Source: Candidatus Saccharimonadota bacterium (GTDB lineage: Bacteria > Patescibacteriota > Saccharimonadia > CAILAD01 > GCA-016700035). From it: 64,000 nucleotides of DNA. Position numbers and translations under genes: made by a program. Where the stretch lies: positions 160,216 to 224,215 of the forward strand of contig JAXLZV010000001.1 of the NCBI GenBank assembly GCA_046350755.1. Reading direction: 5' to 3'. Numbering within the stretch: position 1 is the first letter of the stretch; each line of letters starts with the position of its first letter. Below, in pieces: positions 1 to 64,000 of this stretch. The notes beneath the pieces were generated by a model. That model worked only from the letters and a program-made list of their open reading frames with translations. It was not told the origin of the DNA and did not search any database.

Positions 1-54
1 GTGGGCGATAATGCCGATATTACGGGTATTTTCGAGTGAGTATTCGCGAGCCAT
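1..54 (-). CDS. 5' end (first 18 codons) of a translational GTPase, most likely elongation factor G; the gene continues beyond the window start
   Basis: The reverse complement of 1..54 translates to MAREYSLENTRNIGIIAH, the canonical EF-G-type N-terminus leading into the G1 motif (AHIDAGKTT expected next). The ATG is at 54..52. Confidence 0.45.
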   Translation of the reverse strand, partial: MAREYSLENTRNIGIIAH

Positions 55-103
55 GATTGTCCTTGCTTATATAAGTGATAATGATTGGATGAAAGGGCGC
101 GAA

Positions 104-126
104 CGAAAAAAATAGCGCGCCGCGCT
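104..126 (-). terminator. Candidate rho-independent terminator downstream of the ClpB-like gene
   Basis: On the minus strand there is a GC-rich palindrome AGCGC-GGC-GCGCT (plus 114..126) followed by a T7 run (plus A-run 105..112). Confidence 0.35.
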
Positions 127-180
127 TATCAACACCTAATTTACCATATTTATTCCCTGGTAGCAATGATCGCTAGGTGA

Positions 181-2610
181 CTATTCCGGGTGACTCGGTG
201 GAGCCGATTCCAAATCTTTCCGATCCAATGTAATTGCCTGTCCAGCCTGGATCTCACCGGTTAAGAGCCCTTTACTCAGGCGATCTTCGACCAACTTCTG
301 AAGAGTCCGGCGCATCGGCCGAGCTCCCATCCGCGGGTCATTACCGACTTCCACGATATAGGCCTTGGCGGCATCCGTCAGCTCAATTGAGATTTGTTGG
401 GCTTCTAGGTTGTGGTTGAGTGAACGCATCATAATGGTGACCACCTGCACCAGCTCATCTGGCGTCAGTGGGCGGAATGTAACGATTTCATCAAACCGGT
501 TGAGAAGCTCGGGCTTGAAGATCTGCTCAGATATCAGTTTATCAATAAACTTATCATGCAGCTGTGCCAGGTCTTGCCCGGCCCCAACAGCCTGACGAAT
601 ATCATCGGCTAGCGCATTCGAGGTCAGGATAATAATGCAATCCTTAAAACTCACCGGCTTGCCGGCAGTGTCAGTAAGGCGAGCTTCATCGAGCAGTTGC
701 AAGATGAGATTCAGGATATCAGGGTGGGCCTTTTCGATTTCATCCAATAACACCACGCTATATGGTTGCGTCCGAATATGCTCGAGAAAACTCGACCCCG
801 CCCCAGACTCGGAAGCCGCGGCTAGCAAACGACTGACATCACTGGCCTGCTGATACTCAGACATATCCAGCCGAATCATCCTTTCTTCACCTCCAAAGTA
901 GACCGCCGCCAAGGATTTTGCGAGCTCAGTTTTCCCAACACCGGTTGGACCAAGAAACAGAAAACTGCCAATCGGCCGACGGCTGTCTTTGACCCCCGCC
1001 CGGGCCCGCCGCAGAGCTCCAGCCACCGCGCTGACAGCCTGGGTTTGGTTAATCATCCGCTGATGAATTAGCTCCTCTAGATTCAATAGCTGCTCAGCTT
1101 CGGCCTTGTTGGCAGTGCCGGTCTTCACCCCCGTACTGGTTTCGATAGCAGCCTGCACAGAACGCTCCGTCACAACTCCACCTTCGGCGTGCGCAAACGC
1201 CATTCGCAAGAGATCGATCGCCGCACCCGGCTGCTGCTTGGTGGTGACATAACGATCCGAGAGATTAGCGGTTTCTTGCAGGGCTCGTAAAGTCGACCCA
1301 ACACCAGTCTGCGTTTCAAGCTCAAGGGCGACATCTTCGAGAACGCGGATCACCCCGAGTCGATCGATTTCGGTTACCGTTAGCTTCGTCATCTGACCGA
1401 TAAGATTAGGTCGTAACTGCGCAAAATGCGTCCAGTCTTCTTCGGTAAAAGCAAAAATCATCGGCAATCGCGTTTGCTGCAAGATAGGCGCCAGAATCTC
1501 ACTAATATCAACCGCGCCGGGCTTATTCATAAAGAAGTCTTGGGCATCATCGAAAAACAAGACGACATTTTTTGCCCGTACCGCATCCCCCATCACTTCG
1601 TTGATGATCCGCTCAATCGGTATCTCGGGGGTGGCTGCCGATAGCAAGGCGCTGGCCGAGAGACGCATCACCTTCCGATACGTCAGTCGGCCCATGTCTA
1701 CCCGATTTAAGATTTGGTCAGTAAAGGCATACACTAATGTACTTTTTCCTGAGCCGGTTGGTCCCACCAGGGCTGCCGCTGGGTGAGCAGGCTGGTTCAA
1801 GGCTGACACCAAGCCATCAATCACCTCTTCCCGACCGAGGTATGAAAAAATTGGTGCACCGGCTTCTACCTCATCGCTCATGTTTACCCCAAAGCGATCA
1901 AGAAAATTGGTGTAACCAGCCGCAAAATCACGACCAATGCCACCGTAATTCTTGCGCTCATGTTTTTCGAGCCGGTCATGAATCAAATGCTCGAGCCAGA
2001 CCAAGCCTTCGCTCAGATCTTGCCTGGTAATGTGAGCCGCCGCCAAGAATGGTTGCTGTGCTTCGATCAACACGGAGCAAGCAATCATCAAGCTGCCGGC
2101 CGTGATATGACGCTGACCAGCCGTACGAGCTTCTTCAAGTGCAACCGCATAGATTTGATCAACGTTCAGTTTCGCCATCTGGTTATCAATCACCTCCAGC
2201 GGCAACCCAAGATGGCTGACGAGAAAGCCCGTTTGCCAGTGCTGACGTAAGACTGCCCAGAGGCCGGTTGCGTCACTGACTCGCTTGAGTGGTCGAACCA
2301 GATCGGCCGAGAGTAAATCTGACAGGTTGGTCGAGCCATCATTGATCGGCGTTTGACCAGCAAACTGCCGCATACCCCACTTCGCCCAAAATGCCAACGG
2401 GGCGAGTGAGAGGCCAACTATCGCCAACCAAGCGCCGACTCGTACTAGGCCAAACAGTCCGGCCAATACTGCCCCCACGAGACTTACTAATGCTAGGCCG
2501 ACGATAAGATTCTGACGCCACTTCTGCACAAACCAAGCTGTACCGGCGATCCGCGTCGCCCGTCGACTGGGCTGAAATGATAACGACGATTGTGGCCCGA
2601 CTGGATTCAT
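181..2610 (-). CDS. Atypical membrane-anchored ClpA/ClpB-family double AAA+ ATPase with a degenerate D1 Walker B
   Basis: Two TM-like hydrophobic helices sit at the N-terminus (LIVGLALVSLVGAVLAGLFGLVRV, AWLAIVGLSLAPLAFWAKW). D1 has a P-loop GPTGSGKST but its Walker B reads LFFDDAQD, that is DD rather than DE. D2 is canonical: [28 protein letters not shown], the sensor-2 GARPMRR and a ClpB-type C-terminus. The likely start is the ATG at 2610, overlapping the upstream stop as ATGA; the ORF-track start at 2835 is probably an over-extension. Confidence 0.75.
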   Translation of the reverse strand: MNPVGPQSSLSFQPSRRATRIAGTAWFVQKWRQNLIVGLALVSLVGAVLAGLFGLVRVGAWLAIVGLSLAPLAFWAKWGMRQFAGQTPINDGSTNLSDLLSADLVRPLKRVSDATGLWAVLRQHWQTGFLVSHLGLPLEVIDNQMAKLNVDQIYAVALEEARTAGQRHITAGSLMIACSVLIEAQQPFLAAAHITRQDLSEGLVWLEHLIHDRLEKHERKNYGGIGRDFAAGYTNFLDRFGVNMSDEVEAGAPIFSYLGREEVIDGLVSALNQPAHPAAALVGPTGSGKSTLVYAFTDQILNRVDMGRLTYRKVMRLSASALLSAATPEIPIERIINEVMGDAVRAKNVVLFFDDAQDFFMNKPGAVDISEILAPILQQTRLPMIFAFTEEDWTHFAQLRPNLIGQMTKLTVTEIDRLGVIRVLEDVALELETQTGVGSTLRALQETANLSDRYVTTKQQPGAAIDLLRMAFAHAEGGVVTERSVQAAIETSTGVKTGTANKAEAEQLLNLEELIHQRMINQTQAVSAVAGALRRARAGVKDSRRPIGSFLFLGPTGVGKTELAKSLAAVYFGGEERMIRLDMSEYQQASDVSRLLAAASESGAGSSFLEHIRTQPYSVVLLDEIEKAHPDILNLILQLLDEARLTDTAGKPVSFKDCIIILTSNALADDIRQAVGAGQDLAQLHDKFIDKLISEQIFKPELLNRFDEIVTFRPLTPDELVQVVTIMMRSLNHNLEAQQISIELTDAAKAYIVEVGNDPRMGARPMRRTLQKLVEDRLSKGLLTGEIQAGQAITLDRKDLESAPPSHPE

Positions 2611-2969
2611 AGCACCGCTCCATAGACAAACAGCCCAGCTATCAGTGCCGGTAACAATGGCCAAGCAACGAATAACGTAACGCCAGCCAGTATCATGACC
2701 ACAGACAGCAAAGCCCAGAACGCCACGATCATCAAGCGGACACTGAAGCCAACTAATCTGGCCACAAAGTTCATCACTAGGGCTCGCAGCATCTGATCGA
2801 GCCCCCGAGCTCCCGACACACGATCTTCCTTCCAAGGCGCAAACAAGGTTCGAAGCATCTGTCGAACCGAGAACACATTATAGAGCCGCACTAAGCGTCG
2901 CTTGAGTACTTCAAGAACGTGGAGCCAGCCCCAGCCATACCACCAGGAGACGGCGTCAATAATAGTCAT
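2607..2969 (-). CDS. Small hydrophobic membrane protein, translationally coupled to the ClpB-like ATPase
   Basis: A 120-aa ORF with a C-terminal hydrophobic stretch (LMIVAFWALLSVVMILAGVTLFVAWPLLPALIAGLFVYGAV). Its TGA stop overlaps the ATG of the downstream ATPase (ATGA). No recognisable motif. Confidence 0.45.
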   Translation of the reverse strand: MTIIDAVSWWYGWGWLHVLEVLKRRLVRLYNVFSVRQMLRTLFAPWKEDRVSGARGLDQMLRALVMNFVARLVGFSVRLMIVAFWALLSVVMILAGVTLFVAWPLLPALIAGLFVYGAVL

Positions 2970-3014
2970 GCTTATATGGTAGCAACCTGGGAGTAGTGTG
3001 GCAAACTTGCGACG

Positions 3015-4670
3015 CTATGAGGCGCCGATCGCGATAACTTGACCGCCTAAGCGTTTCGCGAAATAGCTATCGTGCGAGATATAGAGCACCGCCCCATCAT
3101 AACGAGCCAAGGCCGCTTCCAGCTCTTCGATCGATGGTAGGTCAAGATGGTTCGTCGGCTCATCGAGAATCAACAGATTCGGTCGAGCCGCAAACAGCGC
3201 GATCAGCTGAATACGAGCTTTTTGTCCGCCCGAAAGCTGTTTAACTGGTATCGCACGGTCACTCGCTTCAAACAGATACTCCGCTAAGACTTTATAGACT
3301 ACCTCCTCATTCACTTGTCGACCGGCTGCCCGATAAATGTCGATAATTGCTTCTTCAAGCGTCATCGTCAGATACGATGTATCGATTTCCTGCTCATAGC
3401 GACCAATCTTCAGTCCCTGGGCGCAGTCAATCAAACCACCAAATATCCGGGTGGCTAACTTCTGTCCGGCTGCCGAGGCACACAGCGCATCGACCAAGGT
3501 AGTTTTACCGGCCCCGTTGCGGCCAACAATCTGTACTCGCTCGCCGGCTCGCAACTCAAAACTCACCTCGGCAAAGAGCGGCTGACCATAGCCGAGCGAT
3601 AACTGCTCAACCGAGACCAGCCGTGAGGTGTGACCCGCGTTTGCTTCATGAGCACCACGCAAGGAAATTGACCGAGCTTTATACTTTTCATACTGTTCTG
3701 ACTGACCACGCTTGAGATCCTGAACTGAAGCTTGATCGATCCAGATCGTTGGCTTCGCGATGCGCTCTTCCAGTTCAGCAATCTCCCGCTGCAAGCGACG
3801 CACCAATGGCACAAATGGGTTCGGACTTTGTTTCGAGCGCAACTTCTTCTGTTCGGCCTGTTTAAGAGCCTCACGGCGATTGTCGAGCGTTTTGATATCG
3901 ATCTCATACTGGTGCATCGCGCTCGTCGAACTGACAGCGTTCTGCTTCAGATAAGCATCATAGTTGCCAGGAAAATTAAACAGCTTGCGATCCTTGAGCT
4001 CAATAATCCGATCGACGCCAGCCAAGACATCACGATCGTGTGAGATCACCAGCACAGCCGATTGGGTCGACTTGAGCCACTCAGTAAACTTTGCCTTCGC
4101 CACATAGTCCATGTGATTCGTCGGTTCATCCAGGATGAGTAGGTCGGCATTAGAAAATTCAACTTGCACGAGCTGCGCGAAACGTTTTTCGCCACCCGAA
4201 AGCTGCTCAAAAGGCCCAGAAATTTGGGCCTCCGTCAGCTGATAGGCTTTGAGAGCTTCAACCACGTGATCGCGCACGTGATAATAACCGCGCTCATCAT
4301 AAGTCTCAAGGGCGTTAGTGTATTCTTCGATCTTCCGCATATCACTCCCCATCAAGTCAGGGTGAGTTTCGATGATATGGGTTAGCTCTTCGTAGTCACG
4401 CAGGCCGGATAATACATACTCCAGTGTCGTCTGCTGACTGCCAACCGATTGTTCCTGTTCGGTCGTCAGAATAATTAGCCCCGCCTTGCGACGCACCTGA
4501 CCAATAAACTCCGCATCCTCACCAGTAAGAATACGCGTTAAGGTCGTTTTCCCGACGCCATTGCGACCGACGAAGCCAACCACTTCGCCGGCTTGAATCT
4601 GTAAGTCGGCATGATGAATAAGTAGCTTGGCTCCCGCCTGTTTTTCTTCGATTTTGGCTTCGAGTAACAT
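3015..4670 (-). CDS. ABC-F family ATPase (two tandem ABC domains, no TMD; EttA/Uup-like translation factor)
   Basis: Two Walker A motifs (GRNGVGKTT, GRNGAGKTT), two ABC signatures (LSGGEKRFAQL, LSGGQKARIQL) and two Walker B motifs (LLILDEPTNH x2), with an inter-domain linker and no membrane domain. Confidence 0.85.
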   Translation of the reverse strand: MLLEAKIEEKQAGAKLLIHHADLQIQAGEVVGFVGRNGVGKTTLTRILTGEDAEFIGQVRRKAGLIILTTEQEQSVGSQQTTLEYVLSGLRDYEELTHIIETHPDLMGSDMRKIEEYTNALETYDERGYYHVRDHVVEALKAYQLTEAQISGPFEQLSGGEKRFAQLVQVEFSNADLLILDEPTNHMDYVAKAKFTEWLKSTQSAVLVISHDRDVLAGVDRIIELKDRKLFNFPGNYDAYLKQNAVSSTSAMHQYEIDIKTLDNRREALKQAEQKKLRSKQSPNPFVPLVRRLQREIAELEERIAKPTIWIDQASVQDLKRGQSEQYEKYKARSISLRGAHEANAGHTSRLVSVEQLSLGYGQPLFAEVSFELRAGERVQIVGRNGAGKTTLVDALCASAAGQKLATRIFGGLIDCAQGLKIGRYEQEIDTSYLTMTLEEAIIDIYRAAGRQVNEEVVYKVLAEYLFEASDRAIPVKQLSGGQKARIQLIALFAARPNLLILDEPTNHLDLPSIEELEAALARYDGAVLYISHDSYFAKRLGGQVIAIGAS

Positions 4671-4730
4671 AGCTCGAACAGTATACCGGTTTATCAGATA
4701 GGCCGCAAAAATGGCCTAGCCTAGGATTAA

Positions 4731-5414
4731 TCAGTTAGCCGGCAGCGTGTAATCAAGTTCGGTGAAAAAACGGGCTTCGGCTGGCGCTTCGAGTAACTTA
4801 ATCAGATCCGGCATACTGGGCATCATTTTGTTATCTGACCAGTCCTGATCTGGTGTCGCCCAGAAGAGCTCCCCGGCCGGATGATGCGCGTGTGGATCGG
4901 TACTTGGCGCCACACCAGTAAAGAGATGAAAGAGAACTTCACTCACCGGCTCCTTATCTTCGGCCGAGCGAATGGTAATATAGCCGTCACCCCGGTGATG
5001 GAGAACAGCTTGCAATCCTGTCTTTTCAAACAGCTCACGAGCGGCAGCTTCGGCGATCTTCTCATCGCGATGCAGCTTCCCGTAGGGAAATCCGACCTTA
5101 CCAAGCAAGGGCTGAACCTTGCGCTTCATCAGCAACCACCGGCCAAGTCGATCATGACAGGCGAGGAGAATAATGATCTTTGGCTGTATGCGCGGCTTGA
5201 GATTCGACAGACTGAGGCTATCAACATAGCGTTTGCCAGCCGAGGTGAGGCCATAGGTTCCCCAGCTTGTCCGCATAACGTAACCCGAATCCTTCAATGA
5301 CTTGAGGTGATAGGCGAACACATTACTCTCCAAGCCTTTTGGTTTTATTTGCGCATACCGCAGGTTCTCGCCCTGCATAAGTTCCCCGAGTATCGTACGC
5401 TGAATATGATGCAT
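4731..5414 (-). CDS. Nudix hydrolase fused to an N-terminal winged-HTH domain (NrtR-like regulator architecture, inverted order)
   Basis: The N-terminus has an HTH-like segment (QRTILGELMQGENLRYAQI...HLKSLKDSGYV). The Nudix box is GKLHRDEKIAEAAARELFEKTGL (Gx5Ex7REUxEExGU). Confidence 0.65.
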   Translation of the reverse strand: MHHIQRTILGELMQGENLRYAQIKPKGLESNVFAYHLKSLKDSGYVMRTSWGTYGLTSAGKRYVDSLSLSNLKPRIQPKIIILLACHDRLGRWLLMKRKVQPLLGKVGFPYGKLHRDEKIAEAAARELFEKTGLQAVLHHRGDGYITIRSAEDKEPVSEVLFHLFTGVAPSTDPHAHHPAGELFWATPDQDWSDNKMMPSMPDLIKLLEAPAEARFFTELDYTLPAN

Positions 5415-5554
5415 ATCCCTAGATTACCATAAGTTGAGTCAATATTCTGTAGACAGATTAACCAATTAGCTTCTTCAATCAGTCATCATGCTTATTGTAT
5501 TTATCTATATTTATGGTAATATATACTTACTGTTCCCCAGAGAAAGGGCTCGAC

Positions 5555-6190
5555 ATGAGCCGCACCTTGCAACGTATCATCGAGTGGCTACTGACCGCCA
5601 TCTTACTCATCCCAGCCCTTGTCATCTCAGCAATTGCTGCCATAGTAATCATGCTTGTCGACGGTCACTCACCGTTTTTTCATCAAGAACGCATCGGTAA
5701 AAACGGCTCTCCTTTCCCATGCTTCAAACTGCAGACTATGCGACCAAAGCAGGATGGCGAGCATTACCACAATCCTGATGATGACGCCCGACGCGTTACT
5801 CCTCTCGGAGCATGCTTACGCGCTCACGCCATCGATGAACTCCCACAGTTTATCAATATCCTCCGGGGCGAGATGAGGCTCTTCGGACCTCGTCCGTTGG
5901 CAGTTGAAACAATTCACGAAATCCGCGAGTCGTGCACTGACGATCTGGCAATCTTCACCCAATGGAGCGCCCGGCGTCAAACACTTTCGCCCGGCCTGTG
6001 CGGCTGGTGGCAAGTCCACACCAGTGACAACCGCAGTCTGCACTACGACAATGAGTACTATGACGGCCTGACACTGCGTCAGTTCTGTAAGATGGTCGGC
6101 CTGTCATTCAAGATCTTGCCGTCCGGGAAAAGCTCCCTGCACGCCTGCAGCGAGCCAAGTAGCCCCCTGCCCACCGACCTCAGTCCATGA
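5555..6190 (+). CDS. Polyprenyl-phosphate sugar phosphotransferase (bacterial sugar transferase family, WbaP/PglC-like)
   Basis: An N-terminal TM helix is followed by FKLQTMRP (the KFRSM-like motif), LPQFINILRGEMRLFGPRPL and PGLCGWWQV. The preferred start is MSRTLQRIIEW at 5555; the ORF-track start at 5495 is an AT-rich over-extension. Confidence 0.8.
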   Translation: MSRTLQRIIEWLLTAILLIPALVISAIAAIVIMLVDGHSPFFHQERIGKNGSPFPCFKLQTMRPKQDGEHYHNPDDDARRVTPLGACLRAHAIDELPQFINILRGEMRLFGPRPLAVETIHEIRESCTDDLAIFTQWSARRQTLSPGLCGWWQVHTSDNRSLHYDNEYYDGLTLRQFCKMVGLSFKILPSGKSSLHACSEPSSPLPTDLSP

Positions 6191-6311
6191 GGTCGGTATA
6201 TTTTTGTCAATTTTCTTTGAGTCAAAACGTCTCGTCTAGAAGTTACTGTGGCTTTGCGTGATAGTAAGAGTGTAATCGCACCTTACAAAAAGAATCCCTT
6301 GAGGAGGATCC

Positions 6312-6815
6312 ATGCTAGACGCTACAGAGCTAACCAGCTTACTGTCTCAGATAGAGCACTCGCAGTTCGGACTGCAAACCAAACAAGCCGATCTGGAGAT
6401 AGCCGAACAACGAGTCAAGACCGCACGTAGTCAACTTTACAGCTTGCAGCAAGCATATCGTAGCGGGCGACGCGACTTCATCCACCAGGCGCTTGATGCT
6501 TACCAACGAGCTATGTGTGCTTACTGTAAGAAAATCCGCCCGCGTGAGCAAATGAAAACAGTCTGCGAAATGGGCTACTACGTCGACAGTGACTGCCGAT
6601 ACAATCGCTGGGAAGTCCCCTATGAGCATTACTTCCCGATCTGCTCGCGCTGTGCCCTTGAGAGAACATTTAGCACGAAGGAGGAAAATGGCTATATAGT
6701 TGGCAAGGCTCTCCTCGATTTCGATATTGCCGTACACGATCGGTGGATCGACTATGGCGACGAACAGCTCAATACAATCAACCATGCCATGAGCTTAGGC
6801 CTGCCTCAGCTCTAG
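6312..6815 (+). CDS. Hypothetical protein with an N-terminal coiled-coil and a C-terminal 4-Cys zinc-ribbon-like cluster
   Basis: There is a good RBS (GAGGAGGA) 5 nt upstream of the ATG and a strong terminator downstream. The Cys cluster reads CAYCKK...C...C...CSRC. No family recognised. Confidence 0.55.
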   Translation: MLDATELTSLLSQIEHSQFGLQTKQADLEIAEQRVKTARSQLYSLQQAYRSGRRDFIHQALDAYQRAMCAYCKKIRPREQMKTVCEMGYYVDSDCRYNRWEVPYEHYFPICSRCALERTFSTKEENGYIVGKALLDFDIAVHDRWIDYGDEQLNTINHAMSLGLPQL

Positions 6816-6843
6816 GTTAGCCCGTCCTTCATCCCTCATACGA

Positions 6844-6878
6844 GAAAATCCCTCGTCTGAGGGATTTTCTTCTTGTCT
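6844..6878 (+). terminator. Rho-independent terminator after the 6312..6815 gene
   Basis: Hairpin AAATCCCTC-GTCT-GAGGGATTT followed by TTCTTCTTG. Confidence 0.55.
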
Positions 6879-6891
6879 TCAGTGGCAAAGC

Positions 6892-7368
6892 TTAGTAGCG
6901 AGCAAAGTGCGCAAAGGCTTTATTAGCCTCGGCCATCTGATGCGTATCTGCCTTTTTCTTAATCGCATCACCCTGATTATTGTAAGCATCTAGGAGCTCA
7001 TTCGCTAAGCGCTTATCAAAGCTGCGGCCTTCTTTGGCTCGAGCGGCATCCAGCATCCAAATCATCGCGTAATGAATACGGCGATCAGGCTTCACTTCCA
7101 TCGGCACCTGATAGTTAGCGCCACCAACACGACGGGATTTCACCTGTACTTGTGGGCTAGCATTCTTAATCGCGCCTTCAAAGATCTCCATGGCGTCCTT
7201 CTTAGACTTGGTAGCCGCTTCATCGAGCGCACTGTAGACCAAGCGCTCAGCCAAGCGCTTCTTGCCATCTTTCATGACCTTATTGATCATGCGTGTCACA
7301 AGAATCGAATTGTACTGCAAATCAGCTGGCAATTCACGCTTGAGTGATTTCGTCTTCTTTCGTGGCAT
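6892..7368 (-). CDS. rpsG: 30S ribosomal protein S7
   Basis: MPRKKTKSLKRELPADLQYNS... is the canonical S7 sequence, and the gene lies directly downstream of rpsL. Confidence 0.95.
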   Translation of the reverse strand: MPRKKTKSLKRELPADLQYNSILVTRMINKVMKDGKKRLAERLVYSALDEAATKSKKDAMEIFEGAIKNASPQVQVKSRRVGGANYQVPMEVKPDRRIHYAMIWMLDAARAKEGRSFDKRLANELLDAYNNQGDAIKKKADTHQMAEANKAFAHFARY

Positions 7369-7371
7369 AGC

Positions 7372-7791
7372 TTATCCCTTGGCCTTTTCTAATTTAGCAC
7401 CATACTTTGAGCGTCCCTGCTTACGTGCGGCGACACCTGCCGTGTCGAGTGAACCACGCACGACGTGATAGCGCACACCCGGAAGGTCTTTCACACGACC
7501 ACCGCGCACCAGCACAACTGAGTGTTCTTGCAGGTTATGTCCAATACCACCGATATAGGCTGTAACTTCCATACCATTCGTCAAGCGTACACGAGCCACC
7601 TTACGAAGCGCCGAGTTTGGCTTCTTTGGGGTCTGAGTAAATACCTTCGTGCAAACACCACGTTTAAACGGCGCGTTTAATGAACGAGTCCGACCCTTGA
7701 GCGCATTGAGATTGCGACCGAGAGCTGGCGACTTACTCTTTTTGCGAGCAGCCGTCCGTGGTTTACGAATGAGTTGATTGATAGTTGGCAT
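7372..7791 (-). CDS. rpsL: 30S ribosomal protein S12
   Basis: [12 protein letters not shown]...[19 protein letters not shown] is the canonical S12 sequence. Confidence 0.95.
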
Positions 7792-7959
7792 AAAACTTGA
7801 TTATCTTACCAGATTAGGTTAATTGGGTCAACAGGTGTGGGAAACTTGAGTTGATATCAGGGCGAGATTTCGCGAGCCGGGTGTCGATGGAGAATGGCAG
7901 ACCAAGTAAGGACTTGCCACTCCCACATCAACACTGCATTTGGCGCGAGAGATCAGTGG

Positions 7960-10900
7960 CTACTCGTCATCATCGGTACGAAAACCGGTCCCGACAGGGA
8001 TCAATCGACCGATTATGACATTCTCTTTCAGGCCGCGGAGCTTATCGACTTTGCCTCGCAGACCGGCGCCAATCAACACCTTCATAGTTTCCTGGAATGA
8101 TGCGGCTGACAGCCAGCTATCCGAGCTGATCGAGATCTTTGAGATTGGCATCAACAGCTGCTCGTAAGTCGGAGCAGTCTTGCCAGATTCTTCGGCCGCC
8201 CGTCCGGTTTCCCAGAGGTTGGTCTTGGAAATCACATCGCCAGTGATGAACTCAGTGTCATTTGGCTCTTCGATACGCACTCGGCTGAACATTTGACGAA
8301 TGATCACTTCGATGTGCTTGGATGCAATTGTCTGACCCTGACTCGAGTAGATAGCCTGCACTTCGTCAACGATGTAACGCTCAACGGCTGCTTCGCCCAG
8401 GAGGCGCTGCATGTCTTGGAGATTCACCGAACCGCCAGTCAAGCGCTGACCGACCGTGACGAGATCACCGTGTGCCACCTTGAGGGTAACGTATTCAGGA
8501 ATGACATATTCCTTGATATTGCCACCTTCATGGGTCAATTCAATGCTGCCCTTGGCCACTTTAACCGTTCCGTCTGCACCAGCTTTGACAGTGCGCTTAC
8601 CGGATTCATTCTGAGCCAAGACATCACCTTTACTGACTTCGGCGCCAGTCTTCACAACCGGCTTCATGCCTTCTTTCAGATCATACGTCGTATGCTTCAT
8701 GTCGGCTGGAGCAATCCGTAGCGTCTGCTTGCTATCAGTGCTCTTCAGCGTCACCACGCCATCGATCTCGGCCAGAATAGCTTCACCGCGTGGGTTGCGA
8801 GCCTCAAAGATTTCTTCAACACGTGGCAGACCCTGTGTGATGTCGGCAGCCGAGGCTACTCCACCAGCGTGGAAGGTACGCATAGTGAGCTGCGTGCCCG
8901 GCTCACCGATCGACTGCGCAGCCATAATACCAACCGCTTCGCCCATTTCGACGATTTGACCACGGGCCAGATCAACACCATAACAGTGCTTACAGATACC
9001 CCAGGCGAGCTTACACTTGAGGATCGAGCGAATTGTTACGCTCTCAATCCCAAGCTCAGCGATCGTGCGGGCGGCGTCATCGCTGACGAGTTCACCAGCC
9101 TTCGCGATCGTCTTGCGACCATCCTTCACGTCCTTGGCAAGATAGCGACCGACAATCCATGGAGCCAGCGAGTCTTGTCCAGCGGCTTTCGCCTCAGACA
9201 TGTGGACGGTATAACCCTCGGTATCACCACAGTCGTCAGCCGCGATCATCACGTCCTGAGCCACGTCAACTAAGCGACGGGTCAAATAGCCGGATTCGGC
9301 TGTCTTTAAGGCGGTATCAGTCAGACCCTTACGAGCACCGTGTGAAGAGATAAAGTACTCCAGAATGGACAAGCCTTCTTTGTAGTTACTCTTCACTGGC
9401 AGCTCAATGGTTGAGCCTGTTGAGTTCAGTACCAAGCCTTTCATACCAGCCATCTGGTTCGCCTGACCAACTGTAGCTCGCGCGCCGGATTCGATATCCA
9501 TGGCGAGAGTCGAGCTGTTCGGATCGAGCTCTTGGGTCAACTCGGCCTCAATCTGCTCACCAACTTCTTTCCAGGTTTCTACCGTGCGCTCTTTGCGCTC
9601 ATCGTTGGTAATCAGACCTTGCTGATACTGTGAAGTGATCGAGAGCGTTCGCTTCTCACCCTCTTCAAGTAGCTGCGCCTTTTTCTTCGGCGTCTGCAAG
9701 TCATCCATACCAAGTGAGAAACCAGATTCGGTTGCATACTGATAGCCAATTTCCTTAATCGCATCAGCAACTTTGGCGGTTTCTTCCCCACCGAAGTTTG
9801 TGAATACCTGCGCCAGTACTGACTTCAGCTTTGACTTGGTCATCGCATCATTTTGGTATGGCATACCCTCAGGCAATACTTCGTTGAAGAGTAATCGACC
9901 GATTGATGTATCGACAATTTCGCCATTCATCTTGACCTTCACAGCAGCGCGCAAGTGAACGGCTTTCTGCTGATAGGCCATAACCGCTTCATTGCGATCG
10001 GCAAAGATCTTGCCTTCACCCTGAGCACCGGACTGGAAGTTCGTCATGTAGAAACAACCGAGTACGATTTCGTGTGAAGGGTTAATGATTGGCTCACCAC
10101 TAGCGGGTTTGAGGAGGTTTTTGGAAGCCAACATGATTTCGCGAGCTTCTTTCTGAGCAGCGTCCGACAATGGCACATGGACAGCCATCTGGTCACCGTC
10201 GAAGTCGGCGTTGAAAGCAGCACACACCAACGGATGAAGCTGGATGGCCTTACCTTCGATCAGTACTGGTCGGAAAGCCTGGATCGACAAACGATGCAGA
10301 GTCGGTGCGCGATTCAGCAGTACATACTTACCAGTAATGACTTCTTCGAGCGTATCCCATACTTCGGTTCGGGCCCGTTCGATCATACGTGCTGCACTCT
10401 TCACATTATGTGCATATTCTTTCTCAATCAGTTTCGAGATAACAAATGGCTTAAACAGTTCAAGCGCCATCATCTTCGGCAAACCACATTCGTCGAGCTT
10501 GAGGTGTGGCCCGATTACGATTACTGAGCGACCAGAGTAGTCGACACGCTTCCCTAAGAGGTTTTGGCGGAAACGCCCCTGCTTACCTTTGAGCAAGTCC
10601 GTTAAGCTCTTGAGCTTCTTGCGAGAGCCACCAACTGCGGTCACAGCTCGCTCACGACGAGCATTGTTGTCGATCAAGGCGTCAACCGCTTCCTGTAACA
10701 TGCGCTTTTCATTGCGGCAGATAACTTCTGGAGCTTCGAGATCATAGAGCTTTTTGAGACGGTTGTTGCGGTTGATTACGCGTCGATAGAGATCATTGAG
10801 ATCTGAAGCCGCAAAACGACCACCATCGAGCTGGACCATCGGACGCAAATCGGGTGGAATTACAGGGAGCTCTTGAGTAACCATCCACTCGGCTTTGAGG

Positions 10901-11739
10901 TCAGCCTGCTGCATACCTTCAACGGCTTTCAGGCGCTTCAAGGCCTTTCGCTTCCGCTGACCGGTTGTCGTATCAGCTTCTTCGCGCAAGTCTTTAGCGA
11001 GCTGCTCAAGATCGATTTCCGCTAACAGATCACGAATCGCTTCCGCACCAATACCAGCCTTAAAGACATTGCCGTATTTGATGTTGAGTTCGCGATAGGT
11101 ACCCTCTGGAAGCAGTTGGTACTTCGCCAGGTTTTCCAATTCATTCTTCGCAGTACTGTAGTTGATCTCTAGATCTGATAGGTCTTTAGCGGCCTCTTCT
11201 GTCAGATTGGTCTCATCTTTAACTTCGTGCTTGGTGATAATCTCTTTGCGTCGGCTTTGATAATCCGCAGAGAGCTCCTCAAGGACACGTGTCCGCGCCT
11301 CTTCATCAACCTTCTGCACGATGAAATTGGCAAAGTAGGTTACTCGCTCAAGGTCACGCACGCTCATGTTGAGCAGGGTGCCAATTGAGCTTGGGGTGCC
11401 GCGTAGGAACCAGATGTGAGTTACAGGTACGGCCAGGTGAATATGACCCATGCGCTCACGACGAACGATGGAGCGAGTGACCAAAACACCACATTTATCA
11501 CAGACAATGCCCTTATAACGAATGCCCTTATACTTACCGCAATAACACTGCCAGTCCTTGGTAGGACCGAAAATCTTCTCGCAGAAAAGGCCGTCTTTTT
11601 CCGGCTTCTGCGTCCGATAGTTGATAGTTTCTGGCTTCGTGACTTCACCATGACTCCAATCAAGTACTTGCTCTGGGCTTGCCAGGGACAATTTGATGGA
11701 GGTGAAATCAATCGCCGGAGTGTTGAAATCGTGTTGCAT
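7960..11739 (-). CDS. rpoC: DNA-directed RNA polymerase subunit beta'
   Basis: It has the Zn-binding CYCGKYKG...CDKCGV, the catalytic NADFDGD and the trigger-loop regions, and follows rpoB with a 2-nt gap. Confidence 0.97.
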
Positions 11740-11741
11740 GA

Positions 11742-14700
11742 TTATACCTCCTCTTCCTTAGTGCTTGATTCATCAGGGACAGCCTCAGCCTCAGCGAGAA
11801 CTTCAAAATCATCGAGTGAGGCAGTTTCGGACATATCTACAACTGCGTTTTCCTCTGGACCAGTGCCAACGATCAATTCTTCATCGGCCATATCTACGGC
11901 TTCGGCTTCAGTCTGTAATTCGAGTTCACGATCAGCGTCGACTTCGACGTGATTCTGCTCGAGCTCAACCGCCAAACCGAGTGACTGCAATTCTTTGACC
12001 AGCACGTTAAAGCTCTCCGGAACGCGTGGACCTTTGATCTCTTCGTTCTTGATGATCGACTCATAGGCTTTTGAGCGGCCGATGACATCATCTGATTTGA
12101 TCGTCAGGACTTCTTGCAGCGTGTGGGCTGCGCCATAGGCTTCGAGTGCCCAGACTTCCATTTCACCAAAGCGCTGTCCGCCCATCATTGCCTTACCACC
12201 GAGTGGCTGCTGTGTGACCATAGCGTATGGTCCAGTCGAGCGCGCGTGAATCTTGTCATCAACCATGTGATGCAGCTTCAGCATGTACTTGTAGCCAATG
12301 GTCGTCTTCTGGTCGAATGGTTCACCGGTAAAGCCGTGGTAAAGCTGGGCCTTACCGTCTTCGGACAGACCGGCTTTTTTCAATTCGGCCTTGATGGTAT
12401 CGATGTCCACGCCGTCGAGGACCGGGCTAGCGACTTTGTAGCCGAGCGCCTGAGCTGCCCATCCAAGGTGGGTTTCAAGAATCTGACCGATATTCATACG
12501 AGCGCCGATTCCAAGTGGGTTCAATACGATATCAACCGGCGTGCCGTCTTCTAGATAAGGCATATCTTCGACTGGCATTACCTTTGAGATCACACCCTTG
12601 TTACCGTGACGACCGGCCATCTTATCACCGACCGAGATCTTACGGAGCTGGGCCACAGCGATATAAATCTGCTGCATGACACCCGATGGCAAATCATCGC
12701 CGTTTTCGCCAGACAGAATCTTCACGCCGACGATCTTACCGGAGCTTCCATTTGGCATCCGCAAGGAAGTGTCCTTCACTTCACGGGCCTTCTCACCAAA
12801 GATAGCGCGCAACAGCCGCTCTTCGGAACTGAGTTCAGTCTCACCCTTCGGGCTAATCTTACCTACCAGAATATCACCGGCGGCGACTTCTGCACCGAGG
12901 CGTACGATCCCGCCCTCATCAAGATCCTTGAGCGCTTCATCTCCAACATTTGGGATATCCCGCGTCACGATTTCAGGACCAAGCTTGGTATCACGGACAT
13001 CAATCTGATGCGTTTCGATGTGGATTGAGCTATAACGATCATCCTGAACCAGGCGCTCCGAAATAATGATCGCGTCTTCGTAGTTATGACCGTCAAAAGC
13101 CATGAAGGCGACGAGCACGTTCTGTCCAAGGGCAAGTTCGCCATCGACTGTCGACATACCGTCCGCCAGCACATCACCCTTCTTGACCTTATCGCCAGCC
13201 GTTACAGCACAGCGCTGAGTCATGGCCGCACCCTGGTTGGAGCGGATAAAGCTCATGAGTTCATACGTAGCCGTCTTGCCATTCTTATATTTCACCGTAA
13301 TAGCATGAGCGGTAGCGCTGGTGACTTCTCCATCACCCTCGGCCAAGATAACCTGACCTGAGTCTTCGGCCACGCGGCGCTCGATACCGGTGCCTACAAT
13401 TGGAGCCTGAGGCTTCACTAAAGCCACGGCCTGCTTCTGCATGTTTGCACCCATCAGTGCACGACGAGCATCATCATGTTCCATGAATGGGATGAGCGCT
13501 GCTGAAACTCCAACAATCTGCTTTGAGGAGATATCTTGGTAGTTCACGTCGTCAGCTGACAGCTCGGCAGCTTCGCCACCGACACCTCGAGCTGAAACCA
13601 CTGCACTCGTAAAGTAGCCGTTATCGTCGATCGCGATGTTAGCCGGCGCAATCACTGCCCGCTCTTCGTCGAAAGCATCAAGGTATACAACTTCCTTGGT
13701 AACCCGAGCTTTGACTGGGATTTCTTGAATGTCAGCCTTTGCCAACTGCTTAGCGGCAGCCTCGGTGATTTTGTCACCAGCCTTCACGATCACCGCCCCC
13801 TTGGCGTCTTTGATTTGGCGTCGAGCAATTTCACCAGCGGCTTTAGCTGGCGTGACTGTGTTGACCACCTTCAGGTACGGAGTTTCGATGAAGCCATACT
13901 CGTTGACCTTGGCATAACTCGCCATGGTCGAAACCAAACCAATATTTGGTCCTTCCGGCGTTTCGATCGGACAAATACGGCCGTAGTGAGTACGGTGCAC
14001 GTCGCGAACTTCAAAGCCAGCCCGTTCGCGGTTGAGACCACCAGGGCCCATCGCGTTCAAGCGACGCTTGTGGACGATTTCATCAAGTGGGTTGGTCTGC
14101 GACAGGAATTGTGAGAGTTGGTGGGAGGCGAAGAATTCCTTCACGCTGGCAACAATCGGACGCACGTTGATCATCAGTGATGGCGTGACCGTCTCTGGAT
14201 CAGCCACTGACATACGATCTTTGACGATGCGCTCCATACGAGCGATACCAATGCGGAAGCGTGCTTGGATAAGCTCACCAACCATCTTCAAGCGGCGGTT
14301 ACCTAAGTGATCGATGTCTTCCGAAGGTGCGCCTTCGTTGGTCATGCGAATGACTTCCTTCACGATCGCCACAAAGTCTTCGACCCGCAGGATGCGGTTT
14401 TCACGAGTATTTTTGACGTTTAGTGCCAAGCGTTTATTAAGCTTATACCGACCAACCTTTGAGAGATCATAGCGCTTAAAGTCGAAGAACATAGAGTCAA
14501 TCAGGCTCTTTGAGTTCTCAACTGTCGCCAAGTCGCCAGGGCGAATCCGCTTATAGACCTCCATTAAGGCTTCGGCAGTCGTGCTTGATGAATCTTTAGC
14601 GATGGTTTCGGTAATAAAACGTGTCTCACCAGTATCAACATCTGAGAAGAGTTGCAAAAGATCAGAGTCCGTACCATAGCCAAAAGCCCGCAACAGTGTT

Positions 14701-15257
14701 GTCACAGGTAATTTACGCTTGCGGTCGATCTTCACACTCATCACGCCGTTGGCAGCCGTCTCGATCTCAAGCCAAGCTCCCCGCGATGGGATAATCTTAG
14801 CGCCAAAGTAGCCGGTACCTGAGTCGTTGGTAAAAAAGACACCAGCCGAACGAACCAGCTGGGAAACGACGACACGCTCAACACCATTGATAATAAAGGT
14901 GCCACGGCGGGTCATAATCGGATAATCACCCAAGAAGATTTCTTGCGTGCGAACTTCACCAGTTTCCTTAATGAGCAGCTCCATCTGGGCGCGGAGGCTG
15001 GCTTCATAGGTTGCGTTTTTCTCTTTGGCTTCAGCTTCGGTTAGTTTCGCTGGCTCAAAGTGATAGTCCTTAAATGACAGGGCGTAGAGCTTGCCCGTAA
15101 AGTCTTCGATTGGACTAATTTCTTCGAAGAGTTCGGTCAGACCCTCTCGGATTAACCAGTTATAGCTGGCGTGCTGGATCTCAACCAGATTCGGCAGCGG
15201 TAAAATGTCTTTATGTTGTTTGAGGTACACTCGCTCGGCAGCAGCGGATTTTGGCAT
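11742..15257 (-). CDS. rpoB: DNA-directed RNA polymerase subunit beta
   Basis: Rif-cluster-like region and conserved C-terminal modules, with an acidic C-terminal tail. Confidence 0.97.
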
Positions 15258-15488
15258 GCGTATTCGCTCCCTAAATAGATTATTGGTGATGATGATTTAT
15301 CGGGCACCACATGTGGCGTCCAGTCAGTATGAGATTTGTATTGTATTTAAGTTGTTGGATGAAATGGCGACGAGGGGTATCTAAACGCAAAAAAACGCGC
15401 GCACGCGAATGTAGCAGCTTGACGTGTTAACGTATGTAAGTTTAAGCATCCTCTTGTCCCTTATTCTACGGGGTATTTCTCCTGATTG

Positions 15489-16736
15489 TCAAGAGTATTG
15501 GCGAGCTATTCCGCGGAATTTGAAAAGTATAAAGAATCCCAAAGCGGCCAGAAGGAGCCCAATGCCACCCAGCACCGCCAATGCGTTAAATGTATCCGCC
15601 AAAATCCCGGCGATAAAGACGGGCAATAATGCCGCGATATTGATCATCATATTGAGAGTGCCAAAAATTTGCCCCCGTAGGCGGTCAGTTGAAGCGTACT
15701 GCAAGAGGGTCTGGGCCGAAACGAGCATAATGGCATCTAGTACACCAAGCGTAAAGGTAGCAACTGCCGTTGATGGTCGCAAGCTAGCAGAATTACCCAA
15801 GAGAGCGAGTAGCGGCAAGGCTGCCAGTAATACCGAAGCGGCAAACAGCGAGCCATAAATGACCTTCACTTTGTTGCGCTTAAACAGTAATCGCCCGGCA
15901 AATACCGAGCCCAGGACCAAACCAACACCAGCTGGAATCACCAAAAAGACGCTACTCTGCGCCAAGCCAACACTAAATAATTCCTGACTCATGGCTGGCG
16001 CGAGGGCAGCAACAATACCTACGATCGTTTGCGCCAACGATATCATAAGGATTGGAAACAATAGTGTCCGGGTACCGACGATCTCTAAAAAGTGACCTTT
16101 GAGATCGCGTCGTATCGATCGGATAATTGCCTTCAGCTCGAATCGATCTTGGCGAGCGGCGGGAATCTTCGGTAGTAGCGCCGAAAGCAAGGTTGCAACC
16201 AAAAATGCCACGGTGACGACTAGATACACGGAGTGTATGCCAAAGTTCGCGATAATCGGCCCTGCCATCGAGTAGCCAACAATAAAGCTTGCATTGAGCG
16301 TGAAGATAAACAGCGCATTTGCCGTCACGAGGTCGCGCTTCTTTACCAGTCGTGGCAAGGCTGCCCCTTCAGCTGGAACGAAAAACTGTGAGGCGATCGA
16401 AATAATAAAGGCGATCGCGTAAACCGCCAGCACCCGTGTATCGAGCACGATAAAGAGTGGCACCAGGGCTGCTCGTACTACATTTGTCCAAATTAATACC
16501 TTACGTCGGTCTTGGTGATCGACGTACGCACCTGCCGGTACTGCCAGTAAGATCGCCGGAATCCCAATCGCGATAATCAATAGCGACACCGCGCTATTAG
16601 CAAAGCTTGCCTTTGAGGCGATCTCATATATGCGAATGAGGAGCGCGTAGTTGAGTAACTGCGCAGCAATCTGGCTGGAGAGCTGAGCGCCCCAAAGCTT
16701 GAGAAACTGACGATTCCGCAGAACGTCACGATACAT
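15489..16736 (-). CDS. Major facilitator superfamily transporter
   Basis: About 12 predicted TM helices with MFS-like loop motifs (PAGAYVDHQDRRKVL). Confidence 0.75.
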   Translation of the reverse strand: MYRDVLRNRQFLKLWGAQLSSQIAAQLLNYALLIRIYEIASKASFANSAVSLLIIAIGIPAILLAVPAGAYVDHQDRRKVLIWTNVVRAALVPLFIVLDTRVLAVYAIAFIISIASQFFVPAEGAALPRLVKKRDLVTANALFIFTLNASFIVGYSMAGPIIANFGIHSVYLVVTVAFLVATLLSALLPKIPAARQDRFELKAIIRSIRRDLKGHFLEIVGTRTLLFPILMISLAQTIVGIVAALAPAMSQELFSVGLAQSSVFLVIPAGVGLVLGSVFAGRLLFKRNKVKVIYGSLFAASVLLAALPLLALLGNSASLRPSTAVATFTLGVLDAIMLVSAQTLLQYASTDRLRGQIFGTLNMMINIAALLPVFIAGILADTFNALAVLGGIGLLLAALGFFILFKFRGIARQYS

Positions 16737-16790
16737 TATAGTTACCCATTCAGCTATCTATTGTATCTGGGAAGTGGCGCGCTGGAAAGT

Positions 16791-17408
16791 CTAGACTTTT
16801 TTGGATTTCTTGGTGAGTACTTTATCTATCAGGCCATACTCTTTCGCCTCGGTGGCATTCATCCAGAAATCACGATCCGAGTCTGTAGCGATCTTCTCGA
16901 CAGTTTGGCCAGTACTTTCGGCAATCATCGCGTTGAGCTGCTCCCGTAATTTGATGACTTCTTTGGCAGCAATCTCGATATCGGCCGCAGTTCCCTCAAA
17001 TCCACTCGATGGCTGATGGATCATAATCTTGCTGTTAGGAAGCGCAAACCGCTTACCAGGTTCGCCCATAGTCAAGAGAAACGCGCCCATTGATGCCGCT
17101 AGACCCACACAGACCGTCGAAACATCTGGCTTGATATGGTTCATCGTGTCGAGAATGGCCAGCCCTGCTGATATACTCCCGCCCGGCGAATTAATGTAGA
17201 GCGTAATATCAGCATTTGGGTCCTCACTCTGGAGAAAAAGTAGCTGCGCGATGACCAGGTTGGCCACCGTGTTATCCACGCCAGTACCGAGAAAGATGAT
17301 GCGCTCTTTCAGGAGTCGCGAATAGATGTCATAGGCTCGCTCCCCCATGGCTGTCTTCTCGATGACAGTTGGCACGAGTATTGAGTTGTTGATTGAGTCC
17401 ATTTTCAC
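16791..17408 (-). CDS. clpP: ATP-dependent Clp protease proteolytic subunit
   Basis: [12 protein letters not shown]..., [14 protein letters not shown] (Ser nucleophile) and MIHQPSSG (His). Confidence 0.95.
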
Positions 17409-17423
17409 CTCCTACGATAGAAT

Positions 17424-18710
17424 TTAGCTTTTTGCCTGCTCACACAGCCAGTCAACGGCTTTTTGGGTGACCATCCGGTTGGCTAGATCATTCTTAAATT
17501 CATCCGCGTCGAGCTGCTTCAAAATCTGCGGATCAGAGTAGCTCATGCGCATTTTCTCGAGATTATCCTGCACTTCGTCGACTGTTACATTAAACTTCTG
17601 CTTCTCAATGATATCGCGAATTATCAGACCAATCGAAATCCGACGACGGGCCTCAACATGCAACTCGTCATGAAATGACTTCTCGTCCTTACCTTGTACT
17701 TTCAGCCAATCCTCGAGTTTCATGCCACTCGACGCAATCTGGTGCTCATACTGGTGCTCGAGTTCGTGCGCCTGATCATGCTCCAGCATTGGGCTGACTT
17801 CGAGCTTGATTTGCTTCATTGCTTCTTCGAGTACAGCGTTTTCGTACTCTTTCTTATAGTCGTCGTCTTTTCCGGCCACAAGATTCTTGCGTACATCATC
17901 CTTGAGCGCTTGGAGTGAATCCATCTGGGCAACAGTTTTTGCAAACGAGTCATCGAGTTTCGGCAGGTTCTTCTCTCGCACTTCATGAACCTTGGCAGTA
18001 AATGTCACGACCTTGCCTGCTAGATCTTCGGCGTGATACTCCTTGGGGAAGGTAATATCAAAAGTCTTTTCGTCACCTTTTTTCATGCCGATCAACTCAT
18101 CCTCGTAGCCTGGAATAAACTTACCGCTCCCCAGTTCGAGTAATGTGTTCTGTCCGGCCGCGCCCTCAACTGGTGACCCCTCGCGCACGCCTTCAAAGTC
18201 GAAGCGGACTTCATCGCCCTGCTTCGCCGCGCGATCAACCGTTATTGGCTCAGCTGCCTGACGCTGGAGTTCTTTCAGGGCCTCATCGACTTCCTTATCG
18301 GTGACTTTCGGGGCATCGTACTTCACTTTGAGCTTCTTGTAGTCAAAGTCGATCGTCGGCACAACCGCAATCTTGGCTGTGTACTCCATCTCATCAAACG
18401 GCACAAACTTCGTCACGTCGACCTTTGGCTCGGCCAGGGCTCGGATTTCATGCCCCTTGATAGCTTCAGAATAAGTTGCTGCCAAAACCTTCTCAACAAC
18501 TTCGAGCTGGAATTTCGCTTGATCAACATGACGTTCGGCAATATCATCGGGTGCTTTGCCTGGCCGGAAACCTGGTACTTTCAGCCCCTTCTTCATCTGC
18601 TCAAGGACAGCCTGCTTAGCGCTCGCTAGCTCGGCTTTGGTGACGACGACGGTCAGCTCGAGCTCAGCTTTGTCGCGTTTGGTAATGGTAGCTTTAGTCA
18701 TAATATCCAA
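17424..18710 (-). CDS. tig: Trigger factor
   Basis: Length and domain layout (ribosome-binding N-domain, FKBP-like PPIase with GKFIPGYEDELIGMKKGD, C-domain); lies upstream of clpP. Confidence 0.9.
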   Translation of the reverse strand: MDIMTKATITKRDKAELELTVVVTKAELASAKQAVLEQMKKGLKVPGFRPGKAPDDIAERHVDQAKFQLEVVEKVLAATYSEAIKGHEIRALAEPKVDVTKFVPFDEMEYTAKIAVVPTIDFDYKKLKVKYDAPKVTDKEVDEALKELQRQAAEPITVDRAAKQGDEVRFDFEGVREGSPVEGAAGQNTLLELGSGKFIPGYEDELIGMKKGDEKTFDITFPKEYHAEDLAGKVVTFTAKVHEVREKNLPKLDDSFAKTVAQMDSLQALKDDVRKNLVAGKDDDYKKEYENAVLEEAMKQIKLEVSPMLEHDQAHELEHQYEHQIASSGMKLEDWLKVQGKDEKSFHDELHVEARRRISIGLIIRDIIEKQKFNVTVDEVQDNLEKMRMSYSDPQILKQLDADEFKNDLANRMVTQKAVDWLCEQAKS

Positions 18711-18861
18711 ATTTTACCAAACTGTGGATAAAAAAACTAGCACTCTGTGATGTGGAGTGCTAATAGTTTAAAAAGTGCAGCTTACAGGATTACTACGGGT
18801 GCACTCGCGGCGTGCTCGGGATACTATACTGCGCGCTAAGGTTCGAATCTCGTTATGCAAA

Positions 18862-18882
18862 TAAAAAACACCCTTTCGGGCG
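18862..18882 (-). terminator. Rho-independent terminator downstream of tRNA-Leu(TAG)
   Basis: On the minus strand, CGCCC-GAAA-GGGTG (GNRA loop) is followed by TTTTTT. Confidence 0.5.
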
Positions 18883-18891
18883 TTCATTATT

Positions 18892-18976
18892 TGGTGCGGA
18901 TGAAAGGACTCGAACCTTCACACCTTTCGGCACCAGCTCCTAAGGCTGGCGTGTCTACCAATTCCACCACATCCGC
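18892..18976 (-). tRNA. tRNA-Leu (anticodon TAG)
   Basis: Cloverleaf with acceptor GCGGATG/CATCCGC, anticodon loop CUUAGGA, a long variable arm, T-loop GGTTCGAGTCC and a 3' ACCA. Confidence 0.85.
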
Positions 18977-18994
18977 AGGTTGCAAATATGTGCG

Positions 18995-19534
18995 TTATTT
19001 ATAATACCCTATTTGTGTGCCTCCATATATCTTTACCTTGACAAGCTGATGCTCGGCGACTGTTGCCGGTAGTTTTTCTCGACCACCACACGACACCACC
19101 AACGTACCAACTTCACTCACGTGAGTGAGAGCCGATCCCACCAAATCAGCGCTAAACTCAGCGTAGGGTGGGTCAAGAAAAACTAGATCAAACTTCGCTT
19201 GACTGGTTGCGAGCCAAGCGGCAACCTCGGCTTGCATGACAGCCGTCTGCGCATCAGCCTTGAGCTCCTTCACATTTGCTCGCAAGAAACTCACCGCAAA
19301 ACTCGACTGCTCAACAAATGTCACCCGTTCGGCACCTCGGCTCAACGCCTCGAGACCCAGGGCCCCACTACCAGCATACAGATCAAGTACCGTCAGCCCC
19401 TTGAGTTCATCACCAAGGACATTAAAAATCGCTTGACGTACCTTTTGTGAGACTGGCCGCGTACCCTCGCCAGGCTGCTTGAGAACCTTATAACGAAAGT
19501 CGCCTGCCGTGATTCGTGTAGTATGCTGGGCCAT
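18995..19534 (-). CDS. rsmD: 16S rRNA (guanine966-N2)-methyltransferase RsmD-like
   Basis: SAM-binding LDLYAGSGALGLEALSRGA and DLVFLDPPY motifs. The start is taken at the internal ATG at 19534 (MAQHTT), 2 nt after the upstream gene's stop. Confidence 0.8.
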   Translation of the reverse strand: MAQHTTRITAGDFRYKVLKQPGEGTRPVSQKVRQAIFNVLGDELKGLTVLDLYAGSGALGLEALSRGAERVTFVEQSSFAVSFLRANVKELKADAQTAVMQAEVAAWLATSQAKFDLVFLDPPYAEFSADLVGSALTHVSEVGTLVVSCGGREKLPATVAEHQLVKVKIYGGTQIGYYK

Positions 19535-19536
19535 AA

Positions 19537-20334
19537 CTATTTCGCAATCGGCGCGGCGGGAGATTTTGGCAAAGGCGCAAGCTGCTTTTTCGGCTCGGTA
19601 CACCAGGCAGTTTCATAAGCAGCCAACCAGGCGGCTGCAATCATCTGGGGAATGCGTGGCACAACCGTAGCCCGCACGGCCTTAGCTAGCTTCGTCGTCC
19701 AACCATGCGCGATGAATTCTTCATACAAGCCGAGCTGTGCAATCTTGAGCGACTCAGTCTTGATCGTAGCTTCGATACCTTGAGCCTTGATTGCGTCTAC
19801 CAGCGCCATGTCAAACTTCACTCGCAACGGCGAGAACGTCGTCGCCGTCGAGATACCAGATTCAAAAGCCACATGTGAGCTCTTCCAGCCCTTCGAGCCC
19901 CAGGTCTTCCAGCGACGGGTGAGTTTCGAAGCATCAGCATACTCCTCGGCAATCAGCTTATAGCTAATATGATGGGCCGGCGTCAGTGAGTCGGTAATAT
20001 AATGTGCCATCCAGCCAGCATGGAAACCTGCCTCGATATAATCTCGCTTACGGAGACTGGCAATCAGATTATCATTATGAATCGCGATCCACTGCGGCAG
20101 ATGGCCGATCTCATTCACGGGATCCCACAGATGATCGGTACTATAATTACCCTTCACCTTCAGTCCATCCGGCCCACCATAGCCTTCAAAATTCAGAATA
20201 TCTCGACGACGCGCAAACCGTTGCCGATTAATCATTGGGGCCAACATACGATAAGCCTCCCGGTCCAGCTTCTGATGAGTGCCAGACCAAGTGATGCGAC
20301 CTTTCGAGGCGAATGATGCAAATCCTGAGTTCAT
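19537..20334 (-). CDS. Hypothetical protein; possible zinc-dependent phospholipase C / S1-P1 nuclease-fold protein
   Basis: HLWDPVNE and GWMAHYITDSLTPAHH resemble the HFYDP and HYLGD..P.H zinc-ligand segments of the B. cereus PLC family. This is weak, motif-level evidence only. Confidence 0.35.
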   Translation of the reverse strand: MNSGFASFASKGRITWSGTHQKLDREAYRMLAPMINRQRFARRRDILNFEGYGGPDGLKVKGNYSTDHLWDPVNEIGHLPQWIAIHNDNLIASLRKRDYIEAGFHAGWMAHYITDSLTPAHHISYKLIAEEYADASKLTRRWKTWGSKGWKSSHVAFESGISTATTFSPLRVKFDMALVDAIKAQGIEATIKTESLKIAQLGLYEEFIAHGWTTKLAKAVRATVVPRIPQMIAAAWLAAYETAWCTEPKKQLAPLPKSPAAPIAK

Positions 20335-20343
20335 AGTGTGAGT

Positions 20344-22377
20344 TTAGTCGAGCGAAGTGACCGTTTTGAGACGATTTACTACTTCAAGCGTCTGTGGATA
20401 TTTTACAATGCTTTCGCTTGTTTGGAAAGCCGCCACCGCCTGCTGAGCCCTCTCTAAAGCCGGAGCATCGGTAATACGCGCAAAGCGTAGATCAAGCTCT
20501 CCTGATTGACGCAGTCCAAATCGCTGCCCGGGACCACGTGTTTCCAGGTCAAGTTGGGCTAGGCGAAAGCCATCAGTCGTACGCTCCATTGCCTGCACCC
20601 GCGCCGGAGCGTCCTTGGCGTCAGGACTCATAAAAAGATAACAGTAAGCTTGATGAGCGCTCCGGCCAACCCTACCACGCAACTGATGCAGACTTGCCAA
20701 GCCAAACCGTTCGGCCGACTCAACAATCATCACTGTCGCATTATCGGCGTGCACGCCGACTTCAATGACGGTCGTACTAATGAGAATATCTAGCTCACCA
20801 TTTACAAAGGCCTGCATCACCTCGGCTTTTTCATCACTCGACAGCTTGCCATGCATCAACCCGATGCGTCGATGGGCAAAAATTGTTCGACTTAATCGTT
20901 CATATTCAGCCTTGACGGCTTTTGAGCCTGAGATATCATTCTCATCAATCATCGGGCACACGATATAAGCTTGCTGCCCGGTAGTAATCAATTGATCGAT
21001 ATGCTTGTAGACTTTCGCGCGGTCATTTTCAGCAACCACTGTCGTCTTAATTGGCTTCCGGCCGGGTGGTAATTCGCGCAATATCGATATATCCAAATCA
21101 CCGTAAACCACCAATGCCAACGAGCGCGGAATCGGCGTCGCAGTCATCGTTAAGACATGCGGTAAACGACCAGCCTTATCTTTGAGCGCCAGTCGCTGCT
21201 GCACGCCAAAGCGATGTTGCTCGTCGACTACTACCAGCCCGAGACTGGCAAATTCGGTCCCCTTCGTCAGCAAAGCTTGCGTCCCAATAACCAGATCGAC
21301 CTTGCCGGCAGATACGTCCTCACGCACCGATCGCTTACGAGCCACCGGTAACCGACTAGTCAGGAGCTCAACCCGCACCTGCCAAGCTGCCAGCAAGTCA
21401 CGAAACGACTGTAAGTGCTGCTGCGCTAGTACTTCAGTCGGCACCATGACCGCCACTTGATGGCCGGCGCGAATGGACATCAGGGCTGCAAACGCCGCCA
21501 CTACCGTCTTACCGGAGCCTACGTCGCCCTCGAGCAGACGACTCATCGGATGATTGCGTCGCATATCAGCAAATATCTGCCAGGCCGCTGCTCGTTGCGA
21601 ATCGGTTAGCGTAAACGCTAACTTGGCCACAAAGTCTTTAGCCAGCGACTCGTCAAATACAATTGGTAAACCAGGTTCGGTCATCCACTGCTCGCGCAAG
21701 ACGCGACTAGCTAGCATATGTAAAAAAAGCTCAGTAAAGGCCATTCGCTCCCGAGCTCGCTCTAGTGAAGTGGTATCGGTGGGTTGATGGAGCGCTCGTA
21801 CGGCTTCCGAGCGCGGCATTAACTGTTCGCGCAGTCGCACCGGCTCAGGCAGCTCGTCAACCAACTCAGTAGCCACACCTAAACACTGCGAGATTAGTCC
21901 GCGCAACAGTTTTGAATGCACTTTGGCCGACTCTGGATAAATCGCCACGATTCGACCAGCTTTATCGGTTGCCTCTGGTTTCTCATAACTAGGCTGAATT
22001 ATCCCAAAGTGCCCGGCCGAGTATTTGAGTTCACCCACAAAAAAGTATTCTTCACCTTGCGTGAGCTGCTGAGCCACAAAGGGCGAATTAAACCAAGTCA
22101 GCTTCAGGGAGCCGGTCTCATCGGTCACGATCACCTCAGTAATCATCATCCGCCGTCGCCGTTGGGCCGGACGCGAGCTGATATGGTCAACTTTGGCCTT
22201 TAAGCTGACAGGGCCAGGGCGTAACTGAGCGATCGGCTTGACTTGCGAATAATCTTCATAGCGTCGTGGGAAATAGTTCAGCAGATCACCAACCGTCTCG
22301 AGACCGAGTTTTTTCAGTTCAGCACGTAAGACCTCTCCGACTCCCGTGAGCCGTGCCAGCTGAGTCCCTAAATGCAT
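20344..22377 (-). CDS. recG: ATP-dependent DNA helicase RecG
   Basis: Wedge-domain N-terminus, helicase motif I DVGSGKT and motif II VVDEQHRFG. The start is taken at MHLGTQ (22377) to abut the tyrS stop. Confidence 0.9.
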   Translation of the reverse strand: MHLGTQLARLTGVGEVLRAELKKLGLETVGDLLNYFPRRYEDYSQVKPIAQLRPGPVSLKAKVDHISSRPAQRRRRMMITEVIVTDETGSLKLTWFNSPFVAQQLTQGEEYFFVGELKYSAGHFGIIQPSYEKPEATDKAGRIVAIYPESAKVHSKLLRGLISQCLGVATELVDELPEPVRLREQLMPRSEAVRALHQPTDTTSLERARERMAFTELFLHMLASRVLREQWMTEPGLPIVFDESLAKDFVAKLAFTLTDSQRAAAWQIFADMRRNHPMSRLLEGDVGSGKTVVAAFAALMSIRAGHQVAVMVPTEVLAQQHLQSFRDLLAAWQVRVELLTSRLPVARKRSVREDVSAGKVDLVIGTQALLTKGTEFASLGLVVVDEQHRFGVQQRLALKDKAGRLPHVLTMTATPIPRSLALVVYGDLDISILRELPPGRKPIKTTVVAENDRAKVYKHIDQLITTGQQAYIVCPMIDENDISGSKAVKAEYERLSRTIFAHRRIGLMHGKLSSDEKAEVMQAFVNGELDILISTTVIEVGVHADNATVMIVESAERFGLASLHQLRGRVGRSAHQAYCYLFMSPDAKDAPARVQAMERTTDGFRLAQLDLETRGPGQRFGLRQSGELDLRFARITDAPALERAQQAVAAFQTSESIVKYPQTLEVVNRLKTVTSLD

Positions 22378-22378
22378 C

Positions 22379-23566
22379 TTAGACCTGTACTTTGATATAT
22401 CGCCGTTTGCCCAATTGAGCAATTTGACCGGATCGCAAGCGAATCGTATCCAGCGATTCGACTACCTCACCGTCAATCCGCACGCCACCCTGTTCGAGTA
22501 ACCGACGAACCTCCGACTTGGTAACGCCAAACGCGTTCGCCAGCAGACCGACGACATCTGCGAGCTCCTTATCGTCGGCTCGATAGACCGGAATATCGTC
22601 AGGCATGCCGCCATCGCGGAACTGTTTCTCCCAAGCTTCTTCGGCCGCCCGGGCCACCTTTTCGCCATGGTATCGAGCGACGATCTCACGTGCCAAGCTT
22701 GCCTTCGTATCGCGCGGGTTGGCCCCGCGAGCCATATCGCCTTCGACTGACTCGATTACGTCCATCGGTACAGCGGTTGCTAAGCGGTAGTATTCCGGGA
22801 TCAGTTCGTCATCAATCGCCATCAGCTTGCCGTACATCTCGACCGGCGCATCAGTCACGAAAACACAGTTTGGTTGTGTTTTACTCATCTTCCGGCCATC
22901 GGTACCAACCAAGAGTTGTGTCACCAGCACGGCCTGAGGCTTTTGGCCAGCACGTTTTTGGAGCGTCCGACCGGCCATCATATTGAAGAGTTGATCATTC
23001 CCACCCAATTCCACATCGGCATGCAGCGCCACCGAGTCATAACCTTGCATGACAGGATAGAGAAATTCCTGCAAGCCGACTGGCTTGCCAGCTTCGTAGC
23101 GTAAGCGGAAGTTATCACGCTCCAGCATCTGCGCAACCTTAAATTCGCTAGCTAGCTCGATAATGTCGATAAATTCCAACTTCTTCAGCCACTCCGAGTT
23201 ATAGCGAATTTCAGCCTTCTCTAGATCAATAATCTGACCAATCTGTTTCAGATAGCTCTTCATGTGCTGACGGACAGTGTCGGCCTTCAACTGCGACCGC
23301 TCAGCGTCCTTATCAGAGGTATCGCCAATCATGGCAGTATAATCACCGATCAAGATAATTACCTCGTGCCCAAGCTCCTGAAAGGCGCGTAACTTCCAGT
23401 ACACCACGGCGTGCCCGATGTGAATCTTGTCACCAGTCGGATCAATACCAAACTTAACCCGTAGTTTTTTACCACTTTTCAGCGCTTTCTCAAGCTCTTC
23501 ACGGACAATAACATCCTCAACGCCTCGCGTGAGAAGTTCTGCCAGCTGTTGTTCTCGCTTTGTCAT
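22379..23566 (-). CDS. tyrS: Tyrosyl-tRNA synthetase
   Basis: HIGH motif (KIHIGHAV), KMSKT motif and a C-terminal S4-like domain (VRIDGEVV...). Confidence 0.88.
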   Translation of the reverse strand: MTKREQQLAELLTRGVEDVIVREELEKALKSGKKLRVKFGIDPTGDKIHIGHAVVYWKLRAFQELGHEVIILIGDYTAMIGDTSDKDAERSQLKADTVRQHMKSYLKQIGQIIDLEKAEIRYNSEWLKKLEFIDIIELASEFKVAQMLERDNFRLRYEAGKPVGLQEFLYPVMQGYDSVALHADVELGGNDQLFNMMAGRTLQKRAGQKPQAVLVTQLLVGTDGRKMSKTQPNCVFVTDAPVEMYGKLMAIDDELIPEYYRLATAVPMDVIESVEGDMARGANPRDTKASLAREIVARYHGEKVARAAEEAWEKQFRDGGMPDDIPVYRADDKELADVVGLLANAFGVTKSEVRRLLEQGGVRIDGEVVESLDTIRLRSGQIAQLGKRRYIKVQV

Positions 23567-23660
23567 AACCTGATTTTACCAGAGAGACCGGCTTGCCGCC
23601 AAAAACCAGCCAAAGATATAAATATTCCCAACTTATTGATATAATAGGAACTATAAATTT

Positions 23661-26357
23661 ATGGCAAAACGAACTGCCAAAAGCCGAGCTCGACGCGTCG
23701 TCCACCGCGGATCCAATACGCATCCCGAAGCGGCCAAGCTATCCACCTCTTCTCGTCCTAAGGGGTGGGATCGTTTACGTCCGAAAAATATCTGGGCCGC
23801 TATCTCTTCCAAGAAGGGCCGACGGATTATCGCTGGCACCGCCGCTGGTATCTTTCTTGCTATCTTGGCACTTTTCCTCTGGATAGCCAAAGATCTACCC
23901 AGCCCAAATAAGATCAACTCCAAGATCTCGGCCCAAACCACTAAGCTCTATGATCGCACTGGGCAAACCGTTCTGGTAGAAATCTATGGCGATAAAAATC
24001 GGTCGGTTGTCGAGCTTGATCAAGTCGCGCCAGATTGTCGTAATGCGACAATTGCTCTCGAGGATAAGAATTTCTATAAGCAAGGTGCCTTTTCTGTTTC
24101 CGGCATTGGCCGCGCCTTTTCGGGTATTATCTTTCGCGACCCATCTCGAGGTGGTGGGTCAACGATCACCCAGCAGTACGTGAAGAATGCCTTTTTAACG
24201 AGCGAGCGCACGCCGACCCGCAAGCTCAAAGAGCTGATTCTGGCGATTCAGATCGAGCTGCTCTACAAAAAGGATGATATTCTCAAGCTCTACCTCAATG
24301 AAATCCCCTACGGCTCAACCGCTTATGGTATTCAAGCCGCCTCTAAGACCTATTTTGATAAAAACGCAAAAGACCTGACGCTCGCGGAATGCACGACCTT
24401 AGCCGCCCTACCTCAAGCTCCTAGCTACTACAATAAAAATCGTGAAGCTTTGGCCGCTCGCCAAGCCGTCGCTCTCGACTATATGGTGGAGCAAGGCTAC
24501 GCCACAAAAGAACAGGCTGAGGCCGCGAAAACAGAGAACGCAATTGCTAAGATGCAGACCAATAACTTTGCCGCCAATGTGACCGCGCCCCATTTTGTGC
24601 AATACGTGCGCGATCAGCTAGAAGAAAAATATGGCGTCAAGCGCGTCAACGAAGGTGGCCTGAAGGTTATCACCACGCTCGACATCAATAAGCAACAAAT
24701 TGCCGAAGATGTCGTCAAAAAGAACATTGCCGGAGTACGCAAATACGGCGGTAGTAATGCCGCGCTGGTCTCAGAAGATGTTGCCACCGGCGAAATGCTG
24801 TCGATGGTCGGTAGCTACGACTACAATGACCCAACGGTCGGAAACTTCAACGTCGCGGCTGCAAACCGACAACCCGGTTCGAGTTTTAAGCCCATCGTCT
24901 ATGCTTCATTGTTTAAGGGGAATTGGGGGCCCGGCTCAACAATGTATGACGTTAAAACCGACTTTGGTGGCGGCTACACACCTAAGAACTACACCGGGCG
25001 TTTCTACGGTGTCCAATCTGTGCGTACGGCTCTAGCCAGCTCACTCAACATCCCGGCCGTGAAAGCGCTGTATATCGCCGGTATCGGCAACACCATTCAG
25101 ACTGCCAACGATCTCGGTATCAGTACGTTCACAAAGGAAGACCAGAGCCGCCTCGGCCTTTCGATGGCCCTAGGTGCTGGCGAGGTCAAGCTAACCGAAA
25201 TGGTCAATGCATTTTCAGCCTTCCCGGCTGGTGGCGACATTCGTAAACAGGTCACCATTCTGTCTGTGACTGACTCAACCGGCAAAGTAATCGAAAAGAA
25301 CACGCCTGACACCAATAAGCCAAAACAAGTCCTTGATCCCCAGGTCTCATACGAGATAAATTCCATTCTCTCTGATAACCAGGCTCGCTGTTCGCTTGGC
25401 GTCTTTACATGCAATAACCCACTGACCCTCAAGGGCAAAACAGTCGCCGCCAAAACCGGAACCACCGAAGACTATAAAGACGCCTGGACTATGGGCTACA
25501 CTACAAAAACCGTCACGGGAGTATGGGCCGGTAACAACAATAACAAGCCAATGACGCAAGCGGCGTCAATCGTATCGGCCCCGATCTGGCAAGACTATAT
25601 GTCTCAAGTCACTGCAACCGAACCAAATGAACAGTTCGCCAAACCCAGCGGGATCAAGCAGGCCACCCTTGACGCCGACACTGGTAAGCTGCCAAACGCT
25701 GGCACAAAGAAGCAGCGAACCGACATTTTTGCGGCCTGGTATAAGCCCGTCCCCGCCCCTGCCAGTGCCTCCGGCAAGATCAATAAGCTCGACGGCAAAC
25801 TCGCGACCGAATGTACGCCAGCCGATGCCCTCCAAGACGTGACAGCTAATGCTATCACCGCTGAAATTCCTTCGACCGATATCTCCTACCCTCGTTGGCA
25901 ACCACCAGTCGCCGCACTGGCCAGTAGCTTGGGTTTAGCTTCGGGGGCGGGGATCCCAACCGAGAAGAGTACGATGCACAACTGCAGCGATGTGAAGCCG
26001 ACAGTGACGATATCAGTGACACCAAGCAGTGGCGCAAATTTTATCGTCAGCAGTATCGTGACCAGCGGGACTAACCCCGCCACCAAACTCGTTTACTACG
26101 CCAATGATCAAGAACTCACCAGCCAGCAGATTGGTGGTAGTGGCGTCTTCCCACTGGCGATCAAGCCCGGTATCGAAGGCCCGATTAAGATCCAAGTCAA
26201 AGTCGTCGACTCCGTACTCTACACCGGCTCTTCAAATGTTGAAACTGTTATCGGTACCGCAGCGACCGTCGGCCTGAATAGTTATCAGGGCCAGCCTGCA
26301 GCGGTGGTAGCCACAGTCAGCGACCGCGTTAATCGATTCCTCCGTAGCCTTCAATAA
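23661..26357 (+). CDS. Class A penicillin-binding protein (PBP1A; transglycosylase plus transpeptidase) with a ~250-aa C-terminal extension
   Basis: An N-terminal TM segment is followed by the GT51 motifs (ALEDKNFYKQGAFS, RGGGSTITQQYVKN), then transpeptidase SxxK (SSFKP), SxN and KTGT, then a Ser/Thr/Gly-rich tail. Confidence 0.9.
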   Translation: MAKRTAKSRARRVVHRGSNTHPEAAKLSTSSRPKGWDRLRPKNIWAAISSKKGRRIIAGTAAGIFLAILALFLWIAKDLPSPNKINSKISAQTTKLYDRTGQTVLVEIYGDKNRSVVELDQVAPDCRNATIALEDKNFYKQGAFSVSGIGRAFSGIIFRDPSRGGGSTITQQYVKNAFLTSERTPTRKLKELILAIQIELLYKKDDILKLYLNEIPYGSTAYGIQAASKTYFDKNAKDLTLAECTTLAALPQAPSYYNKNREALAARQAVALDYMVEQGYATKEQAEAAKTENAIAKMQTNNFAANVTAPHFVQYVRDQLEEKYGVKRVNEGGLKVITTLDINKQQIAEDVVKKNIAGVRKYGGSNAALVSEDVATGEMLSMVGSYDYNDPTVGNFNVAAANRQPGSSFKPIVYASLFKGNWGPGSTMYDVKTDFGGGYTPKNYTGRFYGVQSVRTALASSLNIPAVKALYIAGIGNTIQTANDLGISTFTKEDQSRLGLSMALGAGEVKLTEMVNAFSAFPAGGDIRKQVTILSVTDSTGKVIEKNTPDTNKPKQVLDPQVSYEINSILSDNQARCSLGVFTCNNPLTLKGKTVAAKTGTTEDYKDAWTMGYTTKTVTGVWAGNNNNKPMTQAASIVSAPIWQDYMSQVTATEPNEQFAKPSGIKQATLDADTGKLPNAGTKKQRTDIFAAWYKPVPAPASASGKINKLDGKLATECTPADALQDVTANAITAEIPSTDISYPRWQPPVAALASSLGLASGAGIPTEKSTMHNCSDVKPTVTISVTPSSGANFIVSSIVTSGTNPATKLVYYANDQELTSQQIGGSGVFPLAIKPGIEGPIKIQVKVVDSVLYTGSSNVETVIGTAATVGLNSYQGQPAAVVATVSDRVNRFLRSLQ

Positions 26358-26402
26358 AATACTAGCTGCGAGCAGTCCAAGCAGCTAGCGATGAACTACA
26401 CC

Positions 26403-27395
26403 TTAAGCGCTTTTTGTGGCACGACCGGCTTTACTGCGAGAACCAGAGCTATTTTTCGTCGCCGATGAGGTTGGCTGTTTGGGGGCCGCAAAAATCATCT
26501 TTCCAGCCACCGTCTGAAAGATGCGCGTTACTTCTGTGGCGACTTCTCGACCAATCAATTTATCACCGCCCTCTACCACAATCATCGTGCCGTCCTCTAG
26601 GTAGCCAACCCCCTGATTCTTCTCTTTACCAGGCTGAACAACCTTCACTACCATCTCTTCACCCGGCAATACCACCGCTCGAATCGCCTGAGAGAGCTCA
26701 TTAATATTCAGTACTCGCACCGATTCGATGGTTGCGACTCGGTTCAAGTTATAGTCGGTTGTTAAGATATCAGTCTTGAACTTCTTGGCGAGATACACCA
26801 GCTTGTGATCGACTTCCTTTACTTTCTCTGGATTGTCTTCGACGATATCGATCTCAACCGCTTCATTCTTACGTAAACTATTCAGCATCTCCAAGCCACG
26901 TCGCCCGCGACTGCGTCGCATGGCATCCTCAGAGTCGGCGATATTCTGTAACTCAGCCAAGACAAAACGTGGCACGAGAAGCTTCCCTGGCACGAAGCCA
27001 GTGGCCGCAATATCGGCGATCCGACCATCGATAATCGCGGAGGTGTCGACCAAGATTTGATTCTTCTTAGCGGCTGGAGTGCTAGCCTTCTTCGTCGATG
27101 CGGCATCGCCAGCCAAACGCGGAAAGAGATTACTCACGAATTTATGTTGCTGATAAAAAACTTCCGCCATAGCAATCGCAGCCATCAGGGTGATCGTGAT
27201 TGGCAGGATGGTTTTGTAAGGATCTGGTAGATTACTGATGGGAATCGAAATCAGTACGCCAGCCAAGGCGCCAAAGACAAAACCAATCGTCGTGAGCAAG
27301 AGTTTTTGAAAATTTAAACGCATCAAGCGCAGAGCGATATAGCAGACGACGAGGACTGCGATCGCTACGATCGGAATGATAAATGAGTATGGCAC
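26403..27395 (-). CDS. Membrane-anchored PIN-domain plus TRAM-domain protein (YacL-like)
   Basis: N-terminal TM helices, a PIN-like ILVDTSAIIDGRI and a C-terminal TRAM-like region. The GTG start overlaps the radA stop (TAGTG). Its position after clpC-radA matches Firmicutes-type synteny. Confidence 0.7.
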   Translation of the reverse strand: MPYSFIIPIVAIAVLVVCYIALRLMRLNFQKLLLTTIGFVFGALAGVLISIPISNLPDPYKTILPITITLMAAIAMAEVFYQQHKFVSNLFPRLAGDAASTKKASTPAAKKNQILVDTSAIIDGRIADIAATGFVPGKLLVPRFVLAELQNIADSEDAMRRSRGRRGLEMLNSLRKNEAVEIDIVEDNPEKVKEVDHKLVYLAKKFKTDILTTDYNLNRVATIESVRVLNINELSQAIRAVVLPGEEMVVKVVQPGKEKNQGVGYLEDGTMIVVEGGDKLIGREVATEVTRIFQTVAGKMIFAAPKQPTSSATKNSSGSRSKAGRATKSA

Positions 27396-28750
27396 TAAGT
27401 ATTTCCTTTCTTCCGAGATGATGAGCTCTTAATCTTAGTGAGGGCTGTAGCAATGTCGGTAATACCAACAACACCAGACTGCTTTAAAGCAGCTGGGGCT
27501 AGGATGTGATGAAACCCTAGCTTGCGCGCCTCACGCGCTCTCGCGTCCATGAGCTGGACGGAACGAATTTCACCGGCAAGCCCGACTTCACCAAAGCTGG
27601 CGAGTGACCCTGGGATGGTCGTCCCATAATAGGCCGAGGCAATTGCCAAAATAAGTGCGAGATCAATAGCTGGCTCGGTAATCTTTAAGCCACCTACAAT
27701 GCTAACATAGATGTCCTGATCAGATAAAGGCAGGCCGGCCCGCTTCGTGAGGACGGCAGCTAAGAGGCTCAAGCGATTTTGGTCGACACCCACGGCGGCC
27801 CGCTTCGGATAGCTCAATACTGAGGGAGAGACTAGCGCCTGAACTTCGACCATCAGCGGACGTGTACCCTCGAGAGCTACAAACACCGCGCTACCCGGCA
27901 ACTCGCGCCTCTCGGCTAATAATATTTTTGATGGATTCTCAACCTGTTTAAAACCTCGCTCACCCATCTCCAACAGAGCCACATCACTGGTCGCGCCGAA
28001 GCGATTCTTACTGGCCTTCACCACTCGCAAACTACCATACTGATCACCTTCCATCGACAGCACGACGTCGACCAAGTGTTCGAGGAGTTTTGGCCCCGCC
28101 AGTGTGCCTTCTTTGGTGACATGCCCAATAATGATACAGGCAGTATGAGTCGACTTGGCAGCCGCCATAAGCTGGTTGACTATGGTCGTAATCTGACTAG
28201 GACTGCCAGGAGCCGATGGCAACTCTGGCGCACTCAGCGTTTGAATCGAATCAATTATCGCTAAATCATAACCACCCGTCTGAATCATATCAGCCGCATC
28301 AGCCGCCGAAGTCGTCGGCATGAGCTCCAGCCCGGTGGCCGCCACGCTCATGCGATCGGCCCGCAGTTTGATTTGACGGGCTGACTCTTCTCCAGAGACA
28401 TACAATACCTTGCCTTTAGCTGCAATCGTACTAGCTACCTGCAAGACAAGCGTCGATTTACCAACTCCCGGATCACCCGACAGCAGAACCAACGAACCTG
28501 GCACCACGCCATCACCGAGCACCCGATCAAGTTCGCTCACACCAGTCGTGAAGCGCGTCAACGATTCTTGCTCGACATCCGCTAAAGCAATTGGCTTGAC
28601 CACGGCACTACCGCGCCGACCGGCGGCGGTCGGAGCTGACCGCTGCTCGATAAAGCTATCCCAGCTACCACACTGCGTGCAGCGGCCGGCCCACTTGGAA
28701 GATGTGGCGCCGCAGGTTTGGCAGACATATTGAGTTGTTGACTTAGCCAT
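27395..28750 (-). CDS. radA: DNA repair protein RadA/Sms
   Basis: N-terminal C4 zinc finger (CQTCG...CTQCG), RecA-like Walker A GDPGVGKST, a KNRFG motif and a Lon-like C-terminus. Confidence 0.92.
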   Translation of the reverse strand: MAKSTTQYVCQTCGATSSKWAGRCTQCGSWDSFIEQRSAPTAAGRRGSAVVKPIALADVEQESLTRFTTGVSELDRVLGDGVVPGSLVLLSGDPGVGKSTLVLQVASTIAAKGKVLYVSGEESARQIKLRADRMSVAATGLELMPTTSAADAADMIQTGGYDLAIIDSIQTLSAPELPSAPGSPSQITTIVNQLMAAAKSTHTACIIIGHVTKEGTLAGPKLLEHLVDVVLSMEGDQYGSLRVVKASKNRFGATSDVALLEMGERGFKQVENPSKILLAERRELPGSAVFVALEGTRPLMVEVQALVSPSVLSYPKRAAVGVDQNRLSLLAAVLTKRAGLPLSDQDIYVSIVGGLKITEPAIDLALILAIASAYYGTTIPGSLASFGEVGLAGEIRSVQLMDARAREARKLGFHHILAPAALKQSGVVGITDIATALTKIKSSSSRKKGNT

Positions 28751-28807
28751 ATACCCCTATTCTACCTGAAACTCGGGCAGATTTGTACGGCTTTTATTCG
28801 TAGTAAC

Positions 28808-31288
28808 CTACTTCACGCTGGCAACGCGATTACTAACCTCTAGCTTTACTTCGCCCTTGATAGCTTTCACGGTTACCACATCCCCCTCAACGATATATTC
28901 ATGTAGGAGCGCTTCGGCAAGCGGATCCTCCACGAGTGTTTGGATAGCTCGACGCATTGGCCGCGCGCCGTTATTTACGTCGTACCCCTTCTTTATCAGC
29001 AGGGCCTTCAAGCTCGGGGCGAATTTCAGTACCACGTCTTTTTCGCGCAGTCGCTTACCGAGATCCTTGAGCTGCAGATCGATAATCGAGCGAACATCTA
29101 TCTTTGAAAGAGCCTTAAAGATCACGATATGATCGACTCGGTTTAAGAATTCTGGACGGAAAGTGCGCTTAAGCTCCTGCTGAATGGTGCTCTTAGTGGC
29201 AATATGCAGTCGTTCGAGTTCTTTTTGCTCATCGGCAGTATCGGTTGTAAAGCCAATTTTTGCCTCTTGGTAGAGCGATTTAGCCCCAACATTACTAGTC
29301 ATAATGATGATAGTATTACGAAAATCAATCGCTCGACCTTTCGCATCGGTCAGCTGCCCATCTTCGAGGATCTGCAACAGCATATTGAAGACGTCCGGGT
29401 GAGCCTTTTCGATCTCGTCAAACAAAATCAGGCTGTATGGACGACGGCGAACTTGCTCAGTCAGCTGGCCGGCATCTTCGTAACCGACATAACCAGCCGG
29501 CGCCCCAACCAGGCGGGACACGTTGTGCCGCTCCATAAACTCAGACATATCGACCTTAATCAGTGCATCTTTATCATGAAAAACTTCTTGCGCCAGCACG
29601 CGGGCTAGTTCAGTCTTGCCAACTCCGGTAGGCCCGAGAAAAATGAATGAGCCAATCGGCCGATCGGCGTGCGCAATGCCGGTACGGCTGCGACGAATCG
29701 CCTTTGCAATCGACTCAACTGCTTCATCTTGCCCAATAACGTGACGCTTCATGGTTTTATCAAGCCGCTTGAGCTGCTCAGTCTCAATCTTTACCAGACG
29801 GGTCAACGGTATGCCGGTAGTCTGCGAGATAACCCGAGCGATTTGCTCCTGATCAACGGTAATCAGCTTACGTGAGGTATCGACCTTTTCTTGAGCCGCA
29901 ATCTTCTCCTCGAGGACACTAGCCTCCGCTTTCAAACGGGCGGCGTATTCAAAGTCTTGATTGTAAACTGCCTCTTCGATCTGTTCGTTAACATCCTCGA
30001 GTCGTACTTGTAATACCTTTAATTTCTTGGAAGTACCACCCCGTTCAATCCGAGCTAGCGAGGCAGCTTCGTCAATCAGGTCAATCGCTTTATCCGGCAA
30101 GAATCGATCCGAGATATACCGCTTGGCAAGCTTAGCTGCCTCCTCAATCGCCTCGTCGGTAATCACGACTTGATGGTGATCTTCGTAGCGAGACTTGAGA
30201 CCCTTGAGCACCTCAATCGTCTCATCGACCGTCGCTTCTGGCACAATCACCGGCTGGAAACGACGCTCCAGGGCGGCATCTTTTTCGATATGCTTACGAT
30301 ATTCGTCCAGCGTAGTAGCGCCGATAACCTGCACCATTCCCCGCGATAGAGCGGGTTTCAAAATATTGGCTGCATCGATAGCTCCCTCAGCCGAGCCAGC
30401 GCCCACGACGGTATGAAGCTCATCGATAAAGAGAATGATATCTTTATTATCAGTTACCTCTTCGATCAGCTTTTTCAAGCGTTCTTCGAATTCACCACGA
30501 TACTTCGTACCGGCGATAACGGTCGCCATATCCAGCATCACAATACGCTTACCATGCAGCACATCGGGCACTTCTTCATTGATTATTCTTTCCGCCAAAC
30601 CTTCAACAATCGCCGTCTTGCCCACACCCGGCTCACCGATGAGGACAGGGTTATTTTTCTGACGACGATTCAGAATCGAAATCATCCGATCAAGCTGCAC
30701 CTTACGACCAACCATCGGATCGAGCTCGCCAGCTTTGGCTTTTTCGGTCAGATCGATGCCAAAGTGGTCAAGAGCCGGTGTATCGCTATCTCGATTCTTG
30801 CGCCGGCCTGCTCGCTTGTCGTTATCACCATAGACTGGTGTCTGAGCATTTAAATATTGTTCGAGTTCAGAGCGAACATTATTTGGATTAACAGAAATCT
30901 CCCGCAACAATACATTCGCGCGCGCATTCTTCTGCGTCAGAATCGCGTAGAGTAAGTGCTCCGTTCCCGCATACGGCTGGCCGAATTCTTGCGCGATGCG
31001 TAAGGATAGGGCGATGGTTTTTTTGGCAGTCTGTGAGAGAGACTGCAGAGTATGCGTCGACACGACACCAGTTGGCGCCAGGGTCAGCTCAAGTTTATCA
31101 AGCGTTACACCTGACTGAGCCAGGATCTTTGAGCCGATCGAACCCTGGGTCTTGAGAACTCCAAGTAGCAGATGCTCAGTACCGACATAGACCGAGCCGA
31201 GCCCGGCAGCAATCATACTGGCATGCTCAAGACTGCGTTTAGCATTCTCAGTGAAACGGTCAAATTGTGGGGGCAGATTCTGATCCAT
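28808..31288 (-). CDS. clpC: ATP-dependent Clp protease ATP-binding subunit ClpC
   Basis: Two Clp-N repeats, D1 ([23 protein letters not shown]), a UVR-like linker, D2 ([25 protein letters not shown]) and GARPMRR. Confidence 0.92.
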
Positions 31289-31348
31289 AATGACCTCCTT
31301 TTCCTCTTATGGTAAGCCCATACTGTCGACGATTAGCCGACGTAGGTA

Positions 31349-32578
31349 CTAAGCCGACTCTTCTGTGTCGGACGGCGTGGCAGCAATTTCAGAACTTTCA
31401 GGAGTATCAGATTCTTCAGATGTATCGGTTTCGGCCGACTCACCGGCGGACGGCTTCTCAACCGCGGCGATGAGCTCATCTTCAGGATTTATCTTCTTTT
31501 TGGGTGTCTCAGCGGCAGCTTCCGCTACTTCTTCGATCCCAGCAGCGTCCGAACCATCGATGTCGATATTCCAGTCAGTCAGCTTGGCAGCCAAGCGGAC
31601 ATTCTGTCCAGAGCGGCCGATAGCTAAGGAAAGCTGATCCTCAGGGACTTTCACTGATGCACGATGCTCAGTTTCATCAACTGTCACTTCGGCGATATTT
31701 TTGGCTGGTGAGAGAGCGTTGGCGATATAGTGCTTAATATCCTCGTCAAAGGGAATAATATCGATTTTCTCATCGCCGATATTGGCCATCACAGCCTGAA
31801 CACGGGTCCCGCGTCCACCGACAAACGTACCAACGGGATCAACGCCTTCGACATTGCTTTTGACTGCTATCTTCGTACGCGCACCAGCCTCACGAGCGAT
31901 ATTGACGATTTCAACATTACCGGTGGCAATCTCTGGTACTTCCATCTCAAACAGTCGCCGAATCAGATTCGGGTGACTGCGGCTGACAACAATCTGTGGA
32001 CCCTTGAGGGTATTCTCAACGCGCACAACATAAACCTTCACGCGCTGACCCGGGTAGTACCGCTCGCCGTGGATTTGTTCAGATGGGAACATGATGCCAG
32101 TCGTGCGACCGAGATCAACGAAGACATTGCCGTGCTCGACGCGCTGAACTGAGCCATTCATGATGGTATCTTCTTTATCCTGATACTCGTTATAAATCAC
32201 CTCACGTTCGGCTTCGCGAATGCGCTGGATGATAACCTGCTTGGCGGTTTGGGCAGCTACCCGACCAAAGTCCTTATTCACATCTTCGTATTCAACCGTC
32301 TCGCCGACTGCGGCCGACTTGCGAATAACCTGCGCATCACCTACCGAAATCTCTAAATGAGGATTCTCGACCTCAGCCACAACTTCCTTCGTAATAAAGA
32401 TACGTGGATCGCCGGTCGATGGGTCAACCTCAACTCGTACTTCCTGATCCTTATCACCGAAGTCTTTTTTATACGCGGCAATGAGGGCCATCTCAATCGT
32501 CTCCATGACGATGTCCTTAGAGATGCCTTTTTCTTCGCAAATTTGCTCGATAGCTGAAATGAATTGATTCTGTTGCAT
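31349..32578 (-). CDS. nusA: Transcription termination/antitermination factor NusA
   Basis: An N-terminal NusA domain, S1 and two KH domains, plus an acidic C-terminal tail. Confidence 0.9.
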   Translation of the reverse strand: MQQNQFISAIEQICEEKGISKDIVMETIEMALIAAYKKDFGDKDQEVRVEVDPSTGDPRIFITKEVVAEVENPHLEISVGDAQVIRKSAAVGETVEYEDVNKDFGRVAAQTAKQVIIQRIREAEREVIYNEYQDKEDTIMNGSVQRVEHGNVFVDLGRTTGIMFPSEQIHGERYYPGQRVKVYVVRVENTLKGPQIVVSRSHPNLIRRLFEMEVPEIATGNVEIVNIAREAGARTKIAVKSNVEGVDPVGTFVGGRGTRVQAVMANIGDEKIDIIPFDEDIKHYIANALSPAKNIAEVTVDETEHRASVKVPEDQLSLAIGRSGQNVRLAAKLTDWNIDIDGSDAAGIEEVAEAAAETPKKKINPEDELIAAVEKPSAGESAETDTSEESDTPESSEIAATPSDTEESA

Positions 32579-32752
32579 GATTCTTATATTCCTAATGTTA
32601 TTCTACTGTGTCTAGCTCGTGCTGTGGGCGATTTTGGGTCGAAAAAAGCCGCTCGCTGTTAATTATGTAGCGACCGACTCTGACAACAGCTCGATGTATG
32701 CTCACTAGTATACGGTCTGACAATTAGCACTGTCAAGTGGCGAGTGCCAATT

Positions 32753-33118
32753 TTATCCATCGAGTACTAGGCAATCTGGGTAATGTTGAAGTGTGCAGTT
32801 ATCGATTTCGCCGCCAGCCACCACGACATCAAATCGCACCGATCGATCTTCCCAGCCATACTCAACCAGCCAGGCTTGAGCACCTGCCAGCAGGCGGCGC
32901 TGTTTATCAAGCGAAATCGCTGCCTCACCGCCACCAAAATCAGCATTTGCCCGGTACTTCACCTCCACGAATACCACCGTCTCACCATCAAGCATCACTA
33001 GATCAAGCTCGAAAAAGCGCCTGCGAGCATTGTGCTCCACCAGTTGCAACCCGCGCGTTGTCAGCCACGCTAAAGCCTGAGCTTCAGCGACTTGCCCGAC
33101 GGCCGTTGTATTCGCCAT
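32753..33118 (-). CDS. yraN: YraN-family (UPF0102) endonuclease-fold protein
   Basis: GE..A..WL...G and ELDLV...VVFVEVK motifs typical of UPF0102; it sits immediately downstream of rnhB, as in many bacteria. Confidence 0.75.
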   Translation of the reverse strand: MANTTAVGQVAEAQALAWLTTRGLQLVEHNARRRFFELDLVMLDGETVVFVEVKYRANADFGGGEAAISLDKQRRLLAGAQAWLVEYGWEDRSVRFDVVVAGGEIDNCTLQHYPDCLVLDG

Positions 33119-33725
33119 ACTCCACCCCCTTCATAAATGACCGCCGGTGCAAGGGTGTTAACCCATGCTTGCGAAGCGCCGCCAAATGCCGGGGCGTACC
33201 ATAGCCGACATGCGTCTCAAAGCCATACTCCGGATAAATGAGGGCTTGCTCGCGCATGTAGCTATCCCGTTCGACTTTTGCCAAAATCGACGCTGCTGCG
33301 ATAGATGCACATACCTGGTCACCTTTCACAAGCGTTCGTACCGGCACATCATAACGTAAATAATTGTGTCGCCCATCTAGGTACACCACGTCGGGTGTCA
33401 GCTCGATTTGCGACCAAGCCTGTCGACCGGCGGCGATCAGGCTAGCGGTCAAACCATGCTGATCGATATACTCAGGCGCGATATGCACCACCACCCAACT
33501 GGTCGCGCTGGCCCGAATCACGATCGCCTTCTCTTCACGCTGCTTGGCTGATAACAACTTCGAATCCACCACCGGCTCAGAAAAGTCCTCTGGCAAGATG
33601 ACTAGCCCAAGTGAAACTGGGCCAGCCAATGGTCCGCGACCGACTTCATCCACGCCGGCCACCAGAGCAAACCCCTCGATTCGAGCGGCTTCTTCCACCT
33701 CATGCGTCGCCCATGTCCTTGCCAT
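33084..33725 (-). CDS. rnhB: Ribonuclease HII
   Basis: GVDEVGRGPLAGPV (DEVGRG active site); length and remaining motifs are consistent. Confidence 0.88.
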   Translation of the reverse strand: MARTWATHEVEEAARIEGFALVAGVDEVGRGPLAGPVSLGLVILPEDFSEPVVDSKLLSAKQREEKAIVIRASATSWVVVHIAPEYIDQHGLTASLIAAGRQAWSQIELTPDVVYLDGRHNYLRYDVPVRTLVKGDQVCASIAAASILAKVERDSYMREQALIYPEYGFETHVGYGTPRHLAALRKHGLTPLHRRSFMKGVEYGEYNGRRASR

Positions 33726-33810
33726 ATAACTAGTTTACTACGAACAAAATACGAATGTCTAGTCTAAAAAAATCGGGCCTCACGTACACGCGAGACCCTG
33801 ATTGGGCTGA

Positions 33811-34734
33811 TCATGTATCGACCCACTGCGCCACAAGCCGCTCCATGCTAGACGGACCGTATTGCCAGTAGTTCGCTGCTACCTGTACAGCCGCGGCACC
33901 GCAGGCCAGAAACTCCGAGACATCACTCCCCGATGTGATCCCTCCGACGCCGACCACCGGGATCGGTGAACCGCAGCCGCGCAAGGCTTCGACCCACTGC
34001 AGGACTTGGCCGAGGGCAATCGGCTTGTAGGCTGGTCCGGAAAAGCCACCATACTTGGTCGATAGATATGGCTTGCCATCGTCGATGACGACGGCGTTGG
34101 GGAACGTATTGGTAGAAGCGATATAGAGCCGATTCTCAACCGTGCCAGCAGCCAAGCCAGCAATTCGCTCCGCGACGTGAGCAAGCTCTACCGGATTTGA
34201 ATAAGGTGAGACCTTTAGACCAATCGGCCCCCTCCAGAAGGTGGCGAGATCCAAGAGATGAGTCTCAATCCCTTCGATGTCAAAGCTCAAGATCAGCTTT
34301 TGCTGCCGTTCTGACCAAACGTTCGGACAGCCGAGATTCAGCTCGATTGCATCCAGCTGCCAGTCCTTGAAGTGCTTCAGGAGCCCATACCAACCAACCG
34401 GGTATTCCATCGGAGCAAACGAGAGAATCACCCGCTTGCCAGCTTCGCGAGCCATACCCAGCAGCATCAGCCAACGCGAATGCCAATAGTCGTAGTAATC
34501 AAGGCCAGGATCAGGCAAGCCCATGGCATTGAGCATATAGCCAAGCTCATGGTCGTAATACGAGCGCGGCTCTGGATTTCCTACCCGCTCGCTATACGTA
34601 CCGGTCAGCGACCCAAGCACAATAGCGCTGGCAGACGAGTTGACTGCCGCTTCGAACTCTGCGAGGGTCTTGACCATGCCGGGAGCAACCATGATGGGGT
34701 GCTCAAGTTCCATACCTGCAAGCTTGATCGTCAT
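33811..34734 (-). CDS. pyrD: Dihydroorotate dehydrogenase, class 1A-like (catalytic Cys)
   Basis: RVGNPEPRSYYDHELGYMLNAMGLPDPGLDYY, ELNLGCPNV (Cys base), GGFSGPAYKPIALGQV and VVGVGGITSG all resemble L. lactis PyrDA closely. Confidence 0.8.
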   Translation of the reverse strand: MTIKLAGMELEHPIMVAPGMVKTLAEFEAAVNSSASAIVLGSLTGTYSERVGNPEPRSYYDHELGYMLNAMGLPDPGLDYYDYWHSRWLMLLGMAREAGKRVILSFAPMEYPVGWYGLLKHFKDWQLDAIELNLGCPNVWSERQQKLILSFDIEGIETHLLDLATFWRGPIGLKVSPYSNPVELAHVAERIAGLAAGTVENRLYIASTNTFPNAVVIDDGKPYLSTKYGGFSGPAYKPIALGQVLQWVEALRGCGSPIPVVGVGGITSGSDVSEFLACGAAAVQVAANYWQYGPSSMERLVAQWVDT

Positions 34735-34808
34735 GTTAGCTACTTTCGTAAAAGGTACATTCGGTCCGGGTTATTCTGCAAGACTATTGATAATATCTCA
34801 AGCATAAA

Positions 34809-34838
34809 AAGAACCGGTCTGGAGAAAAAACTCCAAAC
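34809..34838 (-). terminator. Candidate terminator between pyrC and pyrD
   Basis: On the minus strand, CCGGTTTGGAG-TTTTTT-CTCCAGACCGG (10 of 11 bp) is followed by a T-rich run. Confidence 0.4.
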
Positions 34839-34853
34839 CGGCTATGTACCAGA

Positions 34854-35921
34854 TCAATCAGCGTTATTACCAAGATCACTGAACCAGAGAACTGATTCGA
34901 CTTGCCAATCGAGGATCTCGCCGGCCTTCCAAGGCTTCATGCCAAAGTATTCCTCCGGCACTCGCCATGGCTGGCGCCACAGAGTGATGCGGGGCCGCCG
35001 CTCGAGTGAGGGTCCGACCCCATAGAAGCTCGCGCCATTTGCGCACATGAAAGCCAAGAAATTCTCCCACTTTTCCGCACCGCCCTGTGCGTCGAAGTGC
35101 TGCCAGAGCACCGGAATTGCCACTGGGCTCGACCACACGCCGGCCGCTCCACCGAGCTTGCGTTCGATGAGATGTGGCGCGGAATCTGAGCCGAAGAAGA
35201 TCTTCGGTCGCCCAGCCGCCTCGAGGATGATGCGCGCCAAGTAGTCACGATCATCTGGCGTCTTGGCGATCGGCATGCAATTGCAATGCGGATCCTGTAT
35301 GGCATCCATCTGGGTGATGAATGGATGATGAGCCGTGATGCTGGCCGCCACCGTCTCCGGCGACGTCAACACATAATCGAGCATGCGCCGGTCGGACACG
35401 TGTTCGACAACGATCTTGAGCTCAGGGTAGGCGTCCACCAACCACTGAAGATGAGGAATGAAGCCGAATTCTCGCTTTTGAGGATCCGACTCCACGTCAG
35501 GTGTCAGCTCAGCGTGAAGACACAACACCATGCCAACGTCTTGCATCGCAGCCAGAACCTCTGGCTGAAGATCACGCGGCGAAGATAGGCCGCTGCCCGA
35601 GTTGGTCGTACCACCATGCGGATAATACTTGGCGGCAATAGCCAGCGGATGGGCGGCCTCGATATCCGACGCCGTCGTGTCGGGCGTGAGATACAGGGCC
35701 ATCCGCGTCCCAATCGAGTTGAGCGCACGCGAGTGGCCAACCAGCCGACCGTAATAGTCGGCCACCGCCTCGGCGGTCGTCACTGGCGGTGTCAGGTTCG
35801 GCATCACCAGATTGTTCAAGAACTGATGTCCGGATAGATCCACGACCCGTTCCATGAGAATGCCGTCGCGCAGGTGGACGTGCCAATCGTCCGGTATCGG
35901 CATTTCGATTCGAATAGTCAT
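34854..35921 (-). CDS. pyrC: Dihydroorotase, class II (E. coli PyrC type)
   Basis: N-terminal DWHVHLRDG metal-ligand motif; the 355-aa length and overall similarity match type II DHOase. GC is visibly elevated, shown by the many long antisense ORFs here. Confidence 0.85.
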   Translation of the reverse strand: MTIRIEMPIPDDWHVHLRDGILMERVVDLSGHQFLNNLVMPNLTPPVTTAEAVADYYGRLVGHSRALNSIGTRMALYLTPDTTASDIEAAHPLAIAAKYYPHGGTTNSGSGLSSPRDLQPEVLAAMQDVGMVLCLHAELTPDVESDPQKREFGFIPHLQWLVDAYPELKIVVEHVSDRRMLDYVLTSPETVAASITAHHPFITQMDAIQDPHCNCMPIAKTPDDRDYLARIILEAAGRPKIFFGSDSAPHLIERKLGGAAGVWSSPVAIPVLWQHFDAQGGAEKWENFLAFMCANGASFYGVGPSLERRPRITLWRQPWRVPEEYFGMKPWKAGEILDWQVESVLWFSDLGNNAD

Positions 35922-35992
35922 CTCGATGTCTTTCGGTTCGTAGGTACAAGAACTCGCCTATTCTGCCACTTTTTGACTCAATTTTCAAGCAT

Positions 35993-36016
35993 AACAAAAA
36001 CGCCCTGAACGGGCGT
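35993..36016 (-). terminator. Rho-independent terminator after rplS
   Basis: On the minus strand, ACGCCC-GTTCA-GGGCGT is followed by TTTTTGTT. Confidence 0.5.
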
Positions 36017-36035
36017 AGTTGAGTGAGTAGTAAGT

Positions 36036-36650
36036 CTACTTCTTGGCTTGGCTTTTATCGTCTTCGGCGTCAGCCTTATCAAGACCTGATTGCGTTTCGT
36101 CAGCTGGCAAGGCTTTTTCGTCATCGCCATCAGCCGAGTCGGTGTCGGCTTCTACTGCTTTGGTCTCTTCTTTGGCCAGATCTTCGGTTGATTCAACAAC
36201 GGCATCTTCGTTGTCGGTAATATCAGCTTCGTTGGCAGCGACTTCAGCTTCGAGGGCAGCAATCTCATCGGTTGTACGATGATCAGCTTCATTAGCTCCC
36301 GCCTTATCAAAATCCTGCTCAACCAAGCGAGCCTTCTTACCGCGCAAACCACGCATATACGAAAGAAAGGCACGACGCACTTTAGCTCGACGCATGACTT
36401 CAATCTTTTCAACGTTTGGCGAGTGCACAAACCAGCTCTTCTCAACACCAACACCCGAAGCAATCTTGCGTACGGTCAAGTAGGCATTGCCTTCATTCGG
36501 CTTGCGGTAGCGGATAACCAGGCCTTCAAATACCTGAGTACGGGTCTTATTTCCTTCGCGAATAATCTGGTGAACCCGGACGGTGTCACCTGGCTTAATC
36601 ACGGGCAGCTTGGCTTTGAGCTGCGACTTTTGCATAACATTGGCTTGCAT
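36036..36650 (-). CDS. rplS: 50S ribosomal protein L19 with a ~90-aa acidic C-terminal extension
   Basis: The first ~115 aa are canonical L19 (VIKPGDTVRVH...GNKTRTQVFEG...RKIASGVGVEK). Then comes an Asp/Glu/Ala-rich tail ending in KK. Confidence 0.9.
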   Translation of the reverse strand: MQANVMQKSQLKAKLPVIKPGDTVRVHQIIREGNKTRTQVFEGLVIRYRKPNEGNAYLTVRKIASGVGVEKSWFVHSPNVEKIEVMRRAKVRRAFLSYMRGLRGKKARLVEQDFDKAGANEADHRTTDEIAALEAEVAANEADITDNEDAVVESTEDLAKEETKAVEADTDSADGDDEKALPADETQSGLDKADAEDDKSQAKK

Positions 36651-36715
36651 AACTCGAGTATTCTATCAGGTTTACTCCGGAATATCAAGACTACTTACGC
36701 AACATATCCTAATTA

Positions 36716-36744
36716 TTGACATCAAGGATATTTTTTATCATAAT
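36716..36744 (+). promoter_or_regulatory. Sigma-70-type promoter driving high-GC island 1
   Basis: TTGACA (36716..36721), a 17-nt spacer and CATAAT (36739..36744), about 33 nt upstream of the ATG at 36778 with an AAAGG RBS. Confidence 0.5.
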
Positions 36745-36777
36745 ATTGAACCTTGTACCTCTACGAAAGGCTATTGC

Positions 36778-37188
36778 ATGCCTCAGCAGCACGTCACCCA
36801 CATCCGCACCATCAAGCGGATCTACGGCAACGCCTACGTCCGCCTCAACGGCAAGCGACCGGTCATCTTCGGTGATCGGGAGGACGTCGAAGTCCTGAAT
36901 GCCACCGGCATCGATCACCCCATGGAGCTCGAGGAACGCGTTCTCAGCGCCATCGAGCTCCTTCCTGGCCATTCCCAAGAGCCCATGCTCCTTTCCATGT
37001 CCGGTGCCCAGGGCGTTGAGATCACTCGCCACCACGGGGTGAACTACTACCGCATCGAGATCTGTGTGAAGGGCAGGTGGCGGCGCCTGCATGGCACCAA
37101 GGCCCAGCGTGCCATCGAGCACGACCTGGCGCTGGCGAAGAAGGCCAGGGTCGACCTCGCTTCTGATGCGACCGCCCCATCTGTGTGA
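36778..37188 (+). CDS. Small hypothetical protein P1 (136 aa), the first of three tandem related small proteins
   Basis: ATG with RBS; GC-rich codon usage. EICVKGRWRRLHG and AIEHDLALAKKA loosely echo the ECxCG and A..HY..VL..AL segments of P2 and P3. Confidence 0.5.
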   Translation: MPQQHVTHIRTIKRIYGNAYVRLNGKRPVIFGDREDVEVLNATGIDHPMELEERVLSAIELLPGHSQEPMLLSMSGAQGVEITRHHGVNYYRIEICVKGRWRRLHGTKAQRAIEHDLALAKKARVDLASDATAPSV

Positions 37189-37303
37189 CTTCACTAGTCA
37201 CCCGCCCGCAACCATTCATTTGGTTGCGGGCATTGTTATTGATCACGCATGATATCTATGTTTTAATCACGGCAGTACCTACGACCCTCCTGGAGGAATT
37301 GTT

Positions 37304-37603
37304 ATGCCCGGTTTCATCTTCCCTGAAGGACTTTTCATCTGCGGCCACACGGTCAAGCGGCTCATGGTGCCACAGAAGCAAGGCACGGTTCCGCTTATCC
37401 GACACTTCGCGGAGTGCAGTTGTGGCGAGCGCGTCGAAGTCACCGGTGTGATCGGTGACGAGATCACCGCTGAGTATGAACGAGCCCGCCTCACGCATTA
37501 CGTCATGGTTCTCAACGAAGCCCTGACGGAAGCAAGCTTCAGCGGTGGTGGCGAGTTGCTGGCCGGATCAGATGCCGATGACGGCGAACGGCTCGGTGGC
37601 TGA
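37304..37603 (+). CDS. Small hypothetical Cys/His protein P2 (99 aa)
   Basis: ICGHTV...ECSCGERVEV...ARLTHYVMVLNEAL is clearly paralogous to P3. Its TGA stop is followed 1 nt later by the P3 ATG. Confidence 0.55.
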   Translation: MPGFIFPEGLFICGHTVKRLMVPQKQGTVPLIRHFAECSCGERVEVTGVIGDEITAEYERARLTHYVMVLNEALTEASFSGGGELLAGSDADDGERLGG

Positions 37604-37604
37604 G

Positions 37605-38009
37605 ATGGACCTTTCCTTCTCGCTCAATAAGGGTATTCTCGGCCATCGCGTGCACAGCTACGCCTCGGCGACACCAACCGGACGTTGGTTTCGGGTCGAG
37701 CGAATAGCCACTGTCGAATGCAAGTGCGGCGCCAAGCTGGAGCTGGACTGGCGAGACCTACCCGAACACTTCACTACATGGGGCGAGCGGATGGCGCTAG
37801 CACACTACCTGAATGTGCTTCACGCAGCGCTCGCACAAGGCATTCAGGCTACCAGTTGGCCGCCGCCGGAACCAGTTCCGCACTCAGGCGAACTCGGGCG
37901 AGACACACTCGCGCCCGATCACGACTACGAAGCCGATGATGATTTCGGTTTTCCCGATCCAGACGCACCAATCCCACGACGCCAACATCCACCCGGCACC
38001 ATTGGGTAA
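37605..38009 (+). CDS. Small hypothetical Cys/His protein P3 (134 aa), paralog of P2
   Basis: ILGHRV...ECKCGAKLEL...MALAHYLNVLHAAL aligns with P2 motif-for-motif. It has an acidic, proline-rich C-terminal tail. Confidence 0.55.
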   Translation: MDLSFSLNKGILGHRVHSYASATPTGRWFRVERIATVECKCGAKLELDWRDLPEHFTTWGERMALAHYLNVLHAALAQGIQATSWPPPEPVPHSGELGRDTLAPDHDYEADDDFGFPDPDAPIPRRQHPPGTIG

Positions 38010-38018
38010 AAAACTTCA

Positions 38019-38054
38019 CCCGCTACCGAATACAACGGTAGCGGGCTTATTATT
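38019..38054. terminator. Bidirectional terminator between the convergent P3 and gmk-like genes
   Basis: A perfect 10-bp stem CCCGCTACCG-AATACAA-CGGTAGCGGG with T-rich flanks. Confidence 0.55.
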
Positions 38055-38065
38055 ACTGACGAAAA

Positions 38066-38794
38066 TCAGCGGCCGTGATGACCAAGCGTCTCGATCTGAA
38101 CTGCTTCATCCAGACAATCCGACACGATTCCACAGAGCTCATCAGCAGCCTCATCCAGCCGATCGTTGATGACTACATGAGGCCATGTGCCAAGGATCTC
38201 CGGGATCTCCCACCTGGCGCGCATGAGTTTTTGCTCGATGACCGTCTCCTCGTCTCCGCGACCGACCAAGCGCATTTCGAGCGCTCCCAGCATTTCGGTC
38301 TGAACGATGATCGATCCGGCAATGGCGAACCAGTAGCGACCCTGCCCATCGTCAAGCAATGCTAGACGCTGGGCTTCCTGCAGCCGACTCGTTCCGGCTG
38401 GCGTCAGACAGGGCGGCAGGATGCCGATCAGATGAACGGCCGGGAAATTCTCCACCAACATTGACTTGGCGAATAGCTGGAGGGCGCCATTGACATCGAG
38501 ATCTCGCAACTCGATGCCTGGCGTGCTCGGATTGACGTAGGAGCCGTAGTAGCCGCCAGTGGCATTCTGCGAGTGCTCGACGATACTGCCGGCCGCGCGT
38601 TCGCGCATGAAGTCTTCGACCGACAGATAGACGTACTTCGAATTGCCGGCGTCGTCATAGTCGTCTTCGCGCGGTTGGCGCGTCGTCGCCTTGCGGCCGA
38701 CAATCAGTTGCGGGAACTGCTTCATGAGGTACTTCATCAGCGTGTCCTTGCCGACACCTTCCGGCCCAGAGATACAGAAAATGTGCGAAGTCAT
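38066..38794 (-). CDS. gmk: Guanylate kinase homolog with a ~35-aa insertion
   Basis: ISGPEGVGKDTL (P-loop), ATTRQPREDDYDDAGNSKYVYLSVEDF (GMP-binding TTRxPRxGE..G.DY.FVS.E.F), EH...GGYYG, ILPP and RGDEETVIEQKLMRA...VVINDRLDEA all match E. coli Gmk segment-for-segment. It is GC-rich like the rest of island 1. Confidence 0.8.
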   Translation of the reverse strand: MTSHIFCISGPEGVGKDTLMKYLMKQFPQLIVGRKATTRQPREDDYDDAGNSKYVYLSVEDFMRERAAGSIVEHSQNATGGYYGSYVNPSTPGIELRDLDVNGALQLFAKSMLVENFPAVHLIGILPPCLTPAGTSRLQEAQRLALLDDGQGRYWFAIAGSIIVQTEMLGALEMRLVGRGDEETVIEQKLMRARWEIPEILGTWPHVVINDRLDEAADELCGIVSDCLDEAVQIETLGHHGR

Positions 38795-38868
38795 AGCCTT
38801 CTTCCCTCATTTGCGTATAAGGTACGATTACCGGGGATTATATCGGCCCGAAGCGTTTTGGCGCAAGC

Positions 38869-41800
38869 TTACTCGACAAGCAAGGCGTCTTCGGCAACGA
38901 CGTCGGCTAATTGACTTTTGAGCTTTTCGGACACCGCGACTTTGAAGGGTAAGCGAATCTTTTGTCCGGTCGAGGCCAGCTGGACCATAGTTTCAGTTTG
39001 TCCAGGTGCAGCCTGCAGAACCGTCTTGAGTCGGAGCAGCACGACTTGATCTTTGAGATCCTGAAGCGTGATAACAATTCGCGCCGCTTCCTGGGCAGCT
39101 GACGGATCAAGCTCGGGCACTAGAGCTTCACCGGTAGCGATATAGTGCTTGAGTACGCTAGCATCAATCTTCTTGGCTTTGTCAGCCATAACCTTGATGT
39201 CTTCAGTGGTCTTGCCGTCGCGATCTTTAGCGTTGACCTTACCCTGCACCACTACCAGCTGATCTGCCACCCAGAGATCCGGCGTAGCATCATAGGCCCG
39301 TGGGAACACGATCAGCTCGATATCACCTTGTATCGTCTCAAGGCCAACGAACGCCATCGCATCACCTTTCTTGGTCACGATCTTACGAACGGTGGTGATG
39401 ACGCCGCCGACGGTTACCTTTTCACCGTCCATACCTGGCTTAAGCGCTACCGCTGGCGTAGTCTTTTCGCGCAGCCACGCTTCGACTTCGCGCAATGGAT
39501 GACTGGAGAGATACAACCCAAGCAGTTCTTTCTCCCACTGCAAGAATTCTCGCTCCCCAAGGATTTCGCTCGGAGCATCAAGCGGCAATGACGGCACATC
39601 TTCGGTCGCCCCCATGCTGCCAAAGATATCGATCTGGCCCGATAAGGCATTCTTCTGCACTTTACTCATATAGATAACGATCTTATCGAGGTTCGCAAAC
39701 AGCGTGGCGCGATCGCCGATCGAGTCAAAGGCCCCCACCTTCATGAGTGCTTCAATGGCTTTTTTATTAATCTCCCGGGCATCAACCCGCCGGACAAAGT
39801 CCTCAATCGAAGTAAATGACCCACCTTCCTCACGCGCTGCCAGAATGGCGTTGACTGGACCGACTCCGACATTTTTAATCGCCGCGAGACCAAAGCGAAT
39901 CACGTCCTTGCCCTCTCCACTCGAGTCTTTGACGACCGCAAATTCCGCGAATGACTCATTGACATCTGGTGGCAAAACCTCCATGCCCATCTTGCGACAT
40001 TCCGAGACCTCAATAGCCACGCGATCTAAATTGCCATGATCAGAGGTCAACAGAGCCGCCATAAAAGCGGCCGGATAGTGTGCCTTAAGATAGGCGGTTT
40101 GCACGGCGATCAAGGCGTAACAAGCCGCATGGCTCTTATTAAAACAATAGGCCGCAAAGTCTTCGATCGAGCCCCATAGCTGTTCGACAAAACTCCGATC
40201 GGCATCAGAGTGTTTAATCGCCCCTTCAATAAAATCCTTTTTCATCTTGGCGATGACTTCAGGGATCTTCTTGCCAATTCCTTTACGCAAGGTGTCGGCC
40301 TGGCCACCAGTAAAGCCGCAGAGATCTTTTGAAATCTGCATAACCTGCTCTTGATAAACGATGATGCCGTAGGTTTCCTTGAGGGCCGCTTCCATCTTTG
40401 GGTGGTCAAAATGTATGCGCTCCGGGTGGTGCTTACGACCAATGAAGTCTTCGATCCACTGCATTGGACCTGGGCGATACAGCGCCACCATAGCGATAAT
40501 ATCCTCGAAGCGATCAGGCTTGAGTTCGCGAATATAGCGCTTCATGCCAGCTGATTCCAACTGGAAGACACCGGTAGTATCGCCGCGGGCTAAGAGTTCA
40601 TACGTTGCCGTATCATCAATTGGAATCTCCCCGACATCGATCGTCTTGCCATACACACGCTTGATGATGCGCAGGGCATTCTTGATGATCGTCAAGTTCG
40701 ACAGCCCCAAAAAGTCGAACTTCAACAGGCCCAAATCCTCCATGGTTGTGCCAATGTACTGCGTCGACACGCCACCCTTTGAGGCGCGAGTTAATGGCAC
40801 ATACTCCACTAGCGGTTCGGGCGCAATCACCACCCCAGCAGCGTGAGTCCCGGCGTTGCGAATTGTCCCCTCGAGCTGCATAGCGATATCGATCAAGCGC
40901 TTGGTACGCGGATTCGTATCATATTCTTTCTTCAGGTCTGGATCATCGACGATCGACTTCTTGAGCGGAATATGGCGACCCTGAATCGGCGCTGGAATCA
41001 GCTTGGCGATCGCGTCAACCTCACCGTATGGCATCGCGAGCACACGACCCGTATCGCGCACAGCGTTTCGCGCCGCCATTACGCCGAAGGTGATGATCTG
41101 GGCGACTTTCTCCTGCCCATACTTCTCAGTGGCATAGGCGATCACCTCTTCGCGTCGGTCGTCAGCAAAGTCCATGTCGATATCGGGCATAGAGATGCGA
41201 TCTGGATTCAAGAAGCGCTCGAATAGTAGTTCATACTTCAATGGATCCAGATCAGTAATATTCGTCACATAGGCCACGATCGAACCAGCCGCCGAGCCCC
41301 GACCCGGCCCACAGACGATGCCTTGATTCTTTGACCAGTTCAACAGATCAGCAACAATGAGGAAGTAGCCGTCGTAGCCCATGCGCGCAATGACCTCAAG
41401 CTCATACTCGATTCGTTCGACGACTTCTTTCGGCAACTTCGGGCGAGCAGTTTTCTCGCCATAATGACTGATGTCTTCCTTGGGTATGTTGCCGTACCGC
41501 CACATCGCGCCCTGATAGACCAACTCGCGCAAATATTCACGCTCGGTTCGACCTTCTGGCACTTCAAACTTCGGAATCAAAATCTTGCCGAGCTCAATTT
41601 CAAGATTGCATCGCTCAGCGATCTTGACGGTATTCTCGAGTGCATCCAGATCATCGGGAAAACGTTCGGCAATCGAGTCGCCGGAGTGGATCGACAGGTC
41701 TTGGTCAAGCTTGAAGCGGTTCGGGTCCTCAATAGTTGAACCGGTTTGCACGCACAGTAAAATGTCATGGGCGTAGTGTTGCGATTCTTTTGAGTAGTGA

Positions 41801-42489
41801 GCATCACCGGTAACGACCTTGCCGAGTCCCAGCTCCTGGGCAAGCTTTCGTAAGCCAGCGTTTACCTTATCCTGCGGCTCCCAGCCAATATGTGGCTGCA
41901 TTTCCAGATAATAATTATCCTTCCCGAAAGTCTGTGCATACCACTCGGCCGCCAGCTTGGCTTCTGCATAATTATCCGCTAGCAAATGGGTGCCAACCTC
42001 GCCACCAATACAACCGGTAAGGGCAATGAGGCCTTCGTGATACTTCTCGATCAGCTCACGATCGATCCGTGGCTTGTAGTAAAAGCCCTCGAGGTTTGCG
42101 ATAGTAGACAGCTGCATAAGATTCTTGTAGCCTGTTTCATTCATGGCTAGAAGCGTGAGGTGATAGGGACTGCGGTCTTCGCGCGTACTCTTATCAGTGT
42201 GTTTGCGTGGTGCGACGTAGGCCTCCATGCCAATAATCGGCTTAATATCGCGCTTCTTGCACTGTGTGTAGAACTCAATTGCTCCCGACAACGTACCGTG
42301 ATCGGTAATCGCGACTGCTGTTTGGCCCAGCTCTTGTACCCAATCCAGCATATCGGGAATCTTCTGTAAGCCATCGAGTAGCGAATAATGGGTGTGATTA
42401 TGTAGGTGTACAAAAGGTACCGACTGTTTTTTCACAGTCGTAGCCTTCCCCTGCTCTGTCGCCGCCGCACGTGTCATATCACTTACCAT
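38869..42489 (-). CDS. dnaE: DNA polymerase III alpha subunit (DnaE)
   Basis: N-terminal PHP domain (HLHNHTHYSLLDG), the polymerase core (Pol III alpha) and an OB fold at the C-terminus; 1206 aa. Confidence 0.95.
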   Translation of the reverse strand: MVSDMTRAAATEQGKATTVKKQSVPFVHLHNHTHYSLLDGLQKIPDMLDWVQELGQTAVAITDHGTLSGAIEFYTQCKKRDIKPIIGMEAYVAPRKHTDKSTREDRSPYHLTLLAMNETGYKNLMQLSTIANLEGFYYKPRIDRELIEKYHEGLIALTGCIGGEVGTHLLADNYAEAKLAAEWYAQTFGKDNYYLEMQPHIGWEPQDKVNAGLRKLAQELGLGKVVTGDAHYSKESQHYAHDILLCVQTGSTIEDPNRFKLDQDLSIHSGDSIAERFPDDLDALENTVKIAERCNLEIELGKILIPKFEVPEGRTEREYLRELVYQGAMWRYGNIPKEDISHYGEKTARPKLPKEVVERIEYELEVIARMGYDGYFLIVADLLNWSKNQGIVCGPGRGSAAGSIVAYVTNITDLDPLKYELLFERFLNPDRISMPDIDMDFADDRREEVIAYATEKYGQEKVAQIITFGVMAARNAVRDTGRVLAMPYGEVDAIAKLIPAPIQGRHIPLKKSIVDDPDLKKEYDTNPRTKRLIDIAMQLEGTIRNAGTHAAGVVIAPEPLVEYVPLTRASKGGVSTQYIGTTMEDLGLLKFDFLGLSNLTIIKNALRIIKRVYGKTIDVGEIPIDDTATYELLARGDTTGVFQLESAGMKRYIRELKPDRFEDIIAMVALYRPGPMQWIEDFIGRKHHPERIHFDHPKMEAALKETYGIIVYQEQVMQISKDLCGFTGGQADTLRKGIGKKIPEVIAKMKKDFIEGAIKHSDADRSFVEQLWGSIEDFAAYCFNKSHAACYALIAVQTAYLKAHYPAAFMAALLTSDHGNLDRVAIEVSECRKMGMEVLPPDVNESFAEFAVVKDSSGEGKDVIRFGLAAIKNVGVGPVNAILAAREEGGSFTSIEDFVRRVDAREINKKAIEALMKVGAFDSIGDRATLFANLDKIVIYMSKVQKNALSGQIDIFGSMGATEDVPSLPLDAPSEILGEREFLQWEKELLGLYLSSHPLREVEAWLREKTTPAVALKPGMDGEKVTVGGVITTVRKIVTKKGDAMAFVGLETIQGDIELIVFPRAYDATPDLWVADQLVVVQGKVNAKDRDGKTTEDIKVMADKAKKIDASVLKHYIATGEALVPELDPSAAQEAARIVITLQDLKDQVVLLRLKTVLQAAPGQTETMVQLASTGQKIRLPFKVAVSEKLKSQLADVVAEDALLVE

Positions 42490-42604
42490 TGTACGCCAAG
42501 AACGCGAGCGTTTTAATCTTGACTTTTATGCTCATTTATGATATCGTGCGCGAGTTCTATGTAATCGCATGGATAACCTTCACAACCTAGAGAAAGAGGA
42601 CGCC

Positions 42605-43288
42605 ATGAAGTCTTCAGGTGAGTTGCTCCGAGAATATCTCGAGCAGCAGCCCGAGAAGATCAAGGATGTGCGCAATTTCTGTAATGTTGCTAGCAAGACC
42701 GTGAGATCGTGGCTCAAGGGTACCAACCCGAAGGGCATCACACAGTGTAGACTCTTCGTCTACCTACTCGAACAGCAGCTAGCGCCAGCAGAGTTGCTCA
42801 AGACCGAACCCGACATCATTCTCCTTGCCGTTCTGGTGGCTCACGACTATGTGAGCTCTCAAGAGGCCATGAAGGTGATGGGCTCTACCTCCAAGTCTGA
42901 TCAGCAGCTCTGGGGTTGGATCCGTAGCGACACACAGCCGCTGCCCAAAGCCCTAGAGCTCCTGCAAGACTGGCTGGATGCAGTCGATGGCGATCGCTCA
43001 CGAAGACTGATCGCCGCAGAATTTCTCGGTACGACAACCGTGGCGGAGCAATCCCCCGCAAACGTCATTCCGTTGTCGTTCGACTCGAGCGACCAGATCA
43101 TCGAGAATTTGGCAGCATTGTTGTCAGCGGTCTACCCACTCGCCAAGCGCGTGGAAGCCGATGACTTCAGTAATGCCGACCGTGAACGCCTTCGGGCGCT
43201 GATCGGTGAAGACCAGTTCTTCAAGCTCACGAACGCCCTGACCCGCCTCTCCGGCACCAAGGCACGTTCGTACACCCAGTCCATTTAA
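42605..43288 (+). CDS. Hypothetical protein with a putative N-terminal helix-turn-helix
   Basis: An AAAGAGGA RBS lies 6 nt before the ATG at 42605 (alternative ATG at 42569). EYLEQQPEKIKDVRNFCNVASKTVRSWLKG resembles an XRE-type HTH. The C-terminus is unknown. Confidence 0.5.
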   Translation: MKSSGELLREYLEQQPEKIKDVRNFCNVASKTVRSWLKGTNPKGITQCRLFVYLLEQQLAPAELLKTEPDIILLAVLVAHDYVSSQEAMKVMGSTSKSDQQLWGWIRSDTQPLPKALELLQDWLDAVDGDRSRRLIAAEFLGTTTVAEQSPANVIPLSFDSSDQIIENLAALLSAVYPLAKRVEADDFSNADRERLRALIGEDQFFKLTNALTRLSGTKARSYTQSI

Positions 43289-43311
43289 CCCAACACCCCA
43301 AGGAGTACGGC

Positions 43312-45009
43312 ATGACCCGCCGTCGACGTCCCCGTCCAACCCAGGGTGGCCGTAAGGCCCCCGCGACCCCGGCGACACCTCAGCCCATTCGGGATAAGGT
43401 GTCGTTCAACCAGGGCAAGGTCATCATGCACCTTGCCAAGTCGACCTACACCACGTTGATCCAGGTGATCGCTGAGTGCGTCCAGAACGCACTCGACGCC
43501 GGTGCAACCGTCATCGACATCGCTGTCGATGAGAAGCGGCGCAGCATCGTCGTTGCCGACAACGGCGGTGGCGTGACTCTGGAGAAGTTCCACGAGGCCC
43601 TTGGCTCCGTTGGGCATGGGATCAAGGATCCCGGCTCACTCGGACGCTTCGGCCTCGGCCTCATCTCGCCGCTCGATAAGTGCGACTACTACACCTTCAG
43701 CTCCTGGCTTCCCGGCGAGTCGAAGGGGTGGTGCTGGACCTTCCGGGCCGGTGAGATCGAGGCGATGGCCGACGAAGTCGACATCCCTCGGGCTGGTGCC
43801 AAGCGTCACGCTGGCGCTGAGTGGAATACCATCGTGCGCATCCACCGCTACACCTCCGACTCGCAGACGGCCGCAATGACGGCTGAACGCGTCGAGGAAT
43901 TCGTGCAGTCCAAGCTGGGACCCACCATGCGCAAGCGCGGTGTGACCTGCCGGCTGCACTTCGGTGGCCCAGACGGCGAGGTCGTCCAGAAGACGATCAA
44001 GCCGACCGACTTCACCGGTGAGCCTTTCGAGATCACGATCTACACCGAGCCCGACGCGGGCGAAGTGGAGTTCGAGCTCTACCGCGCCCGCAAGACGACC
44101 AAGGGTCGTCAGGGCATGGTGAGTCTCTCGGAAGCGGATGCCCCATACCCGATCACCTTCACCGAGTTCAAGCGGCAGGCTCACGCCTTCCTCGGCGACG
44201 ACGTGAAGAAGGCTCTCAGCTCCGGCTACTTTGAGGGCATCATTCGAGCCAAGAAGGTGGAGCTGCATCCCAACCGCCGCAAGTTCGTCTGGAATGACGC
44301 GGTTGTCGGGCTCTGCATCGCCATCGAACAGTGGTTCGAAGACATCGGGCACAAGCTCTACACCGATGAGCAGGTCCAGGAAGAGGAGGCTCGCCTCCAG
44401 CGCCTGGGCGTGCAGACGCTCGACCGGCTGAAGGATCTCCTCAAGCTGGAAGAGTCGGAACACCTGCGCAAGATCATCGAAAGCCTGCATGTCGGCTCGA
44501 TCGGCAGTGGGCACAACGAGCTCCCCAGCTCGGGGGACATGGATGAGCGTGGTTTGCGCTCTGGTCAGGGCGGCACGGGCAAGCCCCGCAACCGCAATGG
44601 TCAGACCAAGCCACGTGATCCGTCGAAGCCCAAGCAGCCCGAACGGACCGGCGACAAGCCGGGTGTCTCGGTTGGCCCCGAGGGCCAGCACCGCAAGGTG
44701 GTGCGCGACAGCTCGACCGGTATCTCCATCTGCCACGAGATCCTGCCCGGTTCCGACCGACTGTGGGAGATCGACGCAGCGTCGGCGATGATCTACATCA
44801 ACGTGCGTCACCCGGTGTTCTTGCTCGTCGAGCACGCCGACACGTACGTCTTGCAGCTGCAGGAGTGGATCGTGCTGCAGGCGCTGTCGTTGCTGATGTT
44901 CCCGGTCGACAGCCGAGAGCTCCTCCACGACTACGCAGACAGCTACGCTCGCGAGTTCGTGGTGGTCTCGATCCTCGGATCGAGACAGCGCCGCCGCGGT
45001 AGCGTCTGA
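43312..45009 (+). CDS. GHKL/Bergerat-fold ATPase (MORC / MutL-N / HATPase_c_3-like) with an unknown C-terminal region
   Basis: AAGGAG RBS. The N-box is IAECVQNALDAGAT, the G1 box is VADNGGGVT and the G2 box is LGRFGLGLISP. Downstream is a Gly/Lys/Pro/Arg-rich low-complexity linker, then a C-terminal domain of unknown function. Confidence 0.7.
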   Translation: MTRRRRPRPTQGGRKAPATPATPQPIRDKVSFNQGKVIMHLAKSTYTTLIQVIAECVQNALDAGATVIDIAVDEKRRSIVVADNGGGVTLEKFHEALGSVGHGIKDPGSLGRFGLGLISPLDKCDYYTFSSWLPGESKGWCWTFRAGEIEAMADEVDIPRAGAKRHAGAEWNTIVRIHRYTSDSQTAAMTAERVEEFVQSKLGPTMRKRGVTCRLHFGGPDGEVVQKTIKPTDFTGEPFEITIYTEPDAGEVEFELYRARKTTKGRQGMVSLSEADAPYPITFTEFKRQAHAFLGDDVKKALSSGYFEGIIRAKKVELHPNRRKFVWNDAVVGLCIAIEQWFEDIGHKLYTDEQVQEEEARLQRLGVQTLDRLKDLLKLEESEHLRKIIESLHVGSIGSGHNELPSSGDMDERGLRSGQGGTGKPRNRNGQTKPRDPSKPKQPERTGDKPGVSVGPEGQHRKVVRDSSTGISICHEILPGSDRLWEIDAASAMIYINVRHPVFLLVEHADTYVLQLQEWIVLQALSLLMFPVDSRELLHDYADSYAREFVVVSILGSRQRRRGSV

Positions 45010-45030
45010 TCCTTTCTCTCTAGTTGTTTC

Positions 45031-45062
45031 GCCGGAGCCCTTTGGGCTCCGGTTTTCTTTTT
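45031..45062 (+). terminator. Strong rho-independent terminator after the GHKL ATPase gene
   Basis: GCCGGAGCCC-TTT-GGGCTCCGG followed by TTTTCTTTTT. Confidence 0.65.
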
Positions 45063-45081
45063 ATTCAGCGTCATGAATCTA

Positions 45082-45110
45082 TTGACTTTAAACCCTTATG
45101 ATTGTAATAT
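45082..45110 (+). promoter_or_regulatory. Candidate sigma-70 promoter for the 45155..45835 gene
   Basis: TTGACT, a 17-nt spacer and TAATAT, with an AAGGAG RBS before the GTG at 45155. Confidence 0.4.
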
Positions 45111-45154
45111 ATTTTTACTGTTCGCCCGAACATTCGTACCTTACAAGGAGCACT

Positions 45155-45835
45155 GTGGATACACCAACCGAACCCACCAAACGACAGCCGGGAGCCGCAT
45201 CGACGCGCTCCTGCAGCCTGAACGAAGCTCTGTCGAGCTTCTATGCCCTCAAGGGATGGCTCAGACGGCGCCAGCTCGATGACTGGCTGCCACAGCTCGC
45301 CATCGTCTGGACCGACCGCAACGGCCATGCCGTTCTGGCAATCCGTGGCGACAACGCCATGGGCCCTGCACCGCAGGATGCCAATCAGGCGGCCCAAGCC
45401 GCATTGCGCCCGCACTGCATCGAGCAGGGAGCTGCCACCATTCAGACAGCCGCCAAGCAGGTGCTGGGGGCAGTTGGGGTCTACGGACGCAGTCCAGCCG
45501 ACAACCATCTCGTCGCCTGCCTGGCAGCGGAGTTGGTCTTCGAGCCAGATATGCCAGCAGAACTCCTTGAGGTCTGCGTCGAGGAGCGCTTCCAGCAAGA
45601 CGGCCTCGAAGTCCCAGACGTGCCATTGGCGGTCTCGCCAGGTGTGTCATCATTCGCAGGTTTGCAAGCGGTGATGGCTGGAGCTGGCGTGTTGAGGCTC
45701 TTGCCTGGCCAAACCTACGGCTGGCCGAGCCAGCTCGATCCGCCGCTGACGCAACCACAAGCCGGTGTCAGACTCATCACCGAGCGTGACATCCCCGGCC
45801 ACGTACCGGGGCATGGTGGTGGACTCTTCGGCTGA
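45155..45835 (+). CDS. Hypothetical GC-rich protein (last gene of island 2)
   Basis: A GTG start 5 nt after the AAGGAG RBS; Ala/Gly/Pro-rich with no recognisable motif. The ORF-track start at 45098 runs into the AT-rich promoter and is unlikely. Confidence 0.45.
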   Translation: MDTPTEPTKRQPGAASTRSCSLNEALSSFYALKGWLRRRQLDDWLPQLAIVWTDRNGHAVLAIRGDNAMGPAPQDANQAAQAALRPHCIEQGAATIQTAAKQVLGAVGVYGRSPADNHLVACLAAELVFEPDMPAELLEVCVEERFQQDGLEVPDVPLAVSPGVSSFAGLQAVMAGAGVLRLLPGQTYGWPSQLDPPLTQPQAGVRLITERDIPGHVPGHGGGLFG

Positions 45836-45904
45836 TCATTCTCACACAACCTCTCAGGGCGGGTACCATCACGGTACTCGCCCCTCATTATGTCTTTAAT
45901 AAAC

Positions 45905-46198
45905 TTATTTTACGGTTTGCGTGGTGGCGTTTTGCTCAATTGAGCGGAAGAAGTCACCGATATATGGCAGACCACCAAAAACTGTCACCGCCCACCCTAA
46001 AGCGACGATAATAAGTGCCACACCGATGGTCAGACCAATACCGCGATAAATGCCAGCTCGAAAGTTTAACCAAGCAAAACGCCAGCGGTCATTGAGTAAT
46101 TCCATAAACTCTTCGGCACCTACGAGGCTAGCCGCTGCCCGACTGGCATCGAGCTGCTGTTCGCGCGTCGATTGTGGCTTACTTTTTCGCGCCGCCAC
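45905..46198 (-). CDS. Small membrane protein, hypothetical
   Basis: A 97-aa ORF with two hydrophobic helices, overlapping the upstream YtxH-like gene by 20 nt. Confidence 0.35.
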   Translation of the reverse strand: MAARKSKPQSTREQQLDASRAAASLVGAEEFMELLNDRWRFAWLNFRAGIYRGIGLTIGVALIIVALGWAVTVFGGLPYIGDFFRSIEQNATTQTVK

Positions 46199-46745
46199 GA
46201 GGAGTTGTCTTCTTTGCTGGAGTCTTCTTCGTAGTCGATTTCGCCGCCGGCTTCTTTGCAGTTGACTTTGGCTGGGCGATCTTCTTGGCAGAGGTTGCCA
46301 CCTGCTCAGCCGACTTGGTAACTTGCTTCGAGACCTGCTTCACTTCGCGCTGAGTACTTGCTCCGACTTTCTTGGCCACAACTTCTAGCTCGGCAAGCAC
46401 AGCTCGACCTTCGTCGATCAGCTTTTTCGCTTCTTCGGTGAGTTCGGCCTTTGTCTCTGAACCCGAGCTGGAGAGCTTGAGCGCAGTCGCATTCATCTGA
46501 TCCTTGAGCTTTTCGGCTCGCTTGATGAGCTCCTTGGTTTCAACTACCGACTCGTCTTTCACGCGTACGCTAGCTTCCTTTACTCGATCCAGACCCTTAC
46601 CGAGCTGAGTCTTCACATCGTCAAAGGTATGATGTATGTCTTCTCGCGTTTCCTTGCCGCTTTTTGGGGCAAAGAGCAAAGCTCCAGCACCAGCAATAGC
46701 GGCTCCGATACCTAACCCCTTAATAAATCCGCCTTTTTTTGCCAT
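46179..46745 (-). CDS. YtxH-like (DUF948-type) protein with a lysine-rich, histone-like C-terminal tail
   Basis: MAKKGGFIKGLGIGAAIAGAGALLFAPKSGKETREDI is the characteristic YtxH N-terminus. A GGAGGA RBS precedes the ATG at 46745, and the C-terminus is KKPAAKSTTKKTPAKK. Confidence 0.6.
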   Translation of the reverse strand: MAKKGGFIKGLGIGAAIAGAGALLFAPKSGKETREDIHHTFDDVKTQLGKGLDRVKEASVRVKDESVVETKELIKRAEKLKDQMNATALKLSSSGSETKAELTEEAKKLIDEGRAVLAELEVVAKKVGASTQREVKQVSKQVTKSAEQVATSAKKIAQPKSTAKKPAAKSTTKKTPAKKTTPRGGAKK

Positions 46746-46746
46746 C

Positions 46747-47010
46747 TTACTTTCTCCTCCCGCGACGTCGCGTATTATCGCGCATGATCTGCGCAAAAAT
46801 TGCACTCATTGTCATCGGGTTAATAATCTTTTCTTTCACTTCATGCACGATATCGGCCGCTGTCTTCGTGCCATCTTGGGCAATCTCGGCAATATTTTGA
46901 ATCGTCTTCATCAGCTTATTGGCACCAATGAAGAAGGCAATCATAATTCCGAGCAGCACAAGCACTGCAACCGACAGTACAATAATCAGAATAAACAGTG
47001 TCACTTCCAT
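46747..47010 (-). CDS. Small DUF948-like membrane protein
   Basis: An N-terminal TM helix followed by an amphipathic helix. It sits in the minus-strand gene run between the MscS-like and YtxH-like genes. Confidence 0.45.
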   Translation of the reverse strand: MEVTLFILIIVLSVAVLVLLGIMIAFFIGANKLMKTIQNIAEIAQDGTKTAADIVHEVKEKIINPMTMSAIFAQIMRDNTRRRGRRK

Positions 47011-47012
47011 AA

Positions 47013-47675
47013 TTACTTCCCTTTCTTTGTTCGCATTGTAGCAGGTTTGCGCGATACAACGGAAGCGGCTTTGGCACGAGCGGTGGCTATTCGACTCTCT
47101 GGCGGCTTACCGTGATGCCCGCGCTCAATTAGCTCAAAGGTATTCTTATCGATCAAACTGTTTGGCACCACAAATATTACGCCCGCCTCGTCCTTGAGTC
47201 GTGTCTTCCGCACGTCCATGTCAATAATGATGCCTTCGACCTTTTGATCAACGCCAACTTTTACGCGATCACCGATGCGAAAATGACGATCGCGAGACAG
47301 ATTAATGCCCGATATCGTATCGCCGACCGTGGCCGAAAAGCCATTTGAAAAGGCCAGCGCCAAGACAGCAAAGGCGCCTGAGATCGCAAATGCTACATTC
47401 GACAGCCCAGCTAGCTGCAGGAAGGCGATGATCAGCAGCATCCACAGTACAATATCGACCAGCTTAACCGTTACCTTAATGGTCGCCTTTGGCAAACGAG
47501 CGACCCCCAAGACTCGAACCATGATCTTTGAGACGATCCGAATCGTAATAATCCCGACGATGACCAGGATAATCGCCTTCGGCAGACTCGGCACCGTACC
47601 ACCCAGCCAGGAGCTCACCGATTGTGTCATCGTCTGAGTGATTGAGGTTGCAGTCGCATTCGTGGCTGGATTCAT
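47013..47675 (-). CDS. Small-conductance mechanosensitive channel (MscS family)
   Basis: A pore-lining helix (GLSNVAFAISGAFAVLALAFS) and a beta-domain (IGDRVKVGVDQKVEGIIIDMDVRKTRL). Confidence 0.75.
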   Translation of the reverse strand: MNPATNATATSITQTMTQSVSSWLGGTVPSLPKAIILVIVGIITIRIVSKIMVRVLGVARLPKATIKVTVKLVDIVLWMLLIIAFLQLAGLSNVAFAISGAFAVLALAFSNGFSATVGDTISGINLSRDRHFRIGDRVKVGVDQKVEGIIIDMDVRKTRLKDEAGVIFVVPNSLIDKNTFELIERGHHGKPPESRIATARAKAASVVSRKPATMRTKKGK

Positions 47676-47691
47676 ACCAACATCATACAGC

Positions 47692-49152
47692 TTATGCTTT
47701 TTCTAGGGTAGTCCGCAGAATGTTATTGACGATCTGCGGATTAGCTTGGCCGCGCGTCTCTTTCATCACCTGACCAACAAAAAACCCGAGCGCCTTGGCA
47801 TTACCAGATCGATAATCGGCTACCGCTTGCGGATGAGCTGCAACAATTCGCTGAATAATCGCCTCCAGCTCTCCGGTATCCGAAATCTGCTTCATGCCGC
47901 GAGCTTCGATGATTGACTGCGGGTCTTCGCCAGTCTCGCACATTACCATGAAGACTTCCTTAGCCTGGGTGGAAAACAATTCGCCAGAATGCTGCTTGTC
48001 GATCAGCGCTGCTAGTTGCTCCGAGGTAAATTTTGGTGCGATGCTGGCAGCCGCAAAGTCATCCTCGCCGCCAGTTTGCGTCTTGAGCCAAGCCTGATAG
48101 TCGCCCACCAGCCAATTTACTAACCGCTTCACACTTTCGGCTGGCAATAATTCGCGAGCTTCGGCAAAAAGCTGGCTCGTCAGACGCTGGCCAATGAGCA
48201 CATCTTGCTCGTCGACATTGAGACCAAGCTCAACCAGCTCGCGGCGAACGACAATCGGCAATACACCGACATACTTGTCTTGAGCATCACGCATATCTTG
48301 CGTGATTACGAGCGGCGGAATATCGGGTTCTGGAAAGTAACGATAATCATGTGCTTCTTCTTTCGAACGCTGTGAGAAGGTCTTGCCTTTGGCATCATCC
48401 CAGCCACGAGTCTCTTGGTCGATTACCCCACCCTTCTCAAGCACCGCAATCTGTCGCTCGATTTCGTAGGCCACGGCCCGCTCGGCGTTACGGAAGCTAT
48501 TGAGATTCTTTGTCTCAGTCCGGGTTCCAAGCTCATCCGAAGCCGAGACCGACACGTTCAAGTCAAATTTCATATTACCGTGCTGCATATCGCCAAGAGT
48601 GACGCCCAGCGTCGTAGCAATCGCATATATTTCCTGCAAATAGCGCTTGGCTTCCTGCGGAGTATGCATATCAGGGCGCGACACAATCTCAAGCAGCGGT
48701 GTACCAGCTCGATTCAGATCTACTAAAGAATAGGATTTGCCAGCTGGATGAATCAGTTTGCCAGCGTCCTCTTCCAAATGAGCTCGTTCAATGCCAATGC
48801 GGCGAAACTCACCATTCAGAAAGATTTCCACCCAGCCATCTTCGAGAATTGGCTTATCGAACTGCGTGATCTGATAGCCTTTTGGATTATCCGGATAAAA
48901 ATAATTTTTTCTATCAAACTTCGTATCTTCGCGGACCCGAGCGTTCAGTCCCTTGCCAAGTCGAATGGCCAGCTCAACAGCTCGCGCGTTCGGCAAGGGC
49001 AGTGTTCCCGGGTAGCCCAAACACACCGGACAAACGTGTGTGTTTGGAGCGGCCGCAATCGAGTTGTTGTCACAGGCACAAAACATCTTTGACTGGGTGG
49101 CCAGCTGGACATGGATCTCAATACCAATGGTCGGCGTATAGTGAGTACTCAT
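47692..49152 (-). CDS. gatB: Asp/Glu-tRNA amidotransferase subunit B
   Basis: MSTHYTPTIGIEIHVQL...MFC.C at the N-terminus and a GatB/YqeY C-terminal domain. Confidence 0.93.
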   Translation of the reverse strand: MSTHYTPTIGIEIHVQLATQSKMFCACDNNSIAAAPNTHVCPVCLGYPGTLPLPNARAVELAIRLGKGLNARVREDTKFDRKNYFYPDNPKGYQITQFDKPILEDGWVEIFLNGEFRRIGIERAHLEEDAGKLIHPAGKSYSLVDLNRAGTPLLEIVSRPDMHTPQEAKRYLQEIYAIATTLGVTLGDMQHGNMKFDLNVSVSASDELGTRTETKNLNSFRNAERAVAYEIERQIAVLEKGGVIDQETRGWDDAKGKTFSQRSKEEAHDYRYFPEPDIPPLVITQDMRDAQDKYVGVLPIVVRRELVELGLNVDEQDVLIGQRLTSQLFAEARELLPAESVKRLVNWLVGDYQAWLKTQTGGEDDFAAASIAPKFTSEQLAALIDKQHSGELFSTQAKEVFMVMCETGEDPQSIIEARGMKQISDTGELEAIIQRIVAAHPQAVADYRSGNAKALGFFVGQVMKETRGQANPQIVNNILRTTLEKA

Positions 49153-49604
49153 GACAGCGTTACTCCGAGATCCTGTATGCCACGACCAAGTTTTCGTACG
49201 GCATCTTCGACCTGTGATTTGACGATATCAATCGCGACCTCGTGAGCGATCTGGTTGCGCAATTTATGAGCTGTCCAAATACCATTCAGATCCGAGAAAC
49301 GATCACCGTTGAGCTTCAGTCGATCACCCATAGTGTCGCCCTGAAACCCCTTAGCCTGCATGATGTAATCGAGCAGCTTGTCGGCCTCTAAGAGCGCGTT
49401 GCGTAAACCAGCTCCACCCTGCGTCTGCATCGCCTGGATCTCAGCCCAGCGCTGGTGCACTAGATCGAGATCCAGTCCTGACTGAGTTTGAGACGGCGGA
49501 GCTTCAAATTCGCTTGACCGACTTGATTTTGGATTCTGTCCACGCATGTACATCAATAAGCCACCGATCACGAGAGTCGCCAGAATTAATGAAACAAATG
49601 TCAT
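49149..49604 (-). CDS. Hypothetical single-pass membrane protein encoded between gatA and gatB
   Basis: N-terminal TM helix (FVSLILATLVIGGLLMYM). Its stop overlaps the gatB start by 4 nt and its own start overlaps the gatA stop by 4 nt. Confidence 0.5.
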   Translation of the reverse strand: MTFVSLILATLVIGGLLMYMRGQNPKSSRSSEFEAPPSQTQSGLDLDLVHQRWAEIQAMQTQGGAGLRNALLEADKLLDYIMQAKGFQGDTMGDRLKLNGDRFSDLNGIWTAHKLRNQIAHEVAIDIVKSQVEDAVRKLGRGIQDLGVTLS

Positions 49605-51040
49605 ACTGCCGTTACCTCGAGTCGAGTGTTGAGAATTGACTCCGCATCGCGGGCAGCGGCAAACAATGCTGTCTCACCTTTCTGTGGAGCGATTAGCTGC
49701 AGCCCCAGCGGTAAAGTCTTTACTCCTGCAATTGGCAGAGAAATCGCTGGCACTCCCGCCAGATTTGCCCCGACTGTCATGACATCAGCTAAATACATCT
49801 GCACAGGATCGTGAGTATTGGCACCAAATGCAAAAGCCGAGTCGGGGGTGGTTGGACCAATCAGAATATCAAACTCACCAAACGCCCGCCTAAAGTCCTC
49901 AATAATTAGCGTTCGTACCTGCATCGCTTTCTTATAGTAGGCGTCATAGTAGCCAGCCGAAAGAGTGTATGTACCAGTCAATACGCGACGCTGCACTTCA
50001 GGGCCTAAATGACGACCGCGCGTCTGACGATAGACTTCCTCTAGGCTATCTACATTGCGTTCACTCGAACCATAGCGAATGCCGTCATAGCGTTCGAGAT
50101 TGGAAGAAATCTCCGACGGAGTAACGATGTAATAACAAGGCAAAGCGTCAACCAAACGCGGTAATGATACAGTTTCAATCGCCCAACCAGCTTGACGCAA
50201 CTCTGCTAAAACCGCCTCATAGCGCAGGCGCACCGACTCCTCGAGGCCGTTCATATACTCCTCAATCAGGCCGACTTTTTTCGGCCGGGCAGCTGATGAA
50301 AAATCCGTCGACTCAAGGTCGATAGTTGTGGCATCGTGGGTATCCCGACCAGCAATAATCTCCGTTACCAGCGCCGCATCAGCGACAGTCCGCGCCAGTG
50401 GCCCAACCACATCGAGCGAGCTGGCCATCGCCACCACTCCGTAGCGACTGACGGCACCGTAGGTCGGCTTGACTCCAACCACGCCACAATAAGCCGCCGG
50501 CTGACGAATGCTGCCACCTGTATCAGTACCCAGCGAAAAGAGTCCGATCCCAGCCGCTACTGCCGCTGCTGAGCCGCCAGAGCTACCCCCTGGCACATGT
50601 CCTAGCTCATGTGGATTTTTACTCGGCCCATAGGCTGAATACTCGGTAGAGCCACCGTGAGCAAACTCATCCTGATTCACCTTAGCAATTAAAACCGCGT
50701 CCTCTGCGAGCAAAGCCTGCATCGCCGTTCCCGTGTAGGGAGCAATGAATTCATCGAGGATTTTACTAGCTGCAGTAGTGCGCGTACCAGCCACTAAAAA
50801 CATATCTTTCGCCGTGAATGGAATCCCCGCTAACACACCCAACTTATCGCCGGCTGCTCGACGGCGGTCAATGTCACGAGCTGCTTCAAGCGCCGCCTCA
50901 TCCAGTCGCGTCAGTACGGTCTGCAAACCATCATCGACCGCATCAATCCGGTCTAAATGGTCGCGGACAAGTTGTTCGGCTGTAATCTCACCGGCGGCCA
51001 GTCCCGCCAGCGCTTCATGAATCGTCGCAGGCTGGTTCAC
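49601..51040 (-). CDS. gatA: Glutamyl-tRNA(Gln) amidotransferase subunit A
   Basis: Amidase signature GGSSGGSAAAVA with Ser-cisSer-Lys triad context. The proposed start is the GTG at 51040, overlapping the gatC stop as GTGA; the ORF-track start at 51121 would overlap gatC by 84 nt. Confidence 0.9.
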   Translation of the reverse strand: MNQPATIHEALAGLAAGEITAEQLVRDHLDRIDAVDDGLQTVLTRLDEAALEAARDIDRRRAAGDKLGVLAGIPFTAKDMFLVAGTRTTAASKILDEFIAPYTGTAMQALLAEDAVLIAKVNQDEFAHGGSTEYSAYGPSKNPHELGHVPGGSSGGSAAAVAAGIGLFSLGTDTGGSIRQPAAYCGVVGVKPTYGAVSRYGVVAMASSLDVVGPLARTVADAALVTEIIAGRDTHDATTIDLESTDFSSAARPKKVGLIEEYMNGLEESVRLRYEAVLAELRQAGWAIETVSLPRLVDALPCYYIVTPSEISSNLERYDGIRYGSSERNVDSLEEVYRQTRGRHLGPEVQRRVLTGTYTLSAGYYDAYYKKAMQVRTLIIEDFRRAFGEFDILIGPTTPDSAFAFGANTHDPVQMYLADVMTVGANLAGVPAISLPIAGVKTLPLGLQLIAPQKGETALFAAARDAESILNTRLEVTAV

Positions 51041-51330
51041 TTCAATACCCTCGGAACCTGAATATAGCCGTCGACGTGCAAGGGCGCTCGCTGCAATAAT
51101 TCCTCTCTGGGAATAGAGCATGCTACCACCTCGTCTGGCCGCAAGACATCTACCAAGCCCGTCACCTGGCTGGTTTCGGCCACCCCCTCAGTTTCAACTG
51201 ACTGCAATTGATCAACAAAACCGACCACTTCACTCAGCTCTTTTGTGAGGGCTGGTAAAGTATTGTCCTCAACGCGAACTCTTGCCAAGCGAGCAATTCG
51301 CGCCACATCAGCTTCAGTTAGTCTACTCAT
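51037..51330 (-). CDS. gatC: Glutamyl-tRNA(Gln) amidotransferase subunit C
   Basis: MSRLTEADVARIARLARVRV... is the typical GatC N-terminus. The ATG at 51330 sits directly behind a TATAAT, so the transcript may be leaderless. Confidence 0.8.
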   Translation of the reverse strand: MSRLTEADVARIARLARVRVEDNTLPALTKELSEVVGFVDQLQSVETEGVAETSQVTGLVDVLRPDEVVACSIPREELLQRAPLHVDGYIQVPRVLK

Positions 51331-51372
51331 CAGATTATAGTATACCAATTCTGACGATATGATTCGAGCCGG

Positions 51373-52494
51373 CTATTGGCCGTAGCGCTGCGAATTGACC
51401 AGCCATTTCTTTGTCGAGCTGTCTTGCGCTATCAGCAGGATGTAATTTTGCGTGTAGGTGGTATCCGGAGCGTAGTCTGACTTTGTCACAAATGTCACGG
51501 TTTCGATGATCTCATACTGATCGCCTTTCTTCTCGGTATTTACCCGGCGATAGGTTGTTGGATAATTGAATTTTCGAGCCGAGGGACTGACTTGACCGAA
51601 ATCATATTCGGCGGCGAAGGCTGTCGTCATATACTTGCGCATTTCTGTCGTATTCCCTGCGATAAAGGCCTGGGTCCAGCTGGCCATCGCCTCTTCAGCA
51701 TTGGCTTGGTTTTGCTTCTGCTGATCAGCTGCAGTCTTCTCGGCTTCCGCCTTAGCGTCAGCTTCGCTAAGCGTTGATTTGTGAGCTGATATCACTGTCG
51801 TCATACGTTCTGACAGGGTGAAATAACTATCGGGAAAATTCTCCTTCAGAACCGATATTTCTTGCTTCGCATCATCGACAGTCAGCTTCGTCTTCGTGGC
51901 CAGACTTTTGAGTTCATCAAGGTTGGATTCGCTGGCCTGACTCAGATCACCAGCTAACTTACGCGAGGCAACGGTATACTCCTTGAGCTCAGTCACCGTC
52001 GCGCTATATTGCCGCAAAGCCGCCGCATCGGTAAATAATTTTGGTAATTTTGCTTCGGCATCGAGACTATCATCAAGCCGATCCTGCATATCACCAAGAC
52101 TATTTTCTACGGCACCAAAACTATCATAGGTAGCCTTCTCAGCTTCGACCGCAACTCGATCAGCCGCCGCCGCAAGTCGTCGCCAATCGGAGCTCATGTA
52201 GTCCTGGGCGAGCTGACGATTGCGTAGCCACAGCCCCACGATGGCAAGTGCAATCAAGACCGATACCACTCCTAATATAATGCCCCACACTTTTGGTCGT
52301 TTATACCAGGGCCGCAAATCAGTCTTCTTTGGCTTCTCCATGCCATCGGTCAGTTCAGCCGCTTGAGGCGCATTCGTTTCCGGTGGGGATACAGCATCGG
52401 TCTCGGCCGATTCAGCCTGAGGCGTATCCTCGAGGCCAAGCTCATCCTCGAGAATTGGTTTATGCTGCGGCTCGTCCGCACCAGACGTATTCAT
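51373..52494 (-). CDS. Hypothetical membrane protein (acidic N-terminus, one TM helix, coiled-coil-rich extracytoplasmic region)
   Basis: TM helix VWGIILGVVSVLIALAIVGLWL; no motif recognised. Confidence 0.45.
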   Translation of the reverse strand: MNTSGADEPQHKPILEDELGLEDTPQAESAETDAVSPPETNAPQAAELTDGMEKPKKTDLRPWYKRPKVWGIILGVVSVLIALAIVGLWLRNRQLAQDYMSSDWRRLAAAADRVAVEAEKATYDSFGAVENSLGDMQDRLDDSLDAEAKLPKLFTDAAALRQYSATVTELKEYTVASRKLAGDLSQASESNLDELKSLATKTKLTVDDAKQEISVLKENFPDSYFTLSERMTTVISAHKSTLSEADAKAEAEKTAADQQKQNQANAEEAMASWTQAFIAGNTTEMRKYMTTAFAAEYDFGQVSPSARKFNYPTTYRRVNTEKKGDQYEIIETVTFVTKSDYAPDTTYTQNYILLIAQDSSTKKWLVNSQRYGQ

Positions 52495-52526
52495 TACCCT
52501 TATGCTACGCTGCTACGGCGCTGGGT

Positions 52527-55283
<2,757 letters not shown>

Positions 55284-55287
<4 letters not shown>

Positions 55288-56246
55288 GCGTGTTTGCCCA
55301 TTTCTTCCAGTCGTTGGATGCGTTCGGTGGTTGGTGGATGTGTTGAAAAAAGCTTTGCCGCAAAGCCGCGCTGGTCCTTAGCCTTCACATTGTCGCGCAA
55401 AGGGTTGATGATGTACATATTGGCCGTGGCTTTATTGGCTGCTTCTAGCGGCTCAGTATCGGCGGATATTTTCTTCAGGGCATTGGCAAGCCCTTCTGGA
55501 TAGCGCGTCAACAATGCACCCGAAGCGTCCGCAAGAAATTCACGTTTACGGCTTACTGCCAGCTGAATCAAAACCCCAATGATTGGCGCCACAATCGCCA
55601 AGGCCAGGGCTACAAACATAAACAGCGCGTTATTATTACCGCCGCCACCACCATCACCGTCGTCGCCGCCGCCAAACATCCAGCCCCAGCGCAAAAATAA
55701 ATCCGACAGCAATGCGATCACCGACACTAGAACTGCAATCAAGCTCATCAATCGAATATCATAGTTACCGACGTGCGAAAGCTCGTGAGCGATAACGCCT
55801 TCGAGTTCTGTTTTACTCAGCTTGGTGAGCAACCCTGACGTCACACAGATAACTGCATGTTGCGGATCACGACCAGTCGCGAAGGCATTGGGCGCTGTGT
55901 CATCGATAATATAGACCCGTGGTGTCGGCAAACCGGCCGTGATTGCCAAATTCTCGACGATTCGATACAGCTCCGGCGCGGACTTTTTATCAACTTGCTT
56001 AGCGCCCGACGCCGCCAGCACCATCTTGTCGGAGTTATAGTAGCTAATCCAGGTATACAGGATTGATGAACCAACTGCAAAATACAAAATCGCTGGGTTT
56101 CCGGTAGCCCGCGAAAATACCCAGCCGATACCGACCGTAATCAGTAAAAAGGCAATAACCAAGAACGTAGAATTACGTTTGTTGCGCGCGACCTCAGTGT
56201 ACATACTACTATTATACCGTTTTCTCGCTTGAGATGGGGATGTCAT
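55284..56246 (-). CDS. htpX: Zinc metalloprotease HtpX (M48) with a Gly/Asp-rich insertion
   Basis: HELSHVGNYD (HExxH), TM helices and a GGGDDGDGGGGGNNN loop. Confidence 0.88.
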
Positions 56247-56311
56247 CAGCTTAAGCGAGCACTAAAAAGCCCCCGCTCAGCAGGGGACTTTTTAGGTTTG
56301 GATCGTTTAAT

Positions 56312-56902
56312 CTATGCTTTTGGTGTCGTATCGTCAAACTTCACATCAACTGGCTTTTCGACCGCGGCCTTCTCGTCAGCAGCAACTTCGAAGAATTCGT
56401 AGGTATGGAAGCCGAGTGAGTTAGCGATCATATTCGTCGGGAAGACCTTCAGCTTAATATTGAAGTCACGCACGTTGCCATTATAGAAGCGACGCGAAGC
56501 CTGGATCTTATCCTCAGTGTCGACCAGCTCTTGCTGTAGCTGTAGGAAGTTCTGATTAGCCTTCAGGTCTGGGTAGTTTTCAGCTACCGCAAACAAACTT
56601 TTGAGCGTCCCAGACAGCATATTATCAGCCTCGGCTTGCTTGGCCAGATCGCCCTCTGGAGCTGCAATCGCCTGATTACGAGCCTTTGTCACATTCTCGA
56701 GAACTTCTTTTTCGTGCTTGGCATAGCCCTTCACGGTCTCGACAATGTTTGGAATCAGATCGAGTCGACGCTTCATCTGAACGGTGATGTCTGACAGCGC
56801 CTCATCGACTCGGGTGTGTGCCTTGACGAGACCATTGTAGGTCGCCCACAACCAAATCGCGATCACTACGACCAGTGCTAAAACGATATAAATAATGACC
56901 AT
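56312..56902 (-). CDS. lemA: LemA family protein
   Basis: An N-terminal TM helix and a LemA-type coiled-coil body; the lemA-htpX adjacency is common. Confidence 0.8.
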   Translation of the reverse strand: MVIIYIVLALVVVIAIWLWATYNGLVKAHTRVDEALSDITVQMKRRLDLIPNIVETVKGYAKHEKEVLENVTKARNQAIAAPEGDLAKQAEADNMLSGTLKSLFAVAENYPDLKANQNFLQLQQELVDTEDKIQASRRFYNGNVRDFNIKLKVFPTNMIANSLGFHTYEFFEVAADEKAAVEKPVDVKFDDTTPKA

Positions 56903-57020
56903 TGATAACTCCTTACTAGATTGCTTTCATTGTAACGCAACCGACAAGCCACTACTAGAGAATTTCTACAGCTCATCGACCTATTTACCCCAGGATATGA
57001 CCAGCACGCCGACCAGATCC

Positions 57021-57094
57021 TGGAGGCACCTACCGGAATTGAACCGGTGTACGCGGTTTTGCAGACCGCTGCGTAACCACTCCGCCAAGGTGCC
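57021..57094 (-). tRNA. tRNA-Cys (anticodon GCA)
   Basis: Anticodon loop CUGCAAA, T-loop GGTTCAATTCC and a U73 discriminator (a Cys identity element) followed by CCA. Confidence 0.85.
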
Positions 57095-57132
57095 GAAGCG
57101 CGTTGACATTATACCTTATCAGGTGGGAAACA

Positions 57133-57161
57133 TTGAAATTTATCTGAAAATCGGCTACTAT
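57133..57161 (+). promoter_or_regulatory. Candidate promoter for the tRNA-Phe/tRNA-Gly operon
   Basis: TTGAAA, a 17-nt spacer and TACTAT, about 30 nt upstream of tRNA-Phe. Confidence 0.4.
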
Positions 57162-57190
57162 TATGCAGTTCGCACCTTCTGTTTTGACGA

Positions 57191-57266
57191 GGCACCTTAG
57201 CTCAGTTGGTAGAGCGACGGCCTGAAGAGCCGTGCGTCGTAGGTTCGATTCCTACAGGTGCCACCA
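57191..57266 (+). tRNA. tRNA-Phe (anticodon GAA)
   Basis: GGCACCTTAGCTCAGTTGGTAGAGC..., anticodon loop CUGAAGA and a 3' ACCA. Confidence 0.9.
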
Positions 57267-57280
57267 GAATATTTTTGCAC

Positions 57281-57356
57281 GCGGGTGTAGCTCAGCTGAT
57301 AGAGCGCTTCCTTGCCAAGGAAGAGGCCCCGGGTTTGAGTCCCGGTACCCGCACCA
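57281..57356 (+). tRNA. tRNA-Gly (anticodon GCC)
   Basis: GCGGGTGTAGCTCAGCTGATAGAGC..., anticodon loop UUGCCAA and a 3' ACCA. Confidence 0.9.
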
Positions 57357-57369
57357 GTTTTTTTCATTA

Positions 57370-57393
57370 GACCCTGCGCGGGTCTTTTTATTT
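57370..57393 (+). terminator. Rho-independent terminator after the tRNA-Phe/Gly pair
   Basis: GACCC-TGCGC-GGGTC followed by TTTTTATTT. Confidence 0.6.
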
Positions 57394-57407
57394 GCTATAC
57401 TCCTGCT

Positions 57408-57860
57408 ATGAGTAAGGCCGACGAACGGAATGACATCACTGTCGAGCAGTACATTGCCTCTCTCGAAGATGCAACGCTGCAAAACGACGCGCTAACTATC
57501 GCCGAGATCATGCAGCGCATCAGTGGCGAAAAGTCTCAACTGTACGGCTACGGCACGATAGGCTTCGGTGTCTACAAATATCATTACGAGAGTGGCCGCA
57601 AGGGTGAAGCCCACACCCTCGCCTTCTACCCTAGGAAAGGTAAAATTACCGTTTATCTCATGGATGGCACGACACGTCACGCACAGCTCCTCGCCAAACT
57701 CGGGAAGCACATGATTACCGGCTACTGCATTTATTTCAAGCGGCTCAGCGACATCGAGCTACCGATCCTCGAGCAGATCATTCAAGCTTCCTACGATCAC
57801 ATTACTGACCTTTCGAAGGATGGTCCCATCACTCAGAACATGTGGCGAACCGAGAAATAG
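57408..57860 (+). CDS. DUF1801 (YdhG-like) domain protein
   Basis: A 150-aa ORF with an A..Y.A...DATLQND layout typical of DUF1801; family assignment is from memory of the domain pattern only. Confidence 0.45.
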   Translation: MSKADERNDITVEQYIASLEDATLQNDALTIAEIMQRISGEKSQLYGYGTIGFGVYKYHYESGRKGEAHTLAFYPRKGKITVYLMDGTTRHAQLLAKLGKHMITGYCIYFKRLSDIELPILEQIIQASYDHITDLSKDGPITQNMWRTEK

Positions 57861-57864
57861 TCAC

Positions 57865-58329
57865 CTACTCCGCCAGCTGCACGAATACATAATCCAGCGA
57901 CTCTTTGACTACCGTCATAGTGATGATGATTACGAGCAAGCCGACGAAGCCACTCACCTCCACTGCCCCGCCAAACACTAGCTCAATCACCCAGAGAAAC
58001 ACAAACTTCGAGCCGAAGAGCACTAGCCAGCTGCCGAACCAGAAGCCAGCGTTCTTCGGCGCTTTCGTCAGCTGTTGTACCCAGCTGGCGAAGCTTTTTT
58101 TAAAACGCAGAGTCAGGTAAGTTAGAACCTGCATAACGAGCGCGACCAGAAAGGTCGTCGAATATGAACGAGTAGTGAGAATATTCGTGTAGTCATTAAA
58201 GAAGCCGAGCACGACGGCATACACCAGCGTGCCGAACACCATCTCACGAAACAGGGCTTGGCGCGGAGTCATAGCGCGTAATGAGGCTTTCATGACGTCA
58301 TTATAGCTGGTCCCTGAAGCTAAAAGCAT
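57865..58329 (-). CDS. Hypothetical membrane protein
   Basis: Four hydrophobic helices; no motif recognised. Confidence 0.4.
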   Translation of the reverse strand: MLLASGTSYNDVMKASLRAMTPRQALFREMVFGTLVYAVVLGFFNDYTNILTTRSYSTTFLVALVMQVLTYLTLRFKKSFASWVQQLTKAPKNAGFWFGSWLVLFGSKFVFLWVIELVFGGAVEVSGFVGLLVIIITMTVVKESLDYVFVQLAE

Positions 58330-58375
58330 AATCTTATTCGCAACTTTTGCAACTTTTATCTATACTTAAGCACAA

Positions 58376-59356
58376 ATGCGCCACTACAACGCCATCTCAC
58401 GCATCAAAAAGGGTCGAAAATTCGTCTACATTGGCAAAGATGGTGAGGTGCGCAACAAAAAGACACTGGCCTATATCGAGTCGCTCGCCATTCCGCCGGC
58501 TTGGGATGCGGTAACGATCTCCAGTTCACCAAATGCCAAGGTTCTCGCCACCGGCCAAGACGCAGCTGGACGCTCACAGTCGATATACAACCCAAAGTTT
58601 CGCGCTCGGCAGGAAAAGCTAAAGTTTGACCGCATTCTCCGCTTTGCCGATGCTCTGCCTCGCCTGCGCCGTCAAATCAATACCGACCTGAGTCGCAAGC
58701 GCTTAGTCAAAGAAAAAGTATTAGCCTGTATCGTACGGCTCATCGATGAAGCCTATTTCCGCGTCGGCAACGAAAAATACGCCCGTGAAAACCACAGCTA
58801 TGGCATCACTACCCTACGCTCTAAGCACACCGACGTAACCGGCAGCACTGTGACGTTTGATTTTATCGGCAAAAGCGGCAAGCAACACATTAAGTCCATC
58901 ACCGATAAGCAGGTGGCGCGGATCGTCAAGCAGCTCGATGAGCTCCCTGGCTATGAGGTTTTTCGCTATATCGATCACGAAGGTAAGCTACACGACATCG
59001 ATAGCGCCGACGTCAATGAGTACATCAAGCAATACATGGGCGAAGAATTCAGCGCCAAGGATTTTCGAACCTGGGGCGGTACACTACTCGCCACCAGTGA
59101 ACTCCTAGCCTGCGAGCGCTTTCGCCACCGAGCCGATCGACAGCGCCAGGTGGTTGAGGTCGTACGTAATGTCGCCGAGCGACTCGGTAATACCCCAGCC
59201 GTCGCCCGCGGTAGCTACATCGATCCACGCGTGATTGAAGCCTACACCGAATCAACCCGACTGGAGAAAATCAAAGTCGCCATGGAAAAGATGCGCCCTA
59301 AAAAATACATGAGTCGCGACGAACAGGCAGTCTTGCGCCTCTTAGAAATCAGTTAA
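58376..59356 (+). CDS. DNA topoisomerase IB (bacterial/poxvirus-type)
   Basis: N-terminus YIGKDGEVRNKKTLAYIESLAIPPAWDAV, the catalytic pentad context (K...R...KDFRTWGG...H) and an active-site Tyr in ARGSYIDP; ~326 aa, as for Deinococcus TopIB. Confidence 0.75.
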   Translation: MRHYNAISRIKKGRKFVYIGKDGEVRNKKTLAYIESLAIPPAWDAVTISSSPNAKVLATGQDAAGRSQSIYNPKFRARQEKLKFDRILRFADALPRLRRQINTDLSRKRLVKEKVLACIVRLIDEAYFRVGNEKYARENHSYGITTLRSKHTDVTGSTVTFDFIGKSGKQHIKSITDKQVARIVKQLDELPGYEVFRYIDHEGKLHDIDSADVNEYIKQYMGEEFSAKDFRTWGGTLLATSELLACERFRHRADRQRQVVEVVRNVAERLGNTPAVARGSYIDPRVIEAYTESTRLEKIKVAMEKMRPKKYMSRDEQAVLRLLEIS

Positions 59357-59374
59357 GCCAACAACCGAGACTAT

Positions 59375-60397
59375 TTATGAGAAACTTTGCTGACTAAGCT
59401 TAATCATCTTGCGGTAATACGCATATGGGTAATTCAGCTTTCCGAAGCCTGGCAGTCCATGCTTTAACAGCAGATAACGCACCTGAGCGGGTGAGAGTAC
59501 ACGTACTTCCGCTAGTTCAGCAGGCTGAATCACAAAGTTTGGTGTACTATCGAGGTGAATGTGGTATGACCAAAGATGAGTTTTTGAGTAGCGACGGAAT
59601 TGTGGATGGGAGTGGTTCCAACGCCGCCGCTCGAGTAGCCGCATCGCATCAGTTTTGACCTCTATGCCGAGTTCTTCGGCTATTTCCCGCCGCATCGCCC
59701 GCTCCGGCGTCTCACCACCATCAACCGCTCCACCGACCGAAATGTCTAGTCGGCCTGGCGACAGAATAATTTGTGGTGAGCGTTTCTCCACGACAAAGCC
59801 AGCTGGAGTCGTAATGATGGCATGACAAGATCTGTGCCATAAGTCTGGATCCGCACTGGCCCATGATATTGGCAGCTGATAACCAAGCTCCCGGTCATCC
59901 CGATCTACGATATCAACCCAGCCCAACTGCGTGACCTCACGCACGAGCTCATCAACGCGCTGAGTAATCGTTCTGTATGTTCGCTCTGCAATATCGTCCT
60001 GCGCGCGGTGATCCGCGAGGTTGAGCCGATGCTTATGACCAAACTCATACCAATCATCGATATGCCAGCTTTTGGCTTTATGATGGTTAAACTCGAATCG
60101 TTTTTTCGCATCACGTAGAATGTCAGTTTGCATAAAAATAATAAGGTCCGGCCGAGATAGGCTCTCATGAGTGGTCTGAATCCTCACTGGCGACAGCCTG
60201 AGATCTAGCTTGTGATGCTGCGCGATGTGAGCAACCAGCGGTGAAATAGTGTGACGATGAGGGTAATGCTTGGAAGCTTCAATGCCACTGCACGAAAACT
60301 CAACGTTTTTCAGCTTGAGCGTCTGGGCGTAGAGTAAGGCCAAGCGACTGCGGTAGATATTCCCCCGACACACAAAATGAATATGTCTTTTTGTCAT
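59375..60397 (-). CDS. Fusion protein: low-molecular-weight phosphotyrosine phosphatase-like (arsenate-reductase fold) N-domain plus a Nudix hydrolase C-domain
   Basis: HFVCRGNIYRS is the CX5R(S/T) P-loop, and GGAVDGGETPERAMRREIAEELGI is the Nudix box. The start is taken at MTKRHIHFV (60397). Confidence 0.65.
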   Translation of the reverse strand: MTKRHIHFVCRGNIYRSRLALLYAQTLKLKNVEFSCSGIEASKHYPHRHTISPLVAHIAQHHKLDLRLSPVRIQTTHESLSRPDLIIFMQTDILRDAKKRFEFNHHKAKSWHIDDWYEFGHKHRLNLADHRAQDDIAERTYRTITQRVDELVREVTQLGWVDIVDRDDRELGYQLPISWASADPDLWHRSCHAIITTPAGFVVEKRSPQIILSPGRLDISVGGAVDGGETPERAMRREIAEELGIEVKTDAMRLLERRRWNHSHPQFRRYSKTHLWSYHIHLDSTPNFVIQPAELAEVRVLSPAQVRYLLLKHGLPGFGKLNYPYAYYRKMIKLSQQSFS

Positions 60398-60466
60398 AAT
60401 ACTTATCCTTAGTATATCAGCCAGCAAATTTGCTTAGAACCTTAAGTAGAACAGGGTTTAAATATA

Positions 60467-60495
60467 TTGCTTTTTTATACCTTTTATGCTATAAT
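60467..60495 (+). promoter_or_regulatory. Sigma-70-type promoter upstream of the metallopeptidase leader
   Basis: TTGCTT, a 17-nt spacer and TATAAT (60490..60495). Confidence 0.45.
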
Positions 60496-60513
60496 ATGAG
60501 CCTCACCTTGAGA

Positions 60514-60640
60514 AGGCGGCTATCTGGTATCTCTCCTGGAATCAACTAGGAAACACTTATCTGATACTAATCTGTCCAACAGATAGCAGATAGCCGTCTT
60601 CACCTGAAGGCGCGTCCACTCTGGATCCGCCCTAGGAGGG
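60514..60640 (+). promoter_or_regulatory. Structured ~130-nt 5' leader with nested inverted repeats and five TATCTG/CAGATA hexamer copies; candidate riboregulator or MITE-like insert
   Basis: CGGCTATCTG (60517..60526) pairs with CAGATAGCCG (60587..60596), and GTATC pairs with GATAC inside it. CAGATAG is tandemly duplicated. A CACC segment can pair with the GGTG of the AGGAGGGTG RBS region. Confidence 0.35.
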
Positions 60641-60645
60641 TGAAA

Positions 60646-61662
60646 ATGAACCTGAACAAGAAGATGCTGAGTCGGCTCATGCTGGTTCTGATGCTGGCCC
60701 TCGGGCTGACATCGGCCGCCTGTGCCGCACCATCCCCTCCCACCTGGGAGAACCCAACCACGTGGGATTTCACGCTGCACGTCAGCGTGACTTCTGACAT
60801 GGTCACCAAGTACGGTGGCCTGACTGGCGTCCGCGCCAAGGTCGACCAACAGCTCGTCACCGTGAACCAGCACTACGCTGGCTTCGACAAGCCCATCCGT
60901 TGGATCGTCAAGGACCTGGTGGTCTACTCTGGATCCGCATTGACCCAAGCTCAGCTCGGGACAAATGGGGCCAACTACTCCCTCACCTACACCGAACAAC
61001 CGGTGCCCGAGAATGGTGGTTGGCGGCCATGGATCTACTCGATCATCATCAATTGGCTTCCGACCGACGGTGGTGTCTTCGGACAGTACGGTGCCTCCTC
61101 GCTGATCCACGAACTGGGTCACGCGCGAGGCGGTATCGACATGTATGGACTGCGAGTCGATGGGGTGAACAATCCCGTCAATGGTGCAGCCTATGTGCCA
61201 CCGGCCAGCTGGATGAATCTGTGGTACCTCCCCGAGCAGCAGCTCTGGGATCAGTACACCAGGAACATCGTCAACGCTTCGGCGACGACGGTGTACAATG
61301 ACGACCGAGTCGTCATGAACTCGCTGCCTGCAACCTATCGGGTCAAGGTGGTGAATTCCAGCGGCAACCTGGTTCCCAACGCGACAGTGTCGGTCTACCC
61401 GGTGGATTGGTTCGCCTACAAGGTGACGCCAACCGCCATCATGGCCGGTACCAGTGCTACGAACGGTCTCTGGACTCTCCCGTCCGACCCGTTCGGTCCA
61501 TCGCTGAGTGCTCCCAAGTGGCACCTCTGGCGCCCGCTCGTCTTGGTGACGGCTTCGGTCGGCACCCAGAAGGGCTACGCCTGGCTGTCACTGCCAGACG
61601 CCGGGAACGCGTACTTCGCGAACCCGACCGCACCCTTCCAGCTGACCGTCGTGGTTGGCTAA
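60646..61662 (+). CDS. Secreted (signal peptide, possible lipoprotein) zinc metallopeptidase with an HExxH motif and a C-terminal beta-rich domain
   Basis: An AGGAGG RBS lies 6 nt before the ATG at 60646. The signal peptide is MLSRLMLVLMLALGLTSAACAAP, the zinc motif is SLIHELGHARGG, and the C-terminus has Ig-like YRVKVVNSSGNLVPNATVSVYPV. Confidence 0.65.
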   Translation: MNLNKKMLSRLMLVLMLALGLTSAACAAPSPPTWENPTTWDFTLHVSVTSDMVTKYGGLTGVRAKVDQQLVTVNQHYAGFDKPIRWIVKDLVVYSGSALTQAQLGTNGANYSLTYTEQPVPENGGWRPWIYSIIINWLPTDGGVFGQYGASSLIHELGHARGGIDMYGLRVDGVNNPVNGAAYVPPASWMNLWYLPEQQLWDQYTRNIVNASATTVYNDDRVVMNSLPATYRVKVVNSSGNLVPNATVSVYPVDWFAYKVTPTAIMAGTSATNGLWTLPSDPFGPSLSAPKWHLWRPLVLVTASVGTQKGYAWLSLPDAGNAYFANPTAPFQLTVVVG

Positions 61663-61684
61663 GCTTCTGTCCTGTTTCATAAGG

Positions 61685-61720
61685 CCCCTGGGGCGCTTCG
61701 GCGCCCTTGGGGTCTTCTAC
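61685..61720 (+). terminator. Candidate terminator after the metallopeptidase gene
   Basis: GGGCGC-TTCG-GCGCCC (with flanking CCCCT/TGGGG extension) followed by TCTTCTACTTT. Confidence 0.45.
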
Positions 61721-61769
61721 TTTATACTCATGGCTGGTCAAGGTATAATCACTCGGTAGTAGGCAACTT

Positions 61770-61846
61770 GGGTAATTAGCTCAGCTGGTTAGAGCGCTGC
61801 ATTCACATTGCAGAGGTCACAGGTTCGAGTCCTGTATTACCCACCA
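61770..61846 (+). tRNA. tRNA-Val (anticodon CAC)
   Basis: GGGTAATTAGCTCAGCTGGTTAGAGC..., anticodon loop UUCACAU and a 3' ACCA. Upstream there is a TTTATA, a 17-nt spacer and TATAAT. Confidence 0.9.
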
Positions 61847-61847
61847 C

Positions 61848-61923
61848 GGGGCTATAGCTCAGCTGATAGAGCGCTGCATTCGCATTGCAGAGGTCGGGAG
61901 TTTGAATCTCCCTAGCTCCACCA
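61848..61923 (+). tRNA. tRNA-Ala (anticodon CGC)
   Basis: GGGGCTATAGCTCAGCTGATAGAGC..., a G3:U70 pair in the acceptor stem (GGGGCTA/TAGCTCC), anticodon loop UUCGCAU and a 3' ACCA. Confidence 0.9.
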
Positions 61924-61926
61924 CCG

Positions 61927-61955
61927 TTGAAATCTCGATTATTTCAGGTTATAAT
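61927..61955 (+). promoter_or_regulatory. Consensus sigma-70 promoter for tRNA-Val(TAC)
   Basis: TTGAAA (61927..61932), a 17-nt spacer and TATAAT (61950..61955), 10 nt before the tRNA 5' end. Confidence 0.5.
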
Positions 61956-61965
61956 ATGTCGACTT

Positions 61966-62042
61966 GGGTGATTAGCTCAGCTGGCTAGAGCATCTCGTTT
62001 ACACCGAGAGGGTCGGGGGTTCGAGTCCCTCATCACCCACCA
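61966..62042 (+). tRNA. tRNA-Val (anticodon TAC)
   Basis: GGGTGATTAGCTCAGCTGGCTAGAGC..., anticodon loop UUUACAC and a 3' ACCA. Confidence 0.9.
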
Positions 62043-62050
62043 TAAAAAGT

Positions 62051-62074
62051 GCCCCTTGCGGGGCTCTTTTTTTT
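62051..62074. terminator. Bidirectional terminator (tRNA cluster on plus; the 62073..62384 gene on minus)
   Basis: GCCCC-TTGC-GGGGC, with TTTTTTTT on plus and an A-run giving TTTTTAT on minus. Confidence 0.6.
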
Positions 62075-62384
62075 ACGATTTCTGCTGAGTATCTGGGTTT
62101 TCTGCTGGTGAAACAACTGGCGTTTGCCCCGTCTCATACCGCTCAGCCGCCGGCACTACCGGGACCTCCCCACTATCGGCTCGCGTCTGAAGATCCTGCA
62201 CGCGGGCTTCCTGACGGGCCTTCATCGCGACATCATCCTCCGCCTTAGCTTGTGCTAGTTCGGCCGGGGTTGCAGCCCTTTCGCCTAACATCATCTTCTT
62301 AAGTCGATCAGCTAGTCCGATGTGCTCTCGCTTATCTTTGAGCTGACCTTCTCCGTTGCCTGGCTGTGATTGTTCTGGGTTCAT
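62073..62384 (-). CDS. Small hypothetical hydrophilic protein
   Basis: A 103-aa ORF with plausible coding character and a charged, Ala/Glu-rich sequence; no motif recognised. Confidence 0.35.
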   Translation of the reverse strand: MNPEQSQPGNGEGQLKDKREHIGLADRLKKMMLGERAATPAELAQAKAEDDVAMKARQEARVQDLQTRADSGEVPVVPAAERYETGQTPVVSPAENPDTQQKS

Positions 62385-62441
62385 AGTAAGACTCTCCTTT
62401 TCTTCGAGAATAGTGTATCATAGTGGCGTTCCCGCTATCTC

Positions 62442-62526
62442 GGGCGAGTGGTGGAATTGGTATACACGACGGACTTAAAATCCGTTGCCGCAAGGCTTGT
62501 GGGTTCGAGTCCCACCTCGCCCACCA
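62442..62526 (+). tRNA. tRNA-Leu (anticodon TAA)
   Basis: Acceptor GGGCGAG/CTCGCCC, anticodon loop CUUAAAA, a long variable arm and a 3' ACCA. Confidence 0.9.
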
Positions 62527-62585
62527 TACTTATGAATATGCCCCAGACCTCGATGAGGCCTGGGGCATGGTCGTAAAGAAACGAG

Positions 62586-62885
62586 CTAGTCGCGCGGATC
62601 CATGGCAGCAACAGCGCCACCCGTGACAATGATTGTCCGGCGTGTCTCGACTCGGCTGAGCCGGTCTGTCAGCTCACCAACCAAGTCTTCAAGCTCGGCT
62701 ATGCGCCGATCCTTATGTCGATGCCGGACATTAGCGGCGTGCAGCTGCGACTGAACCTCGAGAAAACGAGTATGTCCTGCATCGAGACGCCGCTCAAGCT
62801 CAACGATTTGACGCTTGGCGCGCAATGCGCAGTCTTCATGACAACATGGTTGCTCGATTCCATTCTGGGGTTCTGAATGAGACAT
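62586..62885 (-). CDS. Small hypothetical coiled-coil protein
   Basis: A 99-aa ORF with heptad-like VELERRLDAGH...IAELEDLVGELTDRL. A stem-loop (62536..62566) lies downstream. Confidence 0.3.
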   Translation of the reverse strand: MSHSEPQNGIEQPCCHEDCALRAKRQIVELERRLDAGHTRFLEVQSQLHAANVRHRHKDRRIAELEDLVGELTDRLSRVETRRTIIVTGGAVAAMDPRD

Positions 62886-63020
62886 TTCTGCCTTTCACAT
62901 AAGGTACACGGACTCACCATAGTAGCGAATATCTTAGCTTTACTCAAGCCCAAACGAGTTGGGGCAATTGCAAAAAATCGTGGTACAGTCTAGACTTAAG
63001 CATAAGAAATATCCAGCAAC

Positions 63021-63638
63021 ATGTCACGTAAGAAAGCCAACCTCTCCATCACACACGCCCTCCAGCACGGCTGGGAAGCGACTTCGAAGTACATTGGCTT
63101 CTATATTACTTTCGTCCTCTTGATTGTGCTGTTTAGTCTCCTGCCGCCGGTATTTTCGTCTTTCTTTGACAACAGCATCTACACCCCGGTCATTCAAGGT
63201 ATCTTCATTGTCCTGATCGCGATGCTGACACTCGGAATCGTCCGCACAACTCTCCGCAGCATCGACAAAAAAGAAGAGCCGACCATCAAAGAGCTCTTTC
63301 GCATGCATATGTTCTTCCGCTACATGGGCGCCGCCCTACTGTATCTATTCATGTTTATCGGCGGACTCTTCCTGTTCATCGTGCCAGGCATCTACTGGGG
63401 ACTCAAGTATCAATTCGCCACATATCTAGTGATAGATAAAAAGCTGAGCATCATGGATTCATTTGAAGAATCGGCTAAACTTGTCGAAGGTTATGAATGG
63501 GATCTCTTCGGCTACTGGCTGGTGATGTTTCTCTTAAACCTCGTCGGTCTACTCTTCTTCGTAGTCGGGCTCGTGATCACCTTACCCGTGACATTAGCCG
63601 GCTACACTTACTTGTATCGCCAGCTTCGCAAGGCCTAA
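63021..63638 (+). CDS. Hypothetical polytopic membrane protein
   Basis: Five to six hydrophobic helices; ends at the bidirectional terminator. Confidence 0.5.
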   Translation: MSRKKANLSITHALQHGWEATSKYIGFYITFVLLIVLFSLLPPVFSSFFDNSIYTPVIQGIFIVLIAMLTLGIVRTTLRSIDKKEEPTIKELFRMHMFFRYMGAALLYLFMFIGGLFLFIVPGIYWGLKYQFATYLVIDKKLSIMDSFEESAKLVEGYEWDLFGYWLVMFLLNLVGLLFFVVGLVITLPVTLAGYTYLYRQLRKA

Positions 63639-63655
63639 TACTCCTAATCCCAATG

Positions 63656-63682
63656 AAAAAACACCCTATTTGGGTGCTTTTT
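63656..63682. terminator. Bidirectional terminator between the 63021..63638 gene and tRNA-Leu(GAG)
   Basis: AAAAAA-CACCC-TATTT-GGGTG-CTTTTT. Confidence 0.6.
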
Positions 63683-63685
63683 CAT

Positions 63686-63775
63686 TGGTGCGGACGAGAA
63701 GACTCGAACTTCCACGCCCTAAACGGGCACCAGCCCCTCAAGCTGGCGTGTCTACCAGTTCCACCACGTCCGCAC
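63686..63775 (-). tRNA. tRNA-Leu (anticodon GAG)
   Basis: The reverse complement gives acceptor GTGCGGA/TCCGCAC, anticodon loop UUGAGGG, a long variable arm, T-loop GGTTCGAGTC and a 3' ACCA. Confidence 0.88.
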
Positions 63776-63841
63776 GTAGTTAGCTGCTATGCGTCAATTC
63801 ACGCAAAACAGCGCTTATTCTATCAGAAAAGCCGGTACCTG

Positions 63842-64000
63842 TCAGCCCCACAGATTGATGTACGGTGTGACTACCAAGGCCAGGCCCATAGCAATCGCCA
63901 ACGGCACGAGCACAACCATATTGAAATAGTAATACACTTCTTTCGGCTCATTCCAGATCGTCTTCTGTGACTTTGGTAGCTTTTTCCAATCAGCTCGATA
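63842..64000 (-). CDS. 3' end of a membrane-protein gene that starts beyond the window end
   Basis: The reverse complement reads ...WKKLPKSQKTIWNEPKEVYYYFNMVVLVPLAIAMGLALVVTPYINLWG then stop (TGA at 63844..63842). It is below the ORF-track length cut-off. Confidence 0.3.
   Translation of the reverse strand, partial: YRADWKKLPKSQKTIWNEPKEVYYYFNMVVLVPLAIAMGLALVVTPYINLWG

What the first reader, a model, noticed from the sequence alone, without database searches (positions are those of the whole stretch)
36778..38009. Tandem array of three small paralogous Cys/His proteins with no recognisable family
P2 (37304..37603) and P3 (37605..38009) align motif-for-motif: I[C/L]GH[T/R]V, then ECSCGERVEV versus ECKCGAKLEL, then ARLTHYVMVLNEAL versus MALAHYLNVLHAAL. 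They are separated by a TGA-N-ATG junction, which implies co-translation. P1 (36778..37188) shares weaker echoes (EICVKG, AIEHDLALAKKA). The conserved C, H, C, C spacing suggests a small metal-binding fold. The genes are convergent with gmk and share its foreign composition. Tandem duplicated small proteins in an acquired island are typical of effector/immunity or anti-defence repertoires, but I cannot assign a function.
Basis: seen in the sequence. Interest (0 to 1): 0.55.

Follow-up and report, generated by a model that had tools for sequence, protein, structure and literature searches.

The report
Strain-swapped pair of small zinc proteins
Two of the three small genes are true duplicates encoding an uncharacterised, probably zinc-binding protein found only in one group of Saccharibacteria, always between the same two housekeeping genes, and nearly identical strains carry very different versions of it; its function is unknown.

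Summary
The ORFs are real genes of a Candidatus Saccharibacteria MAG (NCBI U0526_01065/70/75, all "hypothetical").

- **P2/P3 paralogy:** confirmed. BLASTP gives E=9e-7. A 13-member family alignment has only five invariant columns: His, Cys, Cys, His and one Val.
- **Operon:** P2 and P3 are translationally coupled. The Shine-Dalgarno site lies in P2's last codons, and the junction is TGAnATG or TGATG in all five two-gene lineages checked at the junction.
- **Fold:** AlphaFold gives a three-stranded sheet plus a long helix and a disordered acidic tail. No Pfam, NCBIfam, PHROG, PADLOC, PDB or viral-structure match was found.
- **P1:** not a detectable paralogue. It is a basic protein with its own promoter and terminator.
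- **"Acquired island":** not supported for P2/P3. Every homologue, from searches of billions of proteins, lies between rplS and the gmk-like gene, even where rplS is only 74-77% identical. P2/P3 codon GC is within the native range.
- **New finding:** the locus is hypervariable within a species. Strains with 96-99% identical flanks have the P3 core (37610..37915) replaced by unalignable sequence, or P1's 3' end through P3 replaced by a single P2-type gene. Alleles do not follow the genome phylogeny, and P3's tail is more conserved than its fold.
- **Function:** unknown. My best guess is a zinc-stapled protein-binding module in a conflict or host-recognition role.

The parts
36716..36744 (+). 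Sigma-70-type promoter of P1 (TTGACA-17-CATAAT). It is homologous in position to the rplS-proximal promoter that drives the P2-type gene in lineages without P1.
   Evidence: 11 of 12 matches; comparison of upstream regions
36778..37188 (+). P1: a 136-aa basic protein (pI 9.2) on its own transcription unit. The predicted fold has two beta-sheet-plus-helix units. It is not detectably related to P2/P3. NCBI tag U0526_01065.
   Evidence: dN/dS 0.20-0.33 in the close comparisons; pLDDT 84
37204..37231 (+). Terminator-like hairpin after P1 (11-bp stem followed by a T-rich tail).
37239..37267 (+). Promoter-like site for the P2-P3 operon (TTGATC-17-TTTAAT). I read this by eye. The scan tool did not list it because the second hexamer lacks A at position 2.
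   Evidence: sequence; comparison; inferred
37292..37297 (+). Shine-Dalgarno GGAGGA, 6 nt before the P2 ATG. It supports the 99-aa start over NCBI's 78-aa call.
37304..37603 (+). P2: a 99-aa acidic protein (pI 4.8). Putative Zn ligands are H15 (37346..37348), C38 (37415..37417), C40 (37421..37423) and H65 (37496..37498). The C-terminal tail is disordered and ends in LGG.
37595..37607 (+). Translational-coupling junction: SD-like GGTGG inside the Gly-Gly codons of P2, the P2 stop TGA (37601..37603), one base, then the P3 ATG (37605).
37605..38009 (+). P3: a 134-aa acidic paralogue of P2. Putative Zn ligands are H14 (37644..37646), C39 (37719..37721), C41 (37725..37727) and H67 (37803..37805).
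   Evidence: (dN/dS 0.14)
37610..37915 (+). Variable core cassette of P3. In strains L010-L015 it is replaced by 321 nt with no blastn-detectable similarity, while the flanks stay 96-99% identical.
37916..38006 (+). Conserved C-terminal tail of P3 (DHDYEADDDFGFPDPDAPIPRRQHPPGTIG). It is kept across core swaps and recognisable in distant lineages.
38018..38046 (.). Bidirectional terminator hairpin shared by P3 and the convergent gmk-like gene. It marks the right edge of the variable island.

Best explanation
**What is shown.**
- P2 and P3 are an old pair of paralogous small acidic proteins native to one clade of Candidatus Saccharibacteria.
- They are transcribed together and translationally coupled.
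- The locus is reshuffled between strains by homologous recombination with very divergent alleles.
- The P3 tail is conserved while the P3 core is swapped.
- P1 is a separate, basic, monocistronic gene added in a sub-lineage.

**What is inferred about structure.**
- Each protein is a three-stranded antiparallel sheet packed on a roughly 30-residue helix.
- One Zn(II) probably staples the fold. The proposed ligands are a His at the start of strand 1, a Cys-x(1-2)-Cys knuckle between strands 2 and 3, and a His in the middle of the helix.
- A disordered acidic tail follows and carries short conserved peptides. P2-type tails have G-[GS]-E-L-L-G-G at the C-terminus. P3-type tails have Y-E-A-D-D-D-F-G-[FW]-P and ...P-P-G-T-I-G.

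**What is inferred about function.**
- The tails dock onto a conserved cellular partner.
- The exchangeable zinc-stapled cores supply strain-specific binding, as an adaptor, inhibitor or decoy.
- This would serve a conflict or recognition process, such as phage, competitor or host interaction, under frequency-dependent selection.
For: **Paralogy.** BLASTP E=9e-7. One family HMM hits both proteins.

**Metal site.** The 13 members are 21-37% identical to P2, and the only invariant columns are H15, C38, C40, H65 and V69. The hypergeometric chance of this is about 5e-5.

**Fold.** The AlphaFold model has a core pLDDT of about 88, strands at 15-26, 29-38 and 43-46, a helix at 51-80 and a tail below pLDDT 50. 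In that hairpin register H15 faces C38/C40; this last point is my inference.

**Coupling.** SD plus TGAnATG or TGATG in 5 of 5 two-gene lineages checked. The frame relation is +1 in some lineages and -1 in others, so there is no programmed frameshift.

**Real genes.** dN/dS is 0.14-0.48 for P2/P3 where it could be computed; several P2 and P3 pairs were saturated at synonymous sites.

**Resident locus.** The rplS/gmk slot is the same in more than 10 lineages.

**Allele replacement within a species.**
- L010-15: the P3 core is unalignable while flanks are 96-99% identical.
- L019: window 37128..38009 is replaced and the gmk protein is 100% identical.
- L016: P2 is 37% identical while P1 is 77% and P3 is 86%.
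- P0005: a mosaic P1.

**Alleles ignore phylogeny, and tail exceeds core.** The window P3 core is 25% identical to L010 (rplS 99%) but 48% to L023 (rplS 74%). The tail is 79% identical against 25% for the core.

**Charge.** Acidic, not DNA-binder-like: 12 of the 13 P2/P3 sequences computed have pI 4.8-6.0.
Against: - No experiment and no homologue of known function exists, so the functional part is inference from evolutionary pattern only.
- The AlphaFold model rests on 5 sequences. Only 1 of 5 models exceeds pLDDT 70.
- Zinc binding was not modelled or measured.
- Most contigs of this species carry one haplotype, so balancing selection is not demonstrated.
- Fast neutral divergence of a weakly constrained small protein, combined with recombination, could give a similar picture.
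- No partner is known.
- One P3 allele (L031) is basic, with pI 9.4.
- L023 and L027 P2-type proteins lack the ELLGG ending.
Confidence: 0.4

Rival explanations
1. P2/P3 are small zinc-containing regulators of housekeeping function, for example an AP2-like nucleic-acid-binding or transcription factor. They evolve fast because only the Zn site and tail motifs are constrained. The strain differences would be neutral by-products of recombination.
For: - The position is fixed among core genes in all lineages.
- A 'canonical' P2 subgroup is fairly conserved (49-82% identity, dN/dS 0.20).
- The promoter and 5'UTR look like those of ordinary genes.
Against: - The proteins are strongly acidic, with net charge -3 to -12 in 12 of the 13 sequences computed.
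- There is no Pfam AP2 hit or any other hit.
- P3 is dispensable: it is absent in L019, L027, L028 and L030.
- Wholesale allele replacement between strains with 96-99% identical flanks is unusual for a housekeeping regulator.
Confidence: 0.2
2. The three genes are a horizontally acquired island of effector/immunity or anti-defence proteins of mobile-element origin.
For: - Small tandem paralogues of unknown function; the island's GC is 59% against 54% in the flanks, and P1 GC3 is 81%.
- The locus is hypervariable.
- A second GC-rich variable island with a GHKL ATPase lies 4.5 kb away.
Against: - P2/P3 homologues are always in the same chromosomal slot, across lineages with rplS down to 74% identity.
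- There are no hits in 50,697 phage genomes, IMG/VR, BFVD, PHROGs or PADLOC.
- No integrase, tRNA or repeat borders are present.
- P2/P3 GC3 is within the native range.
Confidence: 0.1
3. P3 (with or without P2) is a secreted or translocated effector. The conserved C-terminal tail would be a secretion or docking signal, and the variable core would act on the actinobacterial host or on competitors.
For: - The tail is more conserved than the folded core (79% against 25%), and the extreme C-terminus ...PPGTIG is retained.
- A variable N-terminal module with a constant C-terminal signal is the layout of many secretion substrates (general knowledge).
Against: - There is no signal peptide and no secretion genes at the locus.
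- The motif is unique to this family in all sequence examined.
- P2-type proteins lack this tail.
Confidence: 0.1
4. P2-P3 is a toxin-antitoxin or toxin-immunity pair.
For: It is a two-gene, translationally coupled operon of small proteins. The upstream protein has a disordered tail. The locus is variable.
Against: - The two proteins are paralogues with the same fold and ligands.
- Alleles reassort freely: P2a occurs with P3a or P3b, and P3a with P2a or P2d. There is therefore no cognate co-variation.
- Single-gene lineages exist.
- No toxin or antitoxin family hit was found.
Confidence: 0.06
5. P2-type proteins are ubiquitin- or Pup-like protein modifiers conjugated through their C-terminal Gly-Gly.
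For: Seven of the 10 P2-type sequences end in a flexible tail with ...LGG, LGGG or LGGD.
Against: - The fold is not a beta-grasp.
- No E1, ligase or JAB genes lie nearby.
- In two-gene lineages the GG codons double as the SD for P3.
- L023 and L027 lack the ending.
Confidence: 0.03

Closest known systems
Classical zinc-knuckle / beta-beta-alpha zinc fingers (C2H2-type logic)
   Same: It has a Cys-x(1-2)-Cys-Gly knuckle in a beta turn plus a His from a following helix. It is a small domain apparently held together by one metal site, and the ligands are the only invariant residues.
   Different: The ligand order is H...CxC...H, with about 23 and about 27 residues between them. The sheet has three strands and the helix has about 30 residues. 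The protein is acidic. No zinc-finger Pfam model reaches significance: the best is Zn_Tnp_IS91 at E=0.19 in 1 of 13 members.
AP2/ERF-type DNA-binding domain (for example PDB 6sy0)
MmoD, inhibitory subunit of methane monooxygenase (PDB 6d7k_H)
   Different: Sequence identity is 3%. The score is below the usual homology range, and the biology is unrelated.
Flexible (metagenomic) genomic islands and allelic replacement hot spots under frequency-dependent selection (for example O-antigen, defence or immunity loci)
   Same: The chromosomal position is fixed and the flanks are near-identical. The content differs radically between strains and alleles do not follow phylogeny.
   Different: The island is only 1.1-1.4 kb within this species (up to 2.9 kb in L016). 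It encodes soluble 83-142-aa proteins of one orphan family rather than surface-biosynthesis or recognised defence genes. No PADLOC hit was found.
Type II toxin-antitoxin operons
   Same: It is a bicistronic, translationally coupled pair of small genes. The first product has a disordered tail.
   Different: The two products are paralogues. There is no cognate co-variation, and singleton lineages exist.

Membership tests
Any curated protein family (Pfam-A, NCBIfam, PHROGs, PADLOC) | Sequence match to the family HMM above, or at least near, its threshold | tested here: not met
   P1, P2 and P3 have no hit at E<=1 in Pfam, PHROGs or NCBIfam, and none at E<=0.1 in PADLOC. All 13 family members were scanned against Pfam at E<=10; this gave only six single-member chance hits, the best at E=0.063.
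Structural zinc-binding small protein (zinc knuckle type) | Four conserved Cys/His ligands at fixed positions across divergent members | tested here: met
   H15, C38, C40 and H65 are invariant in 13 sequences that are 21-37% identical to P2. The chance probability is about 5e-5.
Structural zinc-binding small protein (zinc knuckle type) | Ligands converge in space, and metal is bound stoichiometrically | not testable with these tools
The hairpin register places residue 15 opposite residues 38-40, but this is inference only. ICP-MS or a PAR assay is needed.
AP2/ERF DNA-binding domain | Pfam AP2 match, or a strong structural match to a three-stranded sheet plus helix | tested here: inconclusive
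AP2/ERF DNA-binding domain | Basic DNA-contacting surface | tested here: not met
   Net charge at pH 7 is -3 to -12 for 12 of the 13 P2/P3 sequences computed.
Type II toxin-antitoxin / toxin-immunity pair | Two non-homologous partners whose alleles co-vary; a recognisable toxin or antitoxin domain | tested here: not met
   The partners are paralogues. Alleles reassort independently. No domain hits were found. P2-type singletons occur in L019, L027, L028 and L030.
Phage or mobile-element anti-defence protein | Encoded on phages, plasmids or integrative elements, or next to mobility genes | tested here: not met
   There are no tblastn hits in 50,697 phage records, none in IMG/VR, and no BFVD fold match at E<=0.001. 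The chromosomal slot is fixed in all lineages.
Ubiquitin-like / Pup-like modifier | C-terminal Gly-Gly (or GGQ/E) on a flexible tail | tested here: met
   Seven of the 10 P2-type sequences end in LGG, LGGG or LGGD; window P2 itself ends ERLGG. L023 and L027 do not.
Ubiquitin-like / Pup-like modifier | Beta-grasp fold (or full disorder for Pup), with an activating or ligating enzyme encoded nearby | tested here: not met
   The predicted fold is beta-beta-beta-alpha. Neighbouring genes are rplS, gmk-like, dnaE, pyrC-like and pyrD.
Guanylate kinase (the convergent neighbour, 38066..38794) | Match to guanylate kinase models at the curated cut-off | tested here: inconclusive
   Pfam Guanylate_kin matches at 43 bits, above its 25.2 cut-off, but only over residues 6-87. 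TIGR03263 scores 85.6 bits, below its equivalog cut-off of 160. It is a divergent gmk-like P-loop kinase with an insertion.

The most novel reading that the evidence does not exclude
The rplS-gmk slot of this Saccharibacteria clade holds a new kind of conflict or recognition module. It would be a coupled pair of zinc-stapled mini-proteins whose folded cores are exchanged between strains as cassettes. Alleles would be maintained across species boundaries, while a constant disordered tail plugs into a conserved cellular machine. This arrangement could set strain-specific compatibility with phages, competitors or the actinobacterial host of these epibionts.
Probability: 0.18. Interest if true: 0.75.

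Novelty: new variant of a known kind. Interest (0 to 1): 0.5.

Why it matters
Saccharibacteria are ultra-small epibionts with reduced genomes, and what sets their strain-level host range and phage susceptibility is largely unknown.

Here a tiny orphan family sits at a fixed core-genome position and is retained in every sampled lineage of the clade. Its folded cores differ more between near-identical strains than between species. That makes it a compact, testable candidate for such a determinant.

It also adds an apparently new His-Cys-Cys-His mini-domain to the list of zinc-stapled folds. If the function proves mundane, the locus is still a clear marker of homologous recombination and haplotype structure in an uncultured CPR (Candidate Phyla Radiation) population.

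Tried and rejected
1. **P1 as a third paralogue: rejected.** BLASTP gives E>10. hhalign probability is 0.06%. The family HMM gives no hit. Both P1 and P2 are predicted to have sheet-plus-helix units, but I could not superpose the two models.
2. **Known families: none.** Searched Pfam, NCBIfam, PHROGs and PADLOC, Pfam on all 13 members, and PDB sequence profiles for both families.
4. **Wider homologues: few.**
   - The two searches of 5.8 billion proteins with P2/P3 profiles gave 3 and 7 clusters, and the search with P1 gave 5.
   - An exhaustive HMMER search of 1.84 billion representatives gave 4.
   - Scans with the gmk-like protein found only 4 loci in GTDB species genomes and 3 in JGI metagenomes. 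The metagenome loci were too short to show the island.
   - The family alignment was too divergent for a viral-contig scan.
5. **Programmed frameshift or readthrough joining P2 and P3: rejected.** The frame relation is +1 in the window and L016 but -1 in L021 and L031.
6. **Diversity-generating retroelement: rejected without a dedicated search.** The replaced segments are unalignable by blastn rather than A-specific variants.
7. **RNA element or tRNA-bordered island: none.** Rfam gave nothing at E<=1. The nearest tRNA is more than 17 kb away.
8. **The GTACCT motif upstream of every P2-type gene.** It first looked like a locus-specific operator. It also occurs upstream of the clpB and pyrC-like genes and is not enriched. 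I therefore treat it as a general 5'UTR feature.
9. **The antisense ORF 36709..37194 (161 aa).** Gene callers on some short contigs called it. I rejected it in favour of P1, based on codon-position substitution bias and dN/dS in the + frame and a confident P1 model.
10. **Literature.** One full-text search on Saccharibacteria hypervariable islands returned nothing relevant.
Full report
**1. What is in the sequence**

The region contains three + strand ORFs at the stated coordinates:

| Gene | Coordinates | Length |
|---|---|---|
| P1 | 36778..37188 | 136 aa |
| P2 | 37304..37603 | 99 aa |
| P3 | 37605..38009 | 134 aa |

They lie between a divergent rplS (36036..36650, -) and a convergent gmk-like gene (38066..38794, -), which is followed by dnaE.

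The source is a Candidatus Saccharibacteria MAG. NCBI calls the three genes U0526_01065, U0526_01070 and U0526_01075, all "hypothetical protein".

Transcription signals:
- P1 has a near-consensus promoter (TTGACA-17-CATAAT, 36716..36744) and its own terminator hairpin (37204..37231).
- P2 has a strong GGAGGA ribosome-binding site. I also read a promoter-like TTGATC-17-TTTAAT site by eye.
- P3 starts one base after the P2 stop. A GGTGG site lies in the last P2 codons.
- A bidirectional terminator (38018..38046) closes the operon.

P1 is therefore monocistronic, and P2-P3 is a coupled bicistron.

**2. Are they real genes, and are they paralogues?**

*Coding status.* Orthologue comparisons show purifying selection in the + frame:
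- P3, window versus L016: dN/dS 0.14, with differences by codon position of 11, 8 and 38.
- P1, window versus L019: dN/dS 0.20, with differences of 31, 21 and 61.

This also rejects the 161-aa antisense ORF (36709..37194) that gene callers picked on some short contigs.

*P2 versus P3.* They are significantly similar: BLASTP E=9e-7 with 37% identity over the ECxCG...HY..VL..AL stretch.

*P1.* It shows no similarity to either. BLASTP gives E=11 and 12. hhalign of the two family profiles gives probability 0.06%. The P2/P3 HMM does not hit P1 at E<=1.

P1 is basic (pI 9.2), whereas P2 and P3 are acidic (pI 4.8 and 5.5).

**3. The family**

*Size.* The family is tiny.
- Word-indexed searches of 5.8 billion proteins gave 3 clusters, then 7 with a 13-sequence profile.
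- An exhaustive HMMER pass over 1.84 billion representatives gave 4.

*Location.* Every member whose context I could read lies in the same slot, rplS -> [..] <- gmk-like <- dnaE.

*Subfamilies.* There are two old subfamilies. P2-type and P3-type proteins are 13-27% identical to each other and 22-86% identical within a type. The tandem duplication therefore predates the sampled lineages.

Locus contents by lineage:

| Lineage | Contents of the slot |
|---|---|
| L019, L027, L028, L030 | a single P2-type gene (L019 also has P1) |
| Window, L010, L016, L021, L023, L031 | P2 + P3 |

P1 occurs only in the window sub-lineage (window, L010, L016, L019, L020).

*Invariant residues.* Across 13 members that are 21-37% identical to P2, the only invariant columns are H15, C38, C40, H65 and V69. 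By a hypergeometric estimate, 4 of 5 invariant columns being His or Cys has probability about 5e-5.

*Predicted fold.* The AlphaFold model of P2 has mean pLDDT 74.5, with a core near 88. It used a shallow alignment, and only one of five models exceeded pLDDT 70. It shows strands at 15-26, 29-38 and 43-46, a helix at 51-80 and a disordered tail. In that hairpin register residue 15 lies opposite residues 38-40. The His, the Cys-x-Cys knuckle and the helix His could therefore form one tetrahedral site. This is inference, not a tested result.

*No known relatives.* No curated family matches:
- Pfam, NCBIfam, PHROGs and PADLOC, including Pfam scans of all 13 members.
- PDB sequence profiles.
- BFVD gives nothing at E<=0.001.

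**4. Coupling**

The junction is conserved:
- ...CTC GGT GGC TGA g ATG in the window and L010.
- ...GGA GGC TGA c ATG in L016.
- ...GGA GGT GAC TGATG in L021.
- ...GGA GGT GGA TGATG in L031.

The Leu-Gly-Gly codons of P2 double as the Shine-Dalgarno site for P3.

The P2-to-P3 frame offset is +1 in the window clade and -1 in L021 and L031. This excludes a conserved programmed frameshift and supports re-initiation coupling.

It also favours the 134-aa start (37605) over the 143-aa call made by pipelines. The 99-aa P2 start is favoured over NCBI's 78-aa call, which would remove the invariant His15.

**5. Not an acquired island, but a hypervariable resident locus**

*Composition.* GC3 values are as follows:

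| Gene | GC3 (%) |
|---|---|
| P1 | 81 |
| gmk-like | 70 |
| pyrC-like | 68 |
| P2 | 67 |
| pyrD | 64 |
| P3 | 60 |
| dnaE | 59 |

P2 and P3 fall within the native range. The gmk-like gene is resident in all lineages. P1 stands out and may be a later arrival.

*No mobile-element link.* There are no phage, IMG/VR or viral-structure hits. No tRNA or integrase borders the locus.

*Variation within a species.* This was the unexpected result.
- **L010-L015** come from six different samples. Their flanks are 96-99% identical to the window over 17 kb. Window 37610..37915, the folded core of P3, is replaced by 321 nt with no blastn similarity. The replacement begins five bases into P3 and ends at the start of the conserved tail.
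- **L019** has flanks about 97% identical and a gmk protein 100% identical. Window 37128..38009 is replaced by 560 nt encoding a single "canonical" P2-type gene. Its P1 is only 71% identical. Divergence rises exactly at the P1 start and stops at the P3 stop.
- **L016** (rplS 87%) keeps P1 at 77% and P3 at 86% identity. Its P2 is only 37% identical, and a 425-aa membrane protein gene is inserted.
- **P0005** is a mosaic P1.

*Alleles do not track phylogeny.* The window P3 core is 25% identical to the L010 allele (rplS 99%) but 48% identical to L023 (rplS 74%).

*Tail versus core.* In the window-L010 comparison the P3 tail is 79% identical and the core 25%. This is the reverse of the usual pattern.

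*Reassortment.* P2 and P3 alleles reassort independently. P2a occurs with P3a or P3b, and P3a with P2a or P2d.

*Haplotype frequency.* Most long contigs of this species carry the window haplotype.

**6. Interpretation**

*Shown:*
- An orphan, clade-restricted family of small acidic proteins whose only invariant side chains are H, C, C, H.
- An ancient tandem pair with translational coupling.
- A fixed chromosomal position.
- Recombination-driven allele replacement between near-identical strains.
- A conserved disordered tail on P3.

*Inferred:*
- One structural zinc per domain.
- Tails that act as docking peptides: G[GS]ELLGG in P2-type proteins, and YEADDDFG[FW]P plus ...PPGTIG in P3-type proteins.
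- Exchangeable cores that provide strain-specific protein binding in a conflict or recognition process.

I put about 0.4 on this functional reading.

*Rivals:*

| Rival | Confidence | Main argument against |
|---|---|---|
| Weakly constrained housekeeping regulator, perhaps AP2-like | 0.2 | acidity |
| Mobile-derived anti-defence or effector island | 0.1 | fixed synteny, no mobile-element hits |
| Secreted effector with a C-terminal signal | 0.1 | no signal peptide or secretion genes |
| Toxin-antitoxin or immunity pair | 0.06 | paralogy, free reassortment, singletons |
| Gly-Gly protein modifier | 0.03 | not a beta-grasp, no enzymes nearby |

**7. Novelty and score**

The family is undescribed, and its function is open. 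Small orphan genes in strain-variable slots are common in CPR genomes. The notable features here are:
- the clean H-C-C-H signature;
- the conserved coupling;
- core-cassette swapping with a constant tail inside a core-genome neighbourhood.

I rate it as a new variant of a known kind (small zinc-stapled proteins in a flexible genomic island). Interest is 0.5.

Noticed in passing
window 42569..45835 (+): This is a second GC-rich block (62-63% GC between 43 and 45 kb). It holds a 239-aa ORF, a 565-aa GHKL/MORC-like ATPase and a 245-aa ORF. The ATPase matches Pfam HATPase_c_3 at 1e-13 and PADLOC TmtA at 4e-13, and its GC3 is 82.5%. The block is absent at the same position in L021, L023 and L031, so it may be a variable defence island.
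   Followed up: partly
L016:2960-4237 (-): In a related species a 425-aa protein gene is inserted between P1 and P2. The protein has a signal peptide, one transmembrane helix and a Gly/Ser/Asp/His-rich tail, and has no Pfam hit. The insertion shows that P1 and P2-P3 are separable units.
   Followed up: partly
P0005 (989-nt Logan contig), alignment A3: This P1 variant is a mosaic. Residues 1-30 and 71-136 resemble the window allele, and residues 31-70 resemble the L019 allele. That indicates recombination inside P1.
   Followed up: partly
window 36755..36762, 37275..37282, 35940..35947 (-), 31342..31349 (-): A GTACCT(A/C)(C/T) motif lies 15-30 nt upstream of the start codons of P1, P2 and the pyrC-like gene, and about 55 nt upstream of clpB. 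A GTACCT or GCACCT motif also lies upstream of every P2-type gene in other lineages. It may be a general 5'UTR or transcription-start feature of this lineage. It is not statistically enriched in the window (6 found against 3.1 expected).
   Followed up: partly
window 36778..37188 (P1 family alignment A3): The P1 family has its own invariant His and Cys residues (H65, C96, H105, H115). C96 and H115 sit in a hairpin-plus-helix unit that resembles the P2 layout. P1 may have its own metal site, or a very remote relationship to P2 that sequence methods cannot show.
   Followed up: no
window 38066..38794 (-): The 'gmk' neighbour is a divergent guanylate-kinase-like P-loop protein of 242 aa. Pfam matches only residues 6-87. 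TIGR03263 scores 85.6 bits against a cut-off of 160. It carries an internal insertion and is conserved next to the P2/P3 slot in every lineage.
   Followed up: partly
window 36036..36650 (-): Ribosomal protein L19 carries a C-terminal extension of about 90 aa that is rich in acidic residues and Lys. The Pfam domain covers only residues 6-111 of 204.
   Followed up: no
window 37304..37603 and 37605..38009, public annotations: Start-site calls disagree between pipelines. P2 is called at 99 or 78 aa, and P3 at 134, 143 or 145 aa. The family conservation and Shine-Dalgarno positions favour 99 and 134 aa.
   Followed up: yes
L023:7056-7394 (+): In this distant lineage the P1 position is occupied by an unrelated 112-aa ORF with no Pfam hit. 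The P3 orthologue there appears to start at TTG after a GAGGAGG site, and the gene caller truncated it to 90 aa.
   Followed up: partly

Follow-up and report, generated by a model that had tools for sequence, protein, structure and literature searches.

Introduction

What does the GC-rich block beside dnaE in this Patescibacteria genome encode, and which of its genes belong together? An earlier note on the 64-kb window, the whole stretch of 64,000 nucleotides analysed here, had proposed an undescribed three-gene defence or DNA-surveillance cassette built around a GHKL ATPase. ATPases of the GHKL+S5 type (MutL, MORC, Hsp90 and the subunits of type II topoisomerases) serve as central switches in the cell, while experiments have so far revealed little about the MORC-like members in prokaryotes. 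Also, Patescibacteria constitute a large radiation of bacteria with a mostly obscure biology, and the family of the ATPase described here, which comprises at least 454 clusters at 50% identity, is nearly confined to them. We found nothing in the literature on this family in Patescibacteria, and the libraries and source records that were checked annotate the ATPase only as 'ATP-binding protein' or 'hypothetical protein'.

The block beside dnaE as an insertion

The open reading frames, ribosome-binding sites, Bergerat motifs, terminator and promoter-like sites described earlier are all present in the window (Table 1). Genes A, B and C are oriented opposite to both flanking genes. In the relatives L057, L058, L064, L069, L079, L083 and L087, DUF5665 and dnaE are co-directional and lie 38-141 bp apart, while here the gap is 3,419 bp; at L055 the same site is filled with a different insert of 1.4 kb. 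Since DUF5665 abuts dnaE in close relatives, the GC-rich block represents DNA inserted at a junction that varies. No terminal repeats were found flanking the block, and a search of its boundaries for transposon-like ends or target-site duplications found none.

The core of the promoter-like site of the A-B operon is kept in two syntenic relatives, L001 and L002, even though they share only about 52-54% identity with the window in protein A. No palindromic operator was found in the window, L001 or L002. Inverted repeats are enriched upstream of the operon across loci (p=2e-5), an enrichment confounded by the terminators of the preceding genes and lacking a consensus, and for these reasons they were dropped as a candidate operator. 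At the terminator, a sub-threshold Rfam match to ncS16 corresponds to the hairpin itself.

Table 1. Features of the block beside dnaE, in window coordinates.
Feature	Position	Strand	Basis or remark
dnaE	38869..42489	-	Adjoins the block
Inserted block (A+B+C)	42490..45904		From dnaE start codon to DUF5665 stop codon
Promoter-like site of the A-B operon	42519..42547	+	Consensus scan: TTGACT, 17 nt, TATCGT, upstream TG; overlaps TATGATAT
Gene A, 227 aa	42605..43288	+	ATG preceded by AAGAGG; maximal ORF start 42569
Gene B, 565 aa	43312..45009	+	ATG preceded by AAGGAG
B, Bergerat (GHKL) ATP-binding domain, residues ~26-180	43387..43851	+	N-box, G1, G2
B, S5-fold transducer, residues ~184-325	43861..44286	+	Alignments to MutL and MORC3 GHKL+S5 modules
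B, helical stalk (long helix pair, 329-391) and K/R/G/P-rich linker (~392-450)	44296..44661	+	Secondary structure; low pLDDT at 399-450
B, C-terminal alpha/beta domain, residues 451-565, with stop	44662..45009	+	Conserved GPxGxxR (455-461), W485, N497, H500
Intrinsic terminator, end of A-B transcript	45031..45062	+	10-bp stem with 8 G-C pairs, 3-nt loop, T-run (stem and T-run at 45031..45053)
Gene C with its own promoter-like site (45082..45110)	45082..45835	+	GTG at 45155 preceded by AAGGAG; maximal ORF start 45098
DUF5665/YtxH/MscS/gatB run		-	Other flank of the block

The conserved unit is a gene pair

An ORF of the A family stands immediately upstream of B, adjacent and co-oriented, in all 45 distinct loci, and the sequences of A and B co-vary. 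This part of the expected co-occurrence stood; the part that concerned C did not, as C accompanies the pair in only 2 of the 45 loci. Its sole homolog is found in L001, with 40% identity, and in the syntenic relative L002/L054 an unrelated 150-aa ORF occupies its place. The earlier reading, in which A, B and C form one defence cassette, drew on their adjacency, their common orientation and the enrichment in GC of all three genes in the window and L001, but a strong terminator and a separate promoter-like site stand between B and C, and C is missing from 43 loci. The co-occurrence data largely refute the three-gene model, which we regard as barely credible. C is lineage-specific cargo of the insertion and lies outside the conserved A-B module. 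Its Pfam match to HbpS-like proteins falls below the cut-off (E=1.2e-3) and its best three PDB profile matches, all of the GlcG/HbpS/EfgA family, have weak E-values (0.035-0.3), so that C is probably a divergent GlcG/HbpS/EfgA-like (DUF336) protein.

Nearly all A-B loci belong to Patescibacteria (CPR bacteria), and nearly all of the best 150 cluster representatives of B measure 520-630 aa and match end to end. The pair was found in few species genomes and is absent from close relatives with the same synteny, which indicates that it is dispensable. When four genes on each side were compared over the 45 loci, the only recurrent neighbours were A and a small ORF, Z, in 11 loci; within that range no nuclease, methylase, helicase, restriction-modification (R-M) or defence family recurred. 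The surroundings are of a housekeeping kind (groEL, pgi, mraZ, ribosomal proteins, dnaE) and not defence islands. We searched viral contigs, phages and plasmids for the pair and found no copy, and the viral structure library has only the GHKL+S5 module in common with B.

Gene B encodes a GHKL+S5 ATPase with an altered catalytic site

The product of B carries the motifs ECVQNALDAGAT, DNGGG and GRFGLGLIS, which correspond to an N-box (E55-x-x-Q58-N59-x-x-D62), a G1 box (D83-x-G85-x-G87) and a G2 box (G111-x-x-G114-x-G116) whose residues show 96-100% conservation among 190 members. The catalytic Glu, the Mg-binding Asn, the DxGxG and GxxGxG motifs and the Bergerat fold of the GHKL superfamily are all found. 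The view of B as a stand-alone MutL/MORC-type GHKL protein is borne out by Pfam HATPase_c_3, which scores 51.8 bits over residues 49-154 (cut-off 25), and by structure matches to MutL-NTD and MORC3. The structure search aligned 256-311 residues of B to two-domain ATPase modules (256-271 for MutL and MORC3), the best fold matches being MutL-NTD, PMS1, MLH1 and MORC2/3. Matches to ribosomal S9 and GHMP kinases mark the S5 fold, and this second domain carries a family motif, S304-G-x-F-E-G309, 12 residues and R322-x-x-F325, with R322 (99% conserved) as the putative basic residue of the transducer; B thus falls in the GHKL+S5 subgroup.

A Gln precedes the Mg-binding Asn in 187 of 187 members with a detected N-box pattern (189 checked), and Gln58 of B aligns to E32 of MutL. 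This second acidic residue beside the Mg-binding Asn (aqMutL E32) is conserved in MutL, GyrB and MORC (PMC13614785). With Gln58 in place of that acid, B is predicted to hydrolyse ATP slowly, which would make it a long-lived ATP-bound switch and not a fast motor. In this sense, the B family constitutes a natural experiment, with the equivalent of MutL E32Q and an obligate HTH partner in every member.

The linker was described beforehand as rich in K, R, P and G, and the count agrees: 11 K/R, 9 G and 7 P among the 52 residues 399-450, with conserved positions at H401 and P450. Behind the linker lies an unplaced C-terminal domain. Neither A nor B showed a nuclease, methylase, helicase or any further effector domain.

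Gene A encodes an XRE-type partner

Profile and fold evidence backs the HTH that had been proposed in A: the protein shows the five-helix HTH of Cro/C1 type and is XRE/lambda-repressor-like. The HTH occupies residues ~1-60 of a helical stretch, some 130 residues long, that is modelled with confidence. Residues 137-160 form a disordered linker, and the C-terminal part beyond it is helical and conserved. These C-terminal helices fold poorly when modelled alone. The model of A was built on 9 sequences, and a profile search for more homologs gave only two extra.

We compared the pair with others in which an XRE repressor accompanies an enzyme under its regulation, namely R-M systems with their C-proteins, DdrO-IrrE, ImmR-ImmA, CapH-CapP and HipB-HipA. 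A exceeds C-proteins 3-4 times in size and, unlike them, has its own conserved C-terminal domain. With regard to the protease partners, the C-terminal domain of B lacks HExxH (found in 1 of 190 members), which indicates that B is not a protease; IrrE, ImmA and CapP are absent among the matches listed. Another reading, judged here by the layout of the operon and by an antitoxin-like design in A, is a type II toxin-antitoxin-like addiction or abortive-infection pair, where antitoxin A would autorepress the operon and neutralise B through a C-terminal region disordered until bound, and freed B would poison DNA transactions. We consider this unlikely: with its 565 aa and three or four domains B is far above typical toxin size, A exceeds most antitoxins, and no GHKL+S5 toxin family was found in the libraries and papers that were consulted.

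Comparison with MutL, MORC, Hsp90 and defence ATPases

Neither profiles nor structures gave a housekeeping MutL, GyrB or Hsp90 that corresponds to B from end to end, in line with the earlier note. A close parallel is with MutL/MLH/PMS, which share the GHKL+S5 fold and a layout of ATPase, flexible linker and C-terminal domain. However, the endonuclease motif DQHA(X)2E(X)4E occurs in 0 of 190 members of B, the MutL acid is replaced by the invariant Gln, and B reaches 16-33 bits on the MutL equivalogs of NCBIfam, where the cut-offs are 180-937. The partner of MutL is MutS and that of B is an XRE HTH protein, and the A-B pair is accessory and not core; neither mutS nor mutL was recognised among the scanned ORFs of the window. 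These data bear on a second reading, in which B would be a lineage-specific factor of DNA metabolism with a housekeeping-like role, for instance a repair matchmaker like MutL or a clamp that compacts the nucleoid like MORC, with A as its DNA-targeting adaptor. The structural matches, the MutL-like layout, the housekeeping contexts and the uniform, strongly conserved architecture fit such a role, but the pair is dispensable and is carried by few species genomes, the MutL endonuclease motif is lacking, the second acid is replaced and the MutL profile scores are far below their cut-offs, which leaves this reading doubtful.

The MORC-specific S5 motif is GhXhhpXXRhl, and paraMORC1-5 have a conserved R-M neighbourhood with an SF-II helicase, a DNA methylase, or a Vsr/RE-fold or HNH nuclease (Iyer, Abhiman and Aravind 2008, PMC2292703). 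That motif is absent from B of the window and a regular expression found it somewhere in 2 of 189 members, as chance could give; the B family has instead SGxFEG, 12 residues and RxxF. None of the R-M genes linked to paraMORC1-5 (SF-II helicase, methylase, Vsr/RE-fold, HNH) recurs among the four genes on each side at the 45 A-B loci. B further differs from prokaryotic MORC proteins in its obligate XRE HTH partner and its near confinement to Patescibacteria.

The likeness of B to Hsp90 is structural and at the level of the GHKL+S5 module. A further reading is a protein-directed GHKL function, B being an Hsp90-like chaperone or an anti-sigma-type kinase that controls A as a transcription factor. 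We find this very unlikely, since the HtpG models of NCBIfam give 12.8-16.4 bits on B against cut-offs of 371-455, the longest low-rmsd alignments are those to the MutL and MORC GHKL+S5 modules, groEL adjoins the pair in only 4 of 45 loci, from related lineages, and the basic linker hints at contact with nucleic acid.

In the defence libraries, the nearest matches are the GHKL domains of Tiamat (TmtA), MZA (MzaB) and BbrUII/HgiDII-type restriction enzymes. The TmtA model (PDLC03968) matches 43 of 49 B members (best E=3.8e-13), MzaB matches 10 of 49, and BbrUII gives E=2.6e-8. For B of the window, the one member for which the matched range is shown, the similarity covers about 65-80 residues of the Bergerat fold; with TmtA, it spans residues 41-117 against profile positions 67-144 of 1,486. 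NCBIfam scores are 19.2 bits for MzaB (cut-off 850) and 32.9 for BbrUII (cut-off 550). No partner genes of these systems lie beside B, and no nuclease domain was detected in it. In agreement with the note, PADLOC, NCBIfam, Pfam and PHROGs contain no named system with this architecture. The defence label that the note proposed found no direct backing: an effector domain is absent from the pair, defence, R-M and helicase genes do not recur beside it, and phages and plasmids yielded no copies.

A possible DNA clamp with an HTH adaptor

The explanation that we tentatively prefer is that A-B is an obligate, accessory and relocatable operon, nearly confined to Patescibacteria, encoding a DNA-clamp ATPase and its HTH adaptor, with a role in genome conflict. 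A would bind DNA through its N-terminal HTH, probably at its own promoter too, and its C-terminal helices would hold or recruit B. B may dimerise constitutively by way of the stalk and the C-terminal domain; once ATP is bound, the GHKL domains at the N-terminus would shut around DNA like a clamp, in the manner of MutL, MORC and Hsp90, with the basic linker making DNA contacts and Gln58 prolonging the ATP-bound state. The most likely role of the pair would be the surveillance, silencing or exclusion of foreign DNA, or addiction-like self-maintenance, and we consider core housekeeping less likely. Defence or conflict is a plausible role. The insertion at a variable junction and the presence/absence polymorphism are compatible with defence and do not prove it, and an architecture as uniform as this one is unusual among defence genes, which argues against a conflict role. 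A conflict system of this kind would add to the known immunity of reduced episymbionts, while a DNA-organising clamp would constitute the bacterial counterpart of a MORC protein that a sequence-specific adaptor brings to its site.

Base composition of the pair

The block had been described as high in GC, and the measured value is 0.62-0.63 at 43-45 kb against about 0.51 around it. By gene, GC is 0.553 in A, 0.634 in B and 0.618 in C, compared with 0.521 in dnaE and 0.513 in gatB, and the GC3 of B (0.825) is the highest among 47 long ORFs of the window (z=4.1). In 36 of 38 loci the GC3 of B exceeds that of its neighbours, and the A-B pair is likewise enriched in GC3 relative to its host in 36 of 38, with an average excess of +0.17 over 38 genomes and an offset that follows host GC. 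Because the excess recurs and tracks the host, high GC is not simply a sign of recent foreign origin; this unusual signature calls for caution before a GC island is taken as recent foreign DNA.

Several candidate causes were rejected. Amino-acid composition does not account for the high GC, as codon positions 1 and 2 have a GC near that of the neighbours. High expression was discarded given that groEL beside the pair in L014 has a GC3 of 0.53 against 0.91 for B, and that the ribosomal-protein and recA neighbours in L005 are all lower than B. A selected DNA motif in B was discarded as well, the top pooled 6-mer score (3.2 among 2,080 k-mers, against synonymous shuffles) being at chance level.

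It is possible, if rather unlikely, that A-B is a new immune or DNA-surveillance system largely specific to Patescibacteria, where the sequence-reading XRE partner would load a slowly hydrolysing MutL/MORC-like ATP clamp, catalytically set up like Hsp90 and equipped with a novel C-terminal domain, on foreign or aberrant DNA, and whose synonymous sites would be held GC-rich in every host. Biased gene conversion driven by recombination, or a need to avoid self-targeting, might keep these sites so. Among ultra-small symbiotic bacteria, a conflict system dedicated in this way would be a rarity.

B also contains a 430-aa antisense ORF (43636..44928, minus strand), which was rejected as a gene: its length is as in synonymous-codon shuffles in 9 of 9 loci (p 0.25-1.0). 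Across loci, the antisense frame has a median of 3 stops per 500 codons, and the depletion of CTA and TCA in B mostly reflects a general preference for G/C-ending codons in the Leu and Ser families.

The conserved unit beside dnaE

The window carries, next to dnaE, three ORFs on the + strand: A, a protein of XRE type; B, an ATPase of the GHKL+S5 kind; and C (table below). All the features that the earlier note had listed here (ORFs, motifs, regulatory signals and raised GC) were borne out by the analysis. Its grouping of the three genes as one cassette was wrong; the conserved unit consists of two genes, A and B. A homolog of C occurs only in the closest syntenic relative, and a terminator and a separate promoter precede the gene, so that C is independent cargo; in the next relative (contig L002) the position of C is occupied by an unrelated ORF of 150 aa. 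A functional module made of A, B and C together is thus very improbable.

Features of the window discussed in the text
Feature	Position	Strand	Remark
dnaE	38869..42489	-	bounds block on one side
DUF5665, YtxH, small membrane ORF, MscS, gatB, gatA		-	run on other side of block
Promoter-like site	42519..42547	+	
A	42569/42605..43288	+	ORF
RBS of A	ahead of 42605 ATG	+	AAGAGG
B	43312..45009	+	ORF, 565 aa
RBS of B	ahead of 43312 ATG	+	AAGGAG
Terminator hairpin	45031..45053	+	10-bp stem, 8 G-C pairs, T-run
Second promoter-like site	45082..45110	+	
C	45098/45155..45835	+	ORF; GTG at 45155
RBS of C	ahead of 45155 GTG	+	AAGGAG
pyrD	33811..34734		in second raised-GC patch
Amidohydrolase, may be dihydroorotase	34854..35921		in second raised-GC patch
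154-aa ORF, unknown	37545..38009		GC 0.61; in second raised-GC patch
242-aa protein	38066..38794		N-terminal half alone matches guanylate kinase; in second raised-GC patch

A sub-threshold match to the Burkholderia sRNA ncS16 of Rfam (window 44986-45061; 31 bits, gathering score 48) falls at the terminator hairpin of A-B; in all likelihood it is an artefact of that terminator.

B has 58 close clusters, and an exhaustive profile search (E<=1e-30) gave a B family of 454 clusters at 50% identity. Its length is uniform; nearly all of the best 150 of the 454 measure 520-630 aa and align over their whole length. Exact-protein look-ups and a scan of species-representative genomes provided 45 distinct loci, and in all 45 B is directly preceded, on its own strand, by an ORF of the A family (hmmsearch E 1e-7 to 1e-90). 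Where genes had been called (nine loci), the spacing goes from a 4-bp overlap up to 62 nt. Pairwise identities of A and of B correlate (r=0.75), A evolving faster (median identity 23% vs 32%). A is an obligate, co-varying XRE-HTH partner of B. The two might be a toxin-antitoxin-like pair, a reading that we consider unlikely.

Clustering of the genes within four positions of A-B in the 45 loci returned no other recurrent neighbour except a small conserved ORF, Z (~85-110 aa), which in 11 loci (L005:4930-5247, L008:4833-5198, L010:4141-4440 and eight others) lies against the start of A or overlaps with it. Z has the motif SITFSL..W.G....GQVV.L....F..GWRA..A.PV and no Pfam match, and Z-A-B is an optional operon, not present in the lineage of the window.

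Protein architecture and relation to known GHKL families

The Bergerat motifs that the earlier note had quoted are found in B, and Pfam HATPase_c_3 matches residues 49-154 with 51.8 bits (cut-off 25). Of this fold, sequence libraries pick up the first part only. B possesses a complete GHKL+S5-type ATP-binding and hydrolysis site. Among 190 diverse members, conservation reaches 90-100% in the ATP site (E55, N59, D62, D83, G85, G87, G111-G116) and in the S5 domain (SGxFEG, 12 residues, R322xxF); in the C-terminal part P450, R461, N497 and H500 are conserved at >=90% and H401, G455, P456, G458 and W485 at 83-88%. None of these 190 members contains the MutL endonuclease motif, and HExxH appears in only one. 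Fold matches lower in the list were SMCHD1, Hsp90/TRAP1, PMS1, MLH1, ParE and Topo VI-B. That B is a GHKL protein directed at proteins we regard as quite improbable.

At its N-terminus A carries an HTH of the XRE/lambda-repressor type (PDB profile matches: 3op9, E=7.5e-4; 2kpj, E=6e-3), and Pfam HTH_3 and HTH_31 match weakly in single members of the A family. The model of A is confident over residues 1-130, followed by a disordered linker and a C-terminal helical region, which is conserved yet poorly modelled when alone. C shows a weak but mutually consistent likeness to the GlcG/HbpS/EfgA (DUF336) family.

By analogy, B would work like the MutL/MORC class. By every membership criterion tested, it falls outside MutL, MORC, paraMORC1-5, TmtA/MzaB/BbrUII and HtpG. 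Unlike MutL, it lacks the second catalytic acid and the endonuclease motif, and the MutL model scores fail; the MORC motif GhXhhpXXRhl is missing; the R-M, helicase or nuclease neighbourhoods that define paraMORC1-5 are missing around A-B; with Tiamat TmtA, MzaB and BbrUII the window protein shares ~65-80 residues of the GHKL domain and no more; and HtpG model scores are far under the cut-offs. Source annotations of B read just 'ATP-binding protein' or 'hypothetical protein', and our literature search retrieved no paper tying such a family to Patescibacteria. A-B is a real, well-defined, uncharacterised two-gene module of the GHKL+S5 (MutL/MORC-like) kind, in which the XRE partner is obligate and the base composition peculiar.

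Proposed mechanism

A feature specific to the family is the residue before the Mg-binding Asn of B, which is Gln in all 187 members in which the N-box pattern was found and aligns to MutL E32. MutL, GyrB and MORC have an acidic residue here and Hsp90 has Ser, and the aqMutL E32Q substitution lowers kcat/Km from 77 to 0.48 M-1 s-1 (PMC13614785). Because of this correspondence, B is predicted to hydrolyse ATP slowly and to act as a switch. In analogy with MutL, MORC and Hsp90, the stalk and C-terminal domain would keep B dimeric, ATP would close the N-terminal domains into a clamp and the basic linker may touch DNA. A would bind DNA, its C-terminal helices possibly tethering or restraining B, and probably autoregulates the operon. 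We tentatively place A-B in genome conflict (defence or surveillance); the defence label of the earlier note is plausible and unproven.

Insertion at the DUF5665/dnaE junction

The junction was compared in metagenome loci for which the dnaE N-terminus served as anchor and which were screened for flanking markers. In seven relatives (dnaE 53-66% identical) DUF5665 and dnaE are co-directional and 38-141 bp apart, whereas the gap is 3,419 bp with A, B and C in the window and the identical contig L053, and 4,266 bp with A and B in L054, of the L002 lineage. Contig L055 (dnaE 79% identical) keeps the whole gatB-to-DUF5665 run with a different insert of ~1.4 kb. Thus, the junction is variable, and A-B was inserted there in an ancestor of the window and its syntenic relatives L001 and L002, in opposite orientation to the flanking genes. 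The L055 insert indicates that the junction acts as a hotspot at which GC-enriched cargo varies. Cargo beside A-B turns over among close relatives, and A-B itself is accessory. No terminal repeats or target-site duplications were visible at the block edges.

The L055 insert (7622-9003) consists of three small ORFs on the opposite strand instead of A-B-C, one of which (8539..8868; GC3 0.85) has a Flp-pilin-like N-terminus (TLVEYALLVALIAVV). In L002, two other ORFs flank A-B: one of 223 aa without family (4384-5055, GC3 0.89), between dnaE and A, and the 150-aa ORF (7846-8298) at the place of C.

Distribution

Record titles of A-B are almost all from Patescibacteria (Saccharibacteria/Saccharimonadia, Paceibacterota, Minisyncoccia, Sung-, Taylor- and Vogelbacteria, Peribacteria, Parcubacteria). 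Five loci (L016, L027, L042, L047, L052) are labelled Gammaproteobacteria, Thermotogae or Acidobacteriaceae; as these are MAG contigs of 3.6-21.6 kb, mis-binning of Patescibacteria DNA is probable. Should the labels be correct, the family reaches past this group. A scan with a single strict peptide pattern found A-B in at least 42 of 185,579 species, an undercount since the pattern matches just 43% of known members; A-B is clearly not universal. Its neighbourhoods vary by lineage and are made up of housekeeping genes, and A-B might also be a housekeeping-like DNA factor, which seems to us improbable. Viral contigs, phages and plasmids yielded no member of the B family, and the viral structure library has the GHKL+S5 module alone in common with B.

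The GC3 anomaly

GC in the window rises to 0.62-0.63 at 43-45 kb vs ~0.51 on both sides (A 0.553, B 0.634 and C 0.618 vs dnaE 0.521 and gatB 0.513), in a core chromosomal region with rpoBC, clpB, recG, ligA, gatCAB and L19. GC3 of B (0.825) is the top value among 47 long ORFs of the window (z=4.1). The raised GC is real but not simply a sign of foreign origin, since the GC3 excess is broader. GC3 of B exceeds the neighbour mean in 36 of 38 loci (average +0.17; Wilcoxon p=7e-11), being the single highest in 26, and its regression on host GC3 (slope 0.93, intercept +0.21) denotes an offset that follows the host. The step is often limited exactly to A and B (in locus L033, 0.45 -> 0.83, 0.82 -> 0.47), codon positions 1 and 2 have near-normal GC, and groEL and ribosomal genes near A-B are not elevated.

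In the three insertion-sharing lineages, 4-fold sites of flanking genes and A are near saturation (excess identity -0.04 to 0.23, most <=0.10) and GC3 stays high in each; the bias is thus sustained in situ. There are also hints of a site-specific constraint on B synonymous sites besides the GC3 excess; in the comparison of the window with L001 and L002, 4-fold excess identity of B is 0.21-0.25, above most values for gatB, MscS, dnaE and A, although the protein identity of B is lower. An overlapping antisense gene and a selected DNA motif were tested as sources of the excess and rejected. Other junction cargo is GC3-enriched too (C 0.67, the L002 223-aa ORF, L055 ORFs 0.62-0.85), which is compatible with biased gene conversion linked to recombination or with a mobile gene pool richer in GC.

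Other features of the window

At 60520-61662, just upstream of a tRNA-Val/Ala/Val cluster, two long ORFs overlap on opposite strands (334 aa, -; 340 aa, +), neither with a Pfam match; in GC3 (0.77) the + ORF ranks second in the window. A second raised-GC patch (0.57-0.60) extends over 33000-38800 and includes pyrD and the amidohydrolase. To our knowledge, de novo pyrimidine genes are unusual in Saccharibacteria-like genomes.

What the first reader, a model, noticed from the sequence alone, without database searches (positions are those of the whole stretch)
60450..61720. Single-gene high-GC island encoding a secreted HExxH metallopeptidase beside a tRNA cluster
The gene at 60646..61662 has the same foreign GC-rich composition as the other two islands. 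It carries a clear signal peptide (possibly a lipobox, LTSAAC), an HELGH zinc site and an Ig-like C-terminal domain. It lies between an AT-rich consensus promoter and the tRNA-Val/Ala/Val cluster; tRNA loci are classical integration hotspots. A horizontally acquired secreted protease is a plausible host-interaction or nutrient-scavenging factor for a surface-attached symbiont.
Basis: partly seen in the sequence, partly recalled or inferred. Interest (0 to 1): 0.6.

Follow-up and report, generated by a model that had tools for sequence, protein, structure and literature searches.

The report
Conserved GC-rich lipoprotein metalloprotease gene
This Saccharibacteria gene for a membrane-anchored zinc protease looks foreign because it is unusually GC-rich, but distant relatives carry it at the same place with the same odd composition and a conserved folded RNA leader, so it is an old resident whose composition is actively maintained, not a recent import.

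Summary

Eighteen other Saccharibacteria-type loci carry the ortholog, and those with enough flank show the same neighbours (TopoIB, gene, tRNA-Val, tRNA-Leu). All have the same excess: GC3 0.62-0.88 against flanks of 0.43-0.51. There are no tRNA-derived repeats and no integrase.

Synonymous sites are saturated between lineages, yet polarised substitutions imply an equilibrium GC3 of 0.84, against 0.58 for the neighbouring TopoIB gene. The composition is therefore maintained, not left over from a transfer.

All orthologs also share an extended -10 promoter and a strongly folded leader of about 100-165 nt (z -3.5 to -8.5). The leader pairs its 5' end with the Shine-Dalgarno sequence and has no Rfam match.

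What remains unexplained is why GC3 is held so high and what opens the leader.

The parts
60467..60495 (+). Promoter: -35 TTGCTT (60467-60472), 17-nt spacer, extended -10 TGCTATAAT (60487-60495)
   Evidence: Read from the sequence. The 29-nt motif TTGCTTTTTTATANNTTTTATGCTATAAT occurs once in the window, with 0 expected by chance. It is conserved upstream of the orthologs.
60502..60645 (+). Structured 5' leader of about 145 nt. The transcription start is inferred from the -10 box, not measured.
   Evidence: MFE -63.4 kcal/mol, z = -5.3 to -5.9. All 19 orthologous leaders have z between -3.5 and -8.5. No Rfam match at E <= 10 in the window or E <= 1 in seven orthologous loci.
60503..60509 (+). 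P0 5' strand, UCACCUU (anti-Shine-Dalgarno), pairs with 60637-60643
   Evidence: MFE structure. An equivalent pyrimidine-rich 5' strand pairs with the SD region in the MFE of most of the 19 leaders (16 by my reading). In 15 of 19, the probability that the SD region pairs with the first 35 nt is 0.33-0.87, against about 0.2 in controls.
60512..60601 (+). P1 long hairpin. The basal stem is GAAGGCGGCUAUCUG / CAGAUAGCCGUCUUC; the apical part varies between orthologs.
   Evidence: Ten-bp basal stem predicted by RNAalifold on 17 leaders, with compensatory changes at 5 pairs. The GGYGGC...GCYRYC signature occurs once per Saccharibacteria-type locus, always upstream of this gene, and once in the window.
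60603..60636 (+). P2 hairpin immediately upstream of the Shine-Dalgarno sequence
   Evidence: MFE. Four of its 6 pairs show changes on both sides in alignment A5.
60635..60640 (+). Shine-Dalgarno GGAGGG, 5 nt upstream of the ATG; its 3' part (60637-60640) lies within the 3' strand of P0 (60637-60643)
   Evidence: Sequence; MFE.
60646..61662 (+). CDS, 338 aa: lipoprotein metzincin-like zinc metallopeptidase
   Evidence: The exact protein is seen on 42 contigs. A >=90%-identical cluster member is named 'hypothetical protein [Candidatus Saccharibacteria bacterium]' by NCBI.
60646..60723 (+). Signal peptide with lipobox TSAA|C; Cys26 codon at 60721-60723
   Evidence: Pattern match in the window protein and in all 17 other orthologs tested from Saccharibacteria-type loci. 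The Cys is at least 90% conserved.
60757..61326 (+). Catalytic domain (about residues 38-227), metzincin fold
61108..61140 (+). Zinc-binding motif HELGHARGGID (H155, E156, H159, G162, D165) = HExxHxxGxxD
   Evidence: H155, E156, G158, H159 and D165 are invariant and G162 is at least 90% conserved in A1. In the 41-sequence A2, G162 is invariant and H155, E156, G158, H159, R161 and D165 are at least 90% conserved.
61213..61215 (+). Met190, candidate Met-turn (family consensus SIMNYPY)
   Evidence: Invariant in A1 and A2.
61327..61659 (+). C-terminal beta-sandwich (about residues 228-338), carboxypeptidase-regulatory / transthyretin-like
61681..61716 (+). Terminator-like hairpin followed by a U-rich tail
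   Evidence: dG -30 kcal/mol, z = -5.45. Orthologs have CCCCCGAC-loop-GTCGGGGG followed by a T-run at the same place.

Best explanation
A vertically inherited, clade-specific Saccharibacteria gene, transcribed as a single-gene unit.

Its product is exported by a lipoprotein signal peptide and acylated at Cys26. A short, often Thr/Ser/Pro-rich linker tethers it to the outer face of the membrane. There it acts as a zinc endopeptidase of the metzincin type. The inferred zinc ligands are H155, H159 and D165, E156 is the inferred general base, and M190 is the inferred Met-turn. A transthyretin-like beta-sandwich follows, probably for substrate or surface binding.

There is no prodomain. I infer that expression is instead gated at translation. 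The roughly 145-nt leader folds into a three-helix junction in which the 5' end pairs with the Shine-Dalgarno sequence, so an unknown trigger must open this helix.

The GC-rich, C/G-ending codon usage is not a scar of recent transfer. It is a stationary, gene-specific property, with an equilibrium GC3 of about 0.84. A force confined to the CDS holds it there in every lineage; selection on synonymous sites or the mRNA is most likely, and biased gene conversion is possible.

Shown: gene, motifs, predicted fold, synteny, composition, leader conservation, substitution spectra. Inferred: catalytic activity, lipidation, substrate, translational control, and the cause of the GC3 bias.
For: Identity and fold:
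- HExxHxxGxxD and M190 are conserved.
- Model pLDDT 87.
- Lipobox in all orthologs.

Resident, not island:
- Same neighbours in loci L009-L014, L017, L019, L021, L035 and L037.
- Gene GC3 0.62-0.88 against flanks of 0.43-0.51 in 19 loci including the window. It is the top GC3 outlier among its neighbours in 4 of the 5 loci examined.
- The next outgroups in the tree, L027 and P0021, are also Saccharibacteria.
- No tRNA-derived repeats.

Maintained composition:
- TopoIB next door is 76-91% identical in protein, with 4-fold sites at chance identity. The target's 4-fold sites are also near chance between deep orthologs.
- Polarised synonymous changes: 23 AT>GC from 39 AT sites against 48 GC>AT from 441 GC sites. 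The per-site ratio is 5.4, implying an equilibrium GC3 of 0.84. Neutral decay to 0.5 is rejected at p = 5e-9.
- TopoIB control: implied equilibrium 0.58.
- L010 vs L013: TopoIB 96% aa and 52% 4-fold identity; target 88% aa and 83% 4-fold identity.

Not expression-type codon bias: NNC/(NNC+NNU) is 0.80 in the target and 0.26-0.55 in rpsG, rpsL, and the rpoB/rpoC-like genes.

Leader.
Against: - No biochemical or expression data exist. The structure is a prediction, and the geometry of the metal site was not inspected.
- SD sequestration rests on MFE and partition-function folds. The P0 cognate versus non-cognate duplex test was weak (-9.9 vs -8.1 kcal/mol), and four leaders (L009, L017, L032, L027) show little P0 pairing.
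- The structure scored was derived from the same sequences.
- The polarised counts use parsimony with moderately distant outgroups. The expected bias would overcount GC>AT, so the test is conservative.
- The low synonymous divergence between L010 and L013 could reflect a recent allele exchange rather than synonymous constraint.
- The gene was found in only a handful of the Saccharibacteria species genomes scanned (pattern-limited). An old acquisition by the ancestor of this subclade is therefore possible.
Confidence: 0.7

Rival explanations
1. Recent horizontally acquired single-gene island inserted next to a tRNA cluster. The GC-rich composition would be that of the donor and not yet ameliorated.
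For: The gene is a GC3 outlier in the window. tRNA genes lie 108 nt downstream. The wider family occurs in other phyla.
Against: - Same site, same composition and same promoter and leader in orthologs whose synonymous sites are saturated.
- No direct repeats of a tRNA 3' end and no integrase.
- The substitution spectrum is at equilibrium, not decaying.
- The tRNA neighbours are themselves conserved synteny.
Confidence: 0.03
2. Ancient import from a high-GC Gram-positive bacterium (for example an actinobacterial host) into the ancestor of this Saccharibacteria subclade. The gene was then domesticated with a native promoter and leader, and its GC3 was subsequently held high by selection or biased conversion.
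For: - Homologs at 49-52% identity lie on contigs of GC 0.66-0.69 with a LysM-type neighbour.
- Single-module relatives have actinobacterial-looking signal peptides.
- The gene was detected in few Saccharibacteria species genomes.
- Distant homologs match their own genome's GC (L015 0.37/0.375; L016 0.66/0.68).
Against: - In the NJ tree the two high-GC sequences nest inside a 100%-supported clade of Saccharibacteria orthologs.
- The next outgroups (L027, with the same promoter and leader; P0021, named Saccharibacteria by NCBI) are Saccharibacteria. This favours transfer from the symbiont lineage to a high-GC bacterium.
- Inner nodes are poorly supported (bootstrap 7-48%), so the direction is unresolved.
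Confidence: 0.25
3. The high GC3 is produced by GC-biased gene conversion at a recombination hotspot, for example frequent allele exchange of a fast-evolving surface protein in naturally competent cells. It would not then reflect selection on codons or mRNA.
For: - The protein evolves fast: 42-52% identity where TopoIB keeps 76-91%.
- L010 vs L013 shows higher nucleotide identity in the gene (91%) than in the upstream flank (82%), as expected after allele exchange.
- TopoIB GC3 is slightly above the local average in several loci.
Against: - The composition steps coincide with the CDS ends: leader 0.50, promoter 0.28. Conversion tracts should not respect start and stop codons.
- From my own knowledge, the size of the effect (GC3 about 0.45-0.55 to 0.8-0.88) exceeds what has been reported for bacterial biased conversion.
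- Gene subclades match leader types, indicating co-inheritance.
Confidence: 0.25
4. The protein is not a peptidase. It would be a binding or structural surface protein, or a hydrolase of non-peptide bonds, that keeps a metzincin-like scaffold.
For: No member has been characterised, and every named member is 'hypothetical protein'. Distant members are fused to carbohydrate-binding modules, a dockerin and GH97.
Against: The catalytic Glu, both His, the Gly, the Asp and the Met are invariant or at least 90% conserved across 61 sequences. All top structural neighbours are active metalloendopeptidases.
Confidence: 0.1

Closest known systems
Adamalysin / reprolysin metzincins (MEROPS M12B: ADAMs, ADAMTS, snake-venom metalloproteinases)
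   Different: - The third metal ligand is Asp (HExxHxxGxxD), not His.
- 10-18% sequence identity.
- No Pfam Reprolysin hit even at E <= 10.
- No prodomain or cysteine switch, and no disintegrin domain.
- N-terminal lipid anchor and a C-terminal transthyretin-like domain.
Snapalysin (MEROPS M7, Streptomyces small neutral protease)
   Different: - Snapalysin is a single domain of about 130 residues.
- It is a lower structural match than the adamalysins.
- No Pfam M7 hit.
- The present family has about 190 catalytic residues plus a beta-sandwich.
Ulilysin / pappalysin (M43), archaemetzincin (M54), mirolysin, fragilysin
   Different: Lower scores and no sequence-level match.
Shine-Dalgarno-sequestering 5' leaders (riboswitch expression platforms, RNA thermometers, the RNase III-activated adhE leader of E. 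coli). Analogy from general knowledge.
   Same: A long-range helix between the 5' end and the SD closes a multi-helix junction. P1 is a long, near-perfect hairpin.
   Different: No Rfam family matches. The trigger is unknown. The conserved sequence in the P1 base (GGYGGC/GCYRYC) and repeated SD-like and anti-SD-like pentamers have no described counterpart that I could identify.
Compositional (GC) islands used as markers of horizontal transfer, and the amelioration model (general knowledge)
   Same: A sharp, gene-sized GC3 excess beside tRNA genes.
   Different: The excess is shared by syntenic orthologs beyond synonymous saturation, and substitution spectra are stationary at GC3 of about 0.84.

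Membership tests
Metzincin clan of zinc metallopeptidases | Extended zinc-binding motif HExxHxxGxxH/D | tested here: met
   HELGHARGGID, residues 155-165. H155, E156, H159 and D165 are invariant and G162 is at least 90% conserved in 20 sequences. All are invariant or at least 90% conserved in 41 more distant ones.
Metzincin clan of zinc metallopeptidases | Conserved Met-turn downstream of the motif | tested here: inconclusive
   M190, 25 residues after D165, is invariant in both alignments, with consensus SIMNYPY.
Metzincin clan of zinc metallopeptidases | Catalytic-domain fold | tested here: met
Metzincin clan of zinc metallopeptidases | Zinc binding and peptidase activity | not testable with these tools
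   Needs biochemistry.
Adamalysin / reprolysin (M12B) | Third ligand His followed by Asp (HExxHxxGxxHD); sequence match to the Reprolysin family models | tested here: not met
   Asp occupies the third-ligand position. No Pfam or NCBIfam peptidase hit at E <= 10.
Adamalysin / reprolysin (M12B) | N-terminal prodomain (cysteine switch) | tested here: not met
   The first beta-strand of the catalytic domain starts at about residue 40, directly after the lipobox and linker.
Snapalysin (M7) | Sequence match to the family model; single domain of about 130 residues | tested here: not met
Bacterial lipoprotein (Lgt/LspA substrate) | Positively charged n-region, hydrophobic core, lipobox with Cys at position 15-35 | tested here: met
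   A PROSITE-style pattern matches the window protein (Cys26) and all 17 other orthologs tested from Saccharibacteria-type loci.
Bacterial lipoprotein (Lgt/LspA substrate) | lgt and lspA present in the genome; acylation shown | not tested
   Not searched in the window. Needs the whole genome and biochemistry.
tRNA-associated genomic island | Direct repeats derived from the tRNA 3' end at both borders | tested here: not met
   Only tRNA-to-tRNA similarities were found in 59300-62600.
tRNA-associated genomic island | Integrase or other mobility gene | tested here: not met
   The neighbours are TopoIB, an LMWPc-NUDIX gene, tRNAs and small ORFs.
tRNA-associated genomic island | Absent from the same site in related genomes | tested here: not met
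   Present in every Saccharibacteria locus retrieved that had enough flank. All loci were retrieved through the gene itself, so empty sites could not be seen.
Carboxypeptidase-regulatory / transthyretin-like domain (PF13620 type) | Sequence match to the family model; 7-stranded beta-sandwich | tested here: inconclusive
Any described cis-regulatory RNA (Rfam 15) | Covariance-model match | tested here: not met
   No hit over the leader at E <= 10 in the window or E <= 1 in 7 orthologous loci.

The most novel reading that the evidence does not exclude
Three readings go beyond the safe account.

1. The coding sequence is under strong, lineage-wide selection at synonymous sites for a GC-rich, C/G-ending codon set. 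This set runs opposite to the usage of the translation genes. It would form part of one regulatory design together with a previously undescribed Shine-Dalgarno-sequestering leader RNA.
2. This would be a clear natural case where a textbook 'foreign' compositional island is in fact an ancient resident kept off the genomic equilibrium.
3. In addition, the homologs on high-GC contigs may record gene transfer from the epibiont lineage to a high-GC (host-type) bacterium.
Probability: 0.35. Interest if true: 0.75.

Novelty: new variant of a known kind. Interest (0 to 1): 0.58.

Why it matters
1. Method. Atypical GC beside tRNA genes is routinely read as horizontal transfer. Here the same signal is a stably maintained property of a vertically inherited gene. 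Island callers will mislabel it, and the force that holds GC3 at about 0.84 in genomes whose neighbouring genes sit near 0.4-0.6 needs an explanation.

2. Biology of ultrasmall epibionts. A fast-evolving, surface-tethered metalloprotease under its own tight translational control is a credible candidate for host-surface remodelling or peptide scavenging in auxotrophic Saccharibacteria. It belongs to a family of at least 611 sequence clusters with no Pfam model and no characterised member.

3. RNA. The leader is a candidate new cis-regulatory RNA class in the Candidate Phyla Radiation, where, to my knowledge, few regulatory RNAs are known.

Tried and rejected
- **Pfam, NCBIfam, PDB sequence searches.** With the single protein and with the 41-member profile there was no peptidase family hit. 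The profile matched only T9SS sorting domains from fused members.
- **AFDB fold search.** The library was not available.
- **tRNA-derived direct repeats.** None were found.
- **Antisense ORF 60520..61524 (334 aa).** The open antisense frame spans the whole gene in some orthologs (up to 354/354 codons) but only 96-170 codons in others. I read it as a by-product of avoiding TTA, CTA and TCA codons, and rejected it as a gene.
- **Translational-selection explanation for GC3.** Ribosomal-protein and RNA-polymerase genes in the window do not share the bias.
- **Link between codon usage and the adjacent tRNA-Val(CAC)/tRNA-Ala(CGC).** There is no special enrichment of GTG or GCG.
- **Repeated re-acquisition from high-GC donors.** This is disfavoured because leader types follow the gene subclades and breakpoints would have to fall exactly at the start and stop codons.
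- **P0 covariation by cognate versus non-cognate duplex energies.** Only a weak difference was seen, because all 5' strands are generic anti-SD-like.
- **RNAalifold on raw MAFFT alignments.** It recovered P1 only, because the apical region has large indels.
- **Other copies of the promoter or the P1 signature.** None in the window or elsewhere in the loci.
- **Polymorphism analysis among nine near-identical copies of the locus.** Only 2 SNPs in the gene, too few to use.
- **Literature searches.** They found no description of this family or of the composition effect in Saccharibacteria.
Full report
**Observation.** The ORF runs from ATG 60646 to the stop at 61660-61662 (338 aa). Its GC is 0.605 and its GC3 0.773, in a window of GC 0.524. 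Only one other of about 49 ORFs has a higher GC3; ordinary genes lie at 0.50-0.60. The excess is uniform along the gene and ends sharply at its borders: promoter 0.28, leader 0.50. Upstream lies TTGCTT, 17 nt, then TGCTATAAT at 60467-60495, an extended -10 promoter that is unique in the window. Downstream there is a strong hairpin at 61681-61716. The tRNA-Val(CAC), tRNA-Ala(CGC) and tRNA-Val(UAC) genes follow, each group with its own promoter-like site.

**The protein.**
- No Pfam, NCBIfam or PDB sequence match exists.
- The word-indexed search found 19 relatives at 41-51% identity. A profile search of 1.84 billion representatives found 611 clusters, 143 of them at E <= 1e-30, many multidomain.
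- Across 20 close and 41 distant sequences the motif HExGHxRGxxD (H155, E156, H159, G162, D165) is invariant or at least 90% conserved. M190, 25 residues downstream, is invariant.
- That is the extended metzincin motif with Asp as third ligand. From general knowledge this is the snapalysin variant.
- The N-terminus matches a lipoprotein pattern in the window protein (Cys26) and in all 17 other orthologs tested from Saccharibacteria-type loci. A Thr/Ser/Pro-rich linker usually follows. There is no prodomain.
- Distant members carry T9SS sorting tails, carbohydrate-binding modules, dockerins or a GH97 domain, but none has a Pfam peptidase domain. This points to an extracellular enzyme family without a curated model.
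- Every source that names a member calls it "hypothetical protein".

**Is it an island?**
- The organism is a Saccharibacterium. A >=90%-identical cluster member is labelled "Candidatus Saccharibacteria bacterium" by NCBI, and the relatives come from Saccharibacteria MAGs.
- In every locus with enough flank, the ortholog lies downstream of the bacterial type IB topoisomerase gene. Sometimes an LMWPc-NUDIX gene or another gene lies in between.
- It lies next to tRNA-Val(UAC) and/or tRNA-Ala(CGC), usually just upstream of them. tRNA-Leu(UAA), a DUF975/UPF0259 membrane protein and an FAD oxidase follow.
- No repeats derived from a tRNA end flank the gene, and no integrase is near.
- In 19 Saccharibacteria-type loci including the window, the gene has GC 0.55-0.65 and GC3 0.62-0.88, while the flanks have GC 0.43-0.51. 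In 4 of the 5 loci examined it has the highest GC3 of the neighbourhood; in L035 a small upstream ORF is marginally higher.

**Composition is maintained, not residual.**
- The adjacent TopoIB proteins are 76-91% identical, and their 4-fold sites are at chance identity. These genomes have therefore diverged beyond synonymous saturation.
- The protease gene is also near saturation between deep orthologs, yet GC3 stays high everywhere.
- I polarised synonymous changes in three independent triplets of closer relatives. This gave 23 AT>GC changes from 39 ancestral AT sites and 48 GC>AT changes from 441 GC sites.
- The per-site rate ratio is 5.4, which implies an equilibrium GC3 of 0.84, equal to what is observed. 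Neutral decay towards 0.45-0.6 is rejected (p between 1e-10 and 3e-6).
- The same analysis on TopoIB gives 0.58.
- Between L010 and L013, TopoIB is 96% identical in protein and 52% at 4-fold sites. The protease is 88% and 83%. By my own arithmetic this is roughly four-fold lower synonymous divergence, despite three-fold higher amino-acid divergence. It fits either constraint on synonymous sites or a recent allele exchange.
- The bias is general: NNC over NNU is 0.80 and NNG over NNA is 0.81. The genes I take to be rpsG, rpsL, rpoB and rpoC (judged from their N-termini, my knowledge) have 0.26-0.55. It is therefore not the usual expression-linked codon bias.
- Distant homologs in other phyla match their own genomes: L015 0.37 vs 0.375, L016 0.66 vs 0.68. 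The effect therefore belongs to the Saccharibacteria lineage, not to the protein family.
- Because the composition steps coincide with the start and stop codons, I favour selection acting on the CDS or mRNA over biased gene conversion. Neither could be tested directly.

**Origin.**
- Two groups of homologs (L023/L024 and L031/L038) are 49-52% identical to the window protein. They lie on short contigs of GC 0.66-0.69, with a LysM-type neighbour and none of the Saccharibacteria promoter or leader. They probably come from a high-GC Gram-positive bacterium; that taxon is inferred, not shown.
- In a neighbour-joining tree they fall inside a 100%-supported clade otherwise made of Saccharibacteria orthologs.
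- The next two outgroups are also Saccharibacteria: L027, which has the same promoter and leader type, and P0021, which NCBI names as such.
- This favours transfer out of the symbiont lineage rather than into it. Inner nodes have only 7-48% support, so the direction remains open.
- Gene subclades coincide with leader subtypes, indicating that leader and CDS are co-inherited.

**The leader.**
- All 19 loci share the promoter and a leader of about 100-165 nt between the -10 box and the start codon.
- Each leader, folded on its own, is far more stable than its dinucleotide shuffles (z -3.5 to -8.5).
- Most adopt the same layout. P0 is a helix between a pyrimidine-rich 5' segment (UCACCUU, GGUUCUUU and variants) and the Shine-Dalgarno region. 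P1 is a long hairpin whose base is GGYGGC/GCYRYC and whose tip varies in length. P2 is a hairpin just before the Shine-Dalgarno sequence.
- The P1 base is recovered by RNAalifold, with compensatory changes at 5 of 10 pairs.
- On ten leaders, a structure projected from the individual folds has 91.7% of cells paired, against 34-52% when slid. It has 9 pairs changed on both sides, against 4.0 +/- 1.3 in shuffles (0 of 500). The caveat is that this structure was derived from the same sequences.
- Support for P0 is mostly conservation rather than covariation, and four leaders show little P0 pairing.
- The P1 signature and the promoter occur only upstream of this gene in about 390 kb examined.
- Rfam has no match.
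- I infer translational repression by Shine-Dalgarno sequestration, relieved by an unknown trigger such as a ligand, a protein, temperature or RNase III cleavage of P1. The alternation of anti-SD-like and SD-like pentamers (CACCUU, GAAGG, CCUUC, GAAGG, GGAGG) would allow a two-state switch. This is speculation.

**Verdict.** It is a lipoprotein of metzincin fold with an Asp-type zinc motif, from an unmodelled family. The evolutionary interpretation, a recent island at a tRNA hotspot, is rejected. What is there is a conserved, self-contained expression unit, and two of its features are not explained by current knowledge: a gene-specific stationary GC3 and an undescribed structured leader.

Noticed in passing
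window 59844-59854, 60620-60630, 60928-60938: The exact 11-mer TCTGGATCCGC occurs three times in the window, all on the + strand and all within 1.1 kb. One copy is in the LMWPc-NUDIX gene, one in leader hairpin P2 and one in the protease CDS. The leader and CDS copies extend to 16 of 17 nt, and the NUDIX and CDS copies to 18 of 20 nt. The repeat is not conserved in orthologous loci. Its meaning is unknown.
   Followed up: partly
window 42569-45835: This is the other strong GC island. It encodes a 565-aa HATPase_c_3 protein (43312-45009, GC3 0.83) with neighbours at 42569-43288 and 45098-45835 (GC3 0.67-0.68). The proteins look cytoplasmic and the block may be a genuine mobile or defence-type insertion. 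I did not test whether it is also conserved with its composition in relatives.
   Followed up: partly
window 33811-35921 and 38066-38794: A dihydroorotate dehydrogenase, an amidohydrolase-type gene and a guanylate-kinase-like gene have moderately raised GC3 (0.64-0.70).
   Followed up: no
window 59375-60427 (-): The LMWPc-NUDIX fusion gene between TopoIB and the protease is an indel among close relatives. It is present in L010 and absent from L025, although their flanks and protease genes are 97% identical.
   Followed up: partly
window 60520-61524 (-): A 334-aa antisense ORF covers most of the protease gene. Its length varies widely among orthologs (96 to 354 codons). I read it as a by-product of avoiding TTA, CTA and TCA codons.
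   Followed up: yes
L023/L024 and L031/L038/L039: Homologs 49-52% identical lie on short contigs of GC 0.66-0.69 next to a LysM-type protein. They lack the Saccharibacteria promoter and leader, yet they nest inside the Saccharibacteria clade in the tree. This may be symbiont-to-host-type transfer.
   Followed up: partly
L017 4947-8730: A diversity-generating-retroelement-like pair (RVT_1 reverse transcriptase and bAvd) lies about 4 kb upstream of the ortholog. Two GC3-rich ORFs (0.72, 0.75) of unknown function sit between it and TopoIB.
   Followed up: no
window 58376-59356 (+) and orthologous loci: A bacterial type IB topoisomerase (Top1B_N_bact and Topoisom_I) is conserved at 76-91% identity across all these Saccharibacteria loci.
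   Followed up: no
window 61770-61923; L036 2639-2789: tRNA-Val(CAC) and tRNA-Ala(CGC), which both decode G-ending codons, are inserted between the protease gene and tRNA-Val(UAC) in the window. L036 likewise has two tRNA genes right after its protease gene; their identity was not determined. Several other loci have only tRNA-Val(UAC) at this position. The protease gene shows no particular enrichment of GTG or GCG.
   Followed up: partly
window, whole: GC skew is negative along the whole window, and most genes are on the - strand. The protease gene, TopoIB and a few others lie on the + strand, where third positions are C-rich (0.36-0.43) even in ordinary genes.
   Followed up: no

Follow-up and report, generated by a model that had tools for sequence, protein, structure and literature searches.

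Shine–Dalgarno (SD)–sequestering leaders, such as translational riboswitches and the leaders of ribosomal-protein operons, combine a conserved multi-helix 5′ UTR that shows covariation with pairing between the leader and the SD, and they lack a terminator. Other 5′ leaders, such as those of Escherichia coli adhE, phage lambda N, and the T7 early mRNAs, are processed by RNase III, and the ompA 5′ UTR, the Bacillus aprE leader, and ermC carry 5′ stem-loops that stabilise the mRNA. Saccharibacteria and other Patescibacteria live as ultrasmall epibionts in which few regulators can be recognised, and to our knowledge almost nothing is known about their gene regulation. We analysed a 64,000-nt stretch of a Saccharibacteria contig (the window), in which the segment 60496–60645 precedes a gene for a predicted zinc peptidase. 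We consider it moderately probable that this segment is the 5′ leader of the peptidase mRNA and belongs to an undescribed family of structured cis-acting RNAs in one Saccharibacteria clade. The segment shares with SD-sequestering leaders all of the features named above, SD pairing being predicted from the fold; unlike in those leaders, its conserved nucleotides lie mainly in helices and AUCUG units, none of 4227 Rfam models matches it, and no low-energy alternative conformer was found. As in RNase III–processed leaders, a near-continuous duplex of approximately 20 bp in the 5′ UTR accompanies a ribosome-binding site (RBS) that is predicted to be occluded, and cleavage, here a candidate only, could unmask the SD or alter mRNA stability. 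We know of no case in which sequence-specific AUCUG conservation serves as an RNase III determinant.

A near-consensus extended −10 element is conserved together with the leader and probably acts as its promoter. This element, TGCTATAAT, occupies 60487–60495 on the forward strand, to which all features described below also belong. It contains the TATAAT reported by the first-pass annotation (60490–60495); the ATG given there for the gene also stands, at 60646–60648. TG(C/T)TATAAT-like elements were present in 16 of 17 leaders, at a short fixed distance from the first helix. The −35-like hexamer TTGCTT (60467–60472; TTGCTT, TTGACT, or TTGCAT among the relatives) is located 17 nt 5′ of the −10 at almost every homologous locus, and upstream of it the loci contain no alignable sequence. 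When the 64 kb was searched, the 29-nt promoter string occurred once. The first helix, P0, begins 8 nt past the last T of TATAAT, and with the 5′ end of the transcript placed from the conserved extended −10, the P0 5′ strand would lie approximately 1–4 nt from that end. A leader peptide starting at the ATG at 60496 was rejected; its 17-codon frame is not conserved (4 codons in L026), and the ATG is probably not transcribed because it overlaps the −10.

The repeats of the leader were re-examined by position. The inverted repeat CGGCTATCTG (60517–60526)/CAGATAGCCG (60587–60596) was described with arms 60 nt apart, and this spacing is exact; the repeat grows to 21 nt with 90% complementarity (60512–60532 versus 60581–60601). 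GTATC (60527–60531) and GATAC (60563–60567) are present inside it as noted earlier, and so is the tandem duplication of CAGATAG (60580–60586 and 60587–60593). Five TATCTG/CAGATA hexamers had been counted, of which only four are exact: TATCTG at 60521 and 60558 and CAGATA at 60580 and 60587. The TATCTG listed at 60559 actually starts at 60558, and the one listed at 60570 is AATCTG at 60569–60574, a match at five of six positions. The proposed 13-bp terminal inverted repeat exists, with 12 of its 13 positions matching.

Compared with chance, the repeats and the fold gave results that differ among features but are positive on the whole. Across the whole window, TATCTG shows no enrichment (27 copies versus 26 expected), and a perfect 10-bp inverted repeat is only mildly unusual alone (16 window positions versus 6 in shuffles). 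Four TATCTG copies within 80 nt were found in none of 300 shuffles, in which the maximum was three, reached in two of them. The first-pass description of the leader as highly structured agrees with the folding results, which lie well beyond those of shuffled sequences. The 160-nt leader (window positions 60497–60660) folds at −63.4 kcal/mol (z −5.3) and the P1 segment (60505–60610) at −42.7 kcal/mol (z −6.5), and in both cases none of 200 shuffles was as stable.

In the predicted fold, the leader is a junction of three helices, P0, P1, and P2. P0 pairs the anti-SD strand UCACCUU (60503–60509) with AGGGUGA (60637–60643) in both the minimum free energy (MFE) and the centroid structures, so that the pairing proposed earlier between a CACC tract and the GGTG at the RBS is part of the MFE. 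The P1 5′ arm, GAAGGCGGCUAUCUGGUAUCU (60512–60532), lies in the 21-nt inverted repeat and carries the first ATCTG copy (60522–60526), and the 3′ arm, AGAUAGCAGAUAGCCGUCUUC (60581–60601), carries the tandem CAGATAG and is defined by the inverted repeat, the MFE, and the pair table. In the MFE, P1 comprises 15 bp, a 1 × 1 mismatch, and 5 bp. The MFE places a side hairpin, UCCUGG-AAUCAA-CUAGGA (60534–60551), inside P1; this hairpin is part of a lineage-specific expansion and is missing from the A-group leaders, in which the P1 interior measures 34–38 nt compared with 72 nt in the window. Also inside P1 are the direct repeat TATCTG-N5-AATCTG (60558–60574), with ATCTG copies 2 and 3 at 60559 and 60570, and the apical hairpin AUCUG-UCCAA-CAGAU (60570–60584), an inverted repeat conserved across lineages. 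A fold that includes this apical hairpin is only 1.3 kcal/mol less stable than the MFE. A UCUUC-ACCU-GAAGG element (60597–60610) consists of the terminal part of the P1 3′ arm and a second copy of the P1 5′ strand farther downstream.

The P2 hairpin (60603–60636) is present in the MFE directly 5′ of the SD (GGAGG, 60635–60639), part of which it covers. Nothing resembling an intrinsic terminator was found in 60496–60645; P1 is followed by ACCUGAAGG without a U-tract, and therefore control is not by intrinsic termination. A likeness of the P1 3′ strand to the 790-loop region of 16S rRNA is not collinear and was dropped.

The SD is predicted to be mostly paired. Its mean unpaired probability in the ensemble was 0.11 over 60630–60642, and positions 60635–60643 were paired with a probability of 0.98 at 10°C, 0.96 at 37°C, and 0.88 at 65°C. 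By these calculations, SD masking is not thermodynamically exceptional compared with 48 ORFs of the window: freeing the region from the SD to the AUG costs 10.8 kcal/mol, whereas the 48 control ORFs require 7.6 ± 3.4 kcal/mol, which ranks the leader fifth. When the upstream leader was shuffled, the SD was still approximately 70% paired. After this control, SD accessibility was rejected as a stand-alone argument. No second conformer that frees the SD was found at low energy; the alternative tested, in which CCUUC pairs with the downstream GAAGG, was 7–22 kcal/mol less stable, and therefore there is no sign of a spontaneous switch. In L012, compensation for a change occurs inside P1, and the alternative helix lacks it. 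Because of this change and the energetic cost, a CCUUC/GAAGG switch was demoted to speculation.

Conservation was assessed with a homologous set of approximately 19 distinct genes, whose products share 41–51% protein identity with the peptidase of the window; an identical leader was also present in nine metagenomic contigs of the same strain, obtained from lakes (for example, PRJNA377521). The promoter, the P1 core, the ATCTG motifs, the CCTTC..GAAGG element, and the SD context are common to the approximately 19 homologous loci. The first-pass annotation had made its reading depend on conservation of the repeats in homologous leaders, and the hairpin was found at the orthologous position in every relative. 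Structural conservation with compensatory changes is strongly supported for P1 by the alignments. In 17 sequences, five of the 10 pairs at the P1 base showed compensatory double changes. In the alignment of the W and A groups, 93.9% of cells were paired compared with 35–54% when the partners were slid, and the covariation score was reached by none of 500 shuffles. A gap-free anchored pair table of 16 lineages had 12 of 15 stacked positions paired in at least 15 of the 16 lineages, and five positions displayed three to four different pair types. The GGC/GCC core of P1 is invariant across the leaders, and a non-canonical position three pairs above it is conserved. Independent compensatory events are few because the compared genomes are only moderately diverged, as indicated by 83–84% identity of the neighbouring Top1B protein.

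For P0 and P2, the same kind of structural conservation is moderately supported. RNAalifold recovered P0 in two alignments (the W and A groups, and the B group with L031), and the P0 duplex energy was better than that of shuffles (p ≤ 0.05) in 10 of 17 leaders. The strands of this helix vary by lineage (UCACCUU:AGGGUGA, GGUUCUUU:AAGGAGAAACC, GUCUUCUU:AGGGAGAC, and CACUCUG:UGGAGUG), and the helix is weak or absent in five leaders (L010/L038, L037/L039, and L022). The base of P2 (GGG:CCC type) appears in the RNAalifold consensus, with a B-group hairpin at the corresponding place. CCTTC-N3–7-GA(A/G)GG or a close variant was detected by regular expression in 19 of 20 leaders scanned, strictly in 17; L010 and L038 have TGGTGG/TGGAGG in place of strict GA(A/G)GG, and the TCTTC variant of the window was read by eye. 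In the B-group consensus, CCUUC..GAAGG forms a separate mini-hairpin; in the other leaders, this pairing had to be forced, at a cost of 7–22 kcal/mol.

The leader behaves more like RNA than like duplex DNA, as judged from its variable P1 span, loop drift, G–U pairs, and strand bias. The inner part of P1 ranges from 26 to 72 nt across leaders while the arms remain complementary. The apical element aligns across lineages as AUCUG-loop-CAGAU or CGGAU, with stems that persist around loops differing in sequence and length (4 to 7 nt), and G–U is frequent among the P1 pairs. The sense strand folded better than the antisense strand in 12 of 16 leaders (mean difference, 5.3 kcal/mol). Covariance-model scores were 48–119 bits for the sense strand, except for the most divergent leaders L021 (35 bits) and L022 (30 bits), and 11–37 bits for the antisense strand.

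Control of mRNA translation or stability through the long hairpin and the pairing that covers the RBS is the most likely role of the leader. In the mechanism that we propose, P0 would pair the first nucleotides of the transcript with the RBS, and P1, a helix of approximately 20 bp or more, would present its GGC/GCC core, a variable interior with sense-strand AUCUG, and the apical AUCUG-loop-CAGAU. P2 would form a short hairpin abutting the SD. The default fold would pair the 5′ end and mask the SD, and the mRNA would therefore be long-lived but poorly translated. A factor recognising the conserved features of P1, namely, the GGC/GCC core, the non-canonical position, and the AUCUG motifs one A-form turn apart, would loosen P0 and P2 and set translation; an RNA-binding protein, RNase III-type cleavage of the long duplex, and a small ligand are candidates. 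The first-pass suggestion of an RBS-sequestering riboregulator or thermosensor holds up in its first part, given a stable and conserved structure with compensatory changes and a recurrent P0, and its second part is not supported, given that the SD is predicted to remain paired even at 65°C.

A leader of this kind could instead be a constitutive mRNA stabiliser, a fixed 5′ structure that protects against 5′-end-dependent RNases without switching or a trans-acting sensor, in which pairing of the SD is a by-product or does no more than adjust a constant translation rate. We regard this as unlikely, though several results are in its favour: P0 starts a few nucleotides from the probable 5′ end, the fold has a very low energy and hardly responds to temperature, no low-energy alternative conformer of the junction was found, and the cost of opening the SD is within the range of ordinary genes. 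The ompA and aprE mRNAs have known 5′ stem-loop stabilisers, and the present leader resembles such systems in a helix close to the presumed 5′ end, a strong promoter, and a product that is an exported protein or protease. However, a stabiliser needs a 5′ hairpin only, which leaves unexplained the invariant GGC/GCC core, the conserved mismatch, the strand-specific AUCUG motifs phased at 11 nt, the CCUUC..GAAGG element, and a separate P2. Compared with the known stabilisers, this leader is more elaborate, with three to four helices and repeated motifs, and its sequence is conserved beyond the needs of simple 5′-end protection.

The ATCTG motifs bear on another explanation, which had been raised as a cluster of regulator binding sites. 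Among the 5-mers of the leaders, ATCTG shows the greatest excess, with 27 copies in 14 non-redundant leaders compared with 1.8 expected (maximum of 7 in 2000 shuffles), and neighbouring copies are spaced by exactly 11 nt in groups W, A, and B. This phasing, together with a conservation of ATCTG that exceeds that of its pairing partner, would suit a DNA-binding protein as well. A transcription factor, such as an OmpR/PhoB-type response regulator, would then occupy ATCTG on duplex DNA 3′ of the promoter and prevent or modulate transcription, the hairpin being secondary; operators of this type likewise consist of short direct repeats, one roughly every helical turn. The change from CAGATA just 5′ of P1 in L013 and L033 to TATCTG in L035 (B group) is a flip that would be natural for a duplex-DNA site. 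The sites considered here, however, are inside a transcribed leader at a variable distance from the promoter, with the repeat pair 29/40, 50/61, or 64/75 nt after the −10 depending on the group, so that the first repeat moves between 29 and 64 nt. A fixed dimeric operator could not accommodate the variation in arm spacing and apical loop length. The partner strands of the A group have drifted to CGGAT and CTGGTTA, so that G–U pairing is kept while the opposite strand loses its site, and the P1 base shows compensatory changes. No conserved regulator gene adjoins the locus in the neighbourhoods compared. The excess and pairwise spacing of ATCTG favour the earlier proposal, but arm spacing, G–U pairs, and compensatory changes are better explained by RNA, and a DNA operator is improbable.

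A riboswitch for a small molecule or metal ion, with the P0/P1/P2 junction as the aptamer and the ligand state setting SD access, is very improbable. It would account for a conserved junction of several helices, one of which pairs with the SD, and a metal signal is conceivable for a product that is a zinc enzyme. Against it, the most conserved nucleotides are in helices and AUCUG units and not in junctions or loops, the P1 interior differs greatly in length, and the leader accompanies one gene family, with one weak additional case, and no metabolic regulon. At gathering thresholds, Rfam 15 identified tRNAs only in the window, without a riboswitch match, and at E ≤ 10, positions 60380–60720 gave just noise (sR52, E value, 1.4; MIR868, E value, 9.6), in line with the earlier remark that no known riboswitch class was recognised. 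Full-text literature searches on riboswitches and cis-regulatory RNAs of Saccharibacteria and Patescibacteria and on this peptidase retrieved no description of such a leader.

Copies of the element were sought in the window and beyond. A pattern search of the 64-kb window revealed no second copy of the string resembling the terminal inverted repeat or of the promoter, and covariance models of the whole leader (R1) and of the P1 hairpin (R2) detected none in the window. The next-best R2 match, at 7889–7925 on the reverse strand, was an unrelated plain hairpin without AUCUG, and a loose regular expression for P1-like hairpins returned coding-region noise only. A BLAST search of the locus against a plasmid collection gave no match, and no relative of the peptidase was found in viral contigs. 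Eight viral-contig matches to a degenerate P1 pattern were discarded; their scores of approximately 20 bits are those enforced by the pattern, and the one examined, L047, lies inside an ORF. In approximately 350 kb of related loci, the leader is single-copy apart from a related hairpin in L039/L040. A MITE-like or other mobile insertion, suggested by the terminal inverted repeats (12/13) and internal repeats that also surround short intergenic segments in MITEs and REP-like palindromes, is effectively refuted by this copy number, by an orthologous position in every relative with the promoter and gene conserved alongside, and by the lack of a target-site duplication, as is an RNA thermometer, which, like ROSE and fourU, would have its SD paired by an upstream leader segment but in short, imperfect, easily melted helices, whereas here the SD is predicted to be paired at ≥0.88 up to 65°C and total folds reach −50 to −74 kcal/mol (−63 kcal/mol in the window).

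The gene served by the leader (60646–61662) encodes a 338-aa predicted lipoprotein with the features of a metzincin-type zinc peptidase: a signal peptide ending in Cys and the motif HELGHARGGID. All 20 homologues share HELGH and the Asp of this motif, which corresponds to HEXXHXXGXX(H/D), and nearly all keep the extended-motif Gly. Family libraries gave no Pfam match and NCBIfam noise only, and a fold search was therefore needed to place the peptidase. With an AlphaFold model (pLDDT, 87), the best Foldseek matches were the catalytic domains of snake-venom, ADAM, and ADAMTS proteins (E values, 1e-6 to 1e-5), and a weak profile match to ecarin was also obtained. The protein is thus predicted to be an adamalysin-like metzincin lipoprotein. 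The gene evolves fast, and its GC3 is 0.76–0.89, compared with approximately 0.3–0.65 for other genes of those genomes. Two of the contigs, L019 and L030, have a GC content of 66–68%. It is plausible that this rapidly evolving surface metalloprotease is a host-interaction factor.

A hairpin related to that of the leader occurs in the L039/L040 5′ UTR of a diversity-generating retroelement (DGR) variable-protein gene, which provides a weak second case. On this basis, we suggest tentatively, as an idea that may well not hold, that the AUCUG-hairpin leader marks a small Saccharibacteria-specific post-transcriptional regulon of fast-evolving, GC3-rich genes for surface or host-interaction functions. 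The mRNAs of such a regulon would be strongly transcribed, masked, and released by an AUCUG-recognising RNA-binding factor or RNase, for example, on host contact; the metzincin lipoprotein gene and the L039/L040 DGR variable-protein gene are candidate members. If the leader is a fixed stabiliser only, it is an ordinary though elaborate 5′ UTR. At approximately 150 nt, with helices and motifs defined to the nucleotide, it offers a concrete and easily testable entry point to regulation in these bacteria, and if the link among the leader, the DGR variable-protein gene, and GC3-rich coding sequences is true, surface proteins of this phylum may have a post-transcriptional programme dedicated to them.

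Comparative analysis demonstrated a conserved promoter–leader–gene unit, in which the leader contains a long hairpin, with covariation and sequence-specific features, and a recurring helix between the 5′ end and the SD. In approximately 19 distinct homologous loci (41–51% protein identity), the peptidase gene was always preceded by a −35 element of the TTGCTT/TTGACT type, 17 nt, an extended −10 element, TG(C/T)TATAAT, and a leader of 100–165 nt. Nine metagenomic contigs encoding an identical protein also carried an identical leader. The region 5′ of the −35 element was unalignable between loci, and the upstream gene varied (Top1B, a NUDIX–phosphatase fusion, or a tRNA); therefore, the conserved unit consists of promoter, leader, and gene. 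The leader/peptidase unit was not found on viral contigs, and the leader contains no conserved leader peptide.

The ORF downstream of the leader (60646–61662, +) had no Pfam match. Its product carries a signal peptide with a terminal Cys and the motif HELGHARGGID, in which HELGH and the Asp do not vary among 20 homologues; an AlphaFold model (pLDDT 87) matches the catalytic domains of snake-venom, ADAM, and ADAMTS proteins, and ecarin is a weak profile match. The label of metallopeptidase given in the first-pass annotation is therefore justified, and the protein is a predicted metzincin of the adamalysin-like type, with a beta domain at its C-terminus. The genome records holding relatives bear the label Candidatus Saccharibacteria or Patescibacteria. 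The gene order is conserved (M48 peptidase, LemA, Top1B, the peptidase gene, a DUF975/UPF0259 membrane protein, an FAD oxidase, and a transglycosylase), and the peptidase gene is chromosomal and not on a mobile element. In the window (approximately 52% G + C, nine tRNA genes), the adjacent Top1B gene (58376–59356) is followed by a divergent upstream gene (59375–60400, −) encoding a low-molecular-weight phosphotyrosine phosphatase fused to a NUDIX domain. Elsewhere, depending on the lineage, this slot has no gene or one for a Tricorn_N/PD40 protein; the Top1B–peptidase interval is thus variable. Directly 3′ of the peptidase gene lies a tRNA-Val(CAC), tRNA-Ala(CGC), and tRNA-Val(TAC) cluster (61770–62042) with its own near-consensus promoters (61721–61749 and 61927–61955) and a bidirectional terminator-like hairpin nearby (62051–62064).

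The TATAAT (60490–60495) and ATG (60646) of the window lie where the first-pass annotation had placed them, as does the 10-bp inverted repeat (CGGCTATCTG at 60517–60526 and CAGATAGCCG at 60587–60596, arms 60 nt apart) with GTATC/GATAC inside it; the tandem duplication of CAGATAG is also present. A repeat finder extended the arms to 21 nt with 90% complementarity (60512–60532 and 60581–60601). Four of the five TATCTG/CAGATA hexamers described earlier are exact (TATCTG at 60521 and 60558; CAGATA at 60580 and 60587), and the fifth, at 60569, reads AATCTG. The hexamer is not enriched window-wide (27 copies vs. 26 expected); four copies within 80 nt occurred in none of 300 shuffles. Folded as RNA, 60497–60660 gave −63.4 kcal/mol (z −5.3) and the hairpin region 60505–60610 gave −42.7 kcal/mol (z −6.5).

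Single-sequence folds and RNAalifold on two independent alignments agreed on the architecture of the leader. A 5′-proximal pyrimidine-rich strand pairs with the SD region (P0), followed by a long hairpin with the base GAAGGYGGCU/AGCYRCCUUC (P1), an apical hairpin of AUCUG–loop–CAGAU (or CGGAU), a CCUUC-N3-7-GA(A/G)GG element at the 3′ foot of P1, and a hairpin adjoining the SD (P2). The CCUUC-N3-7-GA(A/G)GG element or a near variant was present in 19 of 20 leaders scanned by regular expression, the UCUUC form of the window being read by eye. Among the homologous loci (L numbers), the W group (window, L026, and L027) has a long P1 interior and the A group (L010, L011, L012, and others) a compact P1; L013, L033, and L035 form the B group, and L031, L021, and L022 are outliers. 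The P1 interior of the window lineage is approximately 38 nt longer than that of the A group, including an extra side hairpin (60534–60551). An alternative fold of the window leader with the conserved apical hairpin and the GUAUC:GAUAC pairing noted at first lies just 1.3 kcal/mol above the minimum, and the repeated units are predicted to allow near-degenerate pairing registers.

P1 was strongly supported as a conserved RNA structure. At its base, five of 10 pairs showed compensatory double changes among 17 sequences. In the alignment of W and A leaders, 93.9% of the pair cells were canonical, compared to 35–54% with slid partners, and no shuffle reached the observed covariation score. A gap-free table of 16 lineages, anchored on the invariant GGC/GCC core and covering 15 stacked positions, contained 12 positions paired in at least 15 of the 16 and five with three or four pair types; three pairs above the core, one position is consistently non-canonical. 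G–U pairs are frequent, and the sense strand folded better than the antisense strand in 12 of 16 leaders. Covariance-model scores were 48–119 bits for the sense strand, except for the most divergent L021 (35) and L022 (30), and 11–37 bits for the antisense strand.

Pairing of a CACC tract with the GGTG overlapping the ribosome-binding site had also been proposed, and the minimum-energy fold indeed pairs UCACCUU (60503–60509) with AGGGUGA (60637–60643). In P0, changes in the 5′ strand are matched by changes in the nucleotides on either side of the SD core: the W and A groups have UCACCUU:AGGGUGA, the B group has GGUUCUUU:AAGGAG(A)AACC, L021 has GUCUUCUU:AGGGAGAC, and L031 has CACUCUG:UGGAGUG. 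The unpaired probability of the SD in the window leader was 0.11, compared to 0.28 when the upstream part was shuffled. Freeing the SD through the AUG costs 10.8 kcal/mol vs. 7.6 ± 3.4 kcal/mol for 48 other window ORFs, ranking only fifth, which weakens the thermodynamic argument for SD masking. Because of this control and the weak P0 in L010/L038, L037/L039, and L022, P0 is considered moderately supported, below P1.

On balance, we favor a functional cis-acting leader RNA that affects translation or stability. The transcript would start at approximately 60499–60503, and its 5′ end and SD would be locked in P0, with P1 and P2 flanking, making the mRNA stable and poorly translated. A trans-acting factor recognizing P1 would then set the translation level; this could be an RNA-binding protein or an RNase III-type enzyme that acts on the ~21-bp duplex, and a small ligand is a less likely candidate. 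This mode of action would be like that of SD-sequestering leaders. The leader also resembles RNase III-processed or stabilizer 5′ UTRs. We consider a fixed stabilizer without sensing unlikely.

ATCTG was the most over-represented 5-mer (27 copies in 14 non-redundant leaders vs. 1.8 expected; maximum of seven in 2,000 shuffles), and its complement CAGAT had only 12 copies in the same leaders. In the W, A, and B groups, two neighboring ATCTG copies lie at a distance of exactly 11 nt (60559 and 60570 in the window), a spacing like that of OmpR/PhoB-type DNA direct repeats that could point to a DNA operator. However, the P1-enclosed interior ranges from 26 to 72 nt and the apical loops differ in both length and sequence with their stems retained, so that the inverted repeat cannot be a duplex-DNA operator of fixed geometry; a DNA operator appears quite improbable. 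Eleven nucleotides correspond to one turn of an A-form helix, and the spacing would suit a protein that reads P1 along one face; the RNA-level evidence for P1 favors this interpretation over the DNA repeat. In A-group leaders, the pairing partners have diverged to CGGAU and CUGGUUA; pairs are kept via G–U and the sense-strand motif is intact, indicating selection both on pairing and on the sense-strand sequence itself.

A small-molecule riboswitch is very doubtful; no Rfam family matches the leader, in agreement with the initial statement that it is not a known riboswitch class. A MITE-like insertion and a thermosensor, both suggested at first, are barely credible: the element is single-copy in the window (pattern and two models) and in orthologous position in all relatives, and the SD stays paired with a probability of at least 0.88 up to 65°C, which excludes an RNA thermometer. 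An intrinsic attenuator was ruled out, as no U-run follows P1. A switch in which the P1 3′ foot re-pairs with a downstream GAAGG copy was disfavored, being 7–22 kcal/mol uphill and finding no support in the compensatory pattern of L012.

The peptidase gene has a GC3 of 0.77, compared to 0.58 ± 0.07 for 48 window ORFs. Saccharibacteria homologues have 0.76–0.89, except the two most divergent (L021, 0.62; L022, 0.68), and neighboring genes in their genomes mostly ~0.3–0.65; the anomaly persists across lineages despite a syntenic, vertically inherited locus (window and homologues in L010–L043). Genomes that share 83–84% identity in the adjacent Top1B share only 41–51% in the peptidase, a surface protease. 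Therefore, the gene evolves very fast relative to its neighbor and is persistently aberrant in composition, perhaps owing to a recombination hot spot with GC-biased gene conversion, to selection acting on the mRNA, or to exchange with hosts of high GC content. In the window, the only other gene that stands out in composition encodes a 565-aa HATPase_c_3 protein (43312–45009, +; GC3 0.825) and has no leader of the AUCUG-hairpin kind; GC3 is also raised (0.67–0.68) in its neighbors (42569–43288 and 45098–45835), and the region may be horizontally acquired or a defense islet. The best non-self match of the P1 model, at 7889–7925 (−; 16 bits), was rejected as a plain GC-rich hairpin (GGAGUGGCA...UGCCAUUCUCC) without AUCUG features, intergenic between 1,259-aa and 139-aa ORFs. 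Homologues L019 and L030, among the closest peptidase relatives (51% identity), lie in contigs of 66–68% GC, which is not typical of Saccharibacteria; the L030 locus carries another kind of GC-rich hairpin (CUCCCGGUUCCG...CGGAACGGGGAGGG), which would likewise cover its SD.

A related hairpin, CUCCCUUGAGAGCGGC...AUCUGA-UAAU-UCAGGU...GCCGUUCUC, with an AUCUG apical stem, was found in loci L039 and L040 (34 bits with the P1 model R2; 16.8 bits with the whole-leader model R1). This hairpin is part of the 5′ UTR (L039 7735–7784, −) of the variable-protein gene (6883–7713, −; GC3 0.72) of a diversity-generating retroelement (4947–7794; same in L040), which comprises a reverse transcriptase (4947–6008, −), bAvd (6124–6327, +), and a 118-nt TR/VR pair of 86% identity (6374–6491/6890–7007). 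In full-text literature searches, no element like the peptidase leader came up for Saccharibacteria or Patescibacteria, and the leader is classified as a new family within a known kind, cis-regulatory 5′ leader RNAs, outside the described families. With one extra locus behind them, the GC3 anomaly and the L039/L040 hairpin motivate a further, unlikely reading of the leader as the mark of a small post-transcriptional regulon.
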